Virus record (IMG/VR): IMGVR_UViG_3300032272_000005
Location: 23,333-87,332 of that record
From: a virus
Lineage: Duplodnaviria > Caudoviricetes
Strand: one strand, 5' to 3'
DNA length: 64,000 nucleotides
Part shown: positions 1 through 64,000 of the stretch, piece after piece
Layout of the letters: every line of letters starts with the position of its first letter
Position numbering within the stretch: position 1 is the first letter of the stretch
Made by a program: the position numbers and the translations under genes
Notes under the pieces: model-generated
The model's database searches: none
The model's input: only the letters and a program-made list of their open reading frames with translations
Told to the model about the DNA's origin: nothing

Positions 1-7
1 TGGGCAC

Positions 8-31
8 AAAAAAACCCCACTTGCGCAGGGC
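8..31 (-). terminator. Probable intrinsic terminator
   Basis: Minus strand CCC-TGCGCAAGT-GGGG followed by T7, downstream of ORF 65-409. Confidence 0.45.
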
Positions 32-64
32 CTTTCTGGGAGGGTCTTTAGTGTGATCTTGAGA

Positions 65-409
65 TCACTTGGGTTCGGGGATCGTATCCTCAAATCTTTC
101 ATGCTGGGCACCATCAAGTTTTATGCCAGCGGCGTTATCACAATCAAGCATCTTCAACCGAAGTGGGATATTATTCCCGTGTCCCAGTTGGTTTACAAGC
201 CACCCTACACAGTGCGTTTCATCTTCTGGGCCATGTTCATGGCAGGACATGGCGTTAACGGCTCTTAGGGGATGTTCAGGGTCGGTTATGGTACTTTTAA
301 GAGCCTTGTGTTTGTCCACGTCATACCCATTTGGGATGGCATAGGGATCAGTTGATACTTTCCAAGGGCACTTGTCGCATTGTTTCAGGCGTTTTAGTTT
401 CCAGCCCAT
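65..409 (-). CDS. Cys/His-rich hypothetical phage protein (CxxCPW...CH...C; DUF6283-like)
   Basis: ORF track 65-442; start moved to ATG at 409, which overlaps the upstream TGA; family name from memory only. Confidence 0.6.
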   Translation of the reverse strand: MGWKLKRLKQCDKCPWKVSTDPYAIPNGYDVDKHKALKSTITDPEHPLRAVNAMSCHEHGPEDETHCVGWLVNQLGHGNNIPLRLKMLDCDNAAGIKLDGAQHERFEDTIPEPK

Positions 410-594
410 CAAGCGTCCACCCCCTCTAACCAGATAACCCATTCTTCGTAGGTGCCCATAAAGCCCATATCCGAAGCGACCTCATTACGGGCCATTTTTT
501 CATTACCAGCTTTGTAGTATTCTCTGGCGTTCATGGCGTGTGCGACGTTGCGATCTTCATCGTCCATATCGTCTGTGATTTTGCGGATGTTCAT
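409..594 (-). CDS. Hypothetical protein
   Basis: TTGGAGA RBS before ATG at 594, downstream of promoter cassette at 655-660. Confidence 0.65.
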   Translation of the reverse strand: MNIRKITDDMDDEDRNVAHAMNAREYYKAGNEKMARNEVASDMGFMGTYEEWVIWLEGVDA

Positions 595-669
595 TTTAAT
601 CTCCAAAGTTGTTTAGTGTGGTGTTGTACCCTACGTACACCCCTGTTAATAGTTTGTCAACCATTAAAT

Positions 670-751
670 AAAAAAATCCCCGCCCTGCGAGAACAGAAAA
701 CGGGGAGTTTGGTTTCGAGGCAATTAAGTCAGGCGAACCTGTCTACGAGAA
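670..751 (-). ncRNA. Candidate small non-coding RNA (about 80 nt)
   Basis: TTGACA(785-780)-17bp-TATACA(762-757) promoter, CAGG-UUCG-CCUG hairpin, CCCCG/CGGGG hairpin + U7 terminator, no ATG in transcript. Confidence 0.55.
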
Positions 752-792
752 TTAAATGTATAAAGCATTAATCTGGATTTGTCAACTCCACG

Positions 793-818
793 AAAAAAGG
801 CGACCCGTAAGAGCCGCC
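793..818 (-). terminator. Intrinsic terminator of capsid operon
   Basis: GGCGGC-loop-GTCGCC followed by T6, 30 bp after MCP stop. Confidence 0.8.
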
Positions 819-848
819 CTTCTTAGTCAGACCGATGAAAGTCTGGGA

Positions 849-1823
849 TTAGGTATCAATACCAGCAATGTTGTTTGTAACCACTGAAGCATCTGGTTCT
901 TCGGTCACGACTGCAACACGGGCTGAAAGCACCATCTTGTAGACGCGCGCTGAAATATCTTTTTCATATTCCAGCGAGATTTGACGTTGGATACCCATGA
1001 TGAAATTCAAAGGATTTGACAGAATGCTGTGATCGTTTGGCATCAAGTGTACAGGCTGCAAGGGGACACCGAAACCGAACACTGGGTTGAAGCCAGTAAT
1101 CGTGTTGTCACCAAGACCAGTTGCACGACTTGCCAATGTGTCACGATATTCGATCTCGTTATCAACCGACATAAAGTTACGCATTGAAGCGCGGTCACGA
1201 TGGTACTGAGGCGGCAAGGACTGCATACTGTTTTTGAACATGGCCCGTGCTACCGTCCCACCAAGGTGGTTCACTACGTTCCCGTTAGATGTCAGATCAG
1301 CAATGAAGCCGTTTTCCAATGCAAGGAAATCATCTGTTGAAGTGGTATCACCTTGGATCGCCAATTCTTCCAGATCGCGTGAGGCCGCTTCGACCATGAG
1401 CGTTTGGATCGTATCAACCAGACCACCAGAAGCGGGCGTACCAGACGCACCAGAGCCATCTGAGTTCTGACCAATGTTACCGCGTTCCACGTTGTCTTCA
1501 ATAACATCGTAAGGAAGACGAACTTCGGCAACAACTTCATCAGTGTTCAATTGAACTTGACTGGTTGTTGGCTTGGAACGATCACCAGACGACAGAGCCG
1601 TTGCTGATGTACCAGCCCGCAAGATACGTGTACCGAATTGGATTTTGTTAATGTTACGCTGTGAAGCTGCCATTTCAACAATACGGATAACACCCAACAT
1701 AGTCGGCTGTAGGATCAGTTTGCGGATGAATGCGTTACCTTGTTCAGCGGTTAAAGCACCACCGTTCGAAGTAAGGTCACTCAAAGCAATATCTGCTTTT
1801 TGAAGTAATTCTCGGTTATTCAT
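849..1823 (-). CDS. Major capsid protein (HK97 fold)
   Basis: 324 aa; N-terminal GGxLxxEQxxxFI, capsid-like body; GAAAGGA RBS; follows scaffold and protease, followed by terminator. Confidence 0.9.
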   Translation of the reverse strand: MNNRELLQKADIALSDLTSNGGALTAEQGNAFIRKLILQPTMLGVIRIVEMAASQRNINKIQFGTRILRAGTSATALSSGDRSKPTTSQVQLNTDEVVAEVRLPYDVIEDNVERGNIGQNSDGSGASGTPASGGLVDTIQTLMVEAASRDLEELAIQGDTTSTDDFLALENGFIADLTSNGNVVNHLGGTVARAMFKNSMQSLPPQYHRDRASMRNFMSVDNEIEYRDTLASRATGLGDNTITGFNPVFGFGVPLQPVHLMPNDHSILSNPLNFIMGIQRQISLEYEKDISARVYKMVLSARVAVVTEEPDASVVTNNIAGIDT

Positions 1824-1868
1824 GGCTAGGGTTCCTTTCTATAAAACTAAGCCTTTTAAGATCGGGCC

Positions 1869-3194
1869 TTAGCCCCGTTTGGCACTTGAGTAAGCGGTAT
1901 CCATCAAAGGAATATCTCCGCTCGGTTCTTCCTTCTGGATGGACACAACATTGTTTGCCACGTCTTCATCAGGAATTCCTGCGACACTACCACCAACGTC
2001 TTTGGTGAGTGCCTCGACTTTAGCGTCCGACTTGTCCAGTCGATCACTTACTTTTGACACCGCCTCGGCAATACCAGTAATCTGCCCACTGAGCGTTTTA
2101 GTCAGTGCTTCCATTGCCTCTGCAAATGTGTCTTCTTTCGAAGTCTTAGGTGCAGCGTCGAGAGGAAGTTCCTCTAAGTTGGCAGGTGCGGGTGCCGCTT
2201 CCACTTCAGGGGCGGGAGAAGGTGCCCCTTCTTCAGTTACGGGTTCGGCTGCGGCTTCCGCGCTGGCGGAAGTGTCTGTAGCAACCTCACTTGCCTCGGA
2301 CGCATCCTCAGACCCTTGGGAAGTCTCGTCTGGGGCACCTGCTGCCACGGGTGCTTCAGCCGCGTCTGCGTCTTTATTAGGCGGTGTTTCATCAGCCACG
2401 GTTGCTGGAGTTGCCTCGGCAGCGGGTGTGGCTTCTGGCGTTGGCGTTTCTGCCACGTCTGCTGGTTTGAACAGCGCGTCGTATACGTCAGTGTTAAAAG
2501 CGTCTTCGGATGGTGAGCGGATGCCCAGTTCATTCGGAGATAATGCGACAAGTGCCTTCTCGAATTTGAAAGCCGCGACGGGTAGAGACGTGATCATATC
2601 GTCTACATATGCGCCGAAGTCAGCTACCGCTTTAGCAACACCAGTTTTGAATGCGGCTGCATCTTCTGTGGCGTCTGAGAAAGCGACGTTGCGAATGGTT
2701 GTATGCAGGGCATCAAGACCGAGCATAATTCCAGGCACAAAGCCTTCCTGTTTCAGTGCATCGTCAAAATTCTCACTGTCCAATTCAAACAGAGCAAAAC
2801 GCTTCTGCAAATCTTCCATGCCAGTTACACCATATGCGACACCAAGATCATAGCCCATATGGACAACAGTTTCTTTTACGTCAGCGGGTGCGTCTGCGCT
2901 GCGGATTACGTGGACTGACCCATCGGACTTTACATCCGTTAGATCGCCTTCAATCAGCATGGCCCCTAGCACTTCGGCTGCGGCGGCTGATTTGGCAAAT
3001 ACAGAAACGACAGTAGCCGCTTGTTTACCGAACATATTCTTTAAAGACATTTGCATGGTGTTCTCTCCTTTAGAAGCACTTTCGTTTCGTTTCACAAATT
3101 TGAAGGGTGTCATGTTGGCGGGACGATCTACCAAAGAAATGTGGCTCACCTCTACATCGTGAAGTTTTGCTGTTTTCTTTTTGTTACGATCCAT
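1869..3194 (-). CDS. Capsid scaffold protein with XkdF-type protease N-terminal segment
   Basis: N-terminal VSHISLVDRPAN motif, long acidic Ala/Pro/Glu linker, coiled-coil C-terminus, directly upstream of MCP. Confidence 0.75.
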   Translation of the reverse strand: MDRNKKKTAKLHDVEVSHISLVDRPANMTPFKFVKRNESASKGENTMQMSLKNMFGKQAATVVSVFAKSAAAAEVLGAMLIEGDLTDVKSDGSVHVIRSADAPADVKETVVHMGYDLGVAYGVTGMEDLQKRFALFELDSENFDDALKQEGFVPGIMLGLDALHTTIRNVAFSDATEDAAAFKTGVAKAVADFGAYVDDMITSLPVAAFKFEKALVALSPNELGIRSPSEDAFNTDVYDALFKPADVAETPTPEATPAAEATPATVADETPPNKDADAAEAPVAAGAPDETSQGSEDASEASEVATDTSASAEAAAEPVTEEGAPSPAPEVEAAPAPANLEELPLDAAPKTSKEDTFAEAMEALTKTLSGQITGIAEAVSKVSDRLDKSDAKVEALTKDVGGSVAGIPDEDVANNVVSIQKEEPSGDIPLMDTAYSSAKRG

Positions 3195-3271
3195 TTTTAA
3201 AGCCTTCCATGCCGTCGCATTTGTTTTATCGCGTTGACGAAAGCTTCATATCCTCGTCGGGTATTGTTGTT

Positions 3272-3300
3272 ATGTTAGTGCACTTGGGTGCACGGGTCAA
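3272..3300 (-). promoter_or_regulatory. Sigma70-type promoter of scaffold/MCP with palindromic spacer
   Basis: TTGACC-17bp-TAACAT; spacer contains GTGCAC-CCAA-GTGCAC (3278-3293). Confidence 0.6.
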
Positions 3301-3312
3301 GAAGGTTACTGA

Positions 3313-3795
3313 TTAAAGTTTATCATCACTCTCTACCAAGTACCCCATGCCCTCGAATGAGAAGCCCGTCAGATCGCCATCTTTAATCATTTTCCATATT
3401 TTTGGATTTTCTATTTTGACAACACCAACCCATGCACCATCGGCATAATCAGGATCACCTTTGCGTGCAATGAAGCTTTCGACCAGATAGCAACCGTAGT
3501 CAGTGTTGTTATCATGCTGGACGTCGATTTGGGTAGTGTTTGCGGCCTTCATAAAGCCGTGGGCCATTTTTTCAATGCCCTCTTTGTCCATGTAGTGCCC
3601 ATGCGCGTCTTCCACGTCGGGCAGATAAACCTCGGCATAAACCAGATGTTTTTCTACATCCATCTTGATAATATGCCCGTGTTGCTTGGCAGTCGCGTCT
3701 GGGGCGTCACTGGCGCGATGATCAGTACGTTTCTGCAAGTGTGCGTCAATCGTAGCCGTGATCGCCTCTGTGAGTTCCTTTGGTAATGTCAGCAT
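3313..3795 (-). CDS. XkdF-like prohead serine protease (peptidase S78_2)
   Basis: LVYAEVYLPDVEDAHG, IDVQHD, VESFI, GAW, IKDGDLTGFSFEG match XkdF-family pattern. Confidence 0.85.
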   Translation of the reverse strand: MLTLPKELTEAITATIDAHLQKRTDHRASDAPDATAKQHGHIIKMDVEKHLVYAEVYLPDVEDAHGHYMDKEGIEKMAHGFMKAANTTQIDVQHDNNTDYGCYLVESFIARKGDPDYADGAWVGVVKIENPKIWKMIKDGDLTGFSFEGMGYLVESDDKL

Positions 3796-3853
3796 GATGC
3801 CACTCCTTTGTTGTTTATCCTATAGCAGCGTAACACAAGTGCGGCAAGATACT

Positions 3854-4654
3854 TTAGACCGCAGGTATAATGCTGGCGCAATAAGCATCCATTTGTGCTA
3901 TGTCACCAGCAGACGGATTTTCCAGAACGATAAGAGCAAACAGATCATGGTTCCATGCAAAACCCAAGTCGTGTATATAGCGGCCTACCCATGGTGAAGC
4001 CCAGTCTGCATGTATCATGCTGACAGAAGATGCTGAAAATACCATAGGGGTAGTACCAGCGAAAGTGTCAAAAAACTCATTCTGGTTTGCTGGTGATACT
4101 TCAATAGTATTCTTGTAATACGTGGGCGTTCCCACATTTTCAGAAATGGATAATCCAGGCTCACCATCATCACCTGTGCCAAGAAAGGTACTACCACCAC
4201 TAGAGGGCAATATCATAAATGCGCCAGACCCATCCAAGGCTTCCTTGTTTCTGTAGGCAGACCATACATGCATATTGGCGGTAAGGCCAGTAAGGGGTGC
4301 ACGGGGCTGTAGTCGGTCACTGGCCCCATCAAAGGAAACCCACTGGTAATCTCCATCTGTATGGAAGGTAGGCCACCATGAGGCAGTGTGCATATAAAAA
4401 TCCTGACTGTTAGCGGCATCATCCCAACTACCGACAGCCTCACCATCAGCCGTAACAAGCGTTGCTCTTGAGTTACTTGTGTACATAGCTGATTGGTCAC
4501 GGGGCAATAATGCATAACCAGCTTTACCAGAGAACGCGGCAATCGGGAAATCCAAAGGGCCAGATGCAGTGGCAGGGGCACGGCGTCCACTCAGAGTAAG
4601 AGCAGGGCTTGCTAAGGCGATGGGTATTACACCCGCTGGTACTCGATAGGTCAT
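3854..4654 (-). CDS. Putative virion/accessory structural protein (beta-rich)
   Basis: 266 aa, aromatic/Gly-rich, VSFDGASDRL lectin-like motif, upstream of head genes. Confidence 0.45.
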   Translation of the reverse strand: MTYRVPAGVIPIALASPALTLSGRRAPATASGPLDFPIAAFSGKAGYALLPRDQSAMYTSNSRATLVTADGEAVGSWDDAANSQDFYMHTASWWPTFHTDGDYQWVSFDGASDRLQPRAPLTGLTANMHVWSAYRNKEALDGSGAFMILPSSGGSTFLGTGDDGEPGLSISENVGTPTYYKNTIEVSPANQNEFFDTFAGTTPMVFSASSVSMIHADWASPWVGRYIHDLGFAWNHDLFALIVLENPSAGDIAQMDAYCASIIPAV

Positions 4655-4662
4655 ATTAGTCC

Positions 4663-4974
4663 TTACGCCGTGATGAAGCCAATATTGCCGCCGCGTGAAA
4701 CATCAATGATGTAGCGCGAGTTAGCTGTGATCGGGATGATTGGATCGTTTGCCAGAACTACGGCAGGGTCGCCAGATGCAGGACGAACACGATAGGCCAC
4801 GGCTGTATCAGTTTCGATAACTGCAATATTTGCGTTGCCTGGAATTTCGAGATTTGTAGCCGTGCCTGATATTGTATGAGCGGTGTATCCTACAGGGGGT
4901 TCTGTGACCAAGGGGCTGTCGCCGTTATTACCGATTGCCAACCCTTGATGAAACCAAACTTGTGCTGTTGCCAT
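4663..4974 (-). CDS. Putative small virion protein
   Basis: GGAGG RBS before ATG at 4974; beta-rich; own TTGCCA-17-TACTCT promoter. Confidence 0.55.
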   Translation of the reverse strand: MATAQVWFHQGLAIGNNGDSPLVTEPPVGYTAHTISGTATNLEIPGNANIAVIETDTAVAYRVRPASGDPAVVLANDPIIPITANSRYIIDVSRGGNIGFITA

Positions 4975-5053
4975 AATAGCCTCCATGTTGCTGGGGGTAG
5001 AGTAGCGGCCCTATGGCTGTCTGGCAAGTAAGAATAATTCAGTGATCTTGAGA

Positions 5054-5278
5054 TCACCAGCTTGAAGGATCGTCTCCATCGTCAATCAAATCTATATCGG
5101 ATAGTGACAGAACAGCATTACCAGCTTCCGCATAGTCCACACGTTCCCTGTGGTTCACGCCCAGCCGCCGTTTCTTAGCCGAACCTTTACCAGTGTGCTT
5201 ACATGGGTCATTGGGTTCTGCATTACACAGGGGGCAATGGACAGTTCTTACTTCGTCTCTGGTTAGGTACTTATGCAT
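5054..5278 (-). CDS. Zn-finger protein (CPLCNAEPNDPC...H)
   Basis: ORF track 5054-5353, start refined; common phage zinc-ribbon pattern. Confidence 0.6.
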   Translation of the reverse strand: MHKYLTRDEVRTVHCPLCNAEPNDPCKHTGKGSAKKRRLGVNHRERVDYAEAGNAVLSLSDIDLIDDGDDPSSW

Positions 5279-5363
5279 CTTACCGTTTAAGCCCCCACCG
5301 TTTCCAGTGGAGGCTAAGGTTCTGCTTGGAGGGTGCAGAACAGGCGACACCACTCGCCATTTG

Positions 5364-5543
5364 TTAGCTGGTCAGTTCAACCAGACGCTTACCAGCATCA
5401 AAGGTTAGAACCGCGATCTTACGAGCCGCTTCCTTGTAGGTGTGGGGGTTGGTAGACGAAAGCCCATGTTGGGCCTCGGCAATGGCATATAACAAAGAAC
5501 CGATGTCCCCTGCTATAGCCCCACGTTTTTCTTCATCATCCAT
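5364..5543 (-). CDS. Hypothetical protein (59 aa)
   Basis: Read manually (MDDEEKRGAIAGDIG...), tiles between neighbours; below track cutoff. Confidence 0.5.
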   Translation of the reverse strand: MDDEEKRGAIAGDIGSLLYAIAEAQHGLSSTNPHTYKEAARKIAVLTFDAGKRLVELTS

Positions 5544-5546
5544 TAA

Positions 5547-5783
5547 TCAAACCCCCGTATCTTCGTCGCGCATGTCGGCAGCACATTCCATCATGACCTT
5601 CGCCATAGCGACCATATCGGCTTTCGAAAAGGACATGCATTGAAACATATCTTTTTGCCCACTGTCTGAGCGGGTGCGTGAAGTGAATTGAAAACAGCGG
5701 CCCATTTCTTTTCCGCCAGCAAATTGAGTAACGGACACTTGGCCCATGCGTTCAGTATTGAAAGGTTTCATATCGGTTGACAT
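5547..5783 (-). CDS. Hypothetical protein
   Basis: TTGGAGA RBS, promoter cassette at 5846-5851. Confidence 0.65.
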   Translation of the reverse strand: MSTDMKPFNTERMGQVSVTQFAGGKEMGRCFQFTSRTRSDSGQKDMFQCMSFSKADMVAMAKVMMECAADMRDEDTGV

Positions 5784-5870
5784 TGTTTTTCTCCAAAGGT
5801 TGTTTCGTTGTGGTGTGAACCTTGTATAAACCCCTGTAAATAGTTTGTCAACCACTAATTTCAGGGCGGC

Positions 5871-6053
5871 TTAAAAAAAGTAAATGGCGATTGCTACCAA
5901 GATAACTACGTCCCAGAAACCAAAAGCCTTTTTCTTCTTGGCCTCGGCCTTCTTCACCGCAATAAGCTTGTTGGGTTCCATCGCCTTGACATGATCGAAT
6001 TTGAGGTCTTCCAATTTGATCTTGGGTTCGTAGGGGCTGTTAATAGGTATCAT
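5871..6053 (-). CDS. Small protein with C-terminal TM helix
   Basis: TTGGAGA RBS; FWDVVILVAIAIYFF tail; promoter at 6106-6111. Confidence 0.6.
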   Translation of the reverse strand: MIPINSPYEPKIKLEDLKFDHVKAMEPNKLIAVKKAEAKKKKAFGFWDVVILVAIAIYFF

Positions 6054-6114
6054 GGTTATCTCCAATTATGTGATGTGATACTAACCTAATACCCTGTTTA
6101 TAGTTTGTCAACCT

Positions 6115-6270
6115 TTAGTCACTGATTGGGGAATGAAGCATGGACAGCATAAATAGGAAGCTGGCGTAGATCAATGCGTCAAGAAATAGATTGGGCCTGT
6201 GGTTCAAATATGCGCGGTAGCCAACCCCCGCAGATATTGCAGATGTTATTAGATACAGTGTTTGCAGCAT
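6115..6270 (-). CDS. Small membrane protein (51 aa)
   Basis: Read manually (MLQTLYLITSAISAG...), two hydrophobic segments. Confidence 0.45.
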   Translation of the reverse strand: MLQTLYLITSAISAGVGYRAYLNHRPNLFLDALIYASFLFMLSMLHSPISD

Positions 6271-6362
6271 TTACCTTACTCTCATCAATAAAGTGTCCGT
6301 CCCGATATGGCTGATACTAAACGCTTTTATTAGGCTTCTGTCAACTGTACGAAAGTATAAGA

Positions 6363-6395
6363 TACCCCCGCCACTGGTTTGTCAGGACGGGGGTA
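6363..6395 (-). terminator. Hairpin terminator after gene 6401-6784
   Basis: Perfect 8-bp inverted repeat TACCCCCG/CGGGGGTA right after the stop. Confidence 0.6.
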
Positions 6396-6400
6396 AGGGG

Positions 6401-6784
6401 TTATGCAGCTTCCAGTTGTAATTCGGGGAAGGCATATTCACCTGCCAACCAAGAGACGATGATCTCTTTCATTTCGTCAGGATCAGTAGCCCGTTGTTCA
6501 TCCGTGCCAAACTTCCGAACAGTGGAAGCGATTGAGCGGATGTTGGGTTCATTACCTTTTCTGCAAGATGCCTCAACAGATGCATATGGCTTGCGTCGTA
6601 GGAATGCGTGGGCCAAGTGTGCAGATCGTGCGGCTGGCCTTACAATATTGATCCTGTGGTCGTGTAGTGAATTTAGTGTGGACGTATCACCCGCCTTCTT
6701 TGCTTTGAATTCCTCTTTGCGGATATCGCGGCTTTCGTCGGCTAGATTTTTACGTTTGATTTTCAGTTCGACTGAGTAAGTCAT
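6401..6784 (-). CDS. Conserved-looking basic helical phage protein (ELKIKRKNLADESRDIR...LHDHR...LAHAFLR), function unknown
   Basis: AAAGGA RBS 7 nt upstream; RBS lies in an 8-bp inverted repeat. Confidence 0.75.
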   Translation of the reverse strand: MTYSVELKIKRKNLADESRDIRKEEFKAKKAGDTSTLNSLHDHRINIVRPAARSAHLAHAFLRRKPYASVEASCRKGNEPNIRSIASTVRKFGTDEQRATDPDEMKEIIVSWLAGEYAFPELQLEAA

Positions 6785-6836
6785 GTTATTTTCCTTTGAT
6801 AAATTTGAATAGTGATCTTGGGTTCATCAAAGGGAT

Positions 6837-6863
6837 TTAAGGCGGCTTCTAATTACGTTCCAT
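6837..6863 (-). promoter_or_regulatory. Leader mini-ORF with internal amber codon: ATG GAA CGT AAT TAG AAG CCG CCT TAA
   Basis: AAAGGG RBS 7 nt upstream, promoter TTGACA(6938-6933)-17-TAAGGT(6915-6910), anti-SD arm begins 3 nt after the TAA. Confidence 0.6.
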
Positions 6864-6912
6864 AACAGTGCCCTTTCGTTTAAGGTTATGCGTGTTTTGT
6901 TGTATGGCTACC

Positions 6913-7200
6913 TTATCCCCCGTGATTGGGTTTGTCAACCCGCCCAAAGATTTTTGTTTTGCCAGTATCTTCTGGGGGTATGACAGGTAATACTTTTGCA
7001 AGTGGGTCAGCATGTAACCCTTTCATAGCCAGTAAAGTCAGGCGTGCGGCTACACGGTTCTGGGGGTATCCTGCCCCTTCTTCCACAATGTCTACTAAAG
7101 CCGTAAACAATGCATCCCTACTGGTTATCAGATCGGCCCGTGTTGGGGCACTTGTATTCTCAGCTTCCGATAAGCGTTTAAGTTCTGTGTGATTAACCAT
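6913..7200 (-). CDS. Hypothetical protein
   Basis: AAAGGAG RBS immediately after tRNA. Confidence 0.65.
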   Translation of the reverse strand: MVNHTELKRLSEAENTSAPTRADLITSRDALFTALVDIVEEGAGYPQNRVAARLTLLAMKGLHADPLAKVLPVIPPEDTGKTKIFGRVDKPNHGG

Positions 7201-7227
7201 ACCAAGGTATCTCCTTTAGTCGTTTGT

Positions 7228-7302
7228 TGGAGGGGACAGCGGGACTTGAACCCGCGTCTTCGATTTTAGGGATCGCGCACTAACCAGTTATGCTATGCCC
7301 CC
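7228..7302 (-). tRNA. Atypical tRNA, anticodon CUA (amber suppressor-like), encoded CCA
   Basis: 7-bp acceptor stem, D arm with GG, T arm GCGGG-TTCAAGT-CCCGC, U73, CCA; anticodon arm CGAT-CCCTAAA-ATCG (4 bp, C33). Confidence 0.8.
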
Positions 7303-7715
7303 TTGGTTTTTAATTCTTCCATTGTTATAAATTCCATTGGACGGGAAATGTTCCGCAGCTTGTCAAAGTCGGTTTCTTCATTATCCATGAATTCTTGGGC
7401 AGCGGCCCTTCCTACTTTGGCCCACTTGAGCCGATTGTTCAGGATGGGTATCTGACGTCGCTTGCGGTGTATGTAATCATTCAAGGCGTCTTGTTTATTA
7501 TCCCGTGCGAATGCCTTGTTTACCCTACGGCTTACAAAACGACCTTTGCCATTGACCCTGCTATCATCCCAGTCGTCTAGGATCACCCCGCAGGGCGTGT
7601 GCTTAATCACGCGGTATTCCATAAAGGAAATGTGCATAGACGCGCCTGACCAGATTTCATATGCCCTGTACCAGTATTCTGGGATGTCAACATTTGGGTC
7701 AGTCAGATGCATCAT
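7293..7715 (-). CDS. Hypothetical protein
   Basis: 140 aa; ATGA overlap upstream; TAG stop lies inside the tRNA 5' end. Confidence 0.7.
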   Translation of the reverse strand: MMHLTDPNVDIPEYWYRAYEIWSGASMHISFMEYRVIKHTPCGVILDDWDDSRVNGKGRFVSRRVNKAFARDNKQDALNDYIHRKRRQIPILNNRLKWAKVGRAAAQEFMDNEETDFDKLRNISRPMEFITMEELKTKGA

Positions 7716-8014
7716 TCTTCCTCTTGGATGTGAGGCAGGTAATGCAGTTTCTCGCGCACCAGTTCTACCCTATCAGGTGCCATGGTGGTGCACAGGTTTC
7801 CCATCTTGTCACGGCACAGGGTATCTATCGTGATCGTGTCAAGACGTGCCCCCGACTTTGATGTAGCCCCGTCAAACTTTAAACGGATGAAGCCCCCGAA
7901 TGCCTTGGCATATAGTTCCCCATGGTTCCGCTTGTAAAGCTGGGCTTCCTTGTAAACACCTCCCACGGCAATGATAGCCGTTTCGCCTTCGATCTCTTGA
8001 AACATTCCACTCAT
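7712..8014 (-). CDS. Hypothetical protein
   Basis: Tiles with neighbours. Confidence 0.7.
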   Translation of the reverse strand: MSGMFQEIEGETAIIAVGGVYKEAQLYKRNHGELYAKAFGGFIRLKFDGATSKSGARLDTITIDTLCRDKMGNLCTTMAPDRVELVREKLHYLPHIQEEE

Positions 8015-8401
8015 TTATTTTCTCCTAATGGAAGCCACGCTCATGGATCGCACTCGATGATTGTTGGATACTCCTGCCATGATCAGGTTCCAGTTAATTC
8101 TCATATATGTGTTGGCATCTTCAACTGTATTAAACAGCTTTGCCACGGCTACGTTTCTGTAGCGGTTGTAGTCGGTATGAGGTTTAGGTTTTGGCGTCTT
8201 GGTGGATACCGATATATAGTATTGCACCCGTTCGAAGTTCAAAGCGTTTCTGTGCGTCTCACAGAGCCTATCGCCCTTGCTGGCGGTTCGCTTGCACTGC
8301 TGACTGTCAGAATTTTTGCTGCGTTTGGTTTGAGCCTCACACTGCTTTCCACAAGGTCGGGGGTGTGCCCCTTTACGGGTTCCTCGGATAAACGGCCTCA
8401 T
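8015..8401 (-). CDS. Cys/His Zn-binding hypothetical protein
   Basis: CEAQT...QQC...CETH motif; start refined to ATGA overlap. Confidence 0.55.
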   Translation of the reverse strand: MRPFIRGTRKGAHPRPCGKQCEAQTKRSKNSDSQQCKRTASKGDRLCETHRNALNFERVQYYISVSTKTPKPKPHTDYNRYRNVAVAKLFNTVEDANTYMRINWNLIMAGVSNNHRVRSMSVASIRRK

Positions 8402-8607
8402 TGAGTATTCTCCCAGCCAGCAGCAGAAATTCGAAGCTGCCGATTTACGTTGTGGGTATCTATGATCCAGTACCAGTTCGAATGTGGGTTGGCATACACA
8501 GCCGCGATCTTCCATTTCTTGCCAGCCAGCAGATTGGGTAATCCGTCTGGGCGGTCAGTAAAGAACTTGGTCGTGCCAGCTTTGTATATGGGGGTTTCAT
8601 CAGGCAC
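8398..8607 (-). CDS. Hypothetical protein
   Basis: Tiles with neighbours. Confidence 0.55.
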   Translation of the reverse strand: MPDETPIYKAGTTKFFTDRPDGLPNLLAGKKWKIAAVYANPHSNWYWIIDTHNVNRQLRISAAGWENTQ

Positions 8608-8684
8608 GGAAAATATACCAGAAAAAGGAAACCCAAAGGGCTATGCCTAGTATAAAGGCGATGTTGAATATCCGTCGCAGGTTT

Positions 8685-8909
8685 CTATCGCGTTTGCTCA
8701 TGTTTGTACCCCAATATAATTGCAGCGTGTTCACCTTTTCTGGCTTCCAGGTGTGATAAGCGGCCTCTCGTTTTGATGTCAATCATTCTGGCCCCTAAAT
8801 CGTCAGCCCCACCATATTCGTCGAACAGCTTTTCGATCTCACGTTGATAGAACTTGAATTTCCGGTCGTGCAGCCAAATCAGGATGCTGATGCGTAAATT
8901 ATATAGCAT
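8685..8909 (-). CDS. Hypothetical protein
   Basis: Downstream of promoter at 9102-9107 and a short membrane ORF. Confidence 0.5.
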   Translation of the reverse strand: MLYNLRISILIWLHDRKFKFYQREIEKLFDEYGGADDLGARMIDIKTRGRLSHLEARKGEHAAIILGYKHEQTR

Positions 8910-9121
8910 TATCGACCCGTCATTAAATCAGCGTAGATGTATGAACCCAACGCGGCTAGAATTAAGACCGCACCAGTAAAGTCGCCAAAGTCAGCCCAAG
9001 ATGAAAATTGTGTTTGGTTTGCGATAATAAAGTCCATTGTTTTTCTCCAGTGTGGTTTAAGTTGGTGTTTGTATCCCTAACATAATCCCCTGCAATTAGT
9101 TTGTCAACCCTATATGTGCAA

Positions 9122-9337
9122 TTAATTTGATCTTGAGTTCACCAGTGTTTTACGGTGCTTGGCAGATCGGGGTTTAGGTTTGTTGTGCCCGATATGCCAA
9201 GCCTCACATTCCCTGCACTTGTACGCCCCGAATTTACCCCGCTGTTTGTTTCCCTTGCGAATGATCAGACCCTTCAAAGCACGGGTTGCACGGCCTTGGG
9301 TTTTATATGCATGTTTACCGTCACAACCTCTAGCCAT
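9122..9337 (-). CDS. Small Zn-finger protein (C..K..Y ... AYKCxxCxxWH)
   Basis: Recognisable phage Zn-finger pattern. Confidence 0.7.
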   Translation of the reverse strand: MARGCDGKHAYKTQGRATRALKGLIIRKGNKQRGKFGAYKCRECEAWHIGHNKPKPRSAKHRKTLVNSRSN

Positions 9338-9340
9338 GAT

Positions 9341-9613
9341 CTACCGTAAATCCTCGTTACGTGTTTCCAGAATGCTGTTTTGGAGTGCCCTCACCAGAGT
9401 GGTCAGGATGCGCCGTGAGCGGCCTTTACCAAAGAACGTCCACCCCATTGCCCGATCTAGGGCCAGAGCCGCCTCTTGAGCCTCTCCCAACGCCTGAACC
9501 CGTGATAGACGTGCGGCCTCATACACTAACCGTTGCAGGTTCCGCGCAACCCCCTCATCCAGCAATAGGATCATTTCGGGTGGCAGCTTGTATTGTTTTT
9601 TGTTCAGGCTCAT
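9341..9613 (-). CDS. Hypothetical protein
   Basis: ATGA overlap with upstream gene. Confidence 0.6.
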   Translation of the reverse strand: MSLNKKQYKLPPEMILLLDEGVARNLQRLVYEAARLSRVQALGEAQEAALALDRAMGWTFFGKGRSRRILTTLVRALQNSILETRNEDLR

Positions 9614-10197
9614 GGCATTTCATCCAGTGCGGCGTCTGCATCTGACTGGATGTTCTCATGGGCACTTTCATGCTCAGACATGGCTTCATCATATTCGTCT
9701 TGTTTCAGTTGATGATCGGATAAGGCTTCTTCATATTCTTCGTCAGTGTTGAAGTCGCCTTCGGGTGGTTCCAGTTCTGTGAAAGGATTTGGTTCATCCA
9801 GATCATCCATTTCCTGTGCACATGTATCAAGCGCATCTGCGCACGTCTCACAGGCGTCGATCCGCTCTTGGAGCATTTGCCCCGTTTCACCTTCCTGCAA
9901 CCCCTCTGGCATGGCTTCCAAACTGTTCTGGCATTCCTCTCCGATTTCTCGGATGCTGTCGGCAGCGGATGTGATGTCCTCAGACATTTTCGCGCTCTCG
10001 TTCCATGCTTCCTGAGTGCAGAACCAGCCGCCCTTGAAAGCGGATGTGGTTAACTCTGATTGCTTGAACGGTTTCAGTGATCGTTTGACGATCCCGCCCC
10101 GTTGCAACTTCAAAGACGTATAGTAATACATGTCGCCTTTCTTGATCCCGTTGTCAGGGTAATCTTTCCGCGCTTTGCGGTATTGTACTCTTGGCAT
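9610..10197 (-). CDS. Hypothetical protein, basic N-terminus and highly acidic helical C-terminus
   Basis: GGAGAAG RBS before MPRVQY; D/E-rich tail. Confidence 0.75.
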   Translation of the reverse strand: MPRVQYRKARKDYPDNGIKKGDMYYYTSLKLQRGGIVKRSLKPFKQSELTTSAFKGGWFCTQEAWNESAKMSEDITSAADSIREIGEECQNSLEAMPEGLQEGETGQMLQERIDACETCADALDTCAQEMDDLDEPNPFTELEPPEGDFNTDEEYEEALSDHQLKQDEYDEAMSEHESAHENIQSDADAALDEMP

Positions 10198-10210
10198 TAT
10201 CTTCTCCAGT

Positions 10211-10396
10211 TTATCTTTGAGTAAAGCACTCTTTGGTTTCAATTTCGTTCAATTCTAATTTGCAGTGTTTGCAGATAGCGCAACCGTCCATACCTTTGAT
10301 CCAGTGATGTACCCCGTTCTTTATTTTCGGGCATGTATAACACCATCTGTCGATCATCGGTTCCGCCTGTTTAAAGCATAGCTTATGTCTTTGCAT
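10211..10396 (-). CDS. Cys/His-rich small protein
   Basis: ORF track, tiling. Confidence 0.4.
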   Translation of the reverse strand: MQRHKLCFKQAEPMIDRWCYTCPKIKNGVHHWIKGMDGCAICKHCKLELNEIETKECFTQR

Positions 10397-10523
10397 TTCA
10401 CTTCTGGTATCTCATCAAACCTCTGATCCACATAGTAAACACGACAGGCATTTCGAAGTGGCTTTAGATGAGTTACCAGACAGGGGTTCACCCATATGTG
10501 CAGTATGAGAACTAAAGAACAGA

Positions 10524-10775
10524 TCATATCTCAAAATCCAGTTTGGCACATGCAGATACAAATACACTGTAGGGTTCGGGTGCCATAGCGGATGCATCGA
10601 AATCAAAGAATTTGACCGCATTGGCTTTCATAAAGGCTGCGGCTGTTGGCGCGTCACCAAGCACAAGAACCAGATGCCCTTGGACATGTTGAACCTCCAA
10701 TTCAAAACGCTCAGATAGAACATTATAAATCAGGGTCAAGAACTGTGGGTTTGATAATGGGTTAAACAGGCTCAT
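10524..10775 (-). CDS. Hypothetical protein
   Basis: ATGA overlap. Confidence 0.5.
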   Translation of the reverse strand: MSLFNPLSNPQFLTLIYNVLSERFELEVQHVQGHLVLVLGDAPTAAAFMKANAVKFFDFDASAMAPEPYSVFVSACAKLDFEI

Positions 10776-10969
10776 GCGGTTGCCCTCCGACGTATTTCCA
10801 TTTGATAGGTCGCGGCTTGGTCAGAATAATAACCTTCCAGATCAGGGTTCCAGCCGCGCATTGCGATTTCAGCTTCGCGGCAGTCTTCTACGATGTGGGT
10901 GAGTTCTGAGTTGGATGCACGTTTAGCCAAATTTTCCCAAAGTGTCCAAGGTGTTTCGCGTAGTGACAT
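10772..10969 (-). CDS. Small hypothetical protein
   Basis: GGAGG RBS, promoter at 11028-11033. Confidence 0.7.
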   Translation of the reverse strand: MSLRETPWTLWENLAKRASNSELTHIVEDCREAEIAMRGWNPDLEGYYSDQAATYQMEIRRRATA

Positions 10970-11061
10970 GTTGTTGATCCTCCAAGATCGGTTGGTGTAG
11001 CCCTACCTTAAACCCCCATAAATAGTTTGTCAACCACTAATTTGATCTTGAGTTCACTTAG

Positions 11062-11661
11062 TTATTCTAGGGTGTTATTCCACCCGCCAGATATGTGGGC
11101 TATAACGTAATCCACCCCATAGATGTCTACATTGCTATCACACGTTATCCAGATTTCTATCCCACCAGCATCTATGACTTGTTGGGTGAATGGTATCATT
11201 GAAATTTGAGATACTCTGTGAAGATTGTTACCGCCCTTTGTGAAGGGTACAATGTGACTTGACAGAGGTATCCCACTATCAGCAAGCCGCCCTTCGATGG
11301 TATATTGCAGAGCGGGGTTGCCACCTTCAGCCCAGAAGTCAAGTTCTATGATGTGCAAATGGCCTCCACTGTCGGCCTCAAATATCTGGGTGGTGGTGTT
11401 GTATAGATTGTGTCCTCTGGCGTGATCCTGATCGCCCAGTGCCCCGTCATTGTAGACTTTCTGAGCAACGTCCGCTACCAATATCTGTGGATCACTTTGA
11501 TCGTGGCCCTGATCGCGGTAGAATGCCCAAGTATCATTATCTACAAGATCGTTGTGATCTACAATAATATTGCGAACCGATTTCGCCAGTTCATTTAACC
11601 AGTTCTTGTAGACGTCGCTTTCGACATCATACGGGTAGTCTGTAATGGGAGTTACGGGCAT
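11062..11661 (-). CDS. Putative virion/fibre-associated beta-sandwich protein
   Basis: 199 aa; composition resembles tail-fibre/decoration domains; isolated among early genes. Confidence 0.4.
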   Translation of the reverse strand: MPVTPITDYPYDVESDVYKNWLNELAKSVRNIIVDHNDLVDNDTWAFYRDQGHDQSDPQILVADVAQKVYNDGALGDQDHARGHNLYNTTTQIFEADSGGHLHIIELDFWAEGGNPALQYTIEGRLADSGIPLSSHIVPFTKGGNNLHRVSQISMIPFTQQVIDAGGIEIWITCDSNVDIYGVDYVIAHISGGWNNTLE

Positions 11662-11840
11662 GATGTCGAGCCTTTGTATTAGCGCAAGAATACGCGGAAG
11701 ATTTCAAACGCGACTAAGCCCGTGGCAACCCAAAAAGAAACTGAGCCGCCCATGAAAGGTGCATTCATCCAGTCTTGCCATTTTTTCCAGTAAGTCATTT
11801 GTTCACTCCAGTTGTGTCTGGGGATCGTAGCCGTGGTGTT

Positions 11841-12092
11841 TTAATCTGTCAAGTTGGCTTCATCTTTGTAGTTCCGTAACGCCTTTTTAACCTTGTCGAT
11901 TTGATCCTGTAAATCAAAAGCCATCTTCTTCAGGATCACACGGGGACGGGTGCCGCTTGAATGTGTCTTGTGTGCGATTTTAACAGTGTGTAGGGCCGCG
12001 TTAAGCCCCGCTGCGTACCCGCGTGCATATTTCTTTGCGCCGTAGTTCCTTACCGCGCCGTCAGTTCGTGATGTTGGCATTTTCTCGGCCAT
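11841..12092 (-). CDS. Hypothetical basic protein
   Basis: GGAG RBS before MAEKMP. Confidence 0.55.
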   Translation of the reverse strand: MAEKMPTSRTDGAVRNYGAKKYARGYAAGLNAALHTVKIAHKTHSSGTRPRVILKKMAFDLQDQIDKVKKALRNYKDEANLTD

Positions 12093-12136
12093 TGTATTCT
12101 CCATAGTTGTAAGGTGCCCCCACCTAAGTTTACAGA

Positions 12137-12730
12137 TTACTTGTTGTAACCTTTGCAAAACTCTTTCATTTCAGAGTTGTTGCGGACACGGCGCATGAAG
12201 CACGTCTGCTTTTTGGCAGCGGTCTTCAATCCAATGTTGTTCAACAAAGATGCTTCGGCCCGAATGTTACAGTTGCGACTGTCAAAGGTTACACCGAATG
12301 CGCCCTGTGAATTAGAACCGCCAGCGGAATTACCACAGACAGGCGTGTCCAAGCCGACATAGTTGGAACCTTCCACGTTAGACGTGATGGTCGTAGTTTG
12401 CTTGTTCGCTTGTTTGGTATTCTGCGATTGGGCTTGGCCCTGTGCTTGACCTTGGCCTTGGGCCTGTCCCTGTTTGGCAGAACCGCCGTAAGCCGTGTTC
12501 TTGTTGGTGTTGCGGTTGGAATTCGAATTATTGTTAAAGTTCGCATTCAGGTTTGCGTTCTTATTCGAATTGTGATTGGCATTGGAATTTTTGTTCCAGT
12601 TGCCATTGGCGTTCAGGTTATATGAGACTACATCAATGTCGCCCCCCTCGCCACCACGCCCACCAGCATTCGCTGTGAAAGCAGTTAGTGATAGTGCCAG
12701 CATGGCACCCATTAAGATGATACTTTTCAT
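12137..12730 (-). CDS. Exported Asn/Gln-rich low-complexity protein with Cys-containing C-terminal domain
   Basis: Sec signal (..TANA|), N-x-N run, QGQAQG repeats, 4 Cys; GAAAGGA RBS. Confidence 0.75.
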   Translation of the reverse strand: MKSIILMGAMLALSLTAFTANAGGRGGEGGDIDVVSYNLNANGNWNKNSNANHNSNKNANLNANFNNNSNSNRNTNKNTAYGGSAKQGQAQGQGQAQGQAQSQNTKQANKQTTTITSNVEGSNYVGLDTPVCGNSAGGSNSQGAFGVTFDSRNCNIRAEASLLNNIGLKTAAKKQTCFMRRVRNNSEMKEFCKGYNK

Positions 12731-12863
12731 ATCGGTTCCTTTCTGATTATCCCCTCTAGGGAGTAGAGCAACATGCTCTGGATGTGCAATCTTCCACCAG
12801 AATATGTTGTGATCTTGAGATCATTGCACCTGCGTTCGCTCTCGTCGAGCAGGTGCAATGATA

Positions 12864-13076
12864 TTACCATTCGCCCCAACCAGCGGAACGTGAGGCTTCG
12901 TTATCGGCCTTGATGGTGGCCTCTTGACGGTTGATTTCCCGCATCTGTGCAGGATCGGACAAACAATCATCACAGATAGCGCGGCCCCCAGTGACAGTAG
13001 TATTGCCACATTTGATCGGCCTCATTGAGCCGTGGTATCCCCTTGGAACCCATTGTTCAGTCATGTTATCGCACAT
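12864..13076 (-). CDS. Small Cys-containing hypothetical protein
   Basis: TTGGAGA RBS, promoter at 13133-13138. Confidence 0.6.
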   Translation of the reverse strand: MCDNMTEQWVPRGYHGSMRPIKCGNTTVTGGRAICDDCLSDPAQMREINRQEATIKADNEASRSAGWGEW

Positions 13077-13112
13077 TTGTTAGTCTCCAAATTGGTGTTA
13101 GGTTTGTCTTAC

Positions 13113-13667
13113 TTAAATCCCTGCAATGGGTTTGTCAACCCCCATAGGTGTTCCAGTAATGATTGCAAGTAACGCTTCTGATTTATTGACAAGACCATTA
13201 CCCGCTCTTGTAGCACCCTTGTCCAGCAAGGCATCATATAGCAAGTCACGTTCCCTTTCGGTAAAATAGAAGGCGACGCAGCGATCTGCCAAAGCCTCTT
13301 TACCCGCTGCGAGACGTCTGAGGTTTTCCAAGGATGTGCTTTGTATCTCCCGTATGGTCATACGTTCACGGATGTCGAACCCGCGTTCAGCACTCAGCAA
13401 AACTTCACGCGCCTTACGGATACCAAGTTCCAGTATATCCTCTAGGCTAATCAGCTTATCTTTAAGCCCGTTCCATACGTTAAGTTGAATGTATATCTGG
13501 CGTTTAGATACGCCTATGATGTCCGCAATTTCTTGGCTATCCATGCCATAATCTCGCAAGACGCTTATGAGAAAACCAATCTCGATACTGTTCTTAGTTG
13601 TTTTGCGGTTTAGACTTTTGAGTTTTTGAATGGCTTCTTCTAAATTCAGGGGTCTTGTATAGTTCAT
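13113..13667 (-). CDS. HTH DNA-binding protein (ParB/KorB-like HTH region)
   Basis: GMDSQEIADIIGVSKRQIYIQL helix-turn-helix; own promoter at 13723-13728. Confidence 0.7.
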   Translation of the reverse strand: MNYTRPLNLEEAIQKLKSLNRKTTKNSIEIGFLISVLRDYGMDSQEIADIIGVSKRQIYIQLNVWNGLKDKLISLEDILELGIRKAREVLLSAERGFDIRERMTIREIQSTSLENLRRLAAGKEALADRCVAFYFTERERDLLYDALLDKGATRAGNGLVNKSEALLAIITGTPMGVDKPIAGI

Positions 13668-13716
13668 TGTTGCTCTCCAAAGCGGTGATAGGTGCCCCTT
13701 GTATATTCCCCTGTGA

Positions 13717-13962
13717 TTAGTTTGTCAACCCCTTTGGTCTTAGCCGTGGTTTGGCATACCCTGACGGGAAGGTGCTTTCGTGACACTGTAAAATCCAGGC
13801 GGACTTGGCAAGCCCACTTGGAAAATACTCTTTCTCTTTGGCAGGTATATCATCACCACAAGCCTTGTAGATTGGGTACATCTTGAGTGGTATGGTCGTG
13901 TCATGGCTGGGGTTAAAGGCCACCAGTGTACTCCAGAATGCTGTCTTGAGAACACTTAGCAT
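13717..13962 (-). CDS. Hypothetical protein
   Basis: AAGGAG RBS before MLSVLK. Confidence 0.5.
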   Translation of the reverse strand: MLSVLKTAFWSTLVAFNPSHDTTIPLKMYPIYKACGDDIPAKEKEYFPSGLAKSAWILQCHESTFPSGYAKPRLRPKGLTN

Positions 13963-13963
13963 G

Positions 13964-14167
13964 TCAAATCTCCTTGTACAAAGATATGGTGATCTTGTGG
14001 TAGTCCACGTTCCCCAGTTCGCCCATACTCTGGGGTCGGATTGTGTCAAGATTGGCGTGAACCGTTAGGCCCCGTCGTGCGGCCTCAGTAAGCAACCCAT
14101 TCAGGTGCGTGACATGTTCTTTAATAGACCCTACGATAATCGCTTCTGATGCTTCGGAAAGTTTCAT
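13964..14167 (-). CDS. Hypothetical protein
   Basis: ATGA overlap. Confidence 0.6.
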   Translation of the reverse strand: MKLSEASEAIIVGSIKEHVTHLNGLLTEAARRGLTVHANLDTIRPQSMGELGNVDYHKITISLYKEI

Positions 14168-14478
14168 ATCGGTTTACCTCCACTTGCATAGATACGGGCC
14201 ATGCTGATCATACCCTTGATCTGGTTGTCTTGGGCAATGAATTGCGCGTCCCGTGTTGACAGCATAGTTTGCAGCATATCGTGCTTGCTTTGCAAATCAG
14301 CAAGGGCATCATCCGCTGCCTTTAGTTTAGACACATAGTCAAACGAAGCTTTCTGGTAAGCAACATTCTTTTCCTGCTCTGCAATAAGCATCCCCCGTAT
14401 ATGATCAAGCGATTTATCCTTGCGTTTGATGGCTTTTTCCAGATTATCAATCACGGTCAAATCATTCTTGGAAGTCAT
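14164..14478 (-). CDS. Coiled-coil hypothetical protein
   Basis: ATGA overlap with 14475-14984. Confidence 0.6.
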   Translation of the reverse strand: MTSKNDLTVIDNLEKAIKRKDKSLDHIRGMLIAEQEKNVAYQKASFDYVSKLKAADDALADLQSKHDMLQTMLSTRDAQFIAQDNQIKGMISMARIYASGGKPI

Positions 14479-14984
14479 GATCTTTTCCCCTTGCTGGCGA
14501 ATGCACATACCACAGACATTAGCGTCTCTTTACGCGCTATCTCCCCACGATGCTGCACCCGTAAATCGGCAAGAACCTTCGTGGCACTTTCCAACCCAGC
14601 TTGGATTTTATCCAGTTTCTTTTCGAGTGCATCACATTTGTCCACGGCTGCGCCCAAGCGTTTCTGCGTATTTTCCAGTTCCGCGTTCCGTTGTGACAGC
14701 CGTTCAGTCGTGGCAGCGTGGGCCTCTTTCTCGGCTTCATAGTGGGACTTGTAATCCTCTATCTGCGCTTCAAGTATGCGCTTCTGAGTGGGCGTCATAT
14801 TGGCTTCACCCGTCACAGGAATTTCCATTGCTAGTTCTGCAACTTCCTGTGCCCGTTCCTTGCTCGGTTGGGGTGGGTTGCGGCCCGTGTGTATGGTTGG
14901 TTCAGGCCCCCTGTTGACCGCCACAACACTTTCAGTTGGGTGCGTCTCGTCAATTGGGTGGTCAGGTGATTTATTAGTAGCCAT
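14475..14984 (-). CDS. Coiled-coil hypothetical protein
   Basis: AGGAG RBS; heptad-rich. Confidence 0.7.
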   Translation of the reverse strand: MATNKSPDHPIDETHPTESVVAVNRGPEPTIHTGRNPPQPSKERAQEVAELAMEIPVTGEANMTPTQKRILEAQIEDYKSHYEAEKEAHAATTERLSQRNAELENTQKRLGAAVDKCDALEKKLDKIQAGLESATKVLADLRVQHRGEIARKETLMSVVCAFASKGKRS

Positions 14985-15003
14985 GGTTTTCTCCTATGAG
15001 GGT

Positions 15004-15276
15004 TTAGTCATTGTTCATGCGGTCTGCGAATGAGCCGCCGATTGGTAATCCAATTATTGCAGCCGCGTCTGCCAAGTCTAATGGTAGCAGCGGTGGTAAT
15101 GGGTCTTGGCCTGATCCAATCAGGTAGATGTCAAAGATGGGGCGTGCCAGATAGCGAAAGGCAATGATTGCAACCACTACCCATCCAGCCGTGACGCGCC
15201 ATTTAATTGATCTGAATGCGAGTACCATGTCAGGGTCGCGTGTAGGTATTACCATTCTTGGGTCATTGTCTTCCAT
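15004..15276 (-). CDS. Holin-like membrane protein (GTA 3TM holin-like)
   Basis: WRxxxGW...RP...LPxLD...IIGLxxGGS pattern resembles the 3TM holin family. Confidence 0.5.
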   Translation of the reverse strand: MEDNDPRMVIPTRDPDMVLAFRSIKWRVTAGWVVVAIIAFRYLARPIFDIYLIGSGQDPLPPLLPLDLADAAAIIGLPIGGSFADRMNND

Positions 15277-15545
15277 TAGTAATCATCCTCTCTTTGCATC
15301 CACTCAGGGACATAATTGGCCCCGTCACCTTCATAGATGTCGGGTCTTTTGTAATCAGACATAGGGTGCTTGATTTCGATTTCTGTTTCGACGAACACGC
15401 GCCCGTGACAATGGTTGCAGCGTTTGGCGTCAAATGCGGCCCATGTAGGGACTTTCATGCAGGATATGCACACCTTTGCCACGCCAAGCTGGACAGGCTG
15501 TAAGGGATCGACTGAGGGCGTCTTGGCTATGGTTTCAGAACACAT
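15276..15545 (-). CDS. Zn-ribbon protein (CxxC...CxxC)
   Basis: TAATG overlap downstream; start refined from 15626. Confidence 0.5.
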   Translation of the reverse strand: MCSETIAKTPSVDPLQPVQLGVAKVCISCMKVPTWAAFDAKRCNHCHGRVFVETEIEIKHPMSDYKRPDIYEGDGANYVPEWMQREDDY

Positions 15546-15783
15546 GGTAGTGTCTCCCTGTGTCAGCAAATATTTTATGAATGATGTTGATCTTGCCTTC
15601 CGCCATTTCTTCCAGCGTTTCCTCATTGACGTAATTGATATTCAGCCATGCATCCACCAGCCGAACGTGGCGGCAATCCTGATCTTCCTTATTAAGCGGC
15701 AAGACCGTGATCGGATATGTCTCCAGTAGAGCAAGGGCATTCCTGCGAACCTTGTCCATAGAGATTTGGTTTGTGTAGGTCAT
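15535..15783 (-). CDS. Hypothetical protein
   Basis: ATGA overlap. Confidence 0.55.
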   Translation of the reverse strand: MTYTNQISMDKVRRNALALLETYPITVLPLNKEDQDCRHVRLVDAWLNINYVNEETLEEMAEGKINIIHKIFADTGRHYHVF

Positions 15784-15983
15784 ACCGTCTTCCCATAATT
15801 AAGTGTGGCGTCGGGTGCAGACATAGTTACCCATCCCTTCACATGGGGGTAGCATCCTTTACCGCACGATGGGCAGTAAGACGGGAAGCGGGGGTTCACC
15901 CAGCAAAGCAGATGCCCACAACACTCCATATGGAATAGTCGGAAGGGTACACGTTCCTTTGAGTGGTTTGATTTGGTAGGCAT
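15780..15983 (-). CDS. Zn-ribbon protein (CC...CPSC)
   Basis: TTGGAGA RBS, promoter at 16030-16035. Confidence 0.6.
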   Translation of the reverse strand: MPTKSNHSKERVPFRLFHMECCGHLLCWVNPRFPSYCPSCGKGCYPHVKGWVTMSAPDATLNYGKTV

Positions 15984-16064
15984 TGTAATCTCCAATAGGT
16001 GTGTCTTTGGTAATCCCCTATTTTTAGTTTGTCAACCCCCCACGCATGGGAGGCCGACTTTTGT

Positions 16065-16436
16065 TTAGATGGCTTTGGCCTTGGTGTATTCAGCCAGTTT
16101 ATATTTGGGTACTTTGGTTCCGTCTTCAAAGGTGGCAGGGAATTCCCCGTCTTTCGGATAGGCCCAAGTACGATCCATCAATTCTTCATGGCCCCCTTTG
16201 GGTCGGCCCTGTTCACATTCGAATACATCCCGTACCAATACCAGTTCCCAGTGTTCCCCGTCTTCTGCGTCCCACGGTGGGTTTAGGTTTTCGAGTTTGT
16301 CAAAATGGTAATGATCTTGGATGTCGCCAGATGCGGTATCCACCCTTTCCCAGTCCCATTCATACGCGACCATATTAACGAACTTGACATCTACGGCGGG
16401 GCCTATGCCCCTAACCATCATTTTGTAGCCAGCCAT
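16065..16436 (-). CDS. Acidic hypothetical protein
   Basis: TAATG overlap. Confidence 0.7.
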   Translation of the reverse strand: MAGYKMMVRGIGPAVDVKFVNMVAYEWDWERVDTASGDIQDHYHFDKLENLNPPWDAEDGEHWELVLVRDVFECEQGRPKGGHEELMDRTWAYPKDGEFPATFEDGTKVPKYKLAEYTKAKAI

Positions 16437-16639
16437 TAGGAAGGCACCTTCTCGAATTCAGCAAACTCGCCAGCACGGATGTCAATGCCTTGGATGTTTA
16501 TATCCCGCAATCTACGGGCGTCTTCATCGCTTCCGCAGGTAAAGGTTAATTCGGTTCCCCCATCAATCACCATCTTTATAAAGTAATCGCGGGGTAGGCT
16601 TTTACGGCATAGATTATGTAGTGGTTTTAAAGTATTCAT
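16436..16639 (-). CDS. Hypothetical protein
   Basis: TTGGAGA RBS, promoter at 16712-16717. Confidence 0.65.
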   Translation of the reverse strand: MNTLKPLHNLCRKSLPRDYFIKMVIDGGTELTFTCGSDEDARRLRDINIQGIDIRAGEFAEFEKVPS

Positions 16640-16737
16640 TGATAATCTCCAAATGTGGTGTTGTCCTACATCGTCGTAGAATACCCTTAGTATACCCCCC
16701 TACATTTGGTTTGTCAACCCCCGTGATCTTGAGTTCA

Positions 16738-17421
16738 CTAATAAGGTTTGATCATATCGGGTGTTAGAACACCATCCCACTTGGTTTTCTTTGTGAACAA
16801 CCCAAGCTGTGTATCCATCCTGATATTCTTGGTTCGCTTGCGCCATGTCCATAAGGTCGCCTGTATATCACACGGCGGTATATCGGTGCTACGGGTAAGT
16901 GCTCTTACGGCCTTCTCTACTTCAGTATAAAGCGGCCCACCCCCACGCAGTTTGAAGTTGGCTTCTTTCATGTTCATATCTTCACCACAGGCAATAGCAA
17001 TCATATGCCCGTCAACCGTGACCAGTTTGCTATCCCCCAGATACAGAATATTGTCTCGGAATGCAGTAATCTTGCGGCCTTTGACCTTATCCAGAAATGA
17101 TACCTCGCCTGTCAGATAGCCCCATGCCCGTTGCCCACAACTTCTGTAAGTGCTGATTATGCAATCATCGAATGTCTTGCCCGTTGTCAGGGCTTGCAGG
17201 ATGCTCACCAAGCTGCGCAGGTTGCCGTGGTAATCATTGTTCGGAGACAACGCTACAAACGCCTCCACGGTGGGGATGAATGGCACTTTGTAATGCTCGG
17301 CAATCCCGCGTAAGGTTTTCTGATATACGGGGTAGGCGGCTCTGCCCATCTGTAAATCAATCGGGTCGATCTCATCCCACGCCTTGCTTATGTTCTTTTT
17401 ATAATCGTAAGCGTATGCCAT
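16738..17421 (-). CDS. Helical phage protein with HhH-GPD/EndoIII-like VTVDxH motif (putative DNA glycosylase-like)
   Basis: ALSP...KITAF...VTVDGH...QATLW pattern. Confidence 0.5.
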   Translation of the reverse strand: MAYAYDYKKNISKAWDEIDPIDLQMGRAAYPVYQKTLRGIAEHYKVPFIPTVEAFVALSPNNDYHGNLRSLVSILQALTTGKTFDDCIISTYRSCGQRAWGYLTGEVSFLDKVKGRKITAFRDNILYLGDSKLVTVDGHMIAIACGEDMNMKEANFKLRGGGPLYTEVEKAVRALTRSTDIPPCDIQATLWTWRKRTKNIRMDTQLGLFTKKTKWDGVLTPDMIKPY

Positions 17422-17642
17422 TAGTATTTTCCCTGTATGCCCAAGAATAAATCACGATCCTTGGTTACTTGATCCAGTTGCATGTATAGGTCTTCCCACA
17501 TCAACTCATATGCAGATGTCTTGCACCCGTGGCAGATGGCCTTATCGTCTATTGAATGCCCATCAGTCGGATCGTTGTAGACGGTGCCTTCATAGCCGCA
17601 CTCATCACACTCGCCCTGCTTGGCTTTATGTTTCTCAGTCAT
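17421..17642 (-). CDS. Zn-ribbon protein
   Basis: CDEC...CHGC; TAATG overlaps. Confidence 0.6.
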   Translation of the reverse strand: MTEKHKAKQGECDECGYEGTVYNDPTDGHSIDDKAICHGCKTSAYELMWEDLYMQLDQVTKDRDLFLGIQGKY

Positions 17643-17783
17643 TGGGTTTTTCTTTCTTGGTTAGATCAAAGCCCACAGGTTGCTTCTTTTCGGTATATGG
17701 GACGCCGTTCTTGTCGAGTACCTTGGACACATGTTTGTCAGGTTCATGCACTGTCATGTTTTTAGGGCCTGCTTCCCACCAAC

Positions 17784-17939
17784 TCATCCCCTGTACTTCT
17801 CTGCTTTTGCCAACAGTTCCAAAAATTGGTCAATAGGAAGACGCACATTTTCCGCGCCTTGTGATCTTTCATATGCCTGTTCTATTTTTTCTTGTGTCCA
17901 AAATTCTTTCTTTGGAAATGGGATAACATTATCACTCAT
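17784..17939 (-). CDS. Small hypothetical protein (MSDNVIPFP...)
   Basis: GAAAGG RBS; start refined. Confidence 0.5.
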   Translation of the reverse strand: MSDNVIPFPKKEFWTQEKIEQAYERSQGAENVRLPIDQFLELLAKAEKYRG

Positions 17940-18104
17940 TTTGTTAGCCTTTCTAACAGGTTTGCGGTGGCTCTCAATTTTCTGATCCACTCACCAATGA
18001 TCTTCTTGTTTACGGGACGTTTCCCCACGGCAGTCCTGATCATCGCGCCAGTGACGCCCTCATGCTCTCTGATAGCACTTTCAATGATCTGTCCCGCCCT
18101 CATA

Positions 18105-18521
18105 TCAGGTTACTAGACTTTCAGCGTAGGCTTTGGCCTCTTTCATTGTTTCGAAGGGTTTTGGTTTTCTGGCTTTTACTTCATCTGGCCCCCAGAATTC
18201 AATAAGGCACCCGTCACTGTAAACCTCAATAACCAAGGACGTGTGTTCAAGGAAATACCGAGTTCCATAGGCTTGCTTGACTTCTACCCAACTTGGGTTC
18301 TGTAATTTAAAATCCATTTTAGGTTTCTCTGATTTATGTTCGGATGTGACAGAGAAACCAGACTTGGTGCGGCGAACAAGGAACTTGAAAAACTCACCAG
18401 CCCTCGCGTATTCAACTACCGCATCTTTACTGTCAGTTGGCATTACAGTGATCCCATATCTGATCGCTTTCACAGCCATGTCTATCTCGTGATCGGCACA
18501 GTTCATAATATATCTAGGCAT
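18105..18521 (-). CDS. Hypothetical protein
   Basis: Tiling ORF. Confidence 0.6.
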   Translation of the reverse strand: MPRYIMNCADHEIDMAVKAIRYGITVMPTDSKDAVVEYARAGEFFKFLVRRTKSGFSVTSEHKSEKPKMDFKLQNPSWVEVKQAYGTRYFLEHTSLVIEVYSDGCLIEFWGPDEVKARKPKPFETMKEAKAYAESLVT

Positions 18522-18526
18522 TTGGT

Positions 18527-18838
18527 TTACTTTCCCTTTCGTGAGGGGTGGTTTTTGGATAACCTGTCCAAGATTATCAGAAATGCAGCCATACCAGTGT
18601 CCTTGGTTGTGAAGTCCTTATCACCATTGGTATAGTTATTGTGCAGGAATGCAGCCGCGTTTTCCACAGTCATAGGGTCTGCATTCAAATCTTCTGTCAG
18701 GAAAGCCATGGCAGATGTTATATCATCCCATTCAGCGTCGTTTCGGGAGTGCCGTTCTGGGATGCAGGTTTCACGGTAGCTGTGGATCGCGTTCCAGATC
18801 GTGTCTAAATAATTAGTTCGGGTGCATGGTGTAGACAT
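18527..18838 (-). CDS. Hypothetical protein
   Basis: TAATG overlap. Confidence 0.65.
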   Translation of the reverse strand: MSTPCTRTNYLDTIWNAIHSYRETCIPERHSRNDAEWDDITSAMAFLTEDLNADPMTVENAAAFLHNNYTNGDKDFTTKDTGMAAFLIILDRLSKNHPSRKGK

Positions 18839-19084
18839 TATCCCGCGCCCCCGTTCTTGGCATACAGCATGAACCGTTCTTCCACATGGGGCAGGGTTCC
18901 TTCATTGAGTACATGCGCGGCCCGTACTGGGTCAAGGTCGCTTGTGGCGAGTAGGACGGTGGCTATGACGTGATCCAGAGTGATCTGCACTTGGGCAAAG
19001 TCTTTAACGGGGTGCCTCCCATTCAGAATTATCTTTGCTGCTTGTTCAGCCAGCTTGGTATCAATCTCGTTTTGTTTGGGCATT
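18838..19084 (-). CDS. Hypothetical protein
   Basis: CTGGAGA RBS before MPKQNE, promoter at 19131-19136. Confidence 0.65.
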
Positions 19085-19141
19085 TGTTTCTCCAGTGATA
19101 GATTTCTTTTGTAATTCCCTACGATTGATTTGTCAACCGCG

Positions 19142-20464
19142 TTATGCCTCCCACATATAGGTGCCTGTTGGGACGTTCGTTCCACTGGATTTGAATGATC
19201 CCACAGGCAGGTCACGCCAGTTGTAAGACCATTTCTCGTCAGGGTCGCCACAATAGCCGTGATCGTATCTCGCCGTGGCAGGTAGGATCGCGTACAGTTG
19301 TCCGCCTGGTTTTAAGAATTTCTTGGCGTGATCAACATGCTTCTGATAGTGCTTCCCCGCGAATGGAGGGTTCATCACCACAAGATCAAAGACGGGTTCT
19401 GGTGGCATGTCCAGAAAGTTGGCCCGTGTTACCGCCAGTCCACTGTTGATGCACTGTAGATGCCGTTCAGCGTGCACCTCGACGCCTTGTATGCTGATAT
19501 GTGGGTGGGCTTCCAGCATTTGCTTCATCATGTTGCCCGTACCGCACGACGGTTCCAGCACTTTGGCCCCCTGTGAGACGTGCATATCATTCAGCATGAA
19601 CTGCATAGCGGCTGGTGGCGTAGGGTAATATGCCAAGTCCTTGGATAAGGCCGTGCCAGTCTTCTTGTACCGCTCTGCCGCCGCTTCAGGGCTATCGGGT
19701 AATACCTCACCATAAAACTCCGCAAGACCCTTGTTGATCGTCTTTAATGCCTTGGGATCGAATATCAGGTGGCAGTTATTGTTCTTGAACCATTTGACCT
19801 TGACGCCGTTGTATACGGGCAGTTCCATACGGCGTGCTGACTTCATCAGATCATCGAACTCGCCATAGTCAATCCGTGGTTCCCCATCCAGTGTATTCAA
19901 ACAGTTCAGCACGTCTTTGACTTGATCACGCCCCCATCCATGATACTCTCCGCAACTTTCGACAATGATCCGCTTGGGCAATCCTTTGACGCCTATCCGT
20001 ACCTTGTCATGTGACTTGTATGCGGGGTCAAGTTGGGTGAAGCATTCAGCCAACCCCTTCAATACGTGGTGACGTGGATCAATCAGATAATCAGCGAATA
20101 GTTCGCGGATGTTATCCATAGTGAATTCATCAGGCTTGGTGAACTTGAGTTCAAATGACTTACGATCTTTGGTAGATGCAATCGCGTCGATCTGCAACCC
20201 GTTATACAGATACTTCCATGCGGATTGCAGCAAGGATGCCTCCATATCGTTCTGGGTGAGGTGTAGCCGCTCTCGTGTCATTGGTTGCCCAAATGTGCCC
20301 TGAATGCAGACAATCGCCTCACACGCCTTCACAGCCGCGTCGAAGGCCATGATCCGCTCTGGGATCGCAGCACGCTGTTCATTGTAGGTTTCAATGGCGT
20401 CGGATAAACGGGGCCTGATTGCAACTTCGGTGCTTGGTGAGGGTTTCCCTTTGATGTGTATCAT
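19142..20464 (-). CDS. DUF4942-like domain + N6-adenine DNA methyltransferase
   Basis: YYPTP (motif X), VLEPSCGTG (motif I), VVMNPPF (motif IV); FK(N)NNxHL at end of N-terminal domain. Confidence 0.85.
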   Translation of the reverse strand: MIHIKGKPSPSTEVAIRPRLSDAIETYNEQRAAIPERIMAFDAAVKACEAIVCIQGTFGQPMTRERLHLTQNDMEASLLQSAWKYLYNGLQIDAIASTKDRKSFELKFTKPDEFTMDNIRELFADYLIDPRHHVLKGLAECFTQLDPAYKSHDKVRIGVKGLPKRIIVESCGEYHGWGRDQVKDVLNCLNTLDGEPRIDYGEFDDLMKSARRMELPVYNGVKVKWFKNNNCHLIFDPKALKTINKGLAEFYGEVLPDSPEAAAERYKKTGTALSKDLAYYPTPPAAMQFMLNDMHVSQGAKVLEPSCGTGNMMKQMLEAHPHISIQGVEVHAERHLQCINSGLAVTRANFLDMPPEPVFDLVVMNPPFAGKHYQKHVDHAKKFLKPGGQLYAILPATARYDHGYCGDPDEKWSYNWRDLPVGSFKSSGTNVPTGTYMWEA

Positions 20465-20742
20465 CTTTTAAATTCCTCAGTTTTTCCATTTTTTGTTTTG
20501 CTCATGGTAGTCGGCCCCGTTTTGTAGCCATCCCATATCTTAACCAGTAAATCACGACGGGCAAGGAACGCTATATGCTGATCCCCTGATATGTTCATAT
20601 CCCCAGTCACGTCACGAGACAGCTTTGTAAGTGCTACACGCTGGTTGGCAAGAGTGATCCCGTGACCTTTGGCCCTGAACAGTCGATCCCCGACTTCTTT
20701 CAGTACCGCCATCCGTGCGTTATAGTGTGCTAGTTTCATCAT
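20461..20742 (-). CDS. Hypothetical protein
   Basis: ATGA overlaps at both ends. Confidence 0.5.
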   Translation of the reverse strand: MMKLAHYNARMAVLKEVGDRLFRAKGHGITLANQRVALTKLSRDVTGDMNISGDQHIAFLARRDLLVKIWDGYKTGPTTMSKTKNGKTEEFKR

Positions 20743-20889
20743 CCCCTCACAGTATGCACTAGAATAGCAATAAGAATTAATAATGAAAGTGCTGCGCATA
20801 TCATTGCTGGTCTGTACTTCTTTGATTTATCGAATAGCGTTGAAATGTTAAACAACAACACGGATACAAGCATGAAAAAAGTAGTGGTA

Positions 20890-21384
20890 CTAAGCATTTT
20901 CATCAAACCCGCAGCGGATGGGTTTGGTTTTAGCACGCCACCCCTCCTGTTTAAGGGCGTTCTTGGCTGTTGATTGTCTCCATCCAAGATCATCCCGTCC
21001 ATTTTCTGCTATTTCAGTCAAAGCCGCTTCCAACTCCGCAATGCGCTTGCCGTCATTCAGTGCTAGGCGGTTCTGAATAGTTTCGATTATATGCTTAACC
21101 AAAACGACAGGATCAACGGCGCAGCATTCCATATGTTCTTGTGCAGGTATAGGCCCGACATTCGCACCAACATACTCATACAGAATGTTTAGGGCCACTG
21201 CGTTTGCTTGTGCAGCAACCTTCCAGTCTTTGTTTATATCGGGTTTGGTTTCATCAACCACAGGTGCGCTGTCACAGTGGTTCATCACATTTAAAGCAGA
21301 GGCTTCTCGATCCGTTATTTTACAGTAGGTACACATAGTTCTTCCATGCCCTAGTGTTGAAGGTATCCAATTATGATTAGTCAT
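20890..21384 (-). CDS. Hypothetical protein with Cys/His motif
   Basis: ATGA overlap. Confidence 0.65.
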   Translation of the reverse strand: MTNHNWIPSTLGHGRTMCTYCKITDREASALNVMNHCDSAPVVDETKPDINKDWKVAAQANAVALNILYEYVGANVGPIPAQEHMECCAVDPVVLVKHIIETIQNRLALNDGKRIAELEAALTEIAENGRDDLGWRQSTAKNALKQEGWRAKTKPIRCGFDENA

Positions 21385-21581
21385 GTGTCCAAGTCCTCAT
21401 GCGTTTTTGCGATTACATATTCACGGGTGATCACCTCTTTGACCAAAAAGTCTTTCTCGCAATGGGAACAAGAAAAGTCGTGTGCTTCCTCTCCCCAGTG
21501 CGTTGTGACTTGGTAATAGTTATCACCCTCATCAAGCGGATGTTCGCCCCCACAGAATGGGCATGTTATGCTGTCTACCAT
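21381..21581 (-). CDS. Zn-ribbon protein (CPFCG...CSHC)
   Basis: TTGGAGA RBS, promoter at 21629-21634. Confidence 0.7.
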   Translation of the reverse strand: MVDSITCPFCGGEHPLDEGDNYYQVTTHWGEEAHDFSCSHCEKDFLVKEVITREYVIAKTHEDLDT

Positions 21582-21619
21582 GATAATCTCCAAATAGGTG
21601 TTCTTGGTATAACCCCCTG

Positions 21620-21892
21620 TTACGGGTTTGTCAACCGTAGCCGCTCACAAGTGTCTGCCCATTCATATATCCCAATCTTTGCCAAGTCTGCTATGACGCG
21701 GCTATCCACCTTTACACTGCATTCAGGGTGGTCTGGGTTCCCAACTGTGATAAGCCGTGACTGTGGTTGTGGGGGGCTGTAAACCACTATCATAGCAGAT
21801 ACGAATAACGCCGCCATGATAGTAAGGATCAGTAATCCTGCAAGGGTTGGGGTGCTATACCCCGTTGTAGTTGGTTCTGGTTCCCGTACCAT
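21620..21892 (-). CDS. Single-TM membrane protein
   Basis: Hydrophobic segment LAGLLILTIMAALFVSAMIVVY. Confidence 0.55.
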   Translation of the reverse strand: MVREPEPTTTGYSTPTLAGLLILTIMAALFVSAMIVVYSPPQPQSRLITVGNPDHPECSVKVDSRVIADLAKIGIYEWADTCERLRLTNP

Positions 21893-21896
21893 CAGT

Positions 21897-22100
21897 TTAA
21901 TCCAAATCCGTTAGTTCTATACCCGCACGCTTAGTGTACGATACATGCTCCATTGGGACGCAGCGGAATACCCGTACCGAACCGCCACTATCTTCAATTT
22001 CCAGTACCGCGTCGGCAAGTGCCTGTTTGTCCTCATGGACAGCAAGGCCGTTATCGGCATTCTTTTCATAAAGAGCCTTAGTCACATAAATATCTTTCAT
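21897..22100 (-). CDS. Hypothetical protein
   Basis: AAGGA RBS. Confidence 0.6.
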   Translation of the reverse strand: MKDIYVTKALYEKNADNGLAVHEDKQALADAVLEIEDSGGSVRVFRCVPMEHVSYTKRAGIELTDLD

Positions 22101-22230
22101 CAGTTTAATCCTTTCAATACGATGTCGATTTCAGCCAATGTCCCTTGAACCTCGGCCCAGTTGTGTACCAGTATACTCGCGCATAGTGCATACATGAATG
22201 CTTTAAAGATGAAGTACATGGTGATCCCCC

Positions 22231-22431
22231 TTATAGGTCAATTGCTTCACTACCATCTGTACGATGCACCCTGATAATGACAGGCACGATTTCAGCCTGT
22301 GGGTTCTTCAGATAATCGGGGTGGACTACCCATTGTTTATTAGCCATTGCCTTGGTGGTTCCCACGGCCCTGACAAAGTAGGTTCGGTTAGTCGGGCAAT
22401 ACGCCATAAAGCCTTCTGTTACACAAGCCAC
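22231..22431 (-). CDS. Hypothetical protein
   Basis: Tiling ORF. Confidence 0.55.
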   Translation of the reverse strand: MACVTEGFMAYCPTNRTYFVRAVGTTKAMANKQWVVHPDYLKNPQAEIVPVIIRVHRTDGSEAIDL

Positions 22432-22682
22432 TATCTTTTCCTTTTCGGAGTTACAATTACACGGTAGGGGCAGCGGGTTCTGTGAAGGACACCGACACCT
22501 TGATATTTTTCCCGCTTCCCAATGAATACGGTTTGGGCATACATCATGCGCTGCACATCTGGGGCATAGTTCTTGGGTTTGACGGGATAAGCCCCCACGA
22601 CGAAACTCTTGCGTTCTTTCTGTGCTATCACGAATGCACGTTCATTAGCACGGACGCCGCAGATATGTTCGCTGCGTTTCAT
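22431..22682 (-). CDS. Hypothetical protein
   Basis: ATGA overlap. Confidence 0.55.
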   Translation of the reverse strand: MKRSEHICGVRANERAFVIAQKERKSFVVGAYPVKPKNYAPDVQRMMYAQTVFIGKREKYQGVGVLHRTRCPYRVIVTPKRKR

Positions 22683-22891
22683 AGTTCCACCTGTCGGACA
22701 ACCACGCCTTGCAGTTCGAAGATACGCATAGTCAGAAGTTCATCTACGATATAATGGGGGCATTCCAGTAGGCTCTTGGTGAGTGCCAGAATGAATATCC
22801 CTTGGTGTTTGAATAGCGCGTGCCCCTTGCCCATGAAATAGAGCAACTCATGCACGCTGGTGACGGGTACGGGTTGGAGTTGTCGCTTCAT
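22679..22891 (-). CDS. Hypothetical protein
   Basis: ATGA overlap. Confidence 0.55.
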   Translation of the reverse strand: MKRQLQPVPVTSVHELLYFMGKGHALFKHQGIFILALTKSLLECPHYIVDELLTMRIFELQGVVVRQVEL

Positions 22892-23082
22892 TTACAATAT
22901 ACCTCATAGTGCAGTTCTTGTCCCAAGTGTAGGATTTCACTGGCGGGGCATGTGATAAACAGCATCCACTTACCATGTTTTAAGCCTACCCGATGATCGC
23001 CATTCATCAATGTATTTGTCAGCCGTTCAGCTTCTTCTTGTGTTCCTGTTTCCAGTTCCATTTCAATATCAGGATTGTTCAT
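22888..23082 (-). CDS. Hypothetical protein
   Basis: ATGA overlap. Confidence 0.55.
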   Translation of the reverse strand: MNNPDIEMELETGTQEEAERLTNTLMNGDHRVGLKHGKWMLFITCPASEILHLGQELHYEVYCK

Positions 23083-23438
23083 CCGTCTGTCTCCAATTCA
23101 GGTGTGTAAGGGCCAAGGTCGGTAGCCCCACGGTTTTTAACACTGTGCCAAGCGCACATATCGCAAGCGACATAGGGGCCTTCTCTAAGTTTGGTTTTAT
23201 CAGAGAAATGAAACCACGCTATGATCTTGGTAGCTGGACTGCAACAATCAATACAGGTGCCGTGCGAGAAACTGGCTTTATCACAATCGGGGCAATGGGT
23301 TGGCCCTCCATTATCATCAAGGATCAGATAGGTATCTTGGCAGGTTGAACATTCACGGATCATATCAATCCTCCCATATACGCAGGTTGCAGCGTGAGCA
23401 TCGTGTCGAGTAGATACGCCCAAACCGTCCACACTCAT
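23079..23438 (-). CDS. Multi-Cys Zn-finger protein
   Basis: Four CxxC pairs. Confidence 0.6.
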   Translation of the reverse strand: MSVDGLGVSTRHDAHAATCVYGRIDMIRECSTCQDTYLILDDNGGPTHCPDCDKASFSHGTCIDCCSPATKIIAWFHFSDKTKLREGPYVACDMCAWHSVKNRGATDLGPYTPELETDG

Positions 23439-23525
23439 TGTTAGGGGACAGGTAATCCATCCTCATCCCGCCTTGTGGGTCGTGTCCGTGGCGGCAGGGC
23501 CATAGCCAATCTAGTAATTTAGTAA

Positions 23526-23726
23526 TCATCGTTTACTCCATTCGTCCCAAGTCAATCCTTGGTGAGTTCGTTCGGCGTCTTCAATCGCCATTGTCTTGCC
23601 ACAGGATGCACATTTGCATTCGTCGGGCACGGCTTCACCACTTTCACGGTAATATACATCAAGAAAGTCGTGCTTCCCGCATTTGATACAATCCATATCA
23701 GGGGCGTTATATGGTATCTCACCCAT
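23526..23726 (-). CDS. Zn-ribbon protein
   Basis: CIKC...CASC; AGGAG RBS. Confidence 0.6.
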   Translation of the reverse strand: MGEIPYNAPDMDCIKCGKHDFLDVYYRESGEAVPDECKCASCGKTMAIEDAERTHQGLTWDEWSKR

Positions 23727-23736
23727 TACTTTTCTC

Positions 23737-24132
23737 CTATAATCTATCGTTAGAAGCCCAGCCGATTTTAAACATCTGATCCATGTTTATCCTGCTTATA
23801 TCCATAGTCGTGGCTTTGACTTGTTTTTCAAGTTCATCCAATCTCGCCCCGTGCATGTGGGATGGTCTATTTTGTGTCTTTTGGTATTCGGCCTCGCATT
23901 GGCGTCTGAATGCTATGTATTCTTCCAAGATACTATAAACGTGGTTCACATTATCAGCCATGATTAACACATTGAAGCGGATACAGCCCTTTTCAGGTAG
24001 GCGGCAATGGTAAGGGTATTTCCCCGCTGTAAACGTGTAGGCACGTTCCTTGTTACCTGTCACCCATGCCCTACATGGATTGGCTACATAATCTTTCTGT
24101 GAAATGTCGTATGCTGGTTCACTAATCATCAT
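23737..24132 (-). CDS. Hypothetical protein
   Basis: ATGA overlap. Confidence 0.65.
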   Translation of the reverse strand: MMISEPAYDISQKDYVANPCRAWVTGNKERAYTFTAGKYPYHCRLPEKGCIRFNVLIMADNVNHVYSILEEYIAFRRQCEAEYQKTQNRPSHMHGARLDELEKQVKATTMDISRINMDQMFKIGWASNDRL

Positions 24133-24335
24133 TCACCCCCTTCAGGTGTAAAGTCTACTTCTGTCTGCAAGATCGCCACAGGCTCACCATGCATCTGCCT
24201 GTCATGCAGCCATTGCAGGGCCTCAATGTTTTTGCGCCAGTGGTTTATAAATCGTTTAAGCATTTGATTTCTCCAAGTGATTGGTGGTGTAGGTCTAACA
24301 TAATCCCCTGCAATTAGTTTGTCAACCCCCCCAAT

Positions 24336-24368
24336 AAAAAAACCCGTGGGGTTTGAGGCCACAGGTTT
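24336..24368 (-). terminator. Intrinsic terminator after 24391-24717
   Basis: AAACCTGTGG/CCACGGGTTT hairpin + T run. Confidence 0.7.
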
Positions 24369-24390
24369 AATATTACAGTCAATTACGTTT

Positions 24391-24717
24391 TTAGCTGCCT
24401 GTAATATCAGGCAAGTATACAGGAAGATCAGAGACGTCGCTGGTTTTGATAGATGCCCCTGAAATACCTATACCAGTATTCAGTCGATGGATTGGGGCTT
24501 GGTCAGCACTTTGATAATTGTATGTGAGGTAAAACTTCACAAGTGCTGGGATTTGCAGGGCCACGACATCAAAGTCAGGCAGTTCCGAATTCACGAGAAC
24601 CACGGGGTCACTGATAAGGTGTAGATTGGGGTGATCAATTGCCATTGCCACTGCCGATAGGGGGGCAAGGGCCATGCCTACCGAAAGTGCTATAACTGTC
24701 ATAAAGGTTTTACGCAT
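24391..24717 (-). CDS. Signal-peptide-containing hypothetical protein
   Basis: MRKTFMTVIALSVGMALAPLSAVA signal; AAAGGA RBS; own promoter and terminator. Confidence 0.6.
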   Translation of the reverse strand: MRKTFMTVIALSVGMALAPLSAVAMAIDHPNLHLISDPVVLVNSELPDFDVVALQIPALVKFYLTYNYQSADQAPIHRLNTGIGISGASIKTSDVSDLPVYLPDITGS

Positions 24718-24785
24718 TATATCTTCCTTTTGTATTTGTTATCTCAACTCATGTTGATCCCCTTTAATAACACTTACAAATGATT

Positions 24786-24830
24786 TGTCAACCAAACTAC
24801 TTGACATTAGATTTAAAATATCCCTATGAT
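24786..24830. promoter_or_regulatory. Back-to-back divergent sigma70 promoters
   Basis: Minus TTGACA at 24791-24786; plus TTGACA(24801-24806)-18-TATGAT(24825-24830). Confidence 0.7.
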
Positions 24831-24900
24831 CTGATTGTCCAGAGGTGGACACCCCGAAAGGGTTTAGATAGAAACTTAGATAACGAAAGAGAGGTCTGCA

Positions 24901-25224
24901 ATGCAGCCTACAGTAAACTTCAACTTAAAACATATGGCGAATGATGGGCGGGTTCATTACTGGACAGCCAAGAGTGTCACGATACACCCCCAATCTGGTT
25001 TTGATATGCGGGAAGTGCCACAAGGTGTACAGGTGCCTTCTGAGTGCGTCTCATTCGTGACTGGGGATAATATTGAGTGTACCATCGACACAGGTATAGT
25101 TTATATCCTGAATATGGATGGTAAAAATATCGACAAGGTGAACCTGCCAGTTGATGCTCATGGCAACAATGAGAGTGACTGGATCACCAAGGGCAAACTA
25201 GACGGTGCCTATAAACCTACCTAA
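24901..25224 (+). CDS. Hypothetical protein, sole plus-strand gene
   Basis: GAGG RBS, own promoter and terminator; C-terminal GIVYILNMDGKNID motif. Confidence 0.75.
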   Translation: MQPTVNFNLKHMANDGRVHYWTAKSVTIHPQSGFDMREVPQGVQVPSECVSFVTGDNIECTIDTGIVYILNMDGKNIDKVNLPVDAHGNNESDWITKGKLDGAYKPT

Positions 25225-25228
25225 CTAA

Positions 25229-25261
25229 TTAGGGGAAGCGGTTATGGATTGCTTCCCCTAA
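25229..25261. terminator. Hairpin between convergent genes (probable bidirectional terminator)
   Basis: Perfect 11-bp inverted repeat TTAGGGGAAGC/GCTTCCCCTAA. Confidence 0.75.
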
Positions 25262-25273
25262 ATGATCTTGAGA

Positions 25274-25705
25274 TCACTCGGCTATCTGTAATGAAACCCA
25301 CTTGAACATTTCGGCACGCAGTTCTGCCATTGTATGCATCCCTGTGAAATGGTTTGTGCTTTCCCAATCTCCAGCATAGGTGTGCATTTCACAACTTCCA
25401 TCAGCCTCGAAATGTATCAGGATAATCAATCCGTCGATCCGCCACAGTTCTTCAGGGCAACCACATTCATCACTGGGCAAGCGTGCAAGTAATTCTATAG
25501 GGGCTGCACCGCCTGTCGGGGTGGCTTTGTAATTAACCCGTATGCATTCCAGTTCAGACACACCAGCGGGGCTTATATACGCCCTCTGTTTATTTGCGGG
25601 GTATGGGGTGGCTGGGCAAGGAAGTGTCGGAGAGCATTTCTCACAGTGCTGTTTTATGTGGATACCATGTTTACATTTTAGCATCAGCGTCTCCCCCATA
25701 ACCAT
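25274..25705 (-). CDS. Hypothetical protein
   Basis: ORF track; stop lies inside a palindrome copy. Confidence 0.55.
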   Translation of the reverse strand: MVMGETLMLKCKHGIHIKQHCEKCSPTLPCPATPYPANKQRAYISPAGVSELECIRVNYKATPTGGAAPIELLARLPSDECGCPEELWRIDGLIILIHFEADGSCEMHTYAGDWESTNHFTGMHTMAELRAEMFKWVSLQIAE

Positions 25706-25968
25706 GGGCGGAAGGTGACGTGGTTGTTTGCCGCCCCGCGCCCCAGTGCCTTACGAATGCGGGTCAGGGTGTGTGCTGCCCATCTGTGTAACGGGTTATG
25801 AATGTTTTTCATCGGTCTTTCCTTTTTTCGTTTCGGGCCTCGCCCCCCACATACCCCATATAACTATGGTGCAAGGGCCTTACGAGATACTTTCGATTTG
25901 TATTGTGGGCAATTATTCAGTTACTCTATTATTCCCTATTACTCCTTTATATTATCTCTCTGAGTTTA

Positions 25969-26205
25969 TTATGTATTTTCATCCGCCGATTTCAAAAATT
26001 TGCCCCAGAAAAATACGGTAGGTCGCTTGGGTTCACTGACCATATTGTACCCCCCTGTGATCTTGAGATCACTGATCACGTTTTGCATATTCTTTAGGGC
26101 CATACGGGGATGCCTGGTTTTTTCTGCCAAGGTCTGAAGCCGTATTGCTTCCTTGTTTAGTTCCCGCACCAGTCGATCCGTGATGTCTGGGAATAGATCA
26201 TACAT
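25969..26205 (-). CDS. Hypothetical protein
   Basis: AAGGA RBS. Confidence 0.55.
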   Translation of the reverse strand: MYDLFPDITDRLVRELNKEAIRLQTLAEKTRHPRMALKNMQNVISDLKITGGYNMVSEPKRPTVFFWGKFLKSADENT

Positions 26206-26206
26206 C

Positions 26207-26449
26207 TTAGTTTTCCTTTAGGTATACCGCCAGTGCAGCTTTACCTTCCTCGGATACCGCGAACCCAGCCGTTCCTAAGAAATCTCGCAGATGGTGCCAG
26301 TGTGGATTGGCTTTCATAGCTTTGGCAGTTTCACAATCTTCTTCGATCCCAAAGAAATTGCGGGTTACTTCACCGCATGGATCGTTAGGACGCCCTAGAG
26401 CATGATCCATATCATCCATGTGACTGTCTTTTAAACTTCGGTTATTCAT
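26207..26449 (-). CDS. Hypothetical protein
   Basis: Tiling ORF. Confidence 0.65.
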   Translation of the reverse strand: MNNRSLKDSHMDDMDHALGRPNDPCGEVTRNFFGIEEDCETAKAMKANPHWHHLRDFLGTAGFAVSEEGKAALAVYLKEN

Positions 26450-26627
26450 GAGAAGTGTCCTTTGGTTCGGGTGTGTCGGATATAATCCTGTTGAGTTCTG
26501 GGTACTCCCTGCACACCAATAATTTTGAAAATCGTAAGGCTCGGAACTGTGTTGAAGATGTTACCTTATCTTCCAGTTCTTTTAGACCCGCCAAAATTTC
26601 CCGCGCTGTTGTATCATCATGTGCCAT
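26442..26627 (-). CDS. Hypothetical protein
   Basis: Tiling ORF. Confidence 0.55.
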   Translation of the reverse strand: MAHDDTTAREILAGLKELEDKVTSSTQFRALRFSKLLVCREYPELNRIISDTPEPKDTSHE

Positions 26628-26898
26628 TGGGTTTTCCTCTCAAGGCGTTTCTAGCAGCAGCATAATCTTCCATGAGAATATACGGCGTGCTTACCATATT
26701 GCAGGTTTTATGGGTCTTGGTAATATCGAAGCCATATGCGGCTATGGTTTTCTCCAGTGCCCTGACGAATGGTTCTAACGCCGCTTCCAGTTGTTCAACA
26801 TGGGTGGCAACCTCTTTCAGATACTCGGCGGATAGTGGATCACCTGCGTAATCAATAGCGTCTGCCATTTCTCTTATTTTGTCAGGTGAGGTGTTCAT
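26617..26898 (-). CDS. Hypothetical protein
   Basis: Start refined to MNTSPD. Confidence 0.55.
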   Translation of the reverse strand: MNTSPDKIREMADAIDYAGDPLSAEYLKEVATHVEQLEAALEPFVRALEKTIAAYGFDITKTHKTCNMVSTPYILMEDYAAARNALRGKPNGT

Positions 26899-27019
26899 CG
26901 TGTAGCCCCCGCATAATAGTACCAGATACCGTTTACTTGACGACGGTATAGATCGGAGTTCTTGAACCCACCCCGTTCTTCCCATTGTCGCTTGGTTATT
27001 TTGTAGCGTCTCGGTGTAT

Positions 27020-28264
27020 TCATTTTTTCCTGTCTTTCTTTTTCTTTTTCGATTGTAGATTGTTGCCTTTTATTGCGGCGGCTATGTTATGCGCTATGGA
27101 CTTCTTCACAACTTTGGTTTGTTCTTGGGTCAGTTCCCCAAAGAAGTGGGCTTTGCCTTTTTTAGATGGTACAGTGTGGTGAGTGATTACAGGATTTGTG
27201 GCTGTGGGTGCATCTAAGATAGATACTTCTTTTACTTCTTGTTTCTTGAGTTTTTTGGCAGCGGCTTCCTCAACCATCTTCAGATAGGATGCTGATACAA
27301 GCTTCAGGGGCTTCTTTATCGGTGCGGTTTTGGCCTCGAATGTGCCATTACTATTTTGCTCTTGTTTAATCAGCAGATCAGCATGGAATGCCTCGGCTTC
27401 ATGTTGCTTCTGGAACGTGGTCAATACCCCACCATGCGAGACTTGGTAAACAGTCTTCCCACTAACATTTTCCACATGAGAAATACCTATACGGGGTATA
27501 GGTTTCTTCTTAAACTTTTTCGTCACCCAACTTGTAATTAGTTGCCCATCAGATGCGTAGGTTTCGACTGGGTATTTTCCTTCAAATTCATTAGCCCATT
27601 CTTTGATAGTATATGGTGCTTCGGGTTTCCCGATCCAATAACCCAGATCATTGTATCCTTGGGGCGGTGCTTGGTTGTCGGGTGTTGGTGCTATCTTGGT
27701 ATGCTTCTCATAGTTACTACCTGTGATAGTGCCCCCCGAATAAACCTTTTTACCAGTGACTTTCACCCCCGCCTTTTTATCCCATATGAATTTCTTCAAA
27801 GCCACGCCTTCGCCCTTGGGTATTTCTTGAATGTTAGGCTTGGATTGTTTGTGGGTGTTGATCGGCCCCAGATCACTATCGGGTAATTCAAATGCCCCAT
27901 GTATCATTTTATTTTCTATATTAGCCAAGACTTTGTTCGTGATCTTAGTGGTGTCAATGTTTATGGAAAAGGGCTTTGGTTTACCCCCATACTTCTCGTG
28001 GAAGGAGATGTCTTTATAGCTTTTCTTAGCATTTTCTACATCTTTGGATGAGATTACATCCCCTTCAACATCCAAGAAATAACCAAGAGTGTCGTGGTAC
28101 TCTGTAACCCGCATTTCTACGGTTACTATTTCACACATGGCTAAACATGTAGGGCAAGGGTGGTAATCTGAACAATTATCCGCGTCAATATCACAATGTG
28201 ATCTGAGCAGTAGTACATTTTCGGTTTTCAGAAACCCGTCTAAGTGTTTGGGTATTTTAATCAT
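27020..28264 (-). CDS. Large Lys-rich hypothetical protein with N-terminal Cys cluster
   Basis: 414 aa; own promoter at 28339-28344; palindrome next to RBS. Confidence 0.65.
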   Translation of the reverse strand: MIKIPKHLDGFLKTENVLLLRSHCDIDADNCSDYHPCPTCLAMCEIVTVEMRVTEYHDTLGYFLDVEGDVISSKDVENAKKSYKDISFHEKYGGKPKPFSINIDTTKITNKVLANIENKMIHGAFELPDSDLGPINTHKQSKPNIQEIPKGEGVALKKFIWDKKAGVKVTGKKVYSGGTITGSNYEKHTKIAPTPDNQAPPQGYNDLGYWIGKPEAPYTIKEWANEFEGKYPVETYASDGQLITSWVTKKFKKKPIPRIGISHVENVSGKTVYQVSHGGVLTTFQKQHEAEAFHADLLIKQEQNSNGTFEAKTAPIKKPLKLVSASYLKMVEEAAAKKLKKQEVKEVSILDAPTATNPVITHHTVPSKKGKAHFFGELTQEQTKVVKKSIAHNIAAAIKGNNLQSKKKKKDRKK

Positions 28265-28347
28265 GCTATTCCAAGTGATCTCAAGATCATCGCCTTGTAT
28301 TTGGTGTATAGCTTTATGGTATTACCCTAACAATGGTTTGTCAACCC

Positions 28348-29961
28348 CTAGAATGTGGCTTCCCGTAAGTGATTGACTTCATACATAAACTTGGCTTGTG
28401 TTGGGTTGTCGGCTTTCACAATAGAGGACACTTCTGGCAAATCATCAATACCAATTCTATCCAGTTTCAGGACGTCCCCTTGGCCTTGCAACACGGCGCG
28501 GTAAACTGGAATATCTCCCGTTGTATCTACTCCGATAATACGCAGTTGTGATCCGCGCGGCAGTATCAATTCTAACTCGGCGTGAAGTTGGGATGCTGGG
28601 AATGCTGGTAGGACTTTCTGTCCCGTGCCAATTTGTATCTGTAACAAAGCCCCTCCAGCCGTGAAGTCAGATGCAACCTCGGCTGATAAGGACGTGGACA
28701 TGAAGGCATCGTCTTGGAAGATTTTACCAACTTTAAATTTCTCCGCCACATTCGCGGTCACGCCCCGATAGGCGTAGGTCACGTTTGGCGCAGTTGATGC
28801 CCCCCGTTCCAGCATTTCCTCTATGGTCTTTGCTGTGGCTAATCCATCGGGTTTCAGAACAGCATTGGTTCTCATAGCATCATTGATCTGATTGAATGAA
28901 AAGCCCGTGTAGTTTTGTAAGTTGCCAAGGTCAGGGTGGAAATCGTCGCCTGATCGTAATGCTGTTTCGAACAGTTTATCCAGATCGGGTTCATTAAATA
29001 CCTTACGCGCCTGTCTTTCATATCGCGGCTGCATCACCCGAACAGCCGCAGCCGTTTGGTCGAGCGTCGGGAAGTCAGACCATGCTACTGGATCATAACT
29101 GGCGTCTTTGGATATGAGTGTCACAACCGTTCTGCAAAGGAAGTGGAAGGGTGGTGTATCGAACCCGCGCGCTTGCAATTCTTCATCACTCAGTTCCATC
29201 AACTTTTCGATCTCATGGGACAGTTGCGGTGGGAATGGTGCTTCTCGTTTCTGTGTATCTGGATCAGTGATTGCCAACACTTTGCCGCTTCGGTTGAATG
29301 CGGTTTCTACATCGAATATTTTACCGTCAAGGTTCTTGCAGATTTCCGTTGTATTGGTGTCGTGAACCGCGTCCAGTCGATACTGGGATATGCCCCTGAC
29401 ACGGGCTTCATAATACATGCCATGCGCTGCCACACGGGTGCCTGTCACATTAGCTGAAACATTCACCACCCGACGTATCTCGCCCCGTAGGAATTTGTTT
29501 ATGTCGGTTGCCAGTTTTGCAGGATCAATGCCCTCGGCCTTCTGGAAGGTGCTGGACGCCACTATGCGCCGTTCCAATGTCCTGCGCGTATTCTTCTCCA
29601 AGCCCTTCAGTACCCCGTTTAAAATCACTGTCACGGCTGATTTGTCCACTTCGGCGGGGAATGGTGCACCAGATGCGAAGATTGTGTTCTTTGGTTTGTC
29701 GATTGCACCCGCGCCAGTCAGGGCTGTTGCCCGTGTAAAAGCTAACACCCGTGATCTCGATAAAGAGATTGCGTCTTTGAATATCAGTTCACGGGTGAGT
29801 TGTTGGGCTTCCTGAAAATCCCCATCAGACAAGGCTTTAGAGATTGCATCCGTTTGAGACTTCATTGCCTTGCTCATAACGGTCTGCATTTCAGACGAAA
29901 GTTGGTCAGCCAGTGCCGTTAGCGTTTGACTGATATCTTTGGCTTTCAGGGGGGTATTCAT
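28348..29961 (-). CDS. MuF (Phage_Mu_F) head morphogenesis protein fused to VIP2/Alt-type ADP-ribosyltransferase
   Basis: MuF: D.NT..IC..LDG...PPFHFLCRT; ART: YT..S.NQIN, YRG, FMSTSL, ELE (R-S-E). Confidence 0.88.
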   Translation of the reverse strand: MNTPLKAKDISQTLTALADQLSSEMQTVMSKAMKSQTDAISKALSDGDFQEAQQLTRELIFKDAISLSRSRVLAFTRATALTGAGAIDKPKNTIFASGAPFPAEVDKSAVTVILNGVLKGLEKNTRRTLERRIVASSTFQKAEGIDPAKLATDINKFLRGEIRRVVNVSANVTGTRVAAHGMYYEARVRGISQYRLDAVHDTNTTEICKNLDGKIFDVETAFNRSGKVLAITDPDTQKREAPFPPQLSHEIEKLMELSDEELQARGFDTPPFHFLCRTVVTLISKDASYDPVAWSDFPTLDQTAAAVRVMQPRYERQARKVFNEPDLDKLFETALRSGDDFHPDLGNLQNYTGFSFNQINDAMRTNAVLKPDGLATAKTIEEMLERGASTAPNVTYAYRGVTANVAEKFKVGKIFQDDAFMSTSLSAEVASDFTAGGALLQIQIGTGQKVLPAFPASQLHAELELILPRGSQLRIIGVDTTGDIPVYRAVLQGQGDVLKLDRIGIDDLPEVSSIVKADNPTQAKFMYEVNHLREATF

Positions 29962-29966
29962 AGGGA

Positions 29967-30227
29967 TTACCCTTGGATTGCCCTGATACCTGCAATAAAG
30001 CGGCGGGTATCACATAGAGTTACACCATCTTCTTTTAACAGCTTATTCATGTTGGTTGTTGACAGGATCGCTTTGTAGATTTTTCCATCCCGTGAAACAT
30101 ACTGTGTAGGGCGAATGATCCGCGCGTCTTTCATGGAGGCGACAAGTTCACTTTGATCTGCACAGATTGCCATTTGTTGCGTGCCGTGGTTCCCCGCTGG
30201 AACCTTCTCTTGGTTTACATAAATCAT
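29967..30227 (-). CDS. Hypothetical protein between portal and MuF
   Basis: ATGA overlap with portal. Confidence 0.6.
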   Translation of the reverse strand: MIYVNQEKVPAGNHGTQQMAICADQSELVASMKDARIIRPTQYVSRDGKIYKAILSTTNMNKLLKEDGVTLCDTRRFIAGIRAIQG

Positions 30228-32170
30228 AGGGAATAATCCTTCATTTCAGTACGCCGCTTGGCGTCGTTAAAGGCAGCTTTCGCATAGCCAGCAGATACCT
30301 CATTGGAAGCCGCTTCGACTAGGAACGGTGACGTATACATCAAGCGGGAAAGAATTTGCTCTACCCCGTCCTGATCGTCTGGAACCATTTCATCAAACTC
30401 TTTTTCAAGGGTCAGTAATTGTGTCAGACATGCCTCGGATGGGTTGTCTTCATAATCGCGTATGCATCTTTGCATTTTGGACGCCAGAACTTTAATGGCT
30501 TTTTGGGTTGCCCCTGCCGCGCCTTGCTCACCTTCATTGATCGGGGGTCGTGGGGTTATGCCTTGCCCCGTGCCTTCACCTGCTGGTGCTTCAGCTTGTG
30601 GTGTGATCAAGGTTTCTTTGAATTCCTCTGCCACTTTGATGTCAAGACTTGCAATCGTTGCCAGTTGGTCAACCCACTCTGACAAAGAAATACCTTCAGT
30701 TCTTTGCAACATTGAAAGTGCACGCAATTGTAGGTTCACGTCGTTCACTGTAAGCGGATTAGATACGAATTTGAAAATACCTTTGGGATCAATTTCTCGC
30801 ATGAAACTCATGTTGTAGCGTTCGTCTTCCTCAGTCCGTTCGGGTGCGAATACCTGTGCCTCGGCAACCACGTAGGATGCGTGTGCTGTGGCGAAGTTAT
30901 AACTATCAGATGCGCCCAAGAATATCGAAGGCATACGGAAAGAACGGCGTATCCGCAATTCATTACGCTCATCATATTTTTCGAAGGTACTGTCAGCGTC
31001 ATTGGCCCCGAACTTTTCGACTTTCACTGTCGCGGCTTTCTCGCTGTCGAGATTACCAGACGCAGGAACTTCAACAGCCACCCCACGTTGCTTCTTAGAA
31101 GATTGCCCACCCAGATATGAGTTCAGTGTCTTGGCTACTTCCTCAGATACAATACCGCCTGAGATAAATACGATAACGGGTGGTACACCCCCACTGTGGA
31201 AGAATGCCAGATTGTGTTCTTCCGCCATACGTGATCCCAGAACCGACGGTAGCTGCGTGATCCAACGTGGCATACCATAAGGTGAGCGCACGTCTTCAAT
31301 GTCTTTGTCGTGTACTATGGAATGTGCCCGACGCGCGGCTGGTAACTTCTCACCCTCTTTGGCCCATTCACCAGTTACGCGGTCAAGATCACGACTTGCA
31401 CCATACTCTTTGTAGTAAATCAGCTTAGTGCCAATCTTCTGCACAAAACGGCGTTCTGCCCTCATAGTTTTTAGTTCAACTTCTTTACCACCCCGCATTA
31501 CTTTCACAGTGACAGGTACGGCTGCATCCAGTTTCACCAGACGCATTGATTTGGACGGGGCACGACGCAAGAACGCCAAATCACCCGTCATAGTATGTTC
31601 AAAGACTTTGTAACTGTTGCCCGTGTGGTGTAGATCGCGGCGTAATTCTTTACGGGTTTTCATAAAGGACTTGCGCGGAAATACCTCGGCCAAAAATTCT
31701 TCGATGTTTTCTTGTATAATTTTTTCTTCATCAGACAGATCAATGTTGTTGCTGTCTTTGGGTAAGATTTTATACCCTGTCCCTGAGATATTTGTGATCA
31801 TGGCTGCAATACAGGGTTCAAGTGTGTTGTTCTCAGACACCAAGCGTTCCAGCCGTTCAGGGGCTATTGGGGGTGCCAGCAAAGATGGCCCCGCGCTTAT
31901 CCGAATGTAGTCATGGAAAAATTGGTCTTCCTGATCCAACAGTGTGGCGGATATATCCCCCCCAGTTGCGAGTTCTTTCCTGAACTTAGCGGCCTGTTTT
32001 GGGTCAAGATGGCTTTCGGCTTCTTTGGCCAATTCTTCACGGGTAAGCCCCGTCAATGCTGTCATGGCTAGGACACCATAATTGTGTCGGCCCCCATCTT
32101 CGGCTTTGAATACGTTTTGATTATCGCCTGTCAAGACGCGGCCTTTCGGGGGTTCTGTTTTCTTTGCCAT
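30224..32170 (-). CDS. Portal protein (PBSX-like)
   Basis: GNSY..F, YGMPRW, FFHSGGVP, IRRSFRMP, NFATA; adjacent to MuF. Confidence 0.9.
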   Translation of the reverse strand: MAKKTEPPKGRVLTGDNQNVFKAEDGGRHNYGVLAMTALTGLTREELAKEAESHLDPKQAAKFRKELATGGDISATLLDQEDQFFHDYIRISAGPSLLAPPIAPERLERLVSENNTLEPCIAAMITNISGTGYKILPKDSNNIDLSDEEKIIQENIEEFLAEVFPRKSFMKTRKELRRDLHHTGNSYKVFEHTMTGDLAFLRRAPSKSMRLVKLDAAVPVTVKVMRGGKEVELKTMRAERRFVQKIGTKLIYYKEYGASRDLDRVTGEWAKEGEKLPAARRAHSIVHDKDIEDVRSPYGMPRWITQLPSVLGSRMAEEHNLAFFHSGGVPPVIVFISGGIVSEEVAKTLNSYLGGQSSKKQRGVAVEVPASGNLDSEKAATVKVEKFGANDADSTFEKYDERNELRIRRSFRMPSIFLGASDSYNFATAHASYVVAEAQVFAPERTEEDERYNMSFMREIDPKGIFKFVSNPLTVNDVNLQLRALSMLQRTEGISLSEWVDQLATIASLDIKVAEEFKETLITPQAEAPAGEGTGQGITPRPPINEGEQGAAGATQKAIKVLASKMQRCIRDYEDNPSEACLTQLLTLEKEFDEMVPDDQDGVEQILSRLMYTSPFLVEAASNEVSAGYAKAAFNDAKRRTEMKDYSL

Positions 32171-35100
32171 TAGTTCATACTCACCTTTTCAAGTCCCGCC
32201 AAATTCAAACCTAATTCACCGTCCACAGTAAATTGTAGTTCTGGCTCCCAGTCAAATTTTTCCTTAAACGGTAAATTCTCCATTGTTTCTACAGCAAATC
32301 CCAAGGCTTTCATAGGGTCATTTTCATCCACGTACCATAACCCCTGATCGTGTATCTGTGCAAAAGGTACTAACAGATCAGGTTGTTGTTCTTCGATTAG
32401 TCCCATACTCCACCACATCATGTCAACCAGTGTCCCTTGTATTGGTGAATTGATCGCCTGACGCTCGGAGGTTGAACGGGTCTTTTTGATGGGTGAGTAT
32501 ATGTTGTGTAAGCGTCTGGTTCTGCCAAGTGGTGATCTCACCATTCCAGTTTGTTGCGCTTCCATTATCTGCCGTGAGTGCCACGCTTTCAGGCCAGGAT
32601 ATAGATCAAAGAATGCGTCACGCATGGCCTCGGCTTCTTCGATTTCCACCTTCACCCCGTATACGGCGTCGGCATACATCATAAAGCCATATGCCCCCAT
32701 GCCATACAGCAACCCAAAATTACCAGCCTTGCCCCGTTGTCGAAGTTGCTCGTAAGCGGGTCGATCCATTTTCTTTAGGTTCATGGCTTCTTCATATGTC
32801 ATGGCGTTTGTTGTCGCGGCTGTCAGCGCGTGCAGATCAACCCCGTTCTTGTACGCCGTGATCATCTGTTGTTCTTGGCCCCAACATGCAGCGACTTTCA
32901 ATTCGCCTTGGGAATAGTCAACCGCGCATATCAGTTTGCCCTTTGGTGCTATGATGCATTCGCGTAATCGCTTGCCCCAGTATGAGTGCTTGGGCACTGT
33001 GTTGTGGACATACAACCCATTAGCCGTGAAGTCGTGCGTGTCTGGTACTGTGAAGTCATAGACATATTCCCCTACATTGGTGGGCAGAACTGTATCCACT
33101 TGCAACCCAGACCGCTTGCGATACTTGTAATCATCGGTCACGCGGTCTTCGGGCCAATCATCAGGAAGGCACCCCGCCCATGTAGCTGCACGTATCGCAG
33201 CCACCCCACTCCACGTAATTGTGCTGGTGAACTCAAGATCACGCAGATGAGGGGCATCAATTCCTTTGAGCAGACTTTCTTGTTGAACCACTCGTGCCAG
33301 TTCGAATGGCAGTTCTATCCTCAGTCCGACTTTGCCGCCCTTCATACGTGGGTAAGTTGCCATTGCCCCTACCATTCCACAGAGTACCCAGCCCATTGCT
33401 TTGGTTGCCCGTAGATGTCTTGGGATTTCTGGGGTCTTGCCATGCTCGAAAGCGGCTCTGAATTCTTCGGCCCCGTCTGACCAATAACCCCGTTCGCAAT
33501 ACAGCGTGAAGATCGCCACCCCGTCCACAGTATCCACCGTATATTTCTCTTGAAGTGTCGCAGCCCACACTCGGACTGGCCCCGCTACCCGTTCTGGAAC
33601 CTCAATGTGCAAACGTGCCAATGTATGTGAAACCCGCCCAGACGCTAAACAGACGCCCATAGCACGGCACATTTCCTTGGATACCCAGTCGGGTGCGTCC
33701 AGTAGGTCAATTCCATGATGTTGTATCAGGTGATCAGATGCGAGTAGGTTCTTGGCCTTGCACCAGCCCCTCTGGGTCTTCACTGGATGTTCTGGTGTAC
33801 ACTTTAGTTTCAGACCGTTCTTCAGTGTCAGTTCAACTATGTCACGCCGCCACGACTTGAACACGTTAGTGGTTTGTTGCCACCCTTCTAAGCCCCAGAC
33901 TATTATTTCAGCTTTATGAATAGGAATGCGGCTGTCACCCACGATAGGGTCAATAATGCTTGCAGCCGTTTTAAGCCCCTCTGAGGTGATTATCTCGGTT
34001 TCCCCCGTAACACATTGGAAAGCGGGGTTAGTCGCCGTACCGCGCCCTGTAACGGTGCCACCACCCCCTTCTCCGCCTTTCGTTCCTTCCCCAACCTTGT
34101 GAATGATGTATGATGCGTGCCAGCGATCATCATAGCGCAGGTGTTTCAGGAAGCCCTCGTAATATGTGCCATACATCTTGGCTACAGATTTGTAATCCAG
34201 ATATTGTTCGATCAATGGTCCAGCTATAGGGTGGTCTTTAAACTGTTCTAAGTGGAATTGTGATGTGGAAGGCTTTTGTGTTTTCTCAGTTACCTCAATA
34301 GGCTTGATACCACACCCCAATTGATTAGTCGGGCTGAACAAGAACTCGGCAATCATATTTGGCTTGGATAGCGGGGCGCGTCCATGTTCGTCTATGCCCC
34401 CATATTTGTCCATGAGTTTGGTTGGCATCATATCCGCAGCTTTGCGCATACTTTCGGTTTGCCTTCCTTCCAGATCGGCCCCGTATTCGTGGAACTTTTC
34501 ACGATCTACGCAGACGCCATGATGCTCCATTTTGTGCAGGGCAATCAAAGCAGGGTGAACCACATTCATGTAGAGCGACGTTAGGGACTGTTTAGACGGG
34601 CCTCCATTCTGTGTTGGGTTGTCCTTGATCAACTCCCCCCGAATGGCCTTGTATACCTTTAGCCCCGCGTCTGTGTCACCACCTGCATAGGGCAGCAAAT
34701 CGGGCTTCGGGACTTCATTCATTTTGGCTTTGTTGTAGGTACGGTTAAAGTGATCATCGTACCCCCCAAGTAATGGTGCATAAATCTTAGTGTGGACATT
34801 AAGCGTGTTAGCCCGATTTTCTTCAAGTAATGATCCGCCATTGCAGCTATCGAAGGTGAAGTTCGTGAATACCACTTGCCACTTTACCCTCATCCAGCCC
34901 ATGTCAAATTTGAAGTTAGCCCCAACAACCTTGACGCGCGGGTCTTTGGCAAGCTTCCGCATGTCGATTATGAATTTCTTCATCTGCCATTCAGTTAAAT
35001 CTGGCATGTAGATCACGTCGGATACCCCATCCGCTGCCGTGAATGATGCGCTCAGAATATTCTTATCCTTGAACCATGGGAATAGCCCTTCGGTTTCCAG

Positions 35101-35571
35101 ATCACAGCACAGATCAACGGGTTTACCCGTCTGTTTGAATTTAGCGTTAATATAGGCGTTCACCCCATCAAGATTGGTGACATAGGCGTAATCACCAAGT
35201 TCTGGTTCCATATTGCCAGTCTGCTCAAAGCGTTGGTACTGGCGAATGTCGCACATAAAATCTACGAAGTTGGTGAAGTCCATGTGTTTGATCTGTGGGG
35301 CATATGTCACCCCAAGATGTATAGGGTGCACCCATCCGTCAGGGTGTGCGGAAAACAACTTCCCACGGTTCGAGACAATGCCACCTTTGTTCGGTATCCA
35401 CCCCGCCGCTTGGATCATATCCACGGCTGGCTTGCCACATGCAATCAAGAGCGTTTCTTCTGAGGGTTGTAGATACTGTGGATTTAGTTGGACTGTTGCG
35501 TTAGGAATACTTACGTCGGCAAGAGCCGACTTCACCAAGTCTGGATCGCATTTCTGTACTATTAATCTCAT
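32170..35571 (-). CDS. polA: Family A DNA polymerase with UDG-like N-terminal remnant, 3'-5' exonuclease and intein
   Basis: DLETEG, NFKFD, YAGGD exo motifs; DYSQGE, KAGNFGLLYG, QIHD polymerase motifs. Confidence 0.95.
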   Translation of the reverse strand: MRLIVQKCDPDLVKSALADVSIPNATVQLNPQYLQPSEETLLIACGKPAVDMIQAAGWIPNKGGIVSNRGKLFSAHPDGWVHPIHLGVTYAPQIKHMDFTNFVDFMCDIRQYQRFEQTGNMEPELGDYAYVTNLDGVNAYINAKFKQTGKPVDLCCDLETEGLFPWFKDKNILSASFTAADGVSDVIYMPDLTEWQMKKFIIDMRKLAKDPRVKVVGANFKFDMGWMRVKWQVVFTNFTFDSCNGGSLLEENRANTLNVHTKIYAPLLGGYDDHFNRTYNKAKMNEVPKPDLLPYAGGDTDAGLKVYKAIRGELIKDNPTQNGGPSKQSLTSLYMNVVHPALIALHKMEHHGVCVDREKFHEYGADLEGRQTESMRKAADMMPTKLMDKYGGIDEHGRAPLSKPNMIAEFLFSPTNQLGCGIKPIEVTEKTQKPSTSQFHLEQFKDHPIAGPLIEQYLDYKSVAKMYGTYYEGFLKHLRYDDRWHASYIIHKVGEGTKGGEGGGGTVTGRGTATNPAFQCVTGETEIITSEGLKTAASIIDPIVGDSRIPIHKAEIIVWGLEGWQQTTNVFKSWRRDIVELTLKNGLKLKCTPEHPVKTQRGWCKAKNLLASDHLIQHHGIDLLDAPDWVSKEMCRAMGVCLASGRVSHTLARLHIEVPERVAGPVRVWAATLQEKYTVDTVDGVAIFTLYCERGYWSDGAEEFRAAFEHGKTPEIPRHLRATKAMGWVLCGMVGAMATYPRMKGGKVGLRIELPFELARVVQQESLLKGIDAPHLRDLEFTSTITWSGVAAIRAATWAGCLPDDWPEDRVTDDYKYRKRSGLQVDTVLPTNVGEYVYDFTVPDTHDFTANGLYVHNTVPKHSYWGKRLRECIIAPKGKLICAVDYSQGELKVAACWGQEQQMITAYKNGVDLHALTAATTNAMTYEEAMNLKKMDRPAYEQLRQRGKAGNFGLLYGMGAYGFMMYADAVYGVKVEIEEAEAMRDAFFDLYPGLKAWHSRQIMEAQQTGMVRSPLGRTRRLHNIYSPIKKTRSTSERQAINSPIQGTLVDMMWWSMGLIEEQQPDLLVPFAQIHDQGLWYVDENDPMKALGFAVETMENLPFKEKFDWEPELQFTVDGELGLNLAGLEKVSMN
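33001..34014 (-). mobile_element. Intein (338 aa) with degenerate LAGLIDADG region
   Basis: C1 CVTGET, block B CTPEHP, block F VYDFTV, terminal HN followed by Thr+1. Confidence 0.92.
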
Positions 35572-36305
35572 TTAGTGCCTTCTGTTAATTTTACCAGCGC
35601 GGGGAAAGGTGACGTTAGAAAGGGCCTTAAGGCCCCGTAAAACGCCCCGAACACCATGCGGAATTCTTCGGGGTTTTCTTGATAGGTGCCAGCACATTCA
35701 GCGTGGCAGGTGATGCGGTCTACATATTTGGTAGTGCCCCCCAGACGTGACAGGCACATAGCCACGTCGCCTTCTGGCTTCATATTGTCTTCTGTGGTGA
35801 ACCGTAGTGAGATTGTTTTGTCTCTGATCCGTGCCGCGCCTCGGAAGTTAGGGCCAAGGAATACCGCGCGGTAAACTGAATTGTTGGAAGTTCCGTCAAT
35901 TAACTGGTACATCTTTGAAGCGTTACAAAGAGAAACTGTGTTCGGGAAATACTCCGCAGCCACTTGTTCAATCCATTGTTCTTCATCCAGATTTGTACCA
36001 TTTGAAAGCATTGTCTTTTTGGTTTGGTACACGGAAGGTGCAGTTGTGTACCCCGACTGGAAAATGTTTCTGACAGATGCAGCCGCAGCCACAATTTTCG
36101 ACGTGTTCTTCTGCAAGTCGGCAACCCCAATTTTCAGGGTTGTGCTTCCATGCTCATGTAGAATTTTAGTCTCATTGAACCCTATGTGGACAGTGGTATC
36201 AATTGGGATGCCAGCTTCTTTGCAAAAGATACGGGCATTTTTCTTAATATAGTCTTGGGCACTATCGCCAAGATGTGAGGGGGCGTTTTTAAAGATGATA
36301 GCCAT
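35568..36305 (-). CDS. Hypothetical protein co-transcribed with polA
   Basis: TTGGAGA RBS, promoter at 36362-36367, ATGA overlap. Confidence 0.75.
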   Translation of the reverse strand: MAIIFKNAPSHLGDSAQDYIKKNARIFCKEAGIPIDTTVHIGFNETKILHEHGSTTLKIGVADLQKNTSKIVAAAASVRNIFQSGYTTAPSVYQTKKTMLSNGTNLDEEQWIEQVAAEYFPNTVSLCNASKMYQLIDGTSNNSVYRAVFLGPNFRGAARIRDKTISLRFTTEDNMKPEGDVAMCLSRLGGTTKYVDRITCHAECAGTYQENPEEFRMVFGAFYGALRPFLTSPFPALVKLTEGTK

Positions 36306-36367
36306 TTGAATTAATCTCCAAAATTAGTGGTGTATACCTACATACGCCCCTACGAATAATTTGTCAA

Positions 36368-36943
36368 CTAATAACGGTAGCTGATTTCAACTTTCTCAGC
36401 GTCATAGTATTTGACCAGAAAATCGACTTGCTGCGAACTCTCGACAGCTTTGTGACAATATATCTTTTTGACGTAGTTCACAACGTCCTTGGGGGCCAGC
36501 CCCATATGCGCCAATACAGCGGCTATCACCAGCCCCGTCCGCCCATGTCCACCAATGCACCCGACATGAACTGTCAGGCCCGTGTCCAGTGCGTCTGCAA
36601 TCTCTTGCACAAGCGAATGGAACTTACTCGGATTAGTCGGAACGCTCATGTTAGTTATCGGATAATACGAGCAGCGGACAGGTTTGCTATCCTCTTTATA
36701 ATGCGGGTGCTGTTGCATCCCGTCCAATGCTATGAACCAGTCCACATCTTTATGTCTGTCATGGTCGCGGCAGTTGCCCCCGATAAGAAAGCCTTTTGAG
36801 ACGGGCAAGGGTTCATGCGTGTTATGGCAGCGTGGTCTAGCCGTGTATACTGTTTTTGCTTTAGATTTAGAGTTGTTCCCCCACAGATCACTGGTTGGAT
36901 CACCCGTCGGGTCGAAATTGTCTAGGTCTATTTTGTTAGTCAT
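36368..36943 (-). CDS. Cys-dependent (PTP/dual-specificity-like) phosphatase
   Basis: VGCIGGHGRTG CX5R loop; AVES..Q. Confidence 0.88.
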   Translation of the reverse strand: MTNKIDLDNFDPTGDPTSDLWGNNSKSKAKTVYTARPRCHNTHEPLPVSKGFLIGGNCRDHDRHKDVDWFIALDGMQQHPHYKEDSKPVRCSYYPITNMSVPTNPSKFHSLVQEIADALDTGLTVHVGCIGGHGRTGLVIAAVLAHMGLAPKDVVNYVKKIYCHKAVESSQQVDFLVKYYDAEKVEISYRY

Positions 36944-36944
36944 T

Positions 36945-37847
36945 TTAGGCTTCCTTCAAATGTGTAAATCGTATTGGCCCTATCGCAGTGGTATTGCGCT
37001 CAAGGCGTGTGGCTGTTGATTTCTTCGGTTTCTTTTCCACGACTTCGGTAGGGTTAAGGTGCGCTTCTGCAATTGTTTTAAACAGCATGAATTGCTCATA
37101 TACCTCATAAGACGTGTAGGCCTTAGTCGCCGCGATTTGCTCAGACATATCGAATACAGACGATTTCGCTTGTGCATTCAAAACTTCTTCAAGGTTATCG
37201 TCATGTATTTTGAAATAGAAACCTTTGTTAAATATTGGCCCCGTGTTGTGAACCAGTGTCCAACACCTATCACATGCCAGCATGGCAGACATATTCCCGT
37301 CTAAATATTCCCTGAATTGATCAGCTATAATGCCCCATGCCTCACCCCCGAATGATCCTAGCCAGCCACCCTCATGATAGTGCTTGCATACCGCGTCAAA
37401 CAGCGGCCCGATTGCCAGTATACCATTTTTAGATATGCTTTTCATGTAATCTGATCCAGTCCCCACTTTGTAAATAGCGACTGCATGTGGATTGCCCTGC
37501 CAGTTATCCCCGAAAGCGGTTTCAATCATGTGATGCTTTGCATGGCGCAATTCTTTGATGCAAATTCTCCACAGGTAGAAAAGTAATGAACGTGCAACCG
37601 TCCCACAGGACTTGTTCCAAGCCGAGCATAATTTGTTGTAATCATCTTGAGACATATCTGGCTGTTGCAGAACCAGTTTGTCTGCCAACTCGACACCACC
37701 ATAATGAATATATGCACCAACAGTCGGGCGCAGCATTTTTAACCCCTCTTGGTGATAATTATCAGCTTTGATAAGTTCCCCAATTGATACGTGTCGCTGT
37801 GGTTTAGCAACTCGCAAAGGGTGTTTTGTGAAATAGGTGTAGTCCAT
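36945..37847 (-). CDS. Uncharacterised protein (ELRH, GGEAW, LVHNTGPIFNKG motifs)
   Basis: TTGGAGA RBS, promoter at 37901-37906. Confidence 0.75.
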   Translation of the reverse strand: MDYTYFTKHPLRVAKPQRHVSIGELIKADNYHQEGLKMLRPTVGAYIHYGGVELADKLVLQQPDMSQDDYNKLCSAWNKSCGTVARSLLFYLWRICIKELRHAKHHMIETAFGDNWQGNPHAVAIYKVGTGSDYMKSISKNGILAIGPLFDAVCKHYHEGGWLGSFGGEAWGIIADQFREYLDGNMSAMLACDRCWTLVHNTGPIFNKGFYFKIHDDNLEEVLNAQAKSSVFDMSEQIAATKAYTSYEVYEQFMLFKTIAEAHLNPTEVVEKKPKKSTATRLERNTTAIGPIRFTHLKEA

Positions 37848-37908
37848 ATTGATCTCCAAAGTGGGTGGTGTTGGGCTAGCCTATTCCCCCATTAATGGTT
37901 TGTCAACC

Positions 37909-38496
37909 CTATGTTTTAAAACCAGTTAGCAAAGACCATAGACGGGCGCGTCTTGTCAGGATGGGTAGTGGTTCATCAAAGTGTATACGCCCCATTGCTT
38001 CCCAATCCACTGTAGGTGCACGTTCAATTGTAGACACATGCGTGAAAGGTGCGGATGCTTCAAACAATCCCGCCAAATCCAGAACTTGATTATATTGGTC
38101 TTGGGTTTCTACAGCGTGGGCTTTGTAGTTGGCCCTCACATACGCCACAGCCGCCTCACCTGTGAATTGTGGGTGTTGTGCCACAAGAAGGGCTAACAGC
38201 GTCCCAGTGCGGCCTGTGCCGCCCATGCAACCGACATACAGCTTTCTTTTCCCGTCTTCCAGATCGCGCAATATGTCAGGAAGATTATACTCTATTGCAT
38301 CAGTGTCGAATGTTTGGAAGTCGTTACACCCAAGGTCATAGGCAGGGACATAATCAATAGGGATTTCTATTGCGCATTTCACCAAGCCATAATCGACTGG
38401 CTTTTCGCGTGTCGGGCCAGCGTGGACATAAGCCACTTTGCCAGATGCTAAAGGGATTGCTAAACATTTTAGGGTGGGCTGTTGATAATGGTTCAT
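37909..38496 (-). CDS. Cys-dependent (PTP/dual-specificity-like) phosphatase
   Basis: VGCMGGTGRTG CX5R loop; AVET..Q. Confidence 0.88.
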   Translation of the reverse strand: MNHYQQPTLKCLAIPLASGKVAYVHAGPTREKPVDYGLVKCAIEIPIDYVPAYDLGCNDFQTFDTDAIEYNLPDILRDLEDGKRKLYVGCMGGTGRTGTLLALLVAQHPQFTGEAAVAYVRANYKAHAVETQDQYNQVLDLAGLFEASAPFTHVSTIERAPTVDWEAMGRIHFDEPLPILTRRARLWSLLTGFKT

Positions 38497-38873
38497 CGGT
38501 TTACTTTCTTCACTAGGGTATCGCACAAAGGTGCTTCTCGATTAAAGGCGCGGGGGCAGGGTCGGGTTGCTGTTCCGTACTTGCCATTCATATCTCGTTT
38601 CACAGTTTGCAGCATTAGTCCCTTACAGATTTTGCATTCCTGAACGGGTCTTTCATCTACGACAATCGGGCCAATCATGGAGAATGACAGAACTGTGTCT
38701 GCTGGCATGTGCAGCACGTATGATCCGAAGACTTTATTGCCCATAGAATGAAACGTATTTGTTGCCGCTGCCGCAATACCTCGAACACGGTTTTCAGTGT
38801 CATTACTAAACCCACAGTGACGGGCTTGGGATATTGCAATGGGGGATACTTTTATCTCATGTAATTTCAGCAT
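38493..38873 (-). CDS. Hypothetical protein with CxxC...C motif
   Basis: Tiles in dikinase operon. Confidence 0.65.
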   Translation of the reverse strand: MLKLHEIKVSPIAISQARHCGFSNDTENRVRGIAAAATNTFHSMGNKVFGSYVLHMPADTVLSFSMIGPIVVDERPVQECKICKGLMLQTVKRDMNGKYGTATRPCPRAFNREAPLCDTLVKKVNR

Positions 38874-39129
38874 CGTCTTGCCACCAGATGTTGACTGATT
38901 TTGGTGCAGCTATAACAACTTTGATCCGCTTGCCCTGTGAAGATCGCCTGTCCACCCCGACAAACACTTCGGGCCATATCTCGAAAGTACGATCCCATGA
39001 CAACCCGAAGCGATCCCCATTGTCCAGTTCCACTAAGCAAAATCCAGGCCGCTGAATGGAAAGAACAGTCAGATTGTGATCCCCTACGAAGATCGTTTGC
39101 TTTTCCAAGACTGAACATATTTTCGACAT
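38857..39129 (-). CDS. CsrA/RsmA-like protein (tandem, single-chain)
   Basis: IFVGDHNLTVLSI and IKVVIAAPKSVNI resemble the CsrA strands. Confidence 0.55.
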   Translation of the reverse strand: MSKICSVLEKQTIFVGDHNLTVLSIQRPGFCLVELDNGDRFGLSWDRTFEIWPEVFVGVDRRSSQGKRIKVVIAAPKSVNIWWQDDAEIT

Positions 39130-39141
39130 TTCGGCACATTC

Positions 39142-41007
39142 TCAGGTTACATCCAGTAGGTCAAGTAAATCTATTGATTTGGTAAACTTGGAGGGTGTGA
39201 GCGTTCCTGTTGCGCTACGGAATTCTGTTAGGGCATTTCCTTCGGTTCCGAAGACGATATGCCCCGCCAAACTATCTCTGAAGTATTTGATAAACCCTTG
39301 ATGAATAACCCCCACTTTGTTGGAGATCAAATCCTCACCATGACCAGTAAAATCCACTTCAAATGCAGCATGGTTTTTGCTGTCGGCTTTCTTGTGTTTT
39401 TCAGCCGCGATTATTTTTTCTTCCGTATCTGCCATGTTGCCAAGGTCAAGCACATAGGTGCGGTGCGTTCCCGCGTCTGAGTTTTTAAGGAAGAACACGT
39501 TATCAGATATGTCGCCGCCATGCTTATCGAATTCAGCTTTTAAAATGTCGTACAGTTCGGTAACGTCTCCACCAACGGATATATCCATTTTGCCAACCCA
39601 GACGCCGCCAGTGCCCCCGTCAATCGTTATAGTCTCACCCCTAACCATTGTGTTACCACCGATCTTTACAAAGTCTACACCGTCGTTATGGGTGAACTCA
39701 AGATCATCAGCCCCGACAACTGCCGAAACTCCAATGCCCCTTGCGACAACCGCAGAGTGACATGTGAAGCCACCCGTCTTGGTCAGGATTGCACCCGCCG
39801 CAGCCATTTGTGGGAAGTCTTCGGGTTGGGTATCTTCCGCAACCAGAATACAGGTTTTGTCGATGTCGCCTAACGGGGTGTCTCTCCAAACGATCCGACC
39901 AGAAAATGCAGATGGTGAAGCGGCAAGCCCAACAACACAGGGTTCATCTTTGGAAGATACGAATGAGACTTTGGAACTTTCAACCATTCTGCGTGTCAGG
40001 CGTTTCTTCAAATAGTTCAAAGGGATTTTTTCCTCTTTGGCAAATTGGACAGCCGTGTCGATCCGTGCCTTGGCAGACATTTTAGCTGTCCGCGTTTGCA
40101 GCACATAAAGCGTTCCGCTCTCGACAGTGAACTCAATATCTTGGACGTCTTTGTAGCGGGTTTCCAGTTTCCCGCACAGGTCACGTAACTTCACATAAAG
40201 CGCGTGTTTCTCGCCGCCCTCATCCCACAGTTCATTGATATTCTGCGGTGTGATTTCGCCTGACACAATTTCTTCACCTTGGCAGTTGAACCCGATTTCA
40301 CCAGTGATTTTATTTTCGCCAGTGGCAGGGTCGCGGGTGAACATTACGCCACTTCCAGAAAGCCCATCTGCGGTTCCCATTACCATGCGCTGGACTATAC
40401 AGGCCGTTCCCATGTTATCGTCAATATCGTGCATCTTGCGGTAGGCTTTGGCGCGTGGTGTATTCCAGCTTTCGAATACTGCGGTGACGCATGAGGTCAC
40501 TTGGTCAATTCTTTCAGATGGGATTGTCACGCCAGCCGCGTGTCCAAGTAAACGATCCAGCAATACATTTTTGAAAGTGCCAAATGTTTCTGAGCGTTTC
40601 TTGATTTCATCCATCAGGTATTTCACCCGCTCTTTGGATATGTCTTTTACAATGGTCAACCAGCCCGTTGCGAACCGTTCATAGTCAGGGTGGTTGCGTT
40701 CGGCTCCGACGTTCAAAACTGTGTCCATCATGCCTGGCATTGAGATTGGTGCACCCGATCTGACAGAGAATAAAGCGTCTGGATAATCGACTAGAAATTG
40801 CGCGATTTGGTTTTCTGCTAATGGGTGTAGGGTTCCCGTCTCACGGTAATGACGCCATACGTCTGTGGTCAGGATTAAAGCTTCTGGCACGTTCAAACCA
40901 TTCCCTGCCATTTCCAATAATCCCGCGCCTTTACCCCCGAACTCGGCAGGGTCTACATCGTATAGCGGGACATGGGAGGCATCGGTTCTTGCGGCGTAGG
41001 TGGGCAT
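39142..41007 (-). CDS. Pyruvate phosphate dikinase-like protein lacking the C-terminal PEP/pyruvate TIM barrel
   Basis: GGKGAGL, SVRSGAPISMPGMMDT, VQRMV, FTRDP, QDIEF, LQTR (ATP-grasp); GGFTCHSAVVAR (phospho-His domain). Confidence 0.9.
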   Translation of the reverse strand: MPTYAARTDASHVPLYDVDPAEFGGKGAGLLEMAGNGLNVPEALILTTDVWRHYRETGTLHPLAENQIAQFLVDYPDALFSVRSGAPISMPGMMDTVLNVGAERNHPDYERFATGWLTIVKDISKERVKYLMDEIKKRSETFGTFKNVLLDRLLGHAAGVTIPSERIDQVTSCVTAVFESWNTPRAKAYRKMHDIDDNMGTACIVQRMVMGTADGLSGSGVMFTRDPATGENKITGEIGFNCQGEEIVSGEITPQNINELWDEGGEKHALYVKLRDLCGKLETRYKDVQDIEFTVESGTLYVLQTRTAKMSAKARIDTAVQFAKEEKIPLNYLKKRLTRRMVESSKVSFVSSKDEPCVVGLAASPSAFSGRIVWRDTPLGDIDKTCILVAEDTQPEDFPQMAAAGAILTKTGGFTCHSAVVARGIGVSAVVGADDLEFTHNDGVDFVKIGGNTMVRGETITIDGGTGGVWVGKMDISVGGDVTELYDILKAEFDKHGGDISDNVFFLKNSDAGTHRTYVLDLGNMADTEEKIIAAEKHKKADSKNHAAFEVDFTGHGEDLISNKVGVIHQGFIKYFRDSLAGHIVFGTEGNALTEFRSATGTLTPSKFTKSIDLLDLLDVT

Positions 41008-41064
41008 ATGTATTCTCCAAAGTTGGTGGTGTTGGTTCCTACATACGCCCCTGCATTTGGTTTG

Positions 41065-41685
41065 TCAACCGTTTATTATTCCATACAATCCAGTTTCTAG
41101 GTATTGATCCAGCGCGGTTCCTGCCATTTGGATTGCGTGCTGTTTGCTCAAGTCCCAGTCGTTATCGTCATGTTCAGCGTCTTCCTTCAATATGAAAGCT
41201 GCCATTAATGCTGGTGCATCTGGTGGGTAGTGTCCACGATCACATAACGACACGGTAGCGGCTGCGGCTGCGTACAAGAACTCGGTATGGCCTGTATAAA
41301 ACCCCGTGCGGCGGAAGCGTAAATAGTGCTTCTGCATATCGTCAGCATATTGTCCGCGCCAATGTTCGGGTAGAAGTGACGAAACCTTCATTATAGACGC
41401 GACTACGGCTCTCTCGGTATCCTTGCGCACATAACGTGCCTCATTGTCAGCGGCCCCCTGTATGGCCTGATACATCACATATGCTGGAAACCCAAGTGAC
41501 ACGGCTTCCTTGATAGTTTTGGGCTTGGCCCGTTCCCGTGCTGCCCGTCCTGCATAGATGCGTTTCCACTGTTCTTCGTCGGTCAGATCACGCCACGATT
41601 TCCGCTTGCCTATTAATGGGTGGCGGGGCTGTCGTCTAGCGGCGGCTGGGCTTGGGTTTATTTTTATATCGCTGGGCATTTTCAC
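41065..41685 (-). CDS. Hypothetical protein
   Basis: 206 aa ORF following the glycosyltransferase. Confidence 0.65.
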   Translation of the reverse strand: MKMPSDIKINPSPAAARRQPRHPLIGKRKSWRDLTDEEQWKRIYAGRAARERAKPKTIKEAVSLGFPAYVMYQAIQGAADNEARYVRKDTERAVVASIMKVSSLLPEHWRGQYADDMQKHYLRFRRTGFYTGHTEFLYAAAAATVSLCDRGHYPPDAPALMAAFILKEDAEHDDNDWDLSKQHAIQMAGTALDQYLETGLYGIING

Positions 41686-42490
41686 TCCAATATTTTGCGC
41701 TATGGTTTATCATTAGATCATTTGGTCTTGGTTTCCCTGTCACCTTACGGGCATTTCCTTTCAGGTGATCCATGTATTCCCCTATGAACGAGTTAACGAA
41801 TGGATGCCCCGCCCCCTTTCGTCTGGGCAGGTGTGAAGTTAAACTGTAGTGTAGCGGGTCAGTTGCCCTTTTTGGCACATTTTTTCTGGCTATGTCAAAC
41901 AACCAGCTATCATGCCATTCTTTTTCTTTCTTAAATGTCCCATTGCGATAGAAATCTGTCCAGCCATTCAAGACGTCAATTCCGTGTTCATTACGCAAAT
42001 TGAAGTAGATGTAGCCGCATTCTGAATACTTGTAACACCGCCCCAGATATTGCAGGTCAACATTCGGGTTAGCGAACTGTTTCTGTGCCGCTTTCAAGGG
42101 TACACGGGAATGAGTGAGGCTATCCGCGTCCAACCAAATCATTCCGTCGTATGGGCGTTCCAAGCCTTTATTGTAAACCGTGGCGAAGTGGTGCAGAACC
42201 AGCGGCTTGTGGCAGAACTTCACGGCGTCGAAGCGGTAATTGTACTGCCCGTTTACGATACCCTTGGCAGCTTCGTTCCCGCCAAACTTGCAGACAAAAT
42301 CGTCACGATCCTTGACCACTTCTTTGTGGTAGTGAACTCGGTGAGATTTTATCTGTGGGATTGGTTCATCAGCAAATATATGCAGATCAATTTCGGAAGG
42401 CCACAGACGCTCGAAAGATGCTATCATACGGTGCGCGTATTGCTCATACCCAGCTTTGCTGAATGTGGTTACTACTGCCAGTTTTCTCAT
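41636..42490 (-). CDS. GT-A fold glycosyltransferase
   Basis: DAVKFCHK, WLDADS DxD motif, WHDS, HLKG; TAATG overlap with TerL. Confidence 0.75.
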   Translation of the reverse strand: MRKLAVVTTFSKAGYEQYAHRMIASFERLWPSEIDLHIFADEPIPQIKSHRVHYHKEVVKDRDDFVCKFGGNEAAKGIVNGQYNYRFDAVKFCHKPLVLHHFATVYNKGLERPYDGMIWLDADSLTHSRVPLKAAQKQFANPNVDLQYLGRCYKYSECGYIYFNLRNEHGIDVLNGWTDFYRNGTFKKEKEWHDSWLFDIARKNVPKRATDPLHYSLTSHLPRRKGAGHPFVNSFIGEYMDHLKGNARKVTGKPRPNDLMINHSAKYWSENAQRYKNKPKPSRR

Positions 42491-44346
42491 TATACGCCCT
42501 CTTTTGTCATTATGCTGGATTTCGTAGGATCGACGCCATGAGATACCCATGTTTCACGTTTTGATGCAAGTCCGTAGATCACGCCCGTTGCGGCGTCTGC
42601 CAAGTCTTTCGATCCGTCAGGCGGGTGATCCACTTTTGAATTCTGTGACACCCAGACCAATTCCCGTAATTCCTTTTGAAGCAATTCATTCTTCGGCCCT
42701 TTGACCATTCCGTCTAGGATCAGTCGTTTTGTCAGCATGTAGGGTTCAGGTGTTCTATCAAGTGACAACAACCCACTACGGAAATTCTTACGCCTCATTG
42801 TCTGGATGAAGTCGGCAGATTGAAACCCATCAAGACTAACCCATTTTATCGGGTATCCCATTTCACGCAGTACGAATATCAGCTTCTTGAGTTTGTGGAT
42901 TGGTATCTGTGACCCACCCGTAGGCTTGATTGTCAACAGGGCGTCCATAGTGATCTCAGGAAGCGTGTCAATCATGCCGCCCCCACGGTCAACCGTTTTG
43001 AACCCCGAACAGTGCCCCATAGCGAATGCAGCGTAATCAACCGACAACGCTAAATCCAAGTGCACATAACGAGCCTCTTTCGGATTTACTATATCATGCG
43101 GTGGTATCACGGCTGGCTGTCCATGGAAGTTGCATGTGTCGGGGTTGAAGATATTCTTACGTTTCCCGAATGCCTCTGCGATCAATGCATAGTTGCTGAT
43201 GAAGTTTGAAAAGCCATGCAATGCGATACCAGCAATGTCTTTGATTGCACCTGCAAGATCGCTTTCAAACGGCCCATAATATTCGGTTGGTACTTCCAGT
43301 ATGAACGGCTGATCCTCTACATGTATTTTCTCACCTTCTGGGATGATGTAGGGGCGGCGTGTACCATCCCCAGTAAACACTTTAAACCGCTCTTTGCTAA
43401 AGCGGCCTTCTGGTTGGACTTCCCAAGGGCGTTTATCATAAATGTAGATGTTTGTTTTGCCAGTCCGCGCTATCTGTCTATCACGTTCTTCTTTTTTCTT
43501 GTCGGTAAACTGTCCCGCGTAGTTTGCTGACCCGACGAGACATAACATTCCCAAGATTTTGCCTTCTCTCAAGAACCGACTTTCACGGCGTCGGGCAATG
43601 GCTCGGTAATTCTCTAACATCTGATCCCAGTTGCCCCCGTCTTTGGTACGGCTTGAGCCTTGGATCACTTTCATGTGGTTAACTTCGTCGATCATTCCGC
43701 CCATCACGTTTTCACCGATAGCGGCTGTCTCTGTGCCTGGAAGTGGTTCAACCACAATGGCGGAATTGTGGAAGCGGATAGACGCCTTCAAATCTTTTTC
43801 GTGTGGTGCGTTTTCCCGAAACCAAGGTGAACCTTCCAGCGTGCGTCTGAGCCGCATGTAATCGACTGTGAAGGCCGTGCCCCCCGTGATTGACTGCATG
43901 ATGAAACTGATCTCAGAGGATTTGTCCATTTCGAATTCAGCGTGTGGGTCGTTCAGGTTCAAAACGCTATACAAATTGAAAGCTGTCACAAGGATTGCAG
44001 CCGTGGTTTTGCCCGTCCCGATTGATCCCGTAAACACAGCTTCAGTGTACTTGCCAGAACAAGCCTCAATCACTTCTGCGCGTATCACAGGCCACGGGCT
44101 TGATATACCCCCAAGGTAATAGGGATCATCTAAGAACTGCTCACAGGTTACAGGCGGGAAACGATACTTCTTTTCTTCGGCTTCGGCGTGGCTGATCGTT
44201 TCTGTGATCTTGGCATAATACTCGTAACGGTGCACTAGATTTGGAATGCCACGTCCAATGTCCACGACGTCAGGCCTGTCAAATTCTAACAGTGCTTCTT
44301 CGAAGTCGGACAAGTCCTGCATTGCAGACGCAGTTGCATTGCTCAT
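42490..44346 (-). CDS. terL: Terminase large subunit
   Basis: GSIGTGKT Walker A, MIDE Walker B, HLDLA and KDLADA nuclease motifs. Confidence 0.93.
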   Translation of the reverse strand: MSNATASAMQDLSDFEEALLEFDRPDVVDIGRGIPNLVHRYEYYAKITETISHAEAEEKKYRFPPVTCEQFLDDPYYLGGISSPWPVIRAEVIEACSGKYTEAVFTGSIGTGKTTAAILVTAFNLYSVLNLNDPHAEFEMDKSSEISFIMQSITGGTAFTVDYMRLRRTLEGSPWFRENAPHEKDLKASIRFHNSAIVVEPLPGTETAAIGENVMGGMIDEVNHMKVIQGSSRTKDGGNWDQMLENYRAIARRRESRFLREGKILGMLCLVGSANYAGQFTDKKKEERDRQIARTGKTNIYIYDKRPWEVQPEGRFSKERFKVFTGDGTRRPYIIPEGEKIHVEDQPFILEVPTEYYGPFESDLAGAIKDIAGIALHGFSNFISNYALIAEAFGKRKNIFNPDTCNFHGQPAVIPPHDIVNPKEARYVHLDLALSVDYAAFAMGHCSGFKTVDRGGGMIDTLPEITMDALLTIKPTGGSQIPIHKLKKLIFVLREMGYPIKWVSLDGFQSADFIQTMRRKNFRSGLLSLDRTPEPYMLTKRLILDGMVKGPKNELLQKELRELVWVSQNSKVDHPPDGSKDLADAATGVIYGLASKRETWVSHGVDPTKSSIMTKEGV

Positions 44347-44813
44347 TACTTTTCAACTTGCTTTACGATTTCGTCACGCAGTTCCAGTGCCTTCGCTTTA
44401 ACCCAGCCATCCCATGAGCGTCCAGATAATCCACCCGTCGGGCTTTTACTGGTTTCAAGTGATGCTGCGTCTTGATCAGCGAAATGTTCACCCGCGAATA
44501 TCAGCATTCTGTTGTCGCCAGCAAGTGCATTAGTCAGTTGCTTTTGTCGAACAGCTATAACAGTTTCAGCGCGGCCCCGATTGTAGGCGGCTTTGAAGTC
44601 CGTGCGGTTCATGTAAGTGGACATGGTACTGGGACTAATGCCATAGTATTCTGCCATGACTGCATTACCAATTCTCAAACGCCCAAAGACTTCGATTTGC
44701 TCTATGTCAATATCAATGTTTGTGTTTTGGGCCAGAACAGGTTCGGCAATACGTACCTTCGCCTTCTTTTTCGGCTTTGGTTTTGGTTTATTTTTGATCG
44801 TTAGGGACATCAT
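44346..44813 (-). CDS. terS: Terminase small subunit
   Basis: HTH-like (MAEYYGISPSTM), YNRGRAE...ALAGD; TAATG coupling to terL. Confidence 0.75.
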   Translation of the reverse strand: MMSLTIKNKPKPKPKKKAKVRIAEPVLAQNTNIDIDIEQIEVFGRLRIGNAVMAEYYGISPSTMSTYMNRTDFKAAYNRGRAETVIAVRQKQLTNALAGDNRMLIFAGEHFADQDAASLETSKSPTGGLSGRSWDGWVKAKALELRDEIVKQVEK

Positions 44814-44875
44814 ATTCTCTCAGGATCAGTTTCGTTTAGGTTTCCAGTATGGGGGCTAGTGAACTCAAGATCAAT

Positions 44876-45517
44876 TCATTTTTTCGCCGCGCGTGCTTGG
44901 GATTTGCTCATCCATGCTTTTGAGTATTCACGATCTGCAAACAATTTGGAAAATCCAGTGATGTGCTTGAGCCTCAGAAGTTCTTCTTCACCCATACCCA
45001 ATTCATTACAGACCTCGGCGTCTGACCATCCTTCTTCCAGCATTGAAAACACCATAGAAGCCATACCGTCTACAGAGTGTGAACCCCGTGCCCGATTATG
45101 CCTTACTGTACTTGCCATCCTGTTGTTGATATCTTTGTCAATTACCACGATGGGAAGCATACCATTGTTGCGCTCATAAATGTCTTCATTGGTCTTGCAT
45201 ACAAAGTACCTGTGGAACCCATCTACAATAACATACAGGTTCTTGGTTTCATCCCAGACCGTCACGACAGGCTGGGTGTACCCATCATGCAGGATTGAAG
45301 TATAAAGTAACTTCATTTCTACCTTGGCTACTGAGTTTGGGTTATAATCATTTGGGCAGACCATTTCAACGGGCACCCAACGTATCAAATCGACTGGCTG
45401 GGAGGCATTGGGGCTTATTTCGTGCAACCATGCCCGAACAGCTTCAACAGCCGTTAGACGGGCTTGAGGGTCTTCAATGGCTGCAATTTTGTCTAGGTCT
45501 ATCGGATTAGTATCCAT
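44876..45517 (-). CDS. ibrB: IbrB-like ParB/Srx domain protein
   Basis: PNDYNPN, GYTQPVV, IVDGFHR, STVRHNRARG. Confidence 0.85.
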   Translation of the reverse strand: MDTNPIDLDKIAAIEDPQARLTAVEAVRAWLHEISPNASQPVDLIRWVPVEMVCPNDYNPNSVAKVEMKLLYTSILHDGYTQPVVTVWDETKNLYVIVDGFHRYFVCKTNEDIYERNNGMLPIVVIDKDINNRMASTVRHNRARGSHSVDGMASMVFSMLEEGWSDAEVCNELGMGEEELLRLKHITGFSKLFADREYSKAWMSKSQARAAKK

Positions 45518-46701
45518 CAGTTAGCCTTCGCTTTCTCTGCTTTTTCTAGTTCATGTGGGGGTATCCATGTGCCATATTTGGCTTTGATGGGTCTGCCCGT
45601 TTTCCATTTGATGAATTCCCCTGCTTGGGGGGTGGTGCCAAAGTTGTCCAGCTTCACAAAATAATAATCGTTTGTCAGGATCGTGCTTATCTGTACAGCC
45701 GTGAGGCGGTTCTTATTCAGCATTCCATCATAGGCTTGATCATCACGGGCAAAACGCTTCCTATATATCTCAGTGTGTTCTGGATTTATCACCAGCATAT
45801 CCAGTAGATGATCCCGATATTCTACCCATGTTTTGAACATCCAAGGTAGTTTTTTTGGTGCCTGAAACATATAGCTTTTCTCAAGGTTCAGGGCTGCGTG
45901 TACACCCCCAAGCCTCTCAGTCAATTTGTCCCATGTCTTCCCTTCAATCTCAGGAAGATAATAAAGACTGTGGATCGCTGTTGAATGGTGTAGGTTGGAT
46001 ACCCGCATTTGAAAGGGCGCAACGCCGTGCTGATACATGCTGTCGTATATGGTGCAATACTCACACCCAACTTCATGGATGTATTTCCAAACGTCTTTGT
46101 AAGACCAGTCATAAATTGGGTAGAACGAGTAATGAGGGTGCTTACCCTTGTTCAGTTTCTTTGCCCATGTGATGCCCTTGAATTTTGGTGAGGTAGTCAG
46201 TCCTTTGGATCGTGCGGGGCTTTCCTCTGCCCTCACACCCCCAATTAGACAGGCGCGTTCGTCGGGGTGATACACCCGTAGTACAGCGTCGAACATATCA
46301 TAGAAGGCTTTGGTTCCGAAGATGTTCTCGTGGATACTATTAGGCTCTTTTTCCCTCATCCAAGTCTTGCCTTCTTCCCAGCACTGTAGCCAGTTGTCTT
46401 TCATGGATGCGGAATTGAATAGCTGGATAGGTACTTGCAGCCAATAAGGTTCTACGCGGGGATCGTTCATAACAGTTCTTACATAGTCGGCAGTCGCTTG
46501 CCACTCGGCTTCCTGATCTACCCAGATTACTTTAAGGGGCAATCTGTCAAGTTCTGTGGCTACAGTTAACGCCAGTTGCAAGCATGTTGTGCTGTCTTTA
46601 CCACCAGAAAATGCTAGATAGATATTGTCGAATTCTGAATACAGAAATCTTATTCTGTCAAGTGCAGCCTCTTTTACGTTTTGTTTCAGGCGTATCTTCA
46701 C
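45517..46701 (-). CDS. ibrA: IbrA-like PP-loop protein (PAPS reductase family)
   Basis: FSGGKDS, GVRAEES, YPIYDW..KDVW, RVSNLHH. Confidence 0.85.
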   Translation of the reverse strand: MKIRLKQNVKEAALDRIRFLYSEFDNIYLAFSGGKDSTTCLQLALTVATELDRLPLKVIWVDQEAEWQATADYVRTVMNDPRVEPYWLQVPIQLFNSASMKDNWLQCWEEGKTWMREKEPNSIHENIFGTKAFYDMFDAVLRVYHPDERACLIGGVRAEESPARSKGLTTSPKFKGITWAKKLNKGKHPHYSFYPIYDWSYKDVWKYIHEVGCEYCTIYDSMYQHGVAPFQMRVSNLHHSTAIHSLYYLPEIEGKTWDKLTERLGGVHAALNLEKSYMFQAPKKLPWMFKTWVEYRDHLLDMLVINPEHTEIYRKRFARDDQAYDGMLNKNRLTAVQISTILTNDYYFVKLDNFGTTPQAGEFIKWKTGRPIKAKYGTWIPPHELEKAEKAKAN

Positions 46702-46711
46702 GATCTTATCC

Positions 46712-47269
46712 TTAAAGTTTCAGAGCAATTCTACATTTTTCTGCCCGTGCTGCATTGAATTCTGTAGCGCGTACCCCATACCCGTTTGCAGCTATACGGC
46801 GAGCATGTTGCCCATGCCCTGCAAACGGCTCAAATACTTTAGTTGGCTTGTGGTGTGCAAGGGTTTTGTCAAGAAAGCCCCAGCCCTGTAAGTTTGCTGC
46901 CCCAGACAGGTTCATATCCGTGTTGAAACACATTGTCGCATAGGGCTGTCCACTAAGCTGGGTGCCAATAACTGTACCAGCAAGAACAAAGCCATTCTCT
47001 TGCCCGATAGCCTCTACTCGCTCATAACCTTTCATGCCATATTCCACAAAACAGGGTTTCCCCTTGGGGGCCAGTTGGAATAATTTGTTCAGGATACCGT
47101 CAATAGTATTGCCCACACGTTCAACAGCGGTTTGCTTGTATCGGATTGTCTCAAACATCTTTACCAAGCCTTGTTCCCATGGGGGGTCAGTAAATGTAAG
47201 ATCACAGTCATTGGCCCACCCATCGGGTAAAGACATAATGTCTGCAACTTGGAGACTTACATTAGGCAT
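46712..47269 (-). CDS. Minimal amino-methyltransferase (beta-type motif order)
   Basis: TDPPW (motif IV) precedes FEPFAGHG (motif I). Confidence 0.7.
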   Translation of the reverse strand: MPNVSLQVADIMSLPDGWANDCDLTFTDPPWEQGLVKMFETIRYKQTAVERVGNTIDGILNKLFQLAPKGKPCFVEYGMKGYERVEAIGQENGFVLAGTVIGTQLSGQPYATMCFNTDMNLSGAANLQGWGFLDKTLAHHKPTKVFEPFAGHGQHARRIAANGYGVRATEFNAARAEKCRIALKL

Positions 47270-48101
47270 GTATTGTCTCCACGACATAGGCTTCCGAGAA
47301 TGGCACGCCCGTATGATTTGGGCGTAGCGGTGGATCGGTCAGGCCAAGTTGGTTGTAGATACGTGGGGTATATCCTGCCCGATAAAACATCAAGTGTGCT
47401 TTCCCGCCTGGATTTAGCATTCCTTGGATACGGTCAAGATGCTCATTCGGGATATAATTCGCCGCTGCGAAATAGGCAATGATCGTGTCAAACCCTTCAT
47501 CGTAGTAATGCTCGAATTTACTGCACCGAAGTGACATAGCAAATTCTGGGTGTTTCGTCATAAACACTTGCAACATTGCCATGCTAGGATCAATGCCAAC
47601 ATAGTCTTCTGGCTTGACACGGCCCCACTCGACCGCCATGCCCGTGCCACATCCAATATCAAGGACACGGCCCACAGGGGGGTATAATTTGACCAGTTGG
47701 GAGTTCTCTGCCAGATCAGCTTTAGTCGCATACTTCGCGTCGTACCCCCCCGCCAGTTGATCATACTCAGAATTGTAATTCGGCTTGTTGCGGTTGATGA
47801 TCGTGCTTATCTGTGCCCCGTGCCCCATTGTCCAGTAACGGTACCCATTCAGGTAAAGATAGGTGAGGGGCTTTCTATTTCCCCAAGGTTCCTTGACCCC
47901 ATGATCTTCAATAAATTGTGCGACCTGTGTAAACATATTAGTGTCACCCCAGTCTGCTCGTGCTGACCAATGGTGAGGCCACTTCGGCATAGACTTTGCG
48001 TAAGTCCATTTATTGCTTTCCAGCATTTTAGCCATTTCAGAATAATGTGCGGGGGTTACAGGCGGGTTCTGGTGCGCCATTCCACTTGGAAAAGGCCTCA
48101 T
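47262..48101 (-). CDS. Class I SAM-dependent methyltransferase with extra N-terminal domain
   Basis: VLDIGCGTG, GIDPS; N-terminal WTYAKSMPKWPH domain. Confidence 0.8.
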   Translation of the reverse strand: MRPFPSGMAHQNPPVTPAHYSEMAKMLESNKWTYAKSMPKWPHHWSARADWGDTNMFTQVAQFIEDHGVKEPWGNRKPLTYLYLNGYRYWTMGHGAQISTIINRNKPNYNSEYDQLAGGYDAKYATKADLAENSQLVKLYPPVGRVLDIGCGTGMAVEWGRVKPEDYVGIDPSMAMLQVFMTKHPEFAMSLRCSKFEHYYDEGFDTIIAYFAAANYIPNEHLDRIQGMLNPGGKAHLMFYRAGYTPRIYNQLGLTDPPLRPNHTGVPFSEAYVVETIHA

Positions 48102-48730
48102 AATTCCACCAAAAAGTCTTTGCTACAATGTGGGCAGACAACTTCGTATTCTTTGGCATCAATGGTGCTATCAATTTTAGCGTCCATTTGCTTTTGCTTT
48201 TTTTCAAGACCTTCGGCTGTGACAGGGGAAGTGTCCATCATAGGGGCAAGTGTAGGTTTGAATAACTCCACATCAAAATCAGACATATCTAGGAAGCCCA
48301 TGTCAAATTTCGCTGCATTCAGACGTTTGATCTGGTTGCTTAGAATATCAGTATCCCACGTTGATGTCTCGGACAGGCGGTTATCAGTAATCTGATATGC
48401 TTCCTTTTTCGCCTCTGACCAGCCAGTTGCCATAATGACAGGGGCTTTCTTGATACCCAACTGAACCGCCGCCAGATACCGAGCGTGCCCCGCAATAAGA
48501 ACATAATTTTCATCCACTAAAACGGGGATTGTCCAGCCAAATTCTGTCATGGACGCTGCGATCTGATCAATTTGTTCGGGTGAGTGTGCACGGCTGTTTT
48601 GATCGGCTTCTTTCAGTATGCCTAAATCAACCAGTTCGACTTGGTTTGCTGGATCGTTTTTCATGTGATTATTCCTGTTATTTAGAGAATGATTTGCATA
48701 TCCAGATAAGGGCTTGGGAGACGTTGCCAA
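48098..48730 (-). CDS. ParB/Srx N-terminal domain protein
   Basis: NSRAH...IAASMTEFGWTIP...IAGHARY. Confidence 0.85.
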   Translation of the reverse strand: MATSPKPLSGYANHSLNNRNNHMKNDPANQVELVDLGILKEADQNSRAHSPEQIDQIAASMTEFGWTIPVLVDENYVLIAGHARYLAAVQLGIKKAPVIMATGWSEAKKEAYQITDNRLSETSTWDTDILSNQIKRLNAAKFDMGFLDMSDFDVELFKPTLAPMMDTSPVTAEGLEKKQKQMDAKIDSTIDAKEYEVVCPHCSKDFLVEL

Positions 48731-49310
48731 GTTCTTCCTGCTCCATGATGCTTTTCAGAATGGCTTGAACCTCGTCACGGCGTTCAACGCCCATGTGAAA
48801 TGTAAGGCTGGTATAGTTTGGATCGGTGGCTGCACCTGCATCCGCGTCTTTGTTTTTTGGAAGCATGGGCTTGACCATTTTCTTGACTGCATCGTCACCC
48901 ATCGCCTGTTTAGTCATACGGGCAATCTCGCCACCATTGAAGCCCGTGAATTTCAAATCCAGCCCAGCCTTGGCTAAAATTTTGAATTCTGCATCCAGTT
49001 TCTTGACGTCCCATTCTGCCCAGTCAACCGATTTGTTGATAGCAATCCGTAGGGCCTTCTCTTGGGCGTCTGTGAGATCACCAACGTCAATTGCGGGTAC
49101 TGTCACAAGCCCCATTTCTTTGGCGGCTTTGATACGCAGGTGCCCATCTACAATGCGATCACCTTTAACCAAGATCGGAACTTGAAATCCGAACTGCTCG
49201 ATAAGGGCTACCATATCAGGCACGGCTGCGTCATTGTTGCGGGGATTGTTTTTGTACTCTTTGAGGGCAGCGACTTCCACGTTTGTGACTGTCATAGATT
49301 TATCTGTCAT
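48678..49310 (-). CDS. ParB/Srx N-terminal domain protein
   Basis: NPRNN, FGFQVP, VDGHLR; start refined to MTDKS. Confidence 0.85.
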   Translation of the reverse strand: MTDKSMTVTNVEVAALKEYKNNPRNNDAAVPDMVALIEQFGFQVPILVKGDRIVDGHLRIKAAKEMGLVTVPAIDVGDLTDAQEKALRIAINKSVDWAEWDVKKLDAEFKILAKAGLDLKFTGFNGGEIARMTKQAMGDDAVKKMVKPMLPKNKDADAGAATDPNYTSLTFHMGVERRDEVQAILKSIMEQEELGNVSQALIWICKSFSK

Positions 49311-49365
49311 TGTTGGCTTCTCCTGTATGTGGGCACTATGCACCCCTACTTATGGTTGGTCAACC

Positions 49366-49875
49366 TTAATTCTTTTTGTCAAAATACTCTACTACGAATT
49401 TATTGACAGCGGCAGTTACCTGATCATGCAGATACGTCGTGAGTTCTAGTATTACTTCGCCTTTAAATGCGTCCTTATCCGTCTCGTAGTTTTGCATTAC
49501 TTCGTATGAAATCGGAAAGGATACTATAGTCTCAGGATGCTTGTAATTTAGATTGTAATGTTGGTGCGCTATGTCTTTATCAAGTTCGATAATTGGCTTC
49601 GGGTCAAGATCATAGGGAAGCGGAATTGTCTTGGCTTGCAGCGTATGTTCTGTGAAGTTCATATCCTGTATTTTTTCTGCGAAGTTCTCAGCCGCATTTC
49701 CCATCTTATCACTGGCTTCTACCATATTCCCGAATACGTCTCCCAGTGTTGTCAGTTCTTTCTGGAATGCGACCATCCCCTTCTTCACCAGTTTGGATGG
49801 TTTGGGTTGAGGCCACATAGCTGGCTCATGGTCGCCGCCTTCAAAGTGCACATTACCTGATATTTGGATAGCCAT
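49366..49875 (-). CDS. Hypothetical protein
   Basis: TAATG overlap. Confidence 0.6.
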   Translation of the reverse strand: MAIQISGNVHFEGGDHEPAMWPQPKPSKLVKKGMVAFQKELTTLGDVFGNMVEASDKMGNAAENFAEKIQDMNFTEHTLQAKTIPLPYDLDPKPIIELDKDIAHQHYNLNYKHPETIVSFPISYEVMQNYETDKDAFKGEVILELTTYLHDQVTAAVNKFVVEYFDKKN

Positions 49876-50174
49876 TACCCATTCCGACTTGTGTAAGGTT
49901 TCTTGCGGTTACTGGGCGGTGCAAGCGGATGTCCATCGGGAACCATGATCGAAGCCCCTACCGCCCGTTGTGAGCGATATACGACACTCTCCAAGTTACC
50001 CCAAGCGGCGTGCAATTCCTGCCCGTTGTCAGTATCAAAATACAAGCCTTCTTCATACCCGCTGTCTTCGGAGTTGTAGACCCCAGAGAAATTCTTGCCG
50101 CTTGCAGTTGTGACAGTAATCGGTTGCCCGTCCGCCACTTCACTCAATACTTTCCAGATTTTATCGTCGTTCAT
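49875..50174 (-). CDS. Putative Sm/Hfq-like fold protein
   Basis: PITVTTASGKNFSG.....D (Sm1-like), HAAWGNLESV (Sm2-like). Confidence 0.45.
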   Translation of the reverse strand: MNDDKIWKVLSEVADGQPITVTTASGKNFSGVYNSEDSGYEEGLYFDTDNGQELHAAWGNLESVVYRSQRAVGASIMVPDGHPLAPPSNRKKPYTSRNG

Positions 50175-50231
50175 TTCAATCCCCAGTTATGTCAAACTGT
50201 GAGGGGCCAAGCGGCCCCCCAAGTGTTTTGA

Positions 50232-51488
50232 TTATGCGGCTTCGGTTGCTTCATTAAATTCAACCGCGATAGACACGTTAGGCCAGATTTCGTCGATCAC
50301 TTCCAAGATGCGGACACATCCGTTTTCACCTTCATCGGCTTGGATTTGTGCGAACATAATTCCCAAACCTTCGGGGGTCAGATCAGGCTTCACTTGTGCC
50401 ACCGTAGAATTGGTAGCGGGTGCACCTGTGTAAGAGGCCGCAATGATCTCAAGAGCCGCGCCAGAACTATCGGTATTGCCTTCGATTTTGGCTTTGTCGA
50501 TTGCTTGATTGATCAGTTCTTTCTGATCGTCGTAGATGTTGAAAACCTTCTGAGTTGGTTTCGGTTTTTCTTCACCCGTTTCTGTTGTTTCAGGTGCAGC
50601 AAGACCGCCAGCCAATTTAAGTTTTTCTTCATTCACTTTGGCAATCAGGGTTACGTGCTTCATTGATGATGCAGCGTCCAACCATTCTTTGTAGTTGGCG
50701 GCATTAATGATTGGCAGAATGTGGCGTAATCCAGACCATGAAACGCCCTTCAATTCAATCGCGGGAATGTTCAGTTCTTGGATCACTTCCGCGTTTTTGA
50801 TCAGGTACATTGCCTTGCGGTAATCCATACCAGTTTCGGCTTGTAGGAAGCCCCGCATGTTTTCATAACCCAAAGCCATGTAGTGTTCTGATTTCGAGAT
50901 ATGCCCCAACAGGACGCCTATGCGAATGTGTTGGAATTCCAAATCTTCTTCGACTGATTTCAAAGCGACTGTTGATTGTTCGGCGGTTAGTCCAGCCGCG
51001 TCTGATACAATTTGTTCAAATGCGCCTTCGACAAATGAACCGACAAACGGCGTCATTAAACCAGTGCCAGTTTCAATCGCGCTGTCTGCAATAGCGACGT
51101 CAATATGTTCGTCAGTTTCGTCTACGATTTCGGCTTCCTGAATAACGGGTTTTGCTTTTGCTTTAGCTTTGGCCTTGGCGGGTTCGGGTTCGCTCTCGCC
51201 AGATGGGGGGTCAAATACTTCTGTTTCTGCAACAGGGGCGGCGGCGTTTTCGTCTTCCCATTCTGCAAAGGTCTGGGGTGATCCCGTATTTGTGGAATAA
51301 AAAGCGACGAATGCTTCCCGCATTTCAGGGGATTGCCCAAGTGCTTCAATAAATACATCGCGTTTGGCAGGTGCACGGAACGTAGACCAATCATCTATCT
51401 CTATGATTTTATCAACCGTCCCAAGGAATTCGGATAAGGCTTTGACCGTCAAATCTTTGACAGCGTCAGTATAAATGGCAGTTTTCAT
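50232..51488 (-). CDS. Large acidic protein with probable helical DNA-binding region
   Basis: RIGVLL...GY.NM..FL..E.GM.Y.KA..LI segment resembles ParB/DUF3102-type HTH; promoter at 51549-51554. Confidence 0.6.
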   Translation of the reverse strand: MKTAIYTDAVKDLTVKALSEFLGTVDKIIEIDDWSTFRAPAKRDVFIEALGQSPEMREAFVAFYSTNTGSPQTFAEWEDENAAAPVAETEVFDPPSGESEPEPAKAKAKAKAKPVIQEAEIVDETDEHIDVAIADSAIETGTGLMTPFVGSFVEGAFEQIVSDAAGLTAEQSTVALKSVEEDLEFQHIRIGVLLGHISKSEHYMALGYENMRGFLQAETGMDYRKAMYLIKNAEVIQELNIPAIELKGVSWSGLRHILPIINAANYKEWLDAASSMKHVTLIAKVNEEKLKLAGGLAAPETTETGEEKPKPTQKVFNIYDDQKELINQAIDKAKIEGNTDSSGAALEIIAASYTGAPATNSTVAQVKPDLTPEGLGIMFAQIQADEGENGCVRILEVIDEIWPNVSIAVEFNEATEAA

Positions 51489-51576
51489 TGTGTTCTCCAA
51501 AAGAGTTAAAATTGATGGTGCGCTATGTATACGCCCCTGATTTTAGTTTGTCAACACCTTTGTGAACTTGAGATCA

Positions 51577-52074
51577 CTAGATGCATTTCTTAAACCCATA
51601 TAACCAGAAGCACAGAAGTGCTGCCTCTGCTATCCCAGTATTTTTCTTGAGTTTAAAAACATGCGCCATACTAGGCATCAAGTCAATTGCTTTTTCCCTA
51701 GTTTGATCTTTGTCGGAAGTCACTCCCATCTGTTTCTTCCATGATGAAGGCCATGCTGGATGAACCCGCTCAAAGTTAATCTCACATAGGGCCAGAAGCC
51801 CCCCTGACGTCTGGTGTGTCGTTCCAACGCCCCCTTGCATGGTTGCACCTGCTTTGCCGAACTGAGGCTTTACAATGGCTTTTTCGACTGCAATCGTTTT
51901 GCATCCTGACTTGGCGAATGTTTGCAGGATAGTGTGGACTGCCCGATTATCTAACCGACGCCCTTTGTCCATTTTGATGCTCGGCATGGATCGGCAATCA
52001 AGCACTTTCTTTTCTGGGAACTGTATGCAGACCAAGCCCCCTGATAAATCTGCATCTATGCCAGCCAATATCAT
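51577..52074 (-). CDS. RuvC-like Holliday junction resolvase
   Basis: GIDADLSGG, AVE, WKK, AEAAL. Confidence 0.85.
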   Translation of the reverse strand: MILAGIDADLSGGLVCIQFPEKKVLDCRSMPSIKMDKGRRLDNRAVHTILQTFAKSGCKTIAVEKAIVKPQFGKAGATMQGGVGTTHQTSGGLLALCEINFERVHPAWPSSWKKQMGVTSDKDQTREKAIDLMPSMAHVFKLKKNTGIAEAALLCFWLYGFKKCI

Positions 52075-53018
52075 TTAAAACAGACCTTACATGCAGCACA
52101 ATTTTTGGCTTTGGTTTCTAGAGCGTTTTTGCAGATGCGTGCTGGCATGGGTGCTTGTGGGCCTATCTTGTCAAAACCATTCCGCCACATGCGGTAGGAT
52201 TTCGCCTTCGCCAGTGCGTTCTCCAGCATGGTATCATCCCTTTTGACAAAGTATTCTTTCATCGGAGATTTCTTCCAATCGGATAGCTTCCATTTGCTGA
52301 TCAACGGGTCGGCTGCGTGTCCTTCTTTGCACAGGTAGATCACCCGCCCATCAACACTGTTTACTTTATGGGGGGGCAGGTCTTTGGTCTTTGACGCCAG
52401 ATATAGATACATCTTGGTTCGCCATTCGTGATCAAAGGTAGATTTGGATCGGGGTTTGAATGTGAGATTGCCTTCCGTCTTGGCTTCGATGGGTGTCACT
52501 TTGCCATTGCCCAACAAGTCCGCCATGATGTCCACTGACCCAATGATCCCAAGTTCATCGTCTCGTAGCAAAACTTCGCAATATCTTATTACCCGTTTAT
52601 GTGCGCCACAGGACACGCAGGATTGTGGTTTGTAGGTATGCTTGGTGAAGTGATCACAGGCCCTACAATGCCAGTTTCCCCAAAGCATTTTTTCTGGCAT
52701 ACGACGCATTAGAATATCTGCCCCAGCATAACCAAAGTCATATGTAATCCGCGTAGCCGTGGCTAGGAAGTCTGTCTCCCGCTTGATGTTATATTTGGTC
52801 AGCAATGCGGGTTCCCTTGGGCACCAGTTACGAGCGGGGTCGAGATCGCTTGCATGAACCTGATCGTGAGGCCGCGCATTTCGTGGTTCCGCTGTGTTCT
52901 TGTGGATGTGGTATTTCAGATAGTTCTGCGCGAAGTCAGTGTACTTCATTAATTCTTGCGGCGGTGTTTCTTCCATCGCATTCAGTAACGCAGGATTTTT
53001 AGTCTTGAACTTGATCAT
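52071..53018 (-). CDS. Cas4/RecB-like PD-(D/E)XK exonuclease with Cys clusters
   Basis: HAS...CPR, GSVD, IEAKT, YLY, C-terminal CxxC. Confidence 0.8.
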   Translation of the reverse strand: MIKFKTKNPALLNAMEETPPQELMKYTDFAQNYLKYHIHKNTAEPRNARPHDQVHASDLDPARNWCPREPALLTKYNIKRETDFLATATRITYDFGYAGADILMRRMPEKMLWGNWHCRACDHFTKHTYKPQSCVSCGAHKRVIRYCEVLLRDDELGIIGSVDIMADLLGNGKVTPIEAKTEGNLTFKPRSKSTFDHEWRTKMYLYLASKTKDLPPHKVNSVDGRVIYLCKEGHAADPLISKWKLSDWKKSPMKEYFVKRDDTMLENALAKAKSYRMWRNGFDKIGPQAPMPARICKNALETKAKNCAACKVCFK

Positions 53019-53352
53019 CGGTTAGTCTTTCAAAATCTTCTAGGGCCATGACTGCATATTGGCGTCCGTCGCCCAGTTCCACTATTAGCACGGGTCGTTT
53101 CCCGTTTGTCAAACAATCGTTCCGCAGCTTGCCAAGTATTTCAGATGTGACGCTGAATGAGGCATGAATGGTTTTCTTCATTTCTACCATCCATTTGCCA
53201 CGACGCAGATCACCTTTCCTTGACGATGAGCCTGAACCCGCTACGCTCTCATATCCGCCCCGTCCTTTGATACCAGCCTCGGCTTTGTCGCCAGCTTTGC
53301 GCGGGTTGAACTTCTTAGGATTGGGCCTATTTAGCTTCAACGGGTTCACCAT
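52999..53352 (-). CDS. Hjc-type PD-(D/E)XK Holliday junction resolvase
   Basis: GSG....GD....VEMK. Confidence 0.75.
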   Translation of the reverse strand: MVNPLKLNRPNPKKFNPRKAGDKAEAGIKGRGGYESVAGSGSSSRKGDLRRGKWMVEMKKTIHASFSVTSEILGKLRNDCLTNGKRPVLIVELGDGRQYAVMALEDFERLTDDQVQD

Positions 53353-54355
53353 CTTTGTAGAGCAACAGTAAATCCTCGACCAGCATTTCCAGTGTCTTGT
53401 CATAGTCATTCAAAGCGGCTGTAATCGCGGCCTTCTTTGTCGGGAATATTTCCCCGTACAGTGCCCACTCTTTGCCAGCTTTTTCCAGATACCCCAACTC
53501 ATCTAGGATGTTTGTCAGGTGAAGGGCATTATTCACTTCCAAGGGTTTGTGATCCCCATAGGGGTATAGTATTGTTTGCCATTCAGCCGTTTGCCTAATG
53601 CACGGGAATTTTTTCTTTGTGATTTTCATTGAGTTTTCAGAGTAGATCGCCACGGCTGCGAGTTTCTCTTTCAGGATATCTTTCTTTACCAATCTCAATT
53701 TCAGAAATGCTTGGTAGTTTTGAAGGCTTGGGCCTGGAAGTATCTCTGGATTTCCATAACCCCCAATACGGTTCCGCACCTGATTGACATAGATTACGGT
53801 TAGCTGTTCACCGTTCTTGGAATGCTCTGCCATCCCCGCCCCGATTTTCTTGCACATGGTTGTAAGGGGTTTGGCTGCACCAGCTATGACGACTTCATGG
53901 CTTTGCTTTTCAACTTGGGCGATTGAGGCCAACGCCGCTAAACTATCCACTACGAGAAGTCCCGCGTCTTTACTGAATGCAACTTCGTCAGCTATGTCTG
54001 CCGCTTCCTCTGCTGTAGTCGGTTTGAACAGGAATATCTCATCACAGTTTATTCCATGCAAAGTTGCCCATTGCTCATCCCAAGCATTCTCTCCGTCGAT
54101 AAAAGCAATCTTCTTTTTTGGAAAACGTCGCTGATACTGCGCCATAGTCCGCAAGGTTAGTGAGGTTTTGCCGCTTCCCTCTGGCCCATAGAATATCGAA
54201 ACAGCATTCATAGGAATACCGCCTCCCAATGCCAGATCAAGTGTTATGATCCCCGTTGGAAGGCGGTCAAATTGCGCGAAACGGGCACCTTTACCACCAA
54301 GGGTTTCCCCATGTGTTTTGTGTAGGGCCTTGATGCCCGTGTTCAATAGTTGCAA
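53327..54355 (-). CDS. recA: RecA/UvsX recombinase
   Basis: LDLALGGG, GPEGSGKT, IDGE, VVDSL, NQVR. Confidence 0.93.
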   Translation of the reverse strand: MQLLNTGIKALHKTHGETLGGKGARFAQFDRLPTGIITLDLALGGGIPMNAVSIFYGPEGSGKTSLTLRTMAQYQRRFPKKKIAFIDGENAWDEQWATLHGINCDEIFLFKPTTAEEAADIADEVAFSKDAGLLVVDSLAALASIAQVEKQSHEVVIAGAAKPLTTMCKKIGAGMAEHSKNGEQLTVIYVNQVRNRIGGYGNPEILPGPSLQNYQAFLKLRLVKKDILKEKLAAVAIYSENSMKITKKKFPCIRQTAEWQTILYPYGDHKPLEVNNALHLTNILDELGYLEKAGKEWALYGEIFPTKKAAITAALNDYDKTLEMLVEDLLLLYKDGEPVEAK

Positions 54356-54751
54356 TTACTGTTCCAATGCTTCGCCAGTTGCAGGATCGGTTGCGGCAGA
54401 TTGTTCTGCAACCAAGTCATTGATCTTGTTTTCGACCCAATCCTTGTTTTCCTGATACGTTGCATCAGGGTCTTCGGTGGGGCTTGACCGTTCCACATGA
54501 AACTCGACCATAGTGAAACTTGCAACAGGCATTTTAAATGACATGCCGATTGTAATGATTTCATAGTCAGGCACTTTCATAATCACGTCTGAACTGGTGT
54601 GTTCATGTGACATGGTTTTAGGTGGCACGGTTTCATCTTGACTTGTCTCAGTCACATGCACCGTAGTGTTTTCTTCTGCCACGATTTCGGCAGCAGCGGT
54701 AGCGTGCCCAGATTGCTCTAGGGCAGCTTTGTTTAAAATTTTAATCGCCAT
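54356..54751 (-). CDS. Hypothetical protein
   Basis: Start refined to MAIKIL. Confidence 0.65.
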   Translation of the reverse strand: MAIKILNKAALEQSGHATAAAEIVAEENTTVHVTETSQDETVPPKTMSHEHTSSDVIMKVPDYEIITIGMSFKMPVASFTMVEFHVERSSPTEDPDATYQENKDWVENKINDLVAEQSAATDPATGEALEQ

Positions 54752-54752
54752 T

Positions 54753-55208
54753 TTAGTTTTCCCAAGTGTTGTGAATAGTTTCAATTATTGTAGCCAATTC
54801 TTGACGAGCCACTTCGCCTTCTTCACCCATTTTCTTTATGGTATGAGTATTCAGTTTCAGAAACGCTACGAGTTTCTTGATCAGTGAGATTTGATGCGGG
54901 GTGTAATACCGCTTTGGAACTGTCACGAATGCCATAGGGATATAATCCCGTTTCTGGTAGTATTTCATCCGCTCGGTGGTAATACCAAGTTTATCGCAAA
55001 CGTCACCAATGGGTACTCCAACATAAGATTTGCCATTGTGTTCCATCATAAAGGGTTCGCGTTTTTTGGCAGCGCGTTTCTTTTCACGGTTCATTTGTGC
55101 CCGTGCTTTGATTTGTTCACGATAAACTGGGTCGGTTGCGTAACGGTTTTTCCGTTTGGCAAGTAGCTTCTTTTTGTTCTTTTCCCAGTATTCTTTTGTA
55201 TGGCCCAT
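54753..55208 (-). CDS. MerR-like HTH protein
   Basis: IGDVCDKLGITTERMKYYQKRDYIP; promoter at 55257-55262. Confidence 0.7.
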   Translation of the reverse strand: MGHTKEYWEKNKKKLLAKRKNRYATDPVYREQIKARAQMNREKKRAAKKREPFMMEHNGKSYVGVPIGDVCDKLGITTERMKYYQKRDYIPMAFVTVPKRYYTPHQISLIKKLVAFLKLNTHTIKKMGEEGEVARQELATIIETIHNTWEN

Positions 55209-55258
55209 AGGGGTATCCTGTGTTTGAAAACTTAATATAACACCCTGTAATTGGTTTG

Positions 55259-56668
55259 TCAACTGAATGGGCCTTTCCAGATTGCACCATTCTTCATCAT
55301 GATCTGCCAGCGTTTCTTTGCGATATGCGCCAATGTCGGACAAAGATTATCCCAGACGTCCAAGACAATCGGTATCTGTTTTCCAACCAGCTTTCGAAGT
55401 ATTCGGCCCACGGGTTGCCTTACATCCAGCCTTGGGAATGCCAAGACACAGGTGTCGAGTGCTGGTATGTTTACGCCCATTGCACAGTATTTGTAGGTAG
55501 CAATCAGAACCACGCCAGCGGGACATGCCTTGGCCCGTGCCTCATCAAATTTAGATATGCTACCATTGTACTCAATGATTAAGTTCTTTGGCACGCCAGA
55601 TGCAATCAGGGCTTTCCTGATCCGCTCTCCGTGCTTGATCTGTGATATGAACACGATTGTACGCCTAGCGGCCTTGTGCGCTCTTAAAACGGCGTTAGCT
55701 ATTGCGGCGTTTCTGATCGGGTCTGCCATTAAGGATCGGGTTGCTTGGTTTGTTCTGGACGGGTCGAACAGGATTGGCTTTCCGTCCTGTCTCCGTGGTT
55801 CCGTCCATGTGCTATCAATCACATAGTATCGTGGGTCTTCCGCGTCGGTGTATCCTACAACGTGTCTCCATCCTACATGGCTGTGTATCAGGTTCATCTT
55901 TCCGTCACGTCTATCTGTCGTGGCAGATAATCCCAGTCTGAACATGGCAGGGAATTTTCTGATTGCACGGCTGAATTCCAGTGACCCCAACATATGCACT
56001 TCATCAAAGATTACACAGGCAAATCTATCATAGACTTCTGGAGGGTATATCCCGTCTCGGTACACGGATTGTAGCATGGCAATAACTACCTTGGCCTTTG
56101 GATCGGGTAAACCTTGGCCCTGCCATATTCCTATATCATCTTCGGTCAGGGTGGTGTGCTTTAGTAATTCTGGTTTCCAGTCCAGATTACCTTGCGGAAT
56201 GATCACGCATGTGGGTCTGCCAATCTCACATATGAGTTTACACCCAACTGTCGTTTTACCAAAGCCTGTAGGGGCTTCACCAATGCAGCCTTGGTTTTCC
56301 TCAAGTTCTTTGAATACACCTTCCACGAAAGGTTCCTGTTCAGGTCGTAGGTCAGATGTAAACTGTGCCTCGAATTCGAACCCGCCTGTAGCGCGGTTGT
56401 CGTTTTGAGATATAGGGGCCAGTGTTCTTGAAACGCCTACAATATTTGGATTGTCGGGGTGATCATAAAATAGTGGAACGATCTCACCGCCCCGTGCTTC
56501 AAAAAACATCTTTTGGACAGTCGGGTCGGCTCGATCATACCATGATAGCGCGTCAGTGAACTTGGGTTCACCAGTCATAATAGGGAAGTTTTTAGGTATC
56601 ATGTTGTTTCCAGAGTGATGGGGTGTAAAACCCCCCAAGGCTTCCATGAGACTGGGGGTCTCAAACAA
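55259..56668 (-). CDS. SF2 DExH helicase (UvsW-like)
   Basis: APTGFGKT, DEVH, SAT, QPVGRILR. Confidence 0.92.
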   Translation of the reverse strand: MFETPSLMEALGGFTPHHSGNNMIPKNFPIMTGEPKFTDALSWYDRADPTVQKMFFEARGGEIVPLFYDHPDNPNIVGVSRTLAPISQNDNRATGGFEFEAQFTSDLRPEQEPFVEGVFKELEENQGCIGEAPTGFGKTTVGCKLICEIGRPTCVIIPQGNLDWKPELLKHTTLTEDDIGIWQGQGLPDPKAKVVIAMLQSVYRDGIYPPEVYDRFACVIFDEVHMLGSLEFSRAIRKFPAMFRLGLSATTDRRDGKMNLIHSHVGWRHVVGYTDAEDPRYYVIDSTWTEPRRQDGKPILFDPSRTNQATRSLMADPIRNAAIANAVLRAHKAARRTIVFISQIKHGERIRKALIASGVPKNLIIEYNGSISKFDEARAKACPAGVVLIATYKYCAMGVNIPALDTCVLAFPRLDVRQPVGRILRKLVGKQIPIVLDVWDNLCPTLAHIAKKRWQIMMKNGAIWKGPFS

Positions 56669-56703
56669 GGGGGATTTTACTAATCGCGGGTTAGGCGATG
56701 TTC

Positions 56704-57717
56704 TTAAAAAGGTATTTCATCGTCGAGTGCAGCGGTGGGATCGCCCCCCGCAAACGCCGTAGCCGCTGCAACGGGGCTAATTGCATATCCCGCCGCATGT
56801 GCCAGATCAGGGCGTAGGGCCGCAATCTCCGCGTTTGTCAGGATCGGGTATGCGTCCGCGTAATTGATTGGACAGGTCTGGGTTGGTTTCCCGTTCTCAT
56901 CGGGGTCGCCAAGTAACGGATACTTCTGCAACACCGCAGCCATTGGCAAGTCCTGCATATATTCACAGTCGTTCCCTGTACGTGGGTCTTGTTTACTTGA
57001 CCGTGAGAAGTTGAACAATTTGCCAGCTAATGTGCCCCCATGGTTCTCGGCCCGTTTTTGCAGAATGTCCCGTGCCTTCAATGGGGCAGCGAACATTTGT
57101 AGGCGTGCAGGTAGAACCGTGCCTTTGTTTTTGCCGTTCATAATTGTGTAAGGCATTGTGTTGATCACGGTAAACAACTGCATAGTTGTAGGGTTATCCC
57201 CGTTACTGTCGCATATCAGGCAAGAACCTTCCGTACCTTTGTTGCAAACCAGTTTCACCCAGTCACCGCCAACTTGGATCATGTGGGTGGCTACCATCGG
57301 AGTATCAAAAACACTTGGCCCGATTATCGTACCATCCAAGAAATAGAGTTTTGCGAATGAGCCTTCATTAAGCCAGAATTCACGCGCCCCGCCCCGCATT
57401 TTTTTACGCATTTCTTGAACAGCTTTAATTTGTTCGACTTGGGTGTTTTGTTGTGCCCCTGCCATTAGGTGTGAAGCTTGCTGTTGTGGTGCAAAAGTCA
57501 CGGTTGCTGCTGGTGCTGCTGGTGTTTCCCCTGCCGCAGTTCCTACGGGGGTATTGTTTGTAGCTGGGGTTTCAGTAGATGTTGTAGTGGCGGGTTGGAC
57601 TTCCCCCGCCCCAAGTGATCCAAGATCAATTCCGCCCTGTTCAGCGGGTGGTGCAGTTTTTACTGGTGGGGTTGTTTTTGCTTGTGACACAGACGTGCCT
57701 TTGATGTTGATAGCCAT
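56704..57717 (-). CDS. ssb: Single-stranded DNA-binding protein (gp32-like)
   Basis: H...C...CLIC Zn site, acidic DDEIPF tail, replication context. Confidence 0.75.
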   Translation of the reverse strand: MAINIKGTSVSQAKTTPPVKTAPPAEQGGIDLGSLGAGEVQPATTTSTETPATNNTPVGTAAGETPAAPAATVTFAPQQQASHLMAGAQQNTQVEQIKAVQEMRKKMRGGAREFWLNEGSFAKLYFLDGTIIGPSVFDTPMVATHMIQVGGDWVKLVCNKGTEGSCLICDSNGDNPTTMQLFTVINTMPYTIMNGKNKGTVLPARLQMFAAPLKARDILQKRAENHGGTLAGKLFNFSRSSKQDPRTGNDCEYMQDLPMAAVLQKYPLLGDPDENGKPTQTCPINYADAYPILTNAEIAALRPDLAHAAGYAISPVAAATAFAGGDPTAALDDEIPF

Positions 57718-57794
57718 ATCATTTACCTTTCAAGGTGCTAGTTCGAGTGCGCTCATTCGAGGCCCGTTTTGTTTGCGCGTTTTAGCGCGGTTTG

Positions 57795-58769
57795 TCAACC
57801 GTTCAATTCCATTATTCGGCTGCGTAATTCTTCTTCGGTACTGTCAGCAGGATCATCCCGTCCGTCAGGTGGCATTAAGTGATATACATGTGAGCCTTTC
57901 TGTGCGACTTTCTCCTGTAATCGGGTGCGTCCCAGATTTCCGCCTTTGCCAATATCGAACATAGAAACCCATCTTCCAACAGTTCGCGTCCATTCGGGTG
58001 ATCTGAATGAAACGGATAAAGCGGCTGTCACGTTCGAGTATACAGGCCATATTTTCAGCGCGTCAAAATACCCTTCAACAACCAGTACGGGTTTGGATAA
58101 ATCCAGAGTATGCTCATTGAACCAAGTGAACCCGCGCGGGGCTTGTTTCTTGAATGGGTAGTAATAATATCTTGGCCCCATTGGGTTCTTGATCAATGTC
58201 CGACCAATAAGCCCCCGTGAGCGTTGCTGTCGATCCGTGAGCGTGCATACAACCCTGTACCGTTGTGGGTCAAAGCGCAGCTTGAAGAAGTCTCTAGCGG
58301 CGTCTGAAATGCCGCGTTCATGCAAGTAGTCCACGGATGCTTGATGTTCAGATGCTAACGGGAAACTTTCAATCCAGTCTTGGTCGGGGAAGGGATCATC
58401 TGCCACATGGGTTGAAAGCGATAATGGTAGGTTCCCTGTCTTGACCTTTTCCATCGTCTCCATGATTTCAGATAGTTTCTCAATTGGTAACGCTGACCAG
58501 ACGTGCATCAATGTTGCAATCTCGCGGATGTCGCCAGAGTATCCACAGGAAAAACAGTGTGCATGGCCTTCCTCTTTTTTGGCCTCGGCACTTGAATAAA
58601 CCACTCCGAATGATGGGTTGTTATCCACGCCGCCTTCGTGTCGCCACTTGGCAAGAGGGCAGGACGCATGAACATATCCGCGCCCTACCCCTTTGATGTC
58701 TGACCCCAATGTTTCCAGTGCGGATGTTACTGCTTCTTCATTTCCAATATCAGGATCAGCATTGCTCAT
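57795..58769 (-). CDS. DnaG-like primase (Zn-binding + TOPRIM)
   Basis: CP...H...CFSC, VVEGYFDAL, FD, DP.D. Confidence 0.88.
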   Translation of the reverse strand: MSNADPDIGNEEAVTSALETLGSDIKGVGRGYVHASCPLAKWRHEGGVDNNPSFGVVYSSAEAKKEEGHAHCFSCGYSGDIREIATLMHVWSALPIEKLSEIMETMEKVKTGNLPLSLSTHVADDPFPDQDWIESFPLASEHQASVDYLHERGISDAARDFFKLRFDPQRYRVVCTLTDRQQRSRGLIGRTLIKNPMGPRYYYYPFKKQAPRGFTWFNEHTLDLSKPVLVVEGYFDALKIWPVYSNVTAALSVSFRSPEWTRTVGRWVSMFDIGKGGNLGRTRLQEKVAQKGSHVYHLMPPDGRDDPADSTEEELRSRIMELNG

Positions 58770-59236
58770 TAGAATTCGCCCAGTTCACCTTTATTGTCAC
58801 GTAGCGTAATGCTGTGTGCTTTGGGTTTTCGAACCGTCAACCGTTCCAGAACATCTGGCAACAGTATTGTTTTCAGCGCGTTCAAATCAGGCTTGTACGA
58901 AATACGAATTTGTTCATCTGTCAACTCGGCAACAGTTTCATCACGATCCCGCAAAGCCATGGTTTCGGAGGGTGGACTGTAGGCCAGTATTACGGCTTCG
59001 GTTTTGATGCTTTCACGTTTGTCCAGTGTCACAGTTTCGTAATATGCCATAGCTTTTTCGCGTAATGCTTTTTCCAAGTCTGCCAGCGCGGAAACTTTCT
59101 CTTTTTCGCGTTTGACCAGAACCATGAATTCTGCGATTTGCTCTGGGGGCATTTTTGTGTCTTTGACATATTTCACCCAGTCGTCAACATTTTTTACCGC
59201 GACGAACGGTAACGGCTTCCCGTCTAATTCATACAT
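58769..59236 (-). CDS. Mu Gam-like host-nuclease inhibitor
   Basis: Coiled-coil + KTE..I.AY.P...KPD..ALK pattern. Confidence 0.45.
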   Translation of the reverse strand: MYELDGKPLPFVAVKNVDDWVKYVKDTKMPPEQIAEFMVLVKREKEKVSALADLEKALREKAMAYYETVTLDKRESIKTEAVILAYSPPSETMALRDRDETVAELTDEQIRISYKPDLNALKTILLPDVLERLTVRKPKAHSITLRDNKGELGEF

Positions 59237-59299
59237 AGTATTTCCTTTTTGAAGTTCCAAATGTGGTGAGGGTGAATGTATTACACTGTAATTGGTTTG

Positions 59300-59737
59300 T
59301 CAACCCTTTTTGCCGTAGGGGTTACGCGCTTGTGAGGCCGCTTCCGCAGTTTTGAACAGGCCGATATACTGGCCCTGCAATGTCGCCACATATTTGCCGC
59401 TGGAATGCAGTGAGACACCTGCATATCCTGTACTGTTGTCTATACGGAGATCGGTGTTCAATGCGTTCAAAGATCGGGTAGCGGCTCTTAAATTGCCCCA
59501 ACGGTTATTCTTCTTATTGCGGTCTTTGTGATCAACCATTTCTGGCATTTCGAAACCCATACAGACAAATGCGGCTCGGTGTGCATATACTTTCTGGCCC
59601 CCGACATTTGCTTGGTAATAAACGTCAAAAGTCGTGAAGGCTGGTGTCCCAAATTTCTTACCGCCCTTGATCCATGTAAACAGCCCCGTGGTGGGGTTAT
59701 AAGCATAGTTGTCAAGGATGGTCTGGATAAGGTTCAT
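59300..59737 (-). CDS. HNH homing endonuclease (HNH_3 + AP2-like tail)
   Basis: AHR, VDHKDRNKKNNRWGNL, STGYAGV, IGLF.T.E.A. Confidence 0.9.
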   Translation of the reverse strand: MNLIQTILDNYAYNPTTGLFTWIKGGKKFGTPAFTTFDVYYQANVGGQKVYAHRAAFVCMGFEMPEMVDHKDRNKKNNRWGNLRAATRSLNALNTDLRIDNSTGYAGVSLHSSGKYVATLQGQYIGLFKTAEAASQARNPYGKKG

Positions 59738-61029
59738 AGATAGGTCAAATCCTCAGACATAGCTTCGCCAGTCACTTCGCTAAAGTCCATCGTGTCGAAC
59801 CGCCAGTTGATGCTGAATTGACCTTCTTCACCATTACGACCCTTCATCACATTAACTTTCTTTTTTGTAAGCTGGTTAAGACTTTTAGGATTTTCGAGTA
59901 GGCCAAGTATGACGCCCATGTATTCACCAATAGCGTGACTGTACCCAATATCATCGAGATCAGGGGTTGTGCCTTCCTCATCTATTTTTCCCGCGCCTTT
60001 CTTAAACTGCCATGATGAAAATATTGCTGACCCTGATCGCTGGCAGTATTGCTTCATCAGGTCAAGGTTTTCAGGAACCCGTGCATAGCGTCCAAGCCTC
60101 GTGTCGGGGTGTCTTAACATATAGGCCCCGTCAAGCCATATACGCTTAACCCCATGCATTTGGGCAATGGTTTCGATGTCCATCATTGTGCCAGCCATTT
60201 TACTGTCGTAGAGCAAGAATGGCACGTCTTTATTGTGCAGTGATGAAGCCGCGTCTTTCAAGGCTTGCACGTATTGCTCTTGGGTATGGCCTCCAATCTT
60301 GTATTGCAGTGGGCCTCCCATATACATTGGAGTTGGATCAACCCCAGCGACCATTGGCAGGGCACGCTTTTCAATCTGTGATGCCGACATTTCCTGCGTC
60401 ACGAACAACACGGGTTCACTGTAGTTATTCCAGAAATTCAAAGCCGTGCTTAACATAAGCCAAGTCTTGCCAGAACCAGGCCGACCAACAATCCCTAACA
60501 TGTCCCCGTCTTCGATCCCGCCCTGTTCGTCCAGTGTCGGGTATCCTATTTTTTGTGTGAGTGGTGCGGTTCCATCCAATTGTGACAGGTAGTGAACCAG
60601 TGCGTTTTGATCGGTCTCCCTGAGATCAAATATAAGTTGCGCGATTTGTCCTTGCGTGACTGGTAGTAAATCGGTGATCAGGGATTTTAACGCCTCATCT
60701 TGTTTTTGTTCGGATATGAGTAGGGTAGCTTTATCGGATGCGGCCCTCATCGCTTCTTCAATAAAGCGGTGTTTCAGTTGTTTGTAATCAAAGGCATATG
60801 GCTCGACAATCGGGGGTAGAAATACTGTGATCTGGTCAAGCAATGTGTCGGGGTGTGGCATGGCCCCATGTTCTACAAAGTGCGTTCGGATATAATCAAA
60901 CGCTTTGATTTCTTCTTCATAGGTTAAATAGGGTTTGGCTTTCGATAATGAGAGAACCGCTTCTGCTTGTGGCATTCCAAGTACGTGTCGTAAAACCCGC
61001 AATCCTGCGGTACTGGCATTCATAGACAT
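59734..61029 (-). CDS. dnaB: DnaB-like replicative helicase
   Basis: GRPGSGKT, FVTQEM, WLDG, SWQ, KGRNG. Confidence 0.9.
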   Translation of the reverse strand: MSMNASTAGLRVLRHVLGMPQAEAVLSLSKAKPYLTYEEEIKAFDYIRTHFVEHGAMPHPDTLLDQITVFLPPIVEPYAFDYKQLKHRFIEEAMRAASDKATLLISEQKQDEALKSLITDLLPVTQGQIAQLIFDLRETDQNALVHYLSQLDGTAPLTQKIGYPTLDEQGGIEDGDMLGIVGRPGSGKTWLMLSTALNFWNNYSEPVLFVTQEMSASQIEKRALPMVAGVDPTPMYMGGPLQYKIGGHTQEQYVQALKDAASSLHNKDVPFLLYDSKMAGTMMDIETIAQMHGVKRIWLDGAYMLRHPDTRLGRYARVPENLDLMKQYCQRSGSAIFSSWQFKKGAGKIDEEGTTPDLDDIGYSHAIGEYMGVILGLLENPKSLNQLTKKKVNVMKGRNGEEGQFSINWRFDTMDFSEVTGEAMSEDLTYL

Positions 61030-61046
61030 AGGTATTCCTTAGTCGA

Positions 61047-61628
61047 TCAAGCGGTGTAACCTTGAACGATTTTAAAGTTGTTTAGATACAGTGCATTTTC
61101 AGAACCGAATATCTCGGCTTTGGCTTTATTGTCGGGCACGCCTATAACGGTTTGCTTTCCCCGTGAGGCACGGCCCATGAGCCAACTCGACAACGCTCGG
61201 CGGGTTGCGGCTGGTGCATCGTGGTAATGGAAGTCGGGGACTGCAACAAGCGTTCCTTGCGGCCCTATACGTCCTTTGAACAAATGTTCAAGCAATGCTT
61301 CCCGTGGGATAACATTCGCGGTTATGAAGTTTCGGATTAATGCCCCCGCTATGGATCGGGATCGCTGAGACACAGATGGGTCTTGCGCCCCAATATAGAC
61401 AATGCCAAGTTTACCATCCTCTTGGGTGCGGCGAAATTCAGTCAGGTACTCAATTTCGATTGGTGTCAGATGATATGCGGCCCCCGTAATATCTCGGACT
61501 TGGATGCCAGCTTCGGCGGCATATCTATCCATATCAAGCACAAGTTTAGCGTGCACGGAAGGGTCTAGTTTGCCGTGGTCATAGATCGGGCTGGCCTGTG
61601 TTTCTATATGTTCATCCAATACAATCAT
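61047..61628 (-). CDS. DnaC/IstB-like helicase loader, Walker A apparently lost
   Basis: Between initiator and DnaB; AAA-like VAVPD...L..R....TVI. Confidence 0.55.
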   Translation of the reverse strand: MIVLDEHIETQASPIYDHGKLDPSVHAKLVLDMDRYAAEAGIQVRDITGAAYHLTPIEIEYLTEFRRTQEDGKLGIVYIGAQDPSVSQRSRSIAGALIRNFITANVIPREALLEHLFKGRIGPQGTLVAVPDFHYHDAPAATRRALSSWLMGRASRGKQTVIGVPDNKAKAEIFGSENALYLNNFKIVQGYTA

Positions 61629-62572
61629 TGTCCTGTTTTCTTAGCGTCGTGTTTCATCTTTTCAGATAACGACATGTGAGTGTATGGCTTGTTTACCACG
61701 GTTTTAGGTTTTTGCATAACGGGTTTGTCAACTTTATTTTTCGGCTGGTCTAAAATGTCACAGCGTTCCAACCACTTAGGCGCAGCCCGTCTGACCGAAT
61801 ATGGTACAGGATTTGGGCCAGCATCTTTCGGTGCGAAGTTTATCCAGTTCTGAATAATCGCTGGCAGATCATCATATAGCTTGCGCCCCAGTTTATCATA
61901 TCGCTTTGCGCAAAGTTTGATCATGCGGACAGTTTTTGGATCAACTTCGAAGGGTTTGTCGCCATTTTGGATCAATAATTTATTCCAGATGCGTGCAAAC
62001 TGCCAAGCGGTCAGTTTCTCATTGGGTGGGCTTTTATGTTGTTTTTCCGCCAGTCGAGCCTTGGCCCCATCCATTCCACCACGTAGACGGGTGGAGGGGG
62101 GAGGGGGGGAGGCTTTCTTCTCTTTCTCGGAAGAATTAAGTGAAACAAGATCATCTTCGTCAGCAAGCGTAGCGGCTGATATAGAACATTGTTTAGGATA
62201 TTTATTAAGTGTATTCTTTATAGTGGTTGCATCATGCAACGAGGTGGTTGCACAGTGTTGGTCAGGCTCGTTGCATTGTGTCTCAATGATCTTGAGTTCA
62301 CGGGTCTGGATATATAAGCGCGGTGCATGGTTCCAGTACATTTTCTTCAAAGCAATCAACCCGTGTTCAGATAACCAATTTAGGGCGCGGGAAACCGTCG
62401 CTTTAGATAACAATAATTTCTCTGCAATCATATCCAGTTTTGGGGCTGTCCATCGTTCTCCATTTCGGGTGAGTGTGGTTGTCTTGAATAGCCAGTTGAC
62501 CAGTTCCAAAACACGGGCTTGTGAGGCGGTGGCGGTAAATCTCCGATAATCGGATAAAGTAAGTTCTGTCAT
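61625..62572 (-). CDS. Replication initiator with N-terminal wHTH
   Basis: LDMIAEKLLLSKATVSRALNWL; low-complexity middle; upstream of loader and helicase. Confidence 0.7.
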   Translation of the reverse strand: MTELTLSDYRRFTATASQARVLELVNWLFKTTTLTRNGERWTAPKLDMIAEKLLLSKATVSRALNWLSEHGLIALKKMYWNHAPRLYIQTRELKIIETQCNEPDQHCATTSLHDATTIKNTLNKYPKQCSISAATLADEDDLVSLNSSEKEKKASPPPPSTRLRGGMDGAKARLAEKQHKSPPNEKLTAWQFARIWNKLLIQNGDKPFEVDPKTVRMIKLCAKRYDKLGRKLYDDLPAIIQNWINFAPKDAGPNPVPYSVRRAAPKWLERCDILDQPKNKVDKPVMQKPKTVVNKPYTHMSLSEKMKHDAKKTGQ

Positions 62573-62630
62573 ATGAATTCCAATGGTGATGCGCAGCCCC
62601 ATGTTGGGGCCAGCGCGGTGTAGTGTATAA

Positions 62631-63233
62631 TCAATGCTTGGTCGGTGTTTTGTCAACCCCAAAATTATGCTTTAAAACAACACCATCAGTATCTTCAACA
62701 ACTTCTACAAGTTTATCTACACCATCAGATATGTTTGCTTTGATCCAGTCATTTGCATCTTCCGTATAAAGAAACACAGATGGGGATGCCCCCAGATACT
62801 TAGGTGGGTACATCGCACCCAGTGACTTCATAATCACCTCACCCATATCCTTGATAAAATCGGATCGGATATTGATCTTCTCAAGAAATCCACCTTCTTC
62901 AAGGATCACGCCCCCAGATGCATTCTGGATTTTACGTGCCCATTCTTCACCAAAGGTCTTGGTAACTTTTTCTGGATGTACTCCAGTCGGGATCGCCAGC
63001 AAAGTGCGGAATGTGTCAGGGCTGCTTTCGGTATCTCCAGTTAACATACGCTTGGGCATATCCATCTTTGTGATTTTCCCGTCGCGTGCTTTATATCTGA
63101 TACGAAGCGACATGAATACTGAATTGTGCAGGATCATGGTCTTTACCGCCAGTCCTACTTCGCGTTCTTTGGTGTCTGCAAGAATTGCATAAACCTTCCC
63201 GCCTCCTGATTGTACTAACATATGGTTCTCCAA
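62631..63233 (-). CDS. Hypothetical protein
   Basis: TTGGAGA RBS, promoter at 63277-63282. Confidence 0.65.
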   Translation of the reverse strand: MENHMLVQSGGGKVYAILADTKEREVGLAVKTMILHNSVFMSLRIRYKARDGKITKMDMPKRMLTGDTESSPDTFRTLLAIPTGVHPEKVTKTFGEEWARKIQNASGGVILEEGGFLEKINIRSDFIKDMGEVIMKSLGAMYPPKYLGASPSVFLYTEDANDWIKANISDGVDKLVEVVEDTDGVVLKHNFGVDKTPTKH

Positions 63234-63424
63234 ATTAGTTGGTTAGGATTTTATGTGTATGCCCCTGCCCATGATTTGTCAACCCTAGAAATGGTTCGGG
63301 CCGCAGCACCACCCGCGACCCTTGTGTAAACCATCACTACAACCTATCGAAACAGATCGGAAGGCACCTTTGGAGAAGTAACCCTCGGAGTACATGTTCT
63401 ATAAAGCACCATCGTGCACGTTTG

Positions 63425-64000
63425 TCAACCACTTGCAGCTAATTTTAAATCTGTTTCCAGATTACTGGCATTGATTATTTGCCCCGTCTTCACGGCGTTC
63501 AGTAACATGCGTTCTCGCTCGATATACCAAGCCGTGTATGGCCCGACATACTCCGACTTCAATTCGGGATTGATCCATGGTGAGAACTCGGAATAATGTA
63601 GTGCGCCGATGTTTTCAAATTGTTCTGGCATTTCATCCAAAGACGGGATCATGTGCCAGCGCGGGTTCAGTTCCCCGAAGTCTTCTTGAGGCATTCCTTT
63701 AAAGCCGTGCAATTCTCGCCCTGTGTCATTGCTCACAGCATCCACAGAAAAAAGATTTGCCAATTTGTCAGACGGGGTGAAACAGAACAAGGCCGACCAC
63801 AGCTTGCGATAGTAATTCTGCTGAACCATCCCATCCATCTTGGTAGAATTTTCAACCACTCTGCGATCACGGTTCACTACGGAGATCGGTTTCTTGGTTT
63901 TGCGGTGTTCTCTCATCATTAATGAAGGATCATCTTGGAATAGAAAGTCACAATCCACAAACATGCAGGTTCCAGTGATCCCAAGTTCACGGGCCAGATG
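63425..64000 (-). CDS. GT-A/GT8-like glycosyltransferase (5' end outside window)
   Basis: FVDCDFLF DxD, RKLWS, WH, LHYSE..PW; frame open to window edge. Confidence 0.75.
   Translation of the reverse strand, partial: HLARELGITGTCMFVDCDFLFQDDPSLMMREHRKTKKPISVVNRDRRVVENSTKMDGMVQQNYYRKLWSALFCFTPSDKLANLFSVDAVSNDTGRELHGFKGMPQEDFGELNPRWHMIPSLDEMPEQFENIGALHYSEFSPWINPELKSEYVGPYTAWYIERERMLLNAVKTGQIINASNLETDLKLAASG

Follow-up and report, generated by a model that had tools for sequence, protein, structure and literature searches.

The window analyzed here is a stretch of 64,000 nucleotides from a phage whose source record is a complete genome of 87 kb with the standard genetic code. On the minus strand of this window, a very short leader ORF with an in-frame UAG precedes a gene for a 127-aa protein, and a tRNA gene lies farther upstream. 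A preliminary description, made from the DNA letters alone, had listed a promoter, a ribosome-binding site, a mini-ORF, a pair of complementary arms, a gene, and a terminator hairpin, and we found each of them in place. In the order of transcription, the features of the region are the following.

7228 to 7302, minus strand: tRNA gene with anticodon CUA, an amber suppressor (ARAGORN; Rfam RF00005)
6913 to 7200, minus strand: ORF of 95 aa between the tRNA gene and the leader (ORF list)
6910 to 6938, minus strand: promoter-like site, presumably active, with TTGACA (6938-6933), a 17-nt spacer, and TAAGGT (6915-6910)
6871 to 6876, minus strand: leader Shine-Dalgarno (SD) sequence, AAAGGG, separated from the leader ATG by 7 nt
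6837 to 6863, minus strand: leader ORF, Met-Glu-Arg-Asn-UAG-Lys-Pro-Pro-UAA
6863-6861, minus strand: leader ATG, followed by GAA CGT AAT
6851-6849, minus strand: gate codon TAG of the leader, followed by AAG
6845-6840, minus strand: Pro-Pro codons of the leader, CCG CCT
6839-6837, minus strand: final stop of the leader, TAA
6793 to 6833, minus strand: anti-SD hairpin, with its 5' arm at 6823-6833 and its 3' arm at 6793-6803, in both the minimum free energy and the centroid folds
6401 to 6784, minus strand: the putatively regulated gene, 127 aa, ending in TAA (ORF list)
6352 to 6395, minus strand: stem resembling an intrinsic terminator (6363-6395) with a U-rich tract behind it, presumably active (RNAfold)

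The promoter-like site overlaps the stop codon of the 95-aa ORF, which is missing from most related loci and had no match in Pfam or PHROG. The site is one of 20 copies in the phage of a motif, TTGACAAAY..GGG..TAnnnT, that occurs only on the gene strand, with no copy on the other, and the copy at 11033 has the same TAAGGTAG as the one before the leader. At the other end of the unit, the terminator-like stem folds at -23.2 kcal/mol (RNAfold). Both elements had been missed by a simple scanner. Judged by these sequence features, the 127-aa gene would have a promoter and a terminator of its own and would be co-transcribed with the leader. The region thus contains what is expected around a leader-peptide attenuator, that is, a short upstream ORF with its own SD sequence in a unit that has a promoter-like site at one end and a terminator-like stem at the other. 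A search of the leader region (6790-6880) against the covariance models of Rfam 15 gave no match at an E value of 1 or below. The leader is the shortest that we found, with a full readthrough peptide of 8 residues.

Between the leader and the 127-aa gene, CCTTTGAT (6833-6826) is the exact complement of ATCAAAGG (6800-6793). The complementarity had been described before as a stem of 8 nt; the helix is in fact longer and extends to 11 bp, formed by CCTTTGATGAA (6833-6823) with TTTATCAAAGG (6803-6793). Folded alone, the hairpin has a free energy of -10.9 kcal/mol and a z score of -3.08, and 2 of 200 shuffled sequences fold as well. The GG in the SD sequence of the main gene (AAAGGAA) falls within the 3' arm. 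Since the hairpin is of moderate stability, some basal translation of the gene is likely.

Conservation of the leader and the hairpin

A DNA search with the window region against 50,697 phage records returned no match. An alignment-based scan of viral contigs, where a single-protein scan had given nothing, led to 87 distinct loci, each with a gene for a relative of the 127-aa protein. An SD sequence and a start codon followed by 0 to 8 codons, TAG, 1 to 6 further codons, and Pro-Pro, all in frame, were found in 63 of the 87 loci. TAG and Pro-Pro are separated by three codons in 42 loci, a purine comes right behind TAG in 62 of the 63 leaders, Lys or Arg precedes Pro-Pro in 44 loci, and a stop codon stands straight after Pro-Pro in 52. 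From locus to locus, the Pro codons differ in their third positions, a sign of a coding constraint; it seems to be the dipeptide itself that matters.

In 55 related loci, the exact pattern start-TAG-x-Pro-Pro-stop was counted 33 times where it was expected, against 6 times away from that site in 648 kb and 0 to 5 times per shuffled set. Together with the strand-specific promoter motif, these counts argue that the pattern is not due to chance. In about 80 distinct phage loci, a homologue of the 127-aa gene is preceded by the same leader architecture, and the module is present in the cultured Stenotrophomonas phages DLP_5, DLP_3, and Summit as well as in cultured phages DSS3_MAL1 and Synechococcus phage BUCT-ZZ01. 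We also looked for a conserved downstream partner gene in the related loci and found none.

The arm sequences of the hairpin vary between loci yet remain complementary. A helix of at least 7 bp is found at the same place in 41 of 49 related loci; when the arms of one locus are paired with each other, the median helix length is 9 bp, compared to 6 bp for pairings across loci, and a helix of at least 8 bp is formed by 73% of the own-locus pairings versus 21% of the cross-locus pairings. The position of the helix relative to the leader is also similar. Over 64 loci, the median distance to the start of the 5' arm is 21.5 nt from the gate stop and 6 nt from the second Pro codon; in the window, these distances are 18 nt and 9 nt, the latter counted from the second Pro codon's first base. 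The preliminary description had proposed that homologues should share the leader and a covarying stem, and this expectation was borne out, with the leader in 63 of the 87 loci and a stem in 41 of the 49 loci, its arms being locus-specific; a few family members (L018, L036, and L099) are leaderless.

Very short ORFs, such as the lambda bar minigenes, cause peptidyl-tRNA drop-off. The mini-ORF could likewise act on the tRNA or the ribosome and leave the downstream gene alone: as a minigene, it would trap the suppressor tRNA or test it, drop-off being one way, and the hairpin would be an ordinary structured 5' untranslated region. This would not account for a hairpin that covers the SD sequence in so many of the loci with arms that change together, nor for the conserved distance from Pro-Pro to the 5' arm. 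The phage genome also lacks a Pth2 gene. We regard this reading as most improbable.

Linked suppressor tRNAs and their decoding frames

The CUA-anticodon tRNA-like gene that had been noticed about 370 bp upstream is recognized as a tRNA by both ARAGORN and Rfam; its 3' end is 365 nt before the leader ATG. It scores 51.3 bits against RF00005 (E = 7.5e-10; threshold, 29 bits), and ARAGORN puts the anticodon cta at position 34. CCA is encoded and the discriminator base is U73. The anticodon loop is CCCUAAA, with C33, and the anticodon stem has only 4 bp; with these two features, the tRNA may decode poorly. In most related loci, a CUA tRNA lies directly upstream of the leader and ends 95 to 130 nt before the main ATG.

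According to ARAGORN, this tRNA gene is the only one of the 87-kb phage. TAG is the terminator of 16 of the 103 ORFs in the phage genome, most TAG stops are backed up by another stop 0 to 15 codons past them, and reading TAG as sense does not increase the coding coverage (75,790 against 75,988 nt). Recoded phages using code 15, with TAG as Gln, have in-frame TAG in many genes and do not use it as a terminator, which is not what we see here.

Several features set the window apart from the other loci and could mean that the element has decayed in this phage, leaving the 127-aa gene constitutively expressed from its own promoter. Of the 63 leaders, this one alone has just one codon between TAG and Pro-Pro, the tRNA has C33, and an ORF and a promoter separate the tRNA from the leader, so that the two are not adjacent. 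However, with the 3-nt spacer that follows the TAA, TAG is again at its usual distance from the 5' arm (18 nt; the interquartile range across loci is 18 to 24 nt), and the 11-bp helix is among the longer ones of the related loci. Locus L092, which has a standard leader and a protein 61% identical to the 127-aa protein, carries a tRNA with the same unusual C33 loop. As the tRNA is also intact and the sole one of the phage, we consider a non-functional element to be highly improbable.

In a minority of the loci, the tRNAs have anticodon loops of 8 nt, with UUCA or UCUA. Loops of the form N-Y-UUCA-A-N go with leaders in which the gate is TGA-A and Pro-Pro is in the +1 frame (L003, L012, L014, L021, L056, L138, and L144), and loops of the form CU-UCUA-AY go with TAG-A, again with Pro-Pro in the +1 frame (L019, L133, and L137). 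The exception is L104, which has a tRNA with an 8-nt loop, yet Pro-Pro in frame 0. These classes are based on the core sequences of the loops, not on automatic loop sizes; automatic sizing was noisy, and its 9-nt calls correspond to 7-nt loops with a non-Watson-Crick 31-39 pair. The frame of Pro-Pro thus follows the loop type of the tRNA, which suggests that the leader changes together with its tRNA. A +1 slippage in the style of prfB was considered for the +1 leaders and rejected, because their P-site codons (CGT, ACG, CTG, and ACT) cannot re-pair in the +1 frame.

The preliminary description had let RF1 depletion or inactivation stand beside a suppressor tRNA as an input. Every readthrough switch reports the balance of tRNA and RF1, and in the resolved leaders the gate is always a stop specific for one release factor, TAG or TGA and never TAA. 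Both points would suit a leader that senses the activity of the host RF1, depleted, modified, or inhibited in infection, instead of the phage tRNA. However, most loci have a CUA tRNA in physical linkage with the leader, and release factor levels alone cannot explain why Pro-Pro is in the +1 frame where the tRNA has an 8-nt loop. We therefore find RF1 sensing very unlikely: the input suggested by the genomes is the phage tRNA competing with RF1, and not RF1 depletion by itself.

Proposed readthrough switch

The comparison of the loci points to a translational attenuator, the input of which is probably UAG suppression by the tRNA(CUA) that the phage itself encodes. The core of the earlier reading, that UAG must be read through for the 127-aa protein to be translated, is supported by the conserved leader, the complementary arms, the linked tRNA, and the switch to the +1 frame. 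In such a device, ribosomes would initiate on the leader while the main SD sequence is locked in the hairpin. In the OFF state, RF1 would win at the UAG and the ribosome would depart; the 5' arm starts 18 nt past the U of the UAG, which would be beyond the reach of the ribosome, going by the usual ribosome footprint on mRNA, and the hairpin would stay closed. In the ON state, the charged CUA tRNA would decode the UAG, Lys-Pro-Pro would be added to the peptide, and the ribosome would meet the UAA. Slow termination after the C-terminal Pro-Pro would then make it dwell there. Once the second Pro codon occupied the P site, the 5' arm would be just 9 nt downstream, and the dwelling ribosome would melt the first base pairs, those covering the GG of the SD sequence, to let a second ribosome load on the main gene.

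A Pro-Pro at the C terminus impedes termination, and it arrested ribosomes in every context that was examined (PMC3834316). We infer an arrest at the Pro-Pro-stop of the leader from this effect and from the motif, and the direction of the switch in a similar manner. The Pro-Pro-stop is best read as a built-in site of stalled termination, beyond being merely a point that the ribosome reaches. With a readthrough peptide of 8 residues, the stall in the window may not be strong, or peptidyl-tRNA drop-off may cut it short.

The stall would not be needed if the readthrough ribosome, or its 30S subunit, passed the hairpin and restarted at the main ATG by termination-reinitiation or scanning. Direct coupling of this kind is seen in some loci, where the readthrough frame overlaps the main ATG as ATGA (L033, L055, and L061) or is in frame with the main ORF (L071 and L079), and 11 of the 63 leaders have no stop right after Pro-Pro. 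These run-on variants fit the view that readthrough turns the gene on. In the window, however, the leader stop is 52 nt from the main ATG, which is long for coupling. Reinitiation would also leave unexplained that nearly all loci retain Pro-Pro, with codons that differ in their third positions, and that the 5' arm of the SD-sequestering stem is within reach of a ribosome at the Pro-Pro-stop, as in an attenuator. On balance, we think reinitiation unlikely to be what drives the 127-aa gene.

The family of the 127-aa protein is very large, with 3,380 clusters (50% identity) at an E value of 0.001 or below, and is probably linked to translation. AlphaFold2 predicts the protein to be all-helical with a pLDDT of 95.3. 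Structure prediction had been suggested as a way to detect an interaction with the ribosome or a release factor; it yielded this confident model, and no similarity to release factors was found in Pfam or the PDB. Neither the protein nor 10 diverse relatives matched Pfam or PHROGs, and a profile of the protein gave 0 hits among PDB sequences at an E value of 10 or below. The best Foldseek match of the model in the PDB was to CHMP3 (E = 0.7). VIA-align returned only generic helical hairpins (PspA, Snf7, and designed proteins) with Z scores of up to 7.2, below the meaningful level for helical folds. All matches in the BFVD were uncharacterized members of the family, and a search of the ESM Atlas gave nothing usable. 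When longer, fused forms were sought, a single case came up, a 333-aa protein with an XPG_I domain, which may be an artefact of gene calling. A HEPN-like Rx4-6H motif was dismissed, as its His is not invariant and no HEPN fold was among the matches. We also judged an RF1 antagonist to be unlikely, because UAG-gated and UGA-A-gated modules share the same protein family, which makes an activity specific for RF1 improbable.

We tentatively extend the proposal to other phages with the standard code, although we hold the extension as a whole to be somewhat less than probable. The orphan suppressor tRNA of such phages might mainly be a trans-acting key, one half of an orthogonal tRNA-codon pair that is unreadable by host tRNAs and that licenses or times the synthesis of one protein. 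The same device might have been rebuilt with four-base decoding, by UUCA and UCUA loops on UGAA and UAGA, and the regulated protein might be a factor of the translation apparatus that is needed only after the special tRNA has begun to work.

Relation to known systems

Going by its sequence, the leader would belong to the leader-peptide attenuators, with a new gate formed by an in-frame stop and a dedicated suppressor tRNA. In the published literature, we found no natural example of a UAG-gated leader switch controlled by a suppressor tRNA. A short upstream ORF and a stem-loop that hides the SD sequence are likewise found in SecM-secA, ApdA/ApdP (RAPP), the XP-stop upstream ORFs of sec genes, and the ermC and cat leaders; in SecM-secA, the stalled ribosome opens the SD-sequestering stem (PMC10987492). 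In these known arrest leaders, the stall is modulated by secretion force or an antibiotic, whereas in the window a stop codon and a tRNA would decide whether the ribosome arrives at the stall site. The window peptide is also far shorter than known arrest peptides. It does not have the RAPP-type form of ApdA, ApdP, and RQH, in which R-A-P-P or a close variant marks the arrest point of a longer peptide with a localisation signal: it reads N-x-K-P-P-stop within 8 residues and has no signal sequence. The leaders of three relatives (L081, L093, and L094) contain T-R-A-P-P.

Slow release of peptidyl-prolyl-tRNA at a stop codon, giving a regulatory pause, is likewise known from TnaC-tnaA and YbeL-PP (PMC3834316; see also PMC8450073). 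TnaC responds to tryptophan, and its target is Rho-dependent transcription termination, in contrast to the window, where no ligand is implied and the output would be unmasking of the SD sequence. The same principle as in the window, that downstream expression needs translation past a UAG, has been used in engineered leaders: in a tna-type leader with a UAG, an orthogonal tRNA(CUA) controls the downstream genes (PMC6412442). The engineered amber leaders are synthetic and act on transcription by masking of rut, while the window element is natural and would act on translation through a stall at Pro-Pro-stop.

The autoregulation of prfB (RF2), to which the leader had been likened, also uses an early in-frame stop that is specific for a release factor as a sensor of decoding competition, and the likeness is closer for the +1-frame relatives, where a +1 shift at the stop is needed too. 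The analogy is nevertheless a loose one. In prfB, the regulated gene itself contains the stop, the tRNA slips on CUU U, stimulated by an SD-like element 3 nt upstream, and the gene encodes the very factor that is sensed. In the window, the stop is in a separate leader without a slippery codon, a tRNA is linked to it, and the product is unrelated to release factors in Pfam and the PDB.

A phage-encoded tRNA(CUA) is also found in recoded phages (code 15 or code 4), for which Borges et al. proposed that suppression times late gene expression; they noted suppressor tRNAs in standard-code relatives of recoded phages as well (bioRxiv 10.1101/2021.08.26.457843). The paper describes no leader. In the window phage, the identifiable target of the tRNA is one leader, as opposed to in-frame stops of late genes. 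The leader thereby gives a concrete target for the suppressor tRNAs of phages without an alternative code, which have so far been explained mainly as stepping stones to recoding. If the proposal is true, the element is a natural gene switch induced by a stop-decoding tRNA, a principle that synthetic biologists built independently, and its +1-frame relatives are natural, self-reporting cases of four-base decoding.

Anatomy of the leader unit and its phage

The preliminary description placed a leader peptide gene with an in-frame UAG and an anti-SD hairpin ahead of a 127-aa gene, and reading of the minus strand located every element that it had named:

6938-6910, minus strand: promoter-like site, TTGACA (6938-6933), 17 nt, TAAGGT (6915-6910) (sequence)
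6876-6871, minus strand: leader Shine-Dalgarno (SD) sequence, AAAGGG (sequence)
6863-6837, minus strand: leader ORF, ATG GAA CGT AAT TAG AAG CCG CCT TAA (ATG at 6863, TAG at 6851-6849, TAA at 6839-6837)
6833-6823 with 6803-6793, minus strand: SD hairpin of 11 bp (minimum free energy and centroid folds)
6784-6401, minus strand: main gene, 127 codons, stop TAA (ORF list)
6395-6363, minus strand: terminator-like stem 3' of the main gene, -23 kcal/mol, with a U-rich tail (folding)
7228-7302, minus strand: tRNA, anticodon CUA (ARAGORN; Rfam, 51.3 bits)

What had been called a tRNA-like gene is recognized by both tRNA searches, and folding gives a terminator-like stem where a terminator hairpin had been described. 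CCTTTGAT, which begins 3 bases past the leader TAA, is the exact complement of ATCAAAGG (6800-6793), as described; only the extent of the pairing had been understated, with 6833-6826 given for the 5' arm of a helix that runs to 6823. Folded alone, the hairpin has an energy of -10.9 kcal/mol (z = -3.08). A simple promoter/terminator scanner detected neither the promoter nor the terminator signal of the unit. The promoter call gains independent support from the motif TTGACAAAY-N(5-9)-NGGG-N(1-4)-TAnnnT, which has 20 copies on the gene strand and none on the opposite strand. The copy at 6938 is the promoter-like site of the leader unit, and the copy at 11033 has an identical TAAGGTAG. All 20 copies fall within the window's portion of the genome, spanning window positions 660-63282 on the minus strand (e.g., 5851, 6111, 6938, 9107, 11033, 13728, 16717, and 24325), with none in the first 23 kb. 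TTGACA alone is found 62 times on the minus strand versus 17 times on the plus strand.

The source record is an 87,332-bp virus with direct terminal repeats, estimated to be complete, and the tRNA(CUA) is its sole tRNA gene. For the large terminase, identity to those of roughly 80-kb Vibrio siphophages is about 43%. The phage uses the standard code: TAG terminates 16 of its 103 long ORFs, and the coding regions gain no length if TAG is treated as a sense codon. Behind most TAG stops there is a backup stop within 0 to 15 codons. Amber readthrough of the TAG-A that closes a 90-aa ORF (9341-9613, minus strand) would fuse it to the ORF at 9122-9337, which shares its frame and lies one codon on, into a protein of about 163 aa; a shared frame has one-in-three odds and may mean nothing. 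A 140-aa ORF (7293-7715, minus strand; PHROG 13631) has its terminal TAG within the 10 nt at the start of the tRNA(CUA) gene (7293-7302).

Leader and hairpin among relatives of the 127-aa protein

The comparison of leader and anti-SD stem among homologs that had been suggested at the outset was carried out. DNA encoding relatives was obtained by contig look-ups, from IMG/VR (80 loci), and from JGI/ENA metagenomes (54 loci), giving 87 distinct upstream regions after deduplication, window included. An SD, a start, 0 to 8 sense codons, an in-frame TAG, 1 to 6 sense codons, and Pro-Pro were found in this order in 63 of the 87. Among these 63 in-frame leaders, the TAG-to-Pro-Pro spacing is exactly three codons in 42, a stop immediately follows Pro-Pro in 52 (TAA in 40), Lys or Arg just precedes it in 44, and a purine stands directly 3' of TAG in 62. 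The window leader, in which a single codon separates TAG from Pro-Pro, is the shortest found. The third positions of the Pro codons vary across loci (CCA, CCT, CCG, and CCC), which points to a coding constraint on Pro-Pro and not a base-pairing one. As a control for chance, the exact leader pattern was scanned on both strands of 55 distinct regions of the IMG/VR set, window included. It occurred 33 times at the expected site, with the final leader stop 30 to 75 nt ahead of the ATG of the family gene, versus 6 times in the other 648 kb, and shuffled sets gave 0 to 5 matches in total.

In 41 of 49 loci, the sequence immediately following Pro-Pro pairs with the region around the main gene's SD in an uninterrupted helix of 7 bp or more (median, 9). 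The arm sequences diverge widely among loci, and helices of at least 8 bp form in 73% of own-locus pairings versus 21% of cross-locus pairings, which argues that the complementarity is maintained locus by locus. Over 64 loci, the distance to the 5' arm has a median of 21.5 nt (interquartile range [IQR], 18 to 24; window, 18) from the first base of the gate stop, the in-frame stop of the leader, and of 6 nt (IQR, 4 to 8; window, 9) from that of the second Pro codon. In the window, the 3-nt spacer past TAA returns the TAG-to-arm distance to the usual range despite the short leader.

Adjoining tRNAs and the proposed switch

In most loci, a CUA tRNA lies directly upstream of the leader, ending 95 to 130 nt ahead of the main ATG; in others, it lies 180 to 870 nt upstream. 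Locus L092 encodes a protein with 61% identity to that of the window, and the L092 tRNA shares with the window tRNA the unusual loop CCCUAAA (C33). A minority of leaders, including those of several of the window protein's closest relatives, have ATG, one or two codons, and TAG-A or TGA-A, followed by [K/R/S]-Pro-Pro in the +1 frame. The tRNAs found beside them have 8-nt anticodon loops:

Loop N-Y-UUCA-A-N, beside TGA-A leaders: loci L003, L012 (L012/L095), L014, L021, L056, L138, and L144
Loop CU-UCUA-AY, beside TAG-A leaders, +1 frame: loci L019, L133, and L137

These tRNAs are candidate natural four-base decoders. Slippage of the prfB type was excluded for the +1 leaders, since their P-site codons are unable to re-pair in the +1 frame. 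An enlarged loop does not always accompany a +1 leader: L015, L023, L127, and L087 have 8-nt loops of the CC-CCUA type, with CCUA (or GCCCUAAC), beside frame-0 TAG-A leaders, and in these four loci the fourth base of TAG-A has no possible pairing to the anticodon. L104 is an exception, having a UUCA-type loop and Pro-Pro in frame 0. No other evidence speaks as strongly for decoding of the leader by the adjacent tRNA as this matching of tRNA and leader frame.

With UAG in the A site, the hairpin would start about 21 nt beyond the first base of the P-site codon. A ribosome covers roughly 12 to 15 nt downstream, so RF1 termination at UAG would leave the SD hidden. After readthrough, the A site would hold UAA, and the two Pro codons would fill the E and P sites. 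With the arm now starting at +10, the ribosome would melt the C-G pairs holding the GG of the SD, and the five leftover A-U and G-U pairs of the window helix should not hold by themselves. C-terminal Pro-Pro interferes with termination and arrests ribosomes in every context tested (PMC3834316), and opening of an SD-sequestering stem by a stalled ribosome is the SecM-secA paradigm (PMC10987492). In L033, L055, and L061, the readthrough frame extends until it overlaps the main start (ATGA), and in L071 and L079, it is continuous and in frame with the main ORF; both variants would fit the same switch direction. Transcription of the tRNA and of the leader-gene unit seems to start at promoters on one and the same strand, so the switch would add a post-transcriptional condition, namely, a processed, charged tRNA able to compete with RF1.

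The proposal that the gene is on upon UAG readthrough is supported by the comparative evidence of leader, locus-specific hairpin, and tRNA-leader frame matching. Judged from sequence, readthrough by the phage tRNA very likely turns the main gene on, and a stall-and-melt translational attenuator is the probable form of the device.

Known systems and the 127-aa protein

The device would work like arrest-peptide translational attenuators. The window leader falls outside the RAPP peptides, the device outside prfB-type recoding, and the phage outside the recoded-code phages. The leader matches no Rfam family, and full-text literature searches turned up no account of a naturally occurring leader under the control of a suppressor tRNA, in agreement with the earlier statement that no described phage system of this form was known. 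The recoding survey of Borges et al. (bioRxiv 10.1101/2021.08.26.457843) records that phages with the standard code can have suppressor tRNAs but describes no leader, and a synthetic equivalent has UAG inserted into a tna-type leader (PMC6412442).

Cultured phages also carry the leader-gene module. Stenotrophomonas phage DLP_5 (L145; MG189906.1, 49873-50342) has the leader M-K-UAG-V-Y-K-P-P-stop in the usual place and an annotated tRNA-Sup-CTA that does not precede the family gene but follows it after 8 nt. DSS3_MAL1 has the leader M-K-S-UAG-I-R-P-P-P-stop, and Synechococcus phage BUCT-ZZ01 is a further carrier. In two phages (L001/L012 and L004/L019), the module is not part of a tRNA array but of the head-gene cluster, where it separates Mu-F-like or portal-sized genes from the genes for scaffold and major capsid proteins.

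The family of the 127-aa protein comprises 3,380 clusters at 50% identity (E ≤ 0.001), with L14, E17, H43, R53, E71, and W112 invariant. Pfam and PHROG searches gave no match. AlphaFold2, with a 130-sequence alignment, predicts a long helical hairpin (residues 5 to 62) followed by a small helical domain (pLDDT, 95.3; pTM, 0.86). Foldseek, VIA-align, and a PDB profile search returned nothing above a generic helical hairpin, and BFVD returned uncharacterized family members only. There is no conserved downstream partner gene in the family loci examined, and the window phage lacks a Pth2 gene. The family gene ends in TAG in 1 of 56 cases, that one in a UGA-A module. UAG-gated and UGA-A-gated modules use the same family, which makes an RF1-specific activity improbable. 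A function connected with the special tRNA or the ribosome is our guess. Only one long relative turned up, P0157 (333 aa, JGI), represented by one sequence from a 1.3-kb contig, in which the family domain is joined to an XPG_I domain of Pfam (FEN-1-like nuclease).

Follow-up and report, generated by a model that had tools for sequence, protein, structure and literature searches.

Which acceptor would be served by a phage dikinase that resembles pyruvate phosphate dikinase (PPDK), and why is its gene kept in one block with two cysteine phosphatase genes and a further conserved gene beside a DNA polymerase gene? The window considered here is the whole stretch of 64,000 nucleotides that was analyzed, taken from a Caudoviricetes genome (IMG/VR record IMGVR_UViG_3300032272_000005, positions 23,333 to 87,332). 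An initial annotation had proposed that the block is a writer/eraser module acting on a host protein, a defence signal nucleotide, RNA ends or modified DNA, and the sequence features that it described are all present at the coordinates given below. All of the features discussed lie on the minus strand.

A truncated relative of PPDK

The dikinase gene (39142..41007) encodes 621 residues, comprising an ATP-grasp domain, a swivelling phospho-His domain and an acidic tail. The protein matches PPDK_N (PF01326) with an E-value of 1e-40 and the PEP-utilizers mobile domain (PF00391) with 6e-20, it aligns with residues 24-516 of the 876 residues of maize PPDK (1vbg) with an E-value of 9e-70, and across the first two domains (residues 23-477) it is 36-40% identical to real PPDKs. 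The enzyme shares with PPDK (EC 2.7.9.1; maize 1VBG, Clostridium symbiosum 1KBL) an ATP-grasp domain, a swivelling phospho-His domain, the GG-x-T-x-H-x-A-V-V-A-R motif and the motifs of the nucleotide site. The catalytic histidine is His417, which lies within GGFTCHSAVVARG, aligned to GGMTSHAAVVARG of 1vbg, and the ATP-grasp motifs GGKG, VRSGA..SMPGMMDTVLNVG, DIEFT and LQTR are kept; among 55 relatives the catalytic motifs of both domains are at least 95% conserved, and the tail is unconserved.

Unlike PPDK, the phage enzyme does not have the C-terminal barrel of ~360 residues (past residue 516 of 1vbg), having in its place an unrelated tail. The PEP/pyruvate TIM barrel (PF02896) was found by Pfam neither in the dikinase nor in any other part of the phage genome, which is complete at 87 kb, and the score against the PPDK equivalog model TIGR01828 is 349.6 bits, below the cut-off of 843.45. 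The judgement in the initial annotation that this is not a normal PPDK is thus borne out: as read from its domains, the protein cannot be one and would be a truncated phosphate-carrier enzyme that, because the pyruvate/PEP barrel is lost, must pass its phosphate to another acceptor. Phage genome papers and database annotations nevertheless name the gene as PPDK, a glycolytic auxiliary metabolic gene (PMC10671443), and the identity to real PPDKs in the first two domains agrees with that name. It is next to impossible, with the barrel missing from protein and genome and the equivalog score below its cut-off, that the dikinase is a genuine PPDK that boosts host glycolysis; the published label is wrong, being excluded by the domain content, and a true or host-assisted PPDK was rejected on the same grounds. 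The Listeria, Enterococcus and faecal "phage" records that match the dikinase were also set aside, as they are full-length bacterial-type PPDKs of ~880 residues that do not have the module.

The tail spans residues 478-621 and ends in ...IDLLDLLDVT, and it is therefore 144 residues long rather than the roughly 110 first estimated, though the description of it as unrelated to PPDK held. It has no match to any part of PPDK (BLAST E 0.44; hhalign probability 0.3%) and no Pfam family, on which basis a decayed TIM barrel was rejected. It evolves fast, but its end is an amphipathic motif that differs from clade to clade (LDLLDLL, PADYAVFxxL or PVYWYD). The dikinase, like its tail, is acidic, and the phosphatases, X300, Y245 and s126, described below, are basic (median pI 8.5-9.4).

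Two cysteine phosphatases

The upstream phosphatase, PTP1, is encoded at 37909..38526, with the ATG at 38496 probably the true start, and carries the P-loop VGCMGGTGRTG; the downstream phosphatase, PTP2 (36368..36943, 191 residues), carries VGCIGGHGRTG. Both exceed the cut-off of 27 bits for Pfam PTP-SAK (PF22784), PTP1 with 31.5 bits (2.2e-7) and PTP2 with 32.4 bits (1.1e-7). In the orthologous group of PTP1 the P-loop is C-[MW]-G-G-x-G-R-T-G and D69, C100, R106, T107, E140 and Q144 are invariant, and among the orthologues of PTP2 CIGGHGRTG is kept in 55 of 61. Neither group shows any variation in the Cys, Arg and Thr of the P-loop, and an Asp and a Gln are also kept. From its position, the candidate general acid would be the invariant D69 of PTP1 (DFxVP) and the Asp of the PIxDMxxP consensus in PTP2. 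The view that these are two paralogous phosphatases was confirmed, and the alignments place them in two orthologous groups that are ancient and keep their catalytic motifs intact.

The nearest solved relatives are Tk-PTP (5z59), DUSP23 and SsoPTP for PTP1, and ShufPTP, Tk-PTP and SsoPTP for PTP2, with profile matches to SsoPTP, Tk-PTP and DUSP23 of 1e-11 to 1e-13. The phage enzymes share with these minimal Cys PTPs (SsoPTP 2I6I, Tk-PTP 5Z59, human DUSP23/VHZ 4ERC; PTP-SAK PF22784) the CX5R(T) P-loop, the upstream Asp, the downstream Gln motif and a core of ~150 residues, but differ in having Gly in place of the His before the Cys, in the P-loop His and the Cys/His-rich N-terminal extension of PTP2, and in being obligatorily paired with X300.

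X300, an all-alpha protein with a predicted new fold

Between the two phosphatase genes lies X300 (36945..37859), which encodes 300 residues from the ATG at 37847 and matches phrog_20946 with 1.6e-26; its family comprises 2598 clusters at 50% identity with an E-value of 1e-3 or better. An alignment of 60 homologues gives as invariant Y49, Y91, E99, R101, H102, G167, G168, W171, D193, H200, N201, F206, N207, K208 and Q226, which include the residues of the ELRH and HNTGPIFNKG motifs pointed out at the outset. The AF2 model is all-alpha (pLDDT 92, pTM 0.84) and has no match among PDB folds (Foldseek E ≥0.3; VIA Z ≤4.5), a search of BFVD with it returned only its own family, and the X300 profile found no PDB chain. 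When 36 homologues were compared with Pfam, no family was found at E-values up to 5, in a copy of Pfam that may lack aGPT-Pplase models. X300 appears enzyme-like, the invariant polar residues suggesting a catalytic role.

A lead to AcrVA2-like proteins (PF26125), which came from a protein-language-model score of 0.93, was set aside as improbable: AcrVA2 (7CI1) has been described as an alpha/beta protein with a beta-sheet middle domain (PMC10846135), so that, as compared by description, it differs from the all-alpha X300 model, and 7CI1 was not listed by fold searches with that model. A di-iron or HEPN enzyme was likewise rejected, as H9, H48, E53, D56 and the R-x5-H spacing are seen only in close relatives and are not conserved across the 60 sequences. 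No fusion of X300 to other domains was found among longer proteins, which is weak evidence. X300 is essentially restricted to phages, occurring at 8 loci in 185,579 species genomes, and non-phage bacterial contexts were rejected because all 8 are phage-sized contigs or prophages, one of them (L088) a rearranged prophage remnant.

Small genes, promoters and gene junctions

The initial annotation was correct in counting the dikinase, the phosphatases and X300 as members of the module, but it missed three others. The first is a CsrA-like small protein of 90 residues (family f7, 38857..39129; family HMM E 2e-14), whose match to Pfam CsrA (PF02599) is weak, with an E-value of 0.043 and 14.2 bits in the window and with 1.5e-5 and 25.3 bits in the relative L018, against a cut-off of 27. 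The second is a Zn-ribbon protein of 126 residues (family s126, 38493..38873; family HMM E 1.4e-29), in which the alignment places an H..GNRRY-type domain N-terminally and a CxxCxGxGCxxC-type knuckle C-terminally; f7 and s126 are fused at at least seven loci of the main lineage. The third, Y245 (35568..36305), is a conserved two-domain alpha/beta protein (AF2 pLDDT 82) with no match among PDB sequences and weak fold matches, with Z ~5 to the T4 MotA C-terminal domain. Downstream of it, as the fixed neighbor of the module, lies the open reading frame of a family-A DNA polymerase (PolA, 32170..35571) of 1133 residues with an intein-like insert.

Promoter-like cassettes stand upstream of the dikinase (41047..41068, where TTGACAAACC...GGGG precedes a conserved leader and GGAG), of X300 (37885..37906) and of Y245 (36346..36367), so that the block holds three rather than the two first reported. 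The cassette family has 22 copies on the minus strand, where chance would give 0.31, and a scan for generic sigma-70 promoters gave no enrichment, the phage's own cassette recurring instead. Several genes are tightly joined: the s126 stop overlaps an internal ATG of the PTP1 gene as ATGA, the PTP2 ATG directly follows the X300 stop (TAAAATG), and the stop of Y245 and the start of polA share 4 nucleotides (ATGA), which agrees with the earlier placement of the block just upstream of polA and from which Y245 and polA are judged to be translationally coupled.

A block fixed between terminase and polA

The order dikinase, f7, s126, PTP1, X300, PTP2, Y245 and PolA is fixed at ~240 loci, a figure that pools three scans and counts some contigs in more than one of them. 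In a set of 91 loci, which includes two bacterial PPDK controls and in which the misses fall at contig ends, X300 and the phosphatases are held by 89 and the dikinase, Y245 and PolA by 81, with PolA coming after Y245 (81 of 91). The same order is seen in two later sets of 80 loci, and it is kept although X300 identity drops to ~20%. A failure of the genes to co-occur in relatives had been named beforehand as grounds for abandoning the module, and they co-occur far beyond chance. The relatives form a very large siphophage lineage, SIO-2/DLP5-like, with lineage-wide synteny (TerL ... PolA, portal, MuF), and in every one of them the position of the block is fixed between terminase and polA, placing it in the core genome.

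One explanation is that lineage-wide order alone keeps these neighbors together, with the dikinase, phosphatases, X300 and Y245 doing unrelated jobs. Nearly all of the co-occurrence evidence does come from one phage lineage with genome-wide synteny, and the three internal cassettes split the block. We nevertheless consider this very unlikely: the flanking genes differ between sub-lineages and the block remains constant, stop/start overlap or abutment links s126 to PTP1, X300 to PTP2 and Y245 to polA, and X300 adjoins a phosphatase in unrelated contexts, in one case (L243) downstream of a split dikinase.

The fixed position also bears on a role in counter-defence, in which the module would destroy or convert a host immune signal or a depleted metabolite, such as cyclic or oligonucleotide signals, ADP-ribose derivatives or NAD-related compounds, by phosphorylation and dephosphorylation. 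PTP-SAK, the best Pfam match of both phosphatases, is a family whose definition comes from nucleotide-centred conflict systems, the tail of the dikinase varies, X300 is nearly restricted to phages, and on one contig (L241) a phosphoribosyltransferase gene adjoins an X300-like gene. That link does not recur, however, and the phosphoribosyltransferase was rejected as a recurrent partner; moreover, the block always occupies its core position and not a variable accessory region, the module has no similarity to any PADLOC defence-system model, and its hosts span alpha-, beta-, gamma- and epsilon-proteobacteria, with very different defence repertoires. We regard counter-defence as quite improbable. 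Because of the core-genome place and the lack of a defence-model match, a variable anti-defence or host-takeover accessory, as implied by the initially suggested action on a host protein or defence signal, is less likely.

The X300-phosphatase pair in other phage lineages

What is new here is that X300 and a His-type CX5R phosphatase stand side by side outside the main lineage. In other phage lineages, with quite different neighbors, an X300-like gene is followed by the gene of a CMGGHGRTG (CxGGHGRTG) phosphatase. These X300-like proteins are distant (HMM E 1e-12 to 1e-20), with the key residues kept, and have a Cys-rich, Zn-ribbon-like region fused to the N-terminus. In L243, whose X300-like protein is linked by BLAST to the X300 genes of cultured phages, the pair lies downstream of a split dikinase, formed by a PF00391 protein (5e-20) and a PF01326 protein (2e-33), and all of these genes make up one tight operon. 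Both dikinase domains are absent from three pair-carrying genomes that are 100% complete by CheckV. The pair recurs elsewhere and exists in these three complete genomes without a dikinase, and so the core is formed by X300 and the phosphatase, to which the dikinase was added; the pair is the oldest part of the block and its evolutionary nucleus, and a dikinase-phosphatase "writer/eraser" pair can no longer be taken as the basic unit.

A different arrangement would make X300 the acceptor-binding subunit, in trans, of a split dikinase, the phospho-His domain swinging to X300 and phosphorylating a hydroxyl, such as that of a tyrosine in a phage or host protein, with the two phosphatases erasing the mark to give reversible control of the kind suggested in the initial annotation. 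Two-component dikinases acting on a phenolic OH exist (HpeHI; PMC12167813), both phosphatases have phosphotyrosine and aryl-phosphate phosphatases as their nearest solved relatives, the fast-evolving tail with its clade-specific amphipathic end is as expected of a docking peptide, and the L243 operon holds all three components. Against this, since the pair exists in three complete genomes without a dikinase, X300 must be more than a subunit of the dikinase; neither the lineage nor the longer proteins yielded a dikinase-X300 fusion, nothing points to a particular target protein, and a fixed core position by polA is unusual for a host-takeover switch. We therefore think this arrangement unlikely, though appreciably possible.

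A possible phosphoryl-transfer pathway

The reading that we prefer, to which we tentatively assign a probability of about 0.4, is that the block encodes a phosphoryl-transfer pathway that belongs to the conserved core genome and is expressed with the DNA polymerase, in which a kinase, X300 and a phosphatase would act in turn during replication. Its nucleus would be the enzyme-like X300 and the adjacent His-type CX5R phosphatase, with X300 usually paired with a Zn-ribbon module, and the PPDK-derived dikinase would have been added in this lineage. The dikinase would convert ATP to AMP, load a phosphate on His417 and pass it to a non-pyruvate acceptor, thus making or trapping a phosphorylated substrate; X300 would then transform this substrate, and the phosphatases would remove the phosphate. 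We infer the order of the steps, the catalysis by X300 and the nature of the putative substrate, which may be a nucleotide, a nucleoside or a nucleic-acid-like molecule needed in DNA replication.

The surroundings of the block, which is joined to polA, speak of DNA metabolism: at several loci of relatives the gene next upstream of the dikinase encodes a dNMP kinase, genes for MazG, an ATP-dependent DNA ligase and dCTP deaminase are found close by, and the phosphoribosyltransferase gene of L241, seen on that contig only, would fit as well. This context is guilt by association within one syntenic lineage, and the nearest solved relatives of the phosphatases are protein tyrosine phosphatases rather than nucleotide phosphatases; both points count against a nucleotide substrate. 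The dTMP phosphatases of dU-DNA phages belong to other families. Because ThyA, dNMP kinase and dCTP deaminase are all absent from the genome of the window, no known modified-base route is evident. The sole relative with chemically characterized DNA, DLP3, makes arabinosyl-5-hydroxycytosine from a different gene cluster (PMC13326640), and on all three counts a known base-hypermodification route was rejected.

Discussion

The closest functional parallels to the dikinase may be HpeHI, phenylphosphate synthase and rifampin phosphotransferase (PMC12167813), in which an engine of ATP-grasp and swivelling His domains phosphorylates a hydroxyl other than that of pyruvate enolate and is divided over separate polypeptides. 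Only in the L243 lineage do separate genes encode the ATP-grasp and His domains, whereas in the window they form one chain, and the phage engine derives from PPDK proper and not from the RPH/PEPS branch, as PPDK models rank far above RPH in profile ranking. Nor does the phage dikinase appear to have an acceptor domain of the rifampin-binding type; the fold of X300 is different and unmatched, and no RPH chains were listed by fold searches with its model.

Glucan, water dikinase and the dual-specificity phosphatases SEX4/LSF2 (or laforin) form a phosphorylation-dephosphorylation cycle on starch or glycogen. The phage block resembles that system, by analogy only, in combining a PPDK-family dikinase with two CX5R phosphatases of different specificity, acting on one substrate. 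It differs in that no carbohydrate-binding modules were detected in the block, its context is phage DNA replication, and its phosphatases belong to the SsoPTP/DUSP23-like minimal group. Another possible likeness is to the hypermodification system of 5-hydroxymethyluracil DNA kinase and aGPT-Pplase (PMC8989533), likewise of phage DNA metabolism, where a hydroxyl is activated by phosphorylation and then substituted by a helical enzyme, though the kinase there is a P-loop enzyme and the present genome has no ThyA-type hydroxymethylase.

A bolder version of the preferred reading, which we hold to be rather unlikely, is that X300 and the His-type phosphatase are a new two-enzyme system across many phage lineages, in which X300, with its new fold, would catalyze a transformation that depends on phosphate and acts on a nucleotide or on DNA or RNA. 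The dikinase, recruited in the SIO-2/DLP5-like lineage, would supply the phosphorylated intermediate, and the product would be a non-canonical nucleotide or nucleic-acid mark that is made or recycled and is required for replication by the adjacent polymerase.

The block is carried by thousands of phage genomes, including those of vibriophages and Stenotrophomonas phages proposed for therapy, and it unites an ATP-driven phosphate carrier, a confidently folded protein that has no structural relatives and two dedicated phosphatases, in direct connection with the replicative polymerase. With X300 and the phosphatase as its autonomous core, these two are the pair to reconstitute first. The substrate, once found, would define a new enzyme family and would probably also bring to light a further step in how phages handle nucleotides or DNA, or a new form of phosphorylation control.

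Organization of the block

The source genome is complete at 87,332 bp, with terminal repeats, and the 64-kb window taken from it carries nearly all of its genes on the minus strand. The block under study is transcribed from this strand in the order PPDK-like dikinase (621 aa, 39142-41007), f7, a CsrA-like protein (90 aa, 38857-39129), s126, a Zn-ribbon protein (126 aa, 38493-38873), the CX5R phosphatase PTP1 (37909-38526), X300, a protein of 300 aa (36945-37859), the CX5R phosphatase PTP2 (36368-36943), and Y245, a protein of 245 aa (35568-36305), after which follows polA, encoding an intein-bearing family-A DNA polymerase (32170-35571). The stop codon of s126 and an ATG inside PTP1 share the sequence ATGA, PTP2 starts directly after the X300 stop in the sequence TAAAATG, and the stop of Y245 and the start of polA overlap, again as ATGA; the block shows operon-like coupling to polA.

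The polA product of 1133 aa, compared with approximately 780-800 aa in many relatives, contains an intein-like insert (FQCVTGETEII ... LYVHNTVPKH), and inteins seem common at this site, since PolA ORFs of relatives span 1035-1601 aa. A phage-specific promoter-like cassette, consisting of TTGACAAAYY, 8-9 nt, GGGG, a weak -10 (TATGTA-like) and a conserved ACACCAC...TTTGGAGA leader, occurs at 22 minus-strand sites in the window against 0.31 expected (for example at 639-660, 16696-16717, 41047-41068 and 63261-63282), and was missed by a generic sigma-70 scan of the window. Between the terminase and the block, a minus-strand ORF of 304 aa (41636-42550) contains the motif WLDADS, which recalls GT-A glycosyltransferases, and is without a match in any of Pfam, PHROG, NCBIfam and PADLOC. 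An IbrA/IbrB-like cassette (44876-49343, minus strand) that lies upstream of the small terminase encodes a PAPS-reductase/DUF3440 protein, three ParB-N proteins and a class I methyltransferase, and it recurs in close relatives too.

A PPDK-like dikinase lacking the PEP/pyruvate barrel

The initial annotation described the dikinase as a protein that keeps the ATP-grasp and phospho-His domains of PPDK and cannot be a normal PPDK, and both statements are borne out. A Pfam scan finds the PPDK_N ATP-grasp domain (PF01326, 1e-40), the mobile phospho-His domain (PF00391, 6e-20) and no further domain, and in a search of solved structures the protein aligns with residues 24-516 of the 876 residues of maize PPDK (E 9e-70), with GGFTCHSAVVARG lying over maize GGMTSHAAVVARG, which identifies residue 417 as the catalytic His. 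Aligned across 55 relatives, the motifs of the nucleotide site and of the His loop reach at least 95% conservation, and residues 480-621 are not conserved. This tail matches no Pfam family and is not matched to PPDK by BLAST (E 0.44) or by profile-profile comparison (probability 0.3%), and the PEP/pyruvate barrel (PF02896) was not found anywhere in the whole phage genome. Against the PPDK equivalog model TIGR01828 the protein scores 349.6 bits, where the cut-off is 843, covering model positions 18-510 of 865. Because both N-terminal domains are intact and PF02896 is absent, the enzyme should be able to run the nucleotide half-reaction and load its His, but it has no pyruvate/PEP site; its sequence defines a predicted ATP-to-phospho-His engine, intact and without the usual acceptor.

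The nearest relatives are other truncated proteins of 615-650 aa (43-53% identity), followed by full-length cellular PPDKs (approximately 38% identity across the first two domains); the dikinase is therefore derived from PPDK by loss of the barrel. Genome papers present the gene as an auxiliary metabolic gene encoding PPDK and aiding host glycolysis, and a literature search found only such papers and nowhere a treatment of the module as one system; that the protein is a true PPDK we regard as scarcely credible. With a median pI of 4.9, the tail is acidic, and it ends in a short amphipathic motif (39142-39180, minus strand) that is clade-dependent, reading LDLLDLL in the window phage and PADYAVFxxL, PVYWYD or SVSQALQL in other clades, suggesting the possibility of a co-evolving docking peptide.

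X300, Y245 and the two phosphatases

X300 falls in phrog_20946, a family without an assigned function, and a Pfam search with 36 homologues gave no match up to E 5. An AlphaFold2 model built from a 36-sequence alignment (pLDDT 92, pTM 0.84) shows a new fold, all-alpha with a C-terminal hairpin, that matched no solved structure, the best Foldseek E being 0.3 and the best Z in an exhaustive VIA comparison being 4.5, which is under the noise level for helical proteins; a viral model library returned four family members without names and nothing else. A profile from 60 diverse members matches 2598 clusters at 50% identity with E 1e-3 or better, 660 of them at 1e-30 or better. Its invariant residues (Y49, Y91, E99, R101, H102, G167, G168, W171, D193, H200, N201, F206, N207, K208 and Q226) form a pattern that would suit an active site better than a scaffold. 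The Y245 model comprises two alpha/beta domains (pLDDT 82), with weak fold matches (Z approximately 5) to the T4 MotA C-terminal domain and DHHA1-like domains, from which we draw no conclusion. The "transporter" label on V-YDF132 (L001 11681-12577) is wrong, this gene being the Y245 orthologue.

The two paralogous phosphatases proposed initially are both recovered above the Pfam PTP-SAK gathering threshold, and both retain the Cys (residue 100 in PTP1 and 129 in PTP2), Arg and Thr, the Asp upstream of these and, downstream, an AVE(T/S)xxQ motif. Phosphatases of relatives fall into two orthologous groups set by position, the upstream group (PTP1) reading C-[MW]-G-G-x-G-R-T-G, where the fifth residue varies, and the downstream group (PTP2) reading CIGGHGRTG in 55 of 61. 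Among solved structures, the minimal phosphatases SsoPTP, Tk-PTP and DUSP23 are closest to PTP1 and PTP2. By these motifs PTP1 and PTP2 qualify as real, distinct cysteine phosphatases, probably hydrolytic. The DLP5 gene labeled "thymidylate synthase (ThyX)" (L002 11580-12368) occupies the PTP2 position and is a PTP2 orthologue, so that the label is wrong, and the "thymidylate synthase" label on phrog_17568 probably stems from it.

Conservation of the block

By tblastn, the cultured phages that carry both the dikinase and X300 have them 2-3.5 kb from one another; these phages are SIO-2-like vibriophages, Stenotrophomonas DLP5, DLP3 and Summit, Rhizobium RHph_TM16 and Rhodobacter RcZahn, in which the annotated gene order is that of the window. 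We surveyed 91 loci by ORF clustering and then by family HMMs over six-frame translations: 87 came from X300 scans (79 in IMG/VR and 8 in 185,579 species genomes) and four from cultured-phage records, two of these four being bacterial-type PPDK records without the module. X300 and the phosphatases are present at 89 of the 91 loci, the dikinase, Y245 and PolA at 81 each, f7 at 80 and s126 at 70, the gaps falling at contig ends, and the block order is repeated in 80 metagenome loci and in 80 loci fetched via the phosphatase motif, confirming the co-occurrence that the initial annotation had anticipated. In at least seven relatives (L107, L127, L144, L155, L217, L231 and L246) f7 and s126 are fused as one ORF, which links the CsrA-like and Zn-ribbon proteins functionally.

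The flanks vary, with TerL or DNA ligase/MazG/dNMP kinase upstream and small genes ahead of polA, and the block itself is invariant. Mere synteny as the whole explanation of this arrangement is very improbable. The eight "bacterial" X300 loci prove to be prophages or MAG contigs of phage size, and one of the eight is a rearranged remnant adjoining an integrase; the family is essentially phage-restricted. A role of the block in counter-defense also seems improbable to us. DLP3 DNA is restriction-resistant (PMC7326821), but this resistance is now explained by arabinosylated 5-hydroxycytosine, which is made by a different cluster (PMC13326640).

The X300-phosphatase pair in other lineages

A phosphatase-motif scan identified two loci in different phage backgrounds. 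The first, L243, has four tightly packed genes, encoding a PEP-utilizers mobile-domain protein (201 aa, 5e-20, with the His in LLCHAAIVCR), a PPDK_N protein (303 aa, 2e-33), an X300-like protein (452 aa) and a phosphatase (428 aa), followed by a RepB-type primase. The second, L241, on whose contig no dikinase is seen, has a type I phosphoribosyltransferase (PF00156, 1e-19; 2356-2946, plus strand) two genes upstream of its X300-like gene, then an ORF of 119 aa, the X300-like protein of 474 aa and a phosphatase of 232 aa; no phosphoribosyltransferase was found in five other records with X300-like and phosphatase genes. Both X300-like proteins retain the Y, ELRH, GG..W, D, HN and K residues and carry a Cys-rich N-terminal region of approximately 250 aa, and that of L243 matches cultured-phage X300 genes by plain tblastn.

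Both phosphatases read GCMGGHGRTG, and this exact motif occurs at 16 IMG/VR loci, comprising L241, L243, three main-lineage contigs and 11 loci outside the main lineage. Five of these 11 have an X300-like gene and then the phosphatase, and six have the phosphatase alone, mostly at contig ends or on short fragments. The outside pairs have unrelated neighbors and no dikinase nearby, and whole-record searches found neither PF00391 nor PF01326 in three such genomes that are 100% complete by CheckV (46, 45 and 68 kb). This adjacency among unrelated neighbors, including in complete dikinase-free genomes, makes X300 and a His-type CX5R phosphatase the unit that persists across lineages, and the new finding here is that the two form the core, autonomous pair. 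The dikinase accompanies the pair in two lineages, fused in the main one and split in that of L243, and the Zn-ribbon module either sits nearby as s126, which in some loci is joined to the CsrA-like protein, or forms part of the X300 polypeptide. In the dikinase-free lineages the phosphatase partner is 517-624 aa long (L256 5328-7199, L259 2455-4008, L262 3850-5400 and L265 10773-12326), and its N-terminal 250-480 aa, which have no PDB sequence relative, could be a replacement kinase or targeting domain.

Proposed function

The main competing account of the block makes X300 the in-trans acceptor subunit of a split dikinase, the mark so written being erased by the phosphatases. HpeHI offers a precedent (PMC12167813), and the nearest relatives of PTP1 and PTP2 are tyrosine phosphatases, but the dikinase-free genomes weaken this account, which we consider rather unlikely, and they argue that X300 does more than serve a dikinase as its subunit. 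We tentatively favor, with a probability of about 0.4, a pathway in which the dikinase supplies a phosphorylated nucleotide- or nucleic-acid-like substrate. The nature of this substrate is suggested by the coupling of the block to polA, by the nucleotide-metabolism genes that adjoin it in relatives, by the phosphoribosyltransferase neighbor in one case, and by X300, the phosphatases, Y245 and s126 all having a basic pI. In this pathway X300 would transform the phosphorylated substrate and the phosphatases would then strip the phosphate, and in the lineages that have the pair without a dikinase, the phosphorylated substrate would come from the host.
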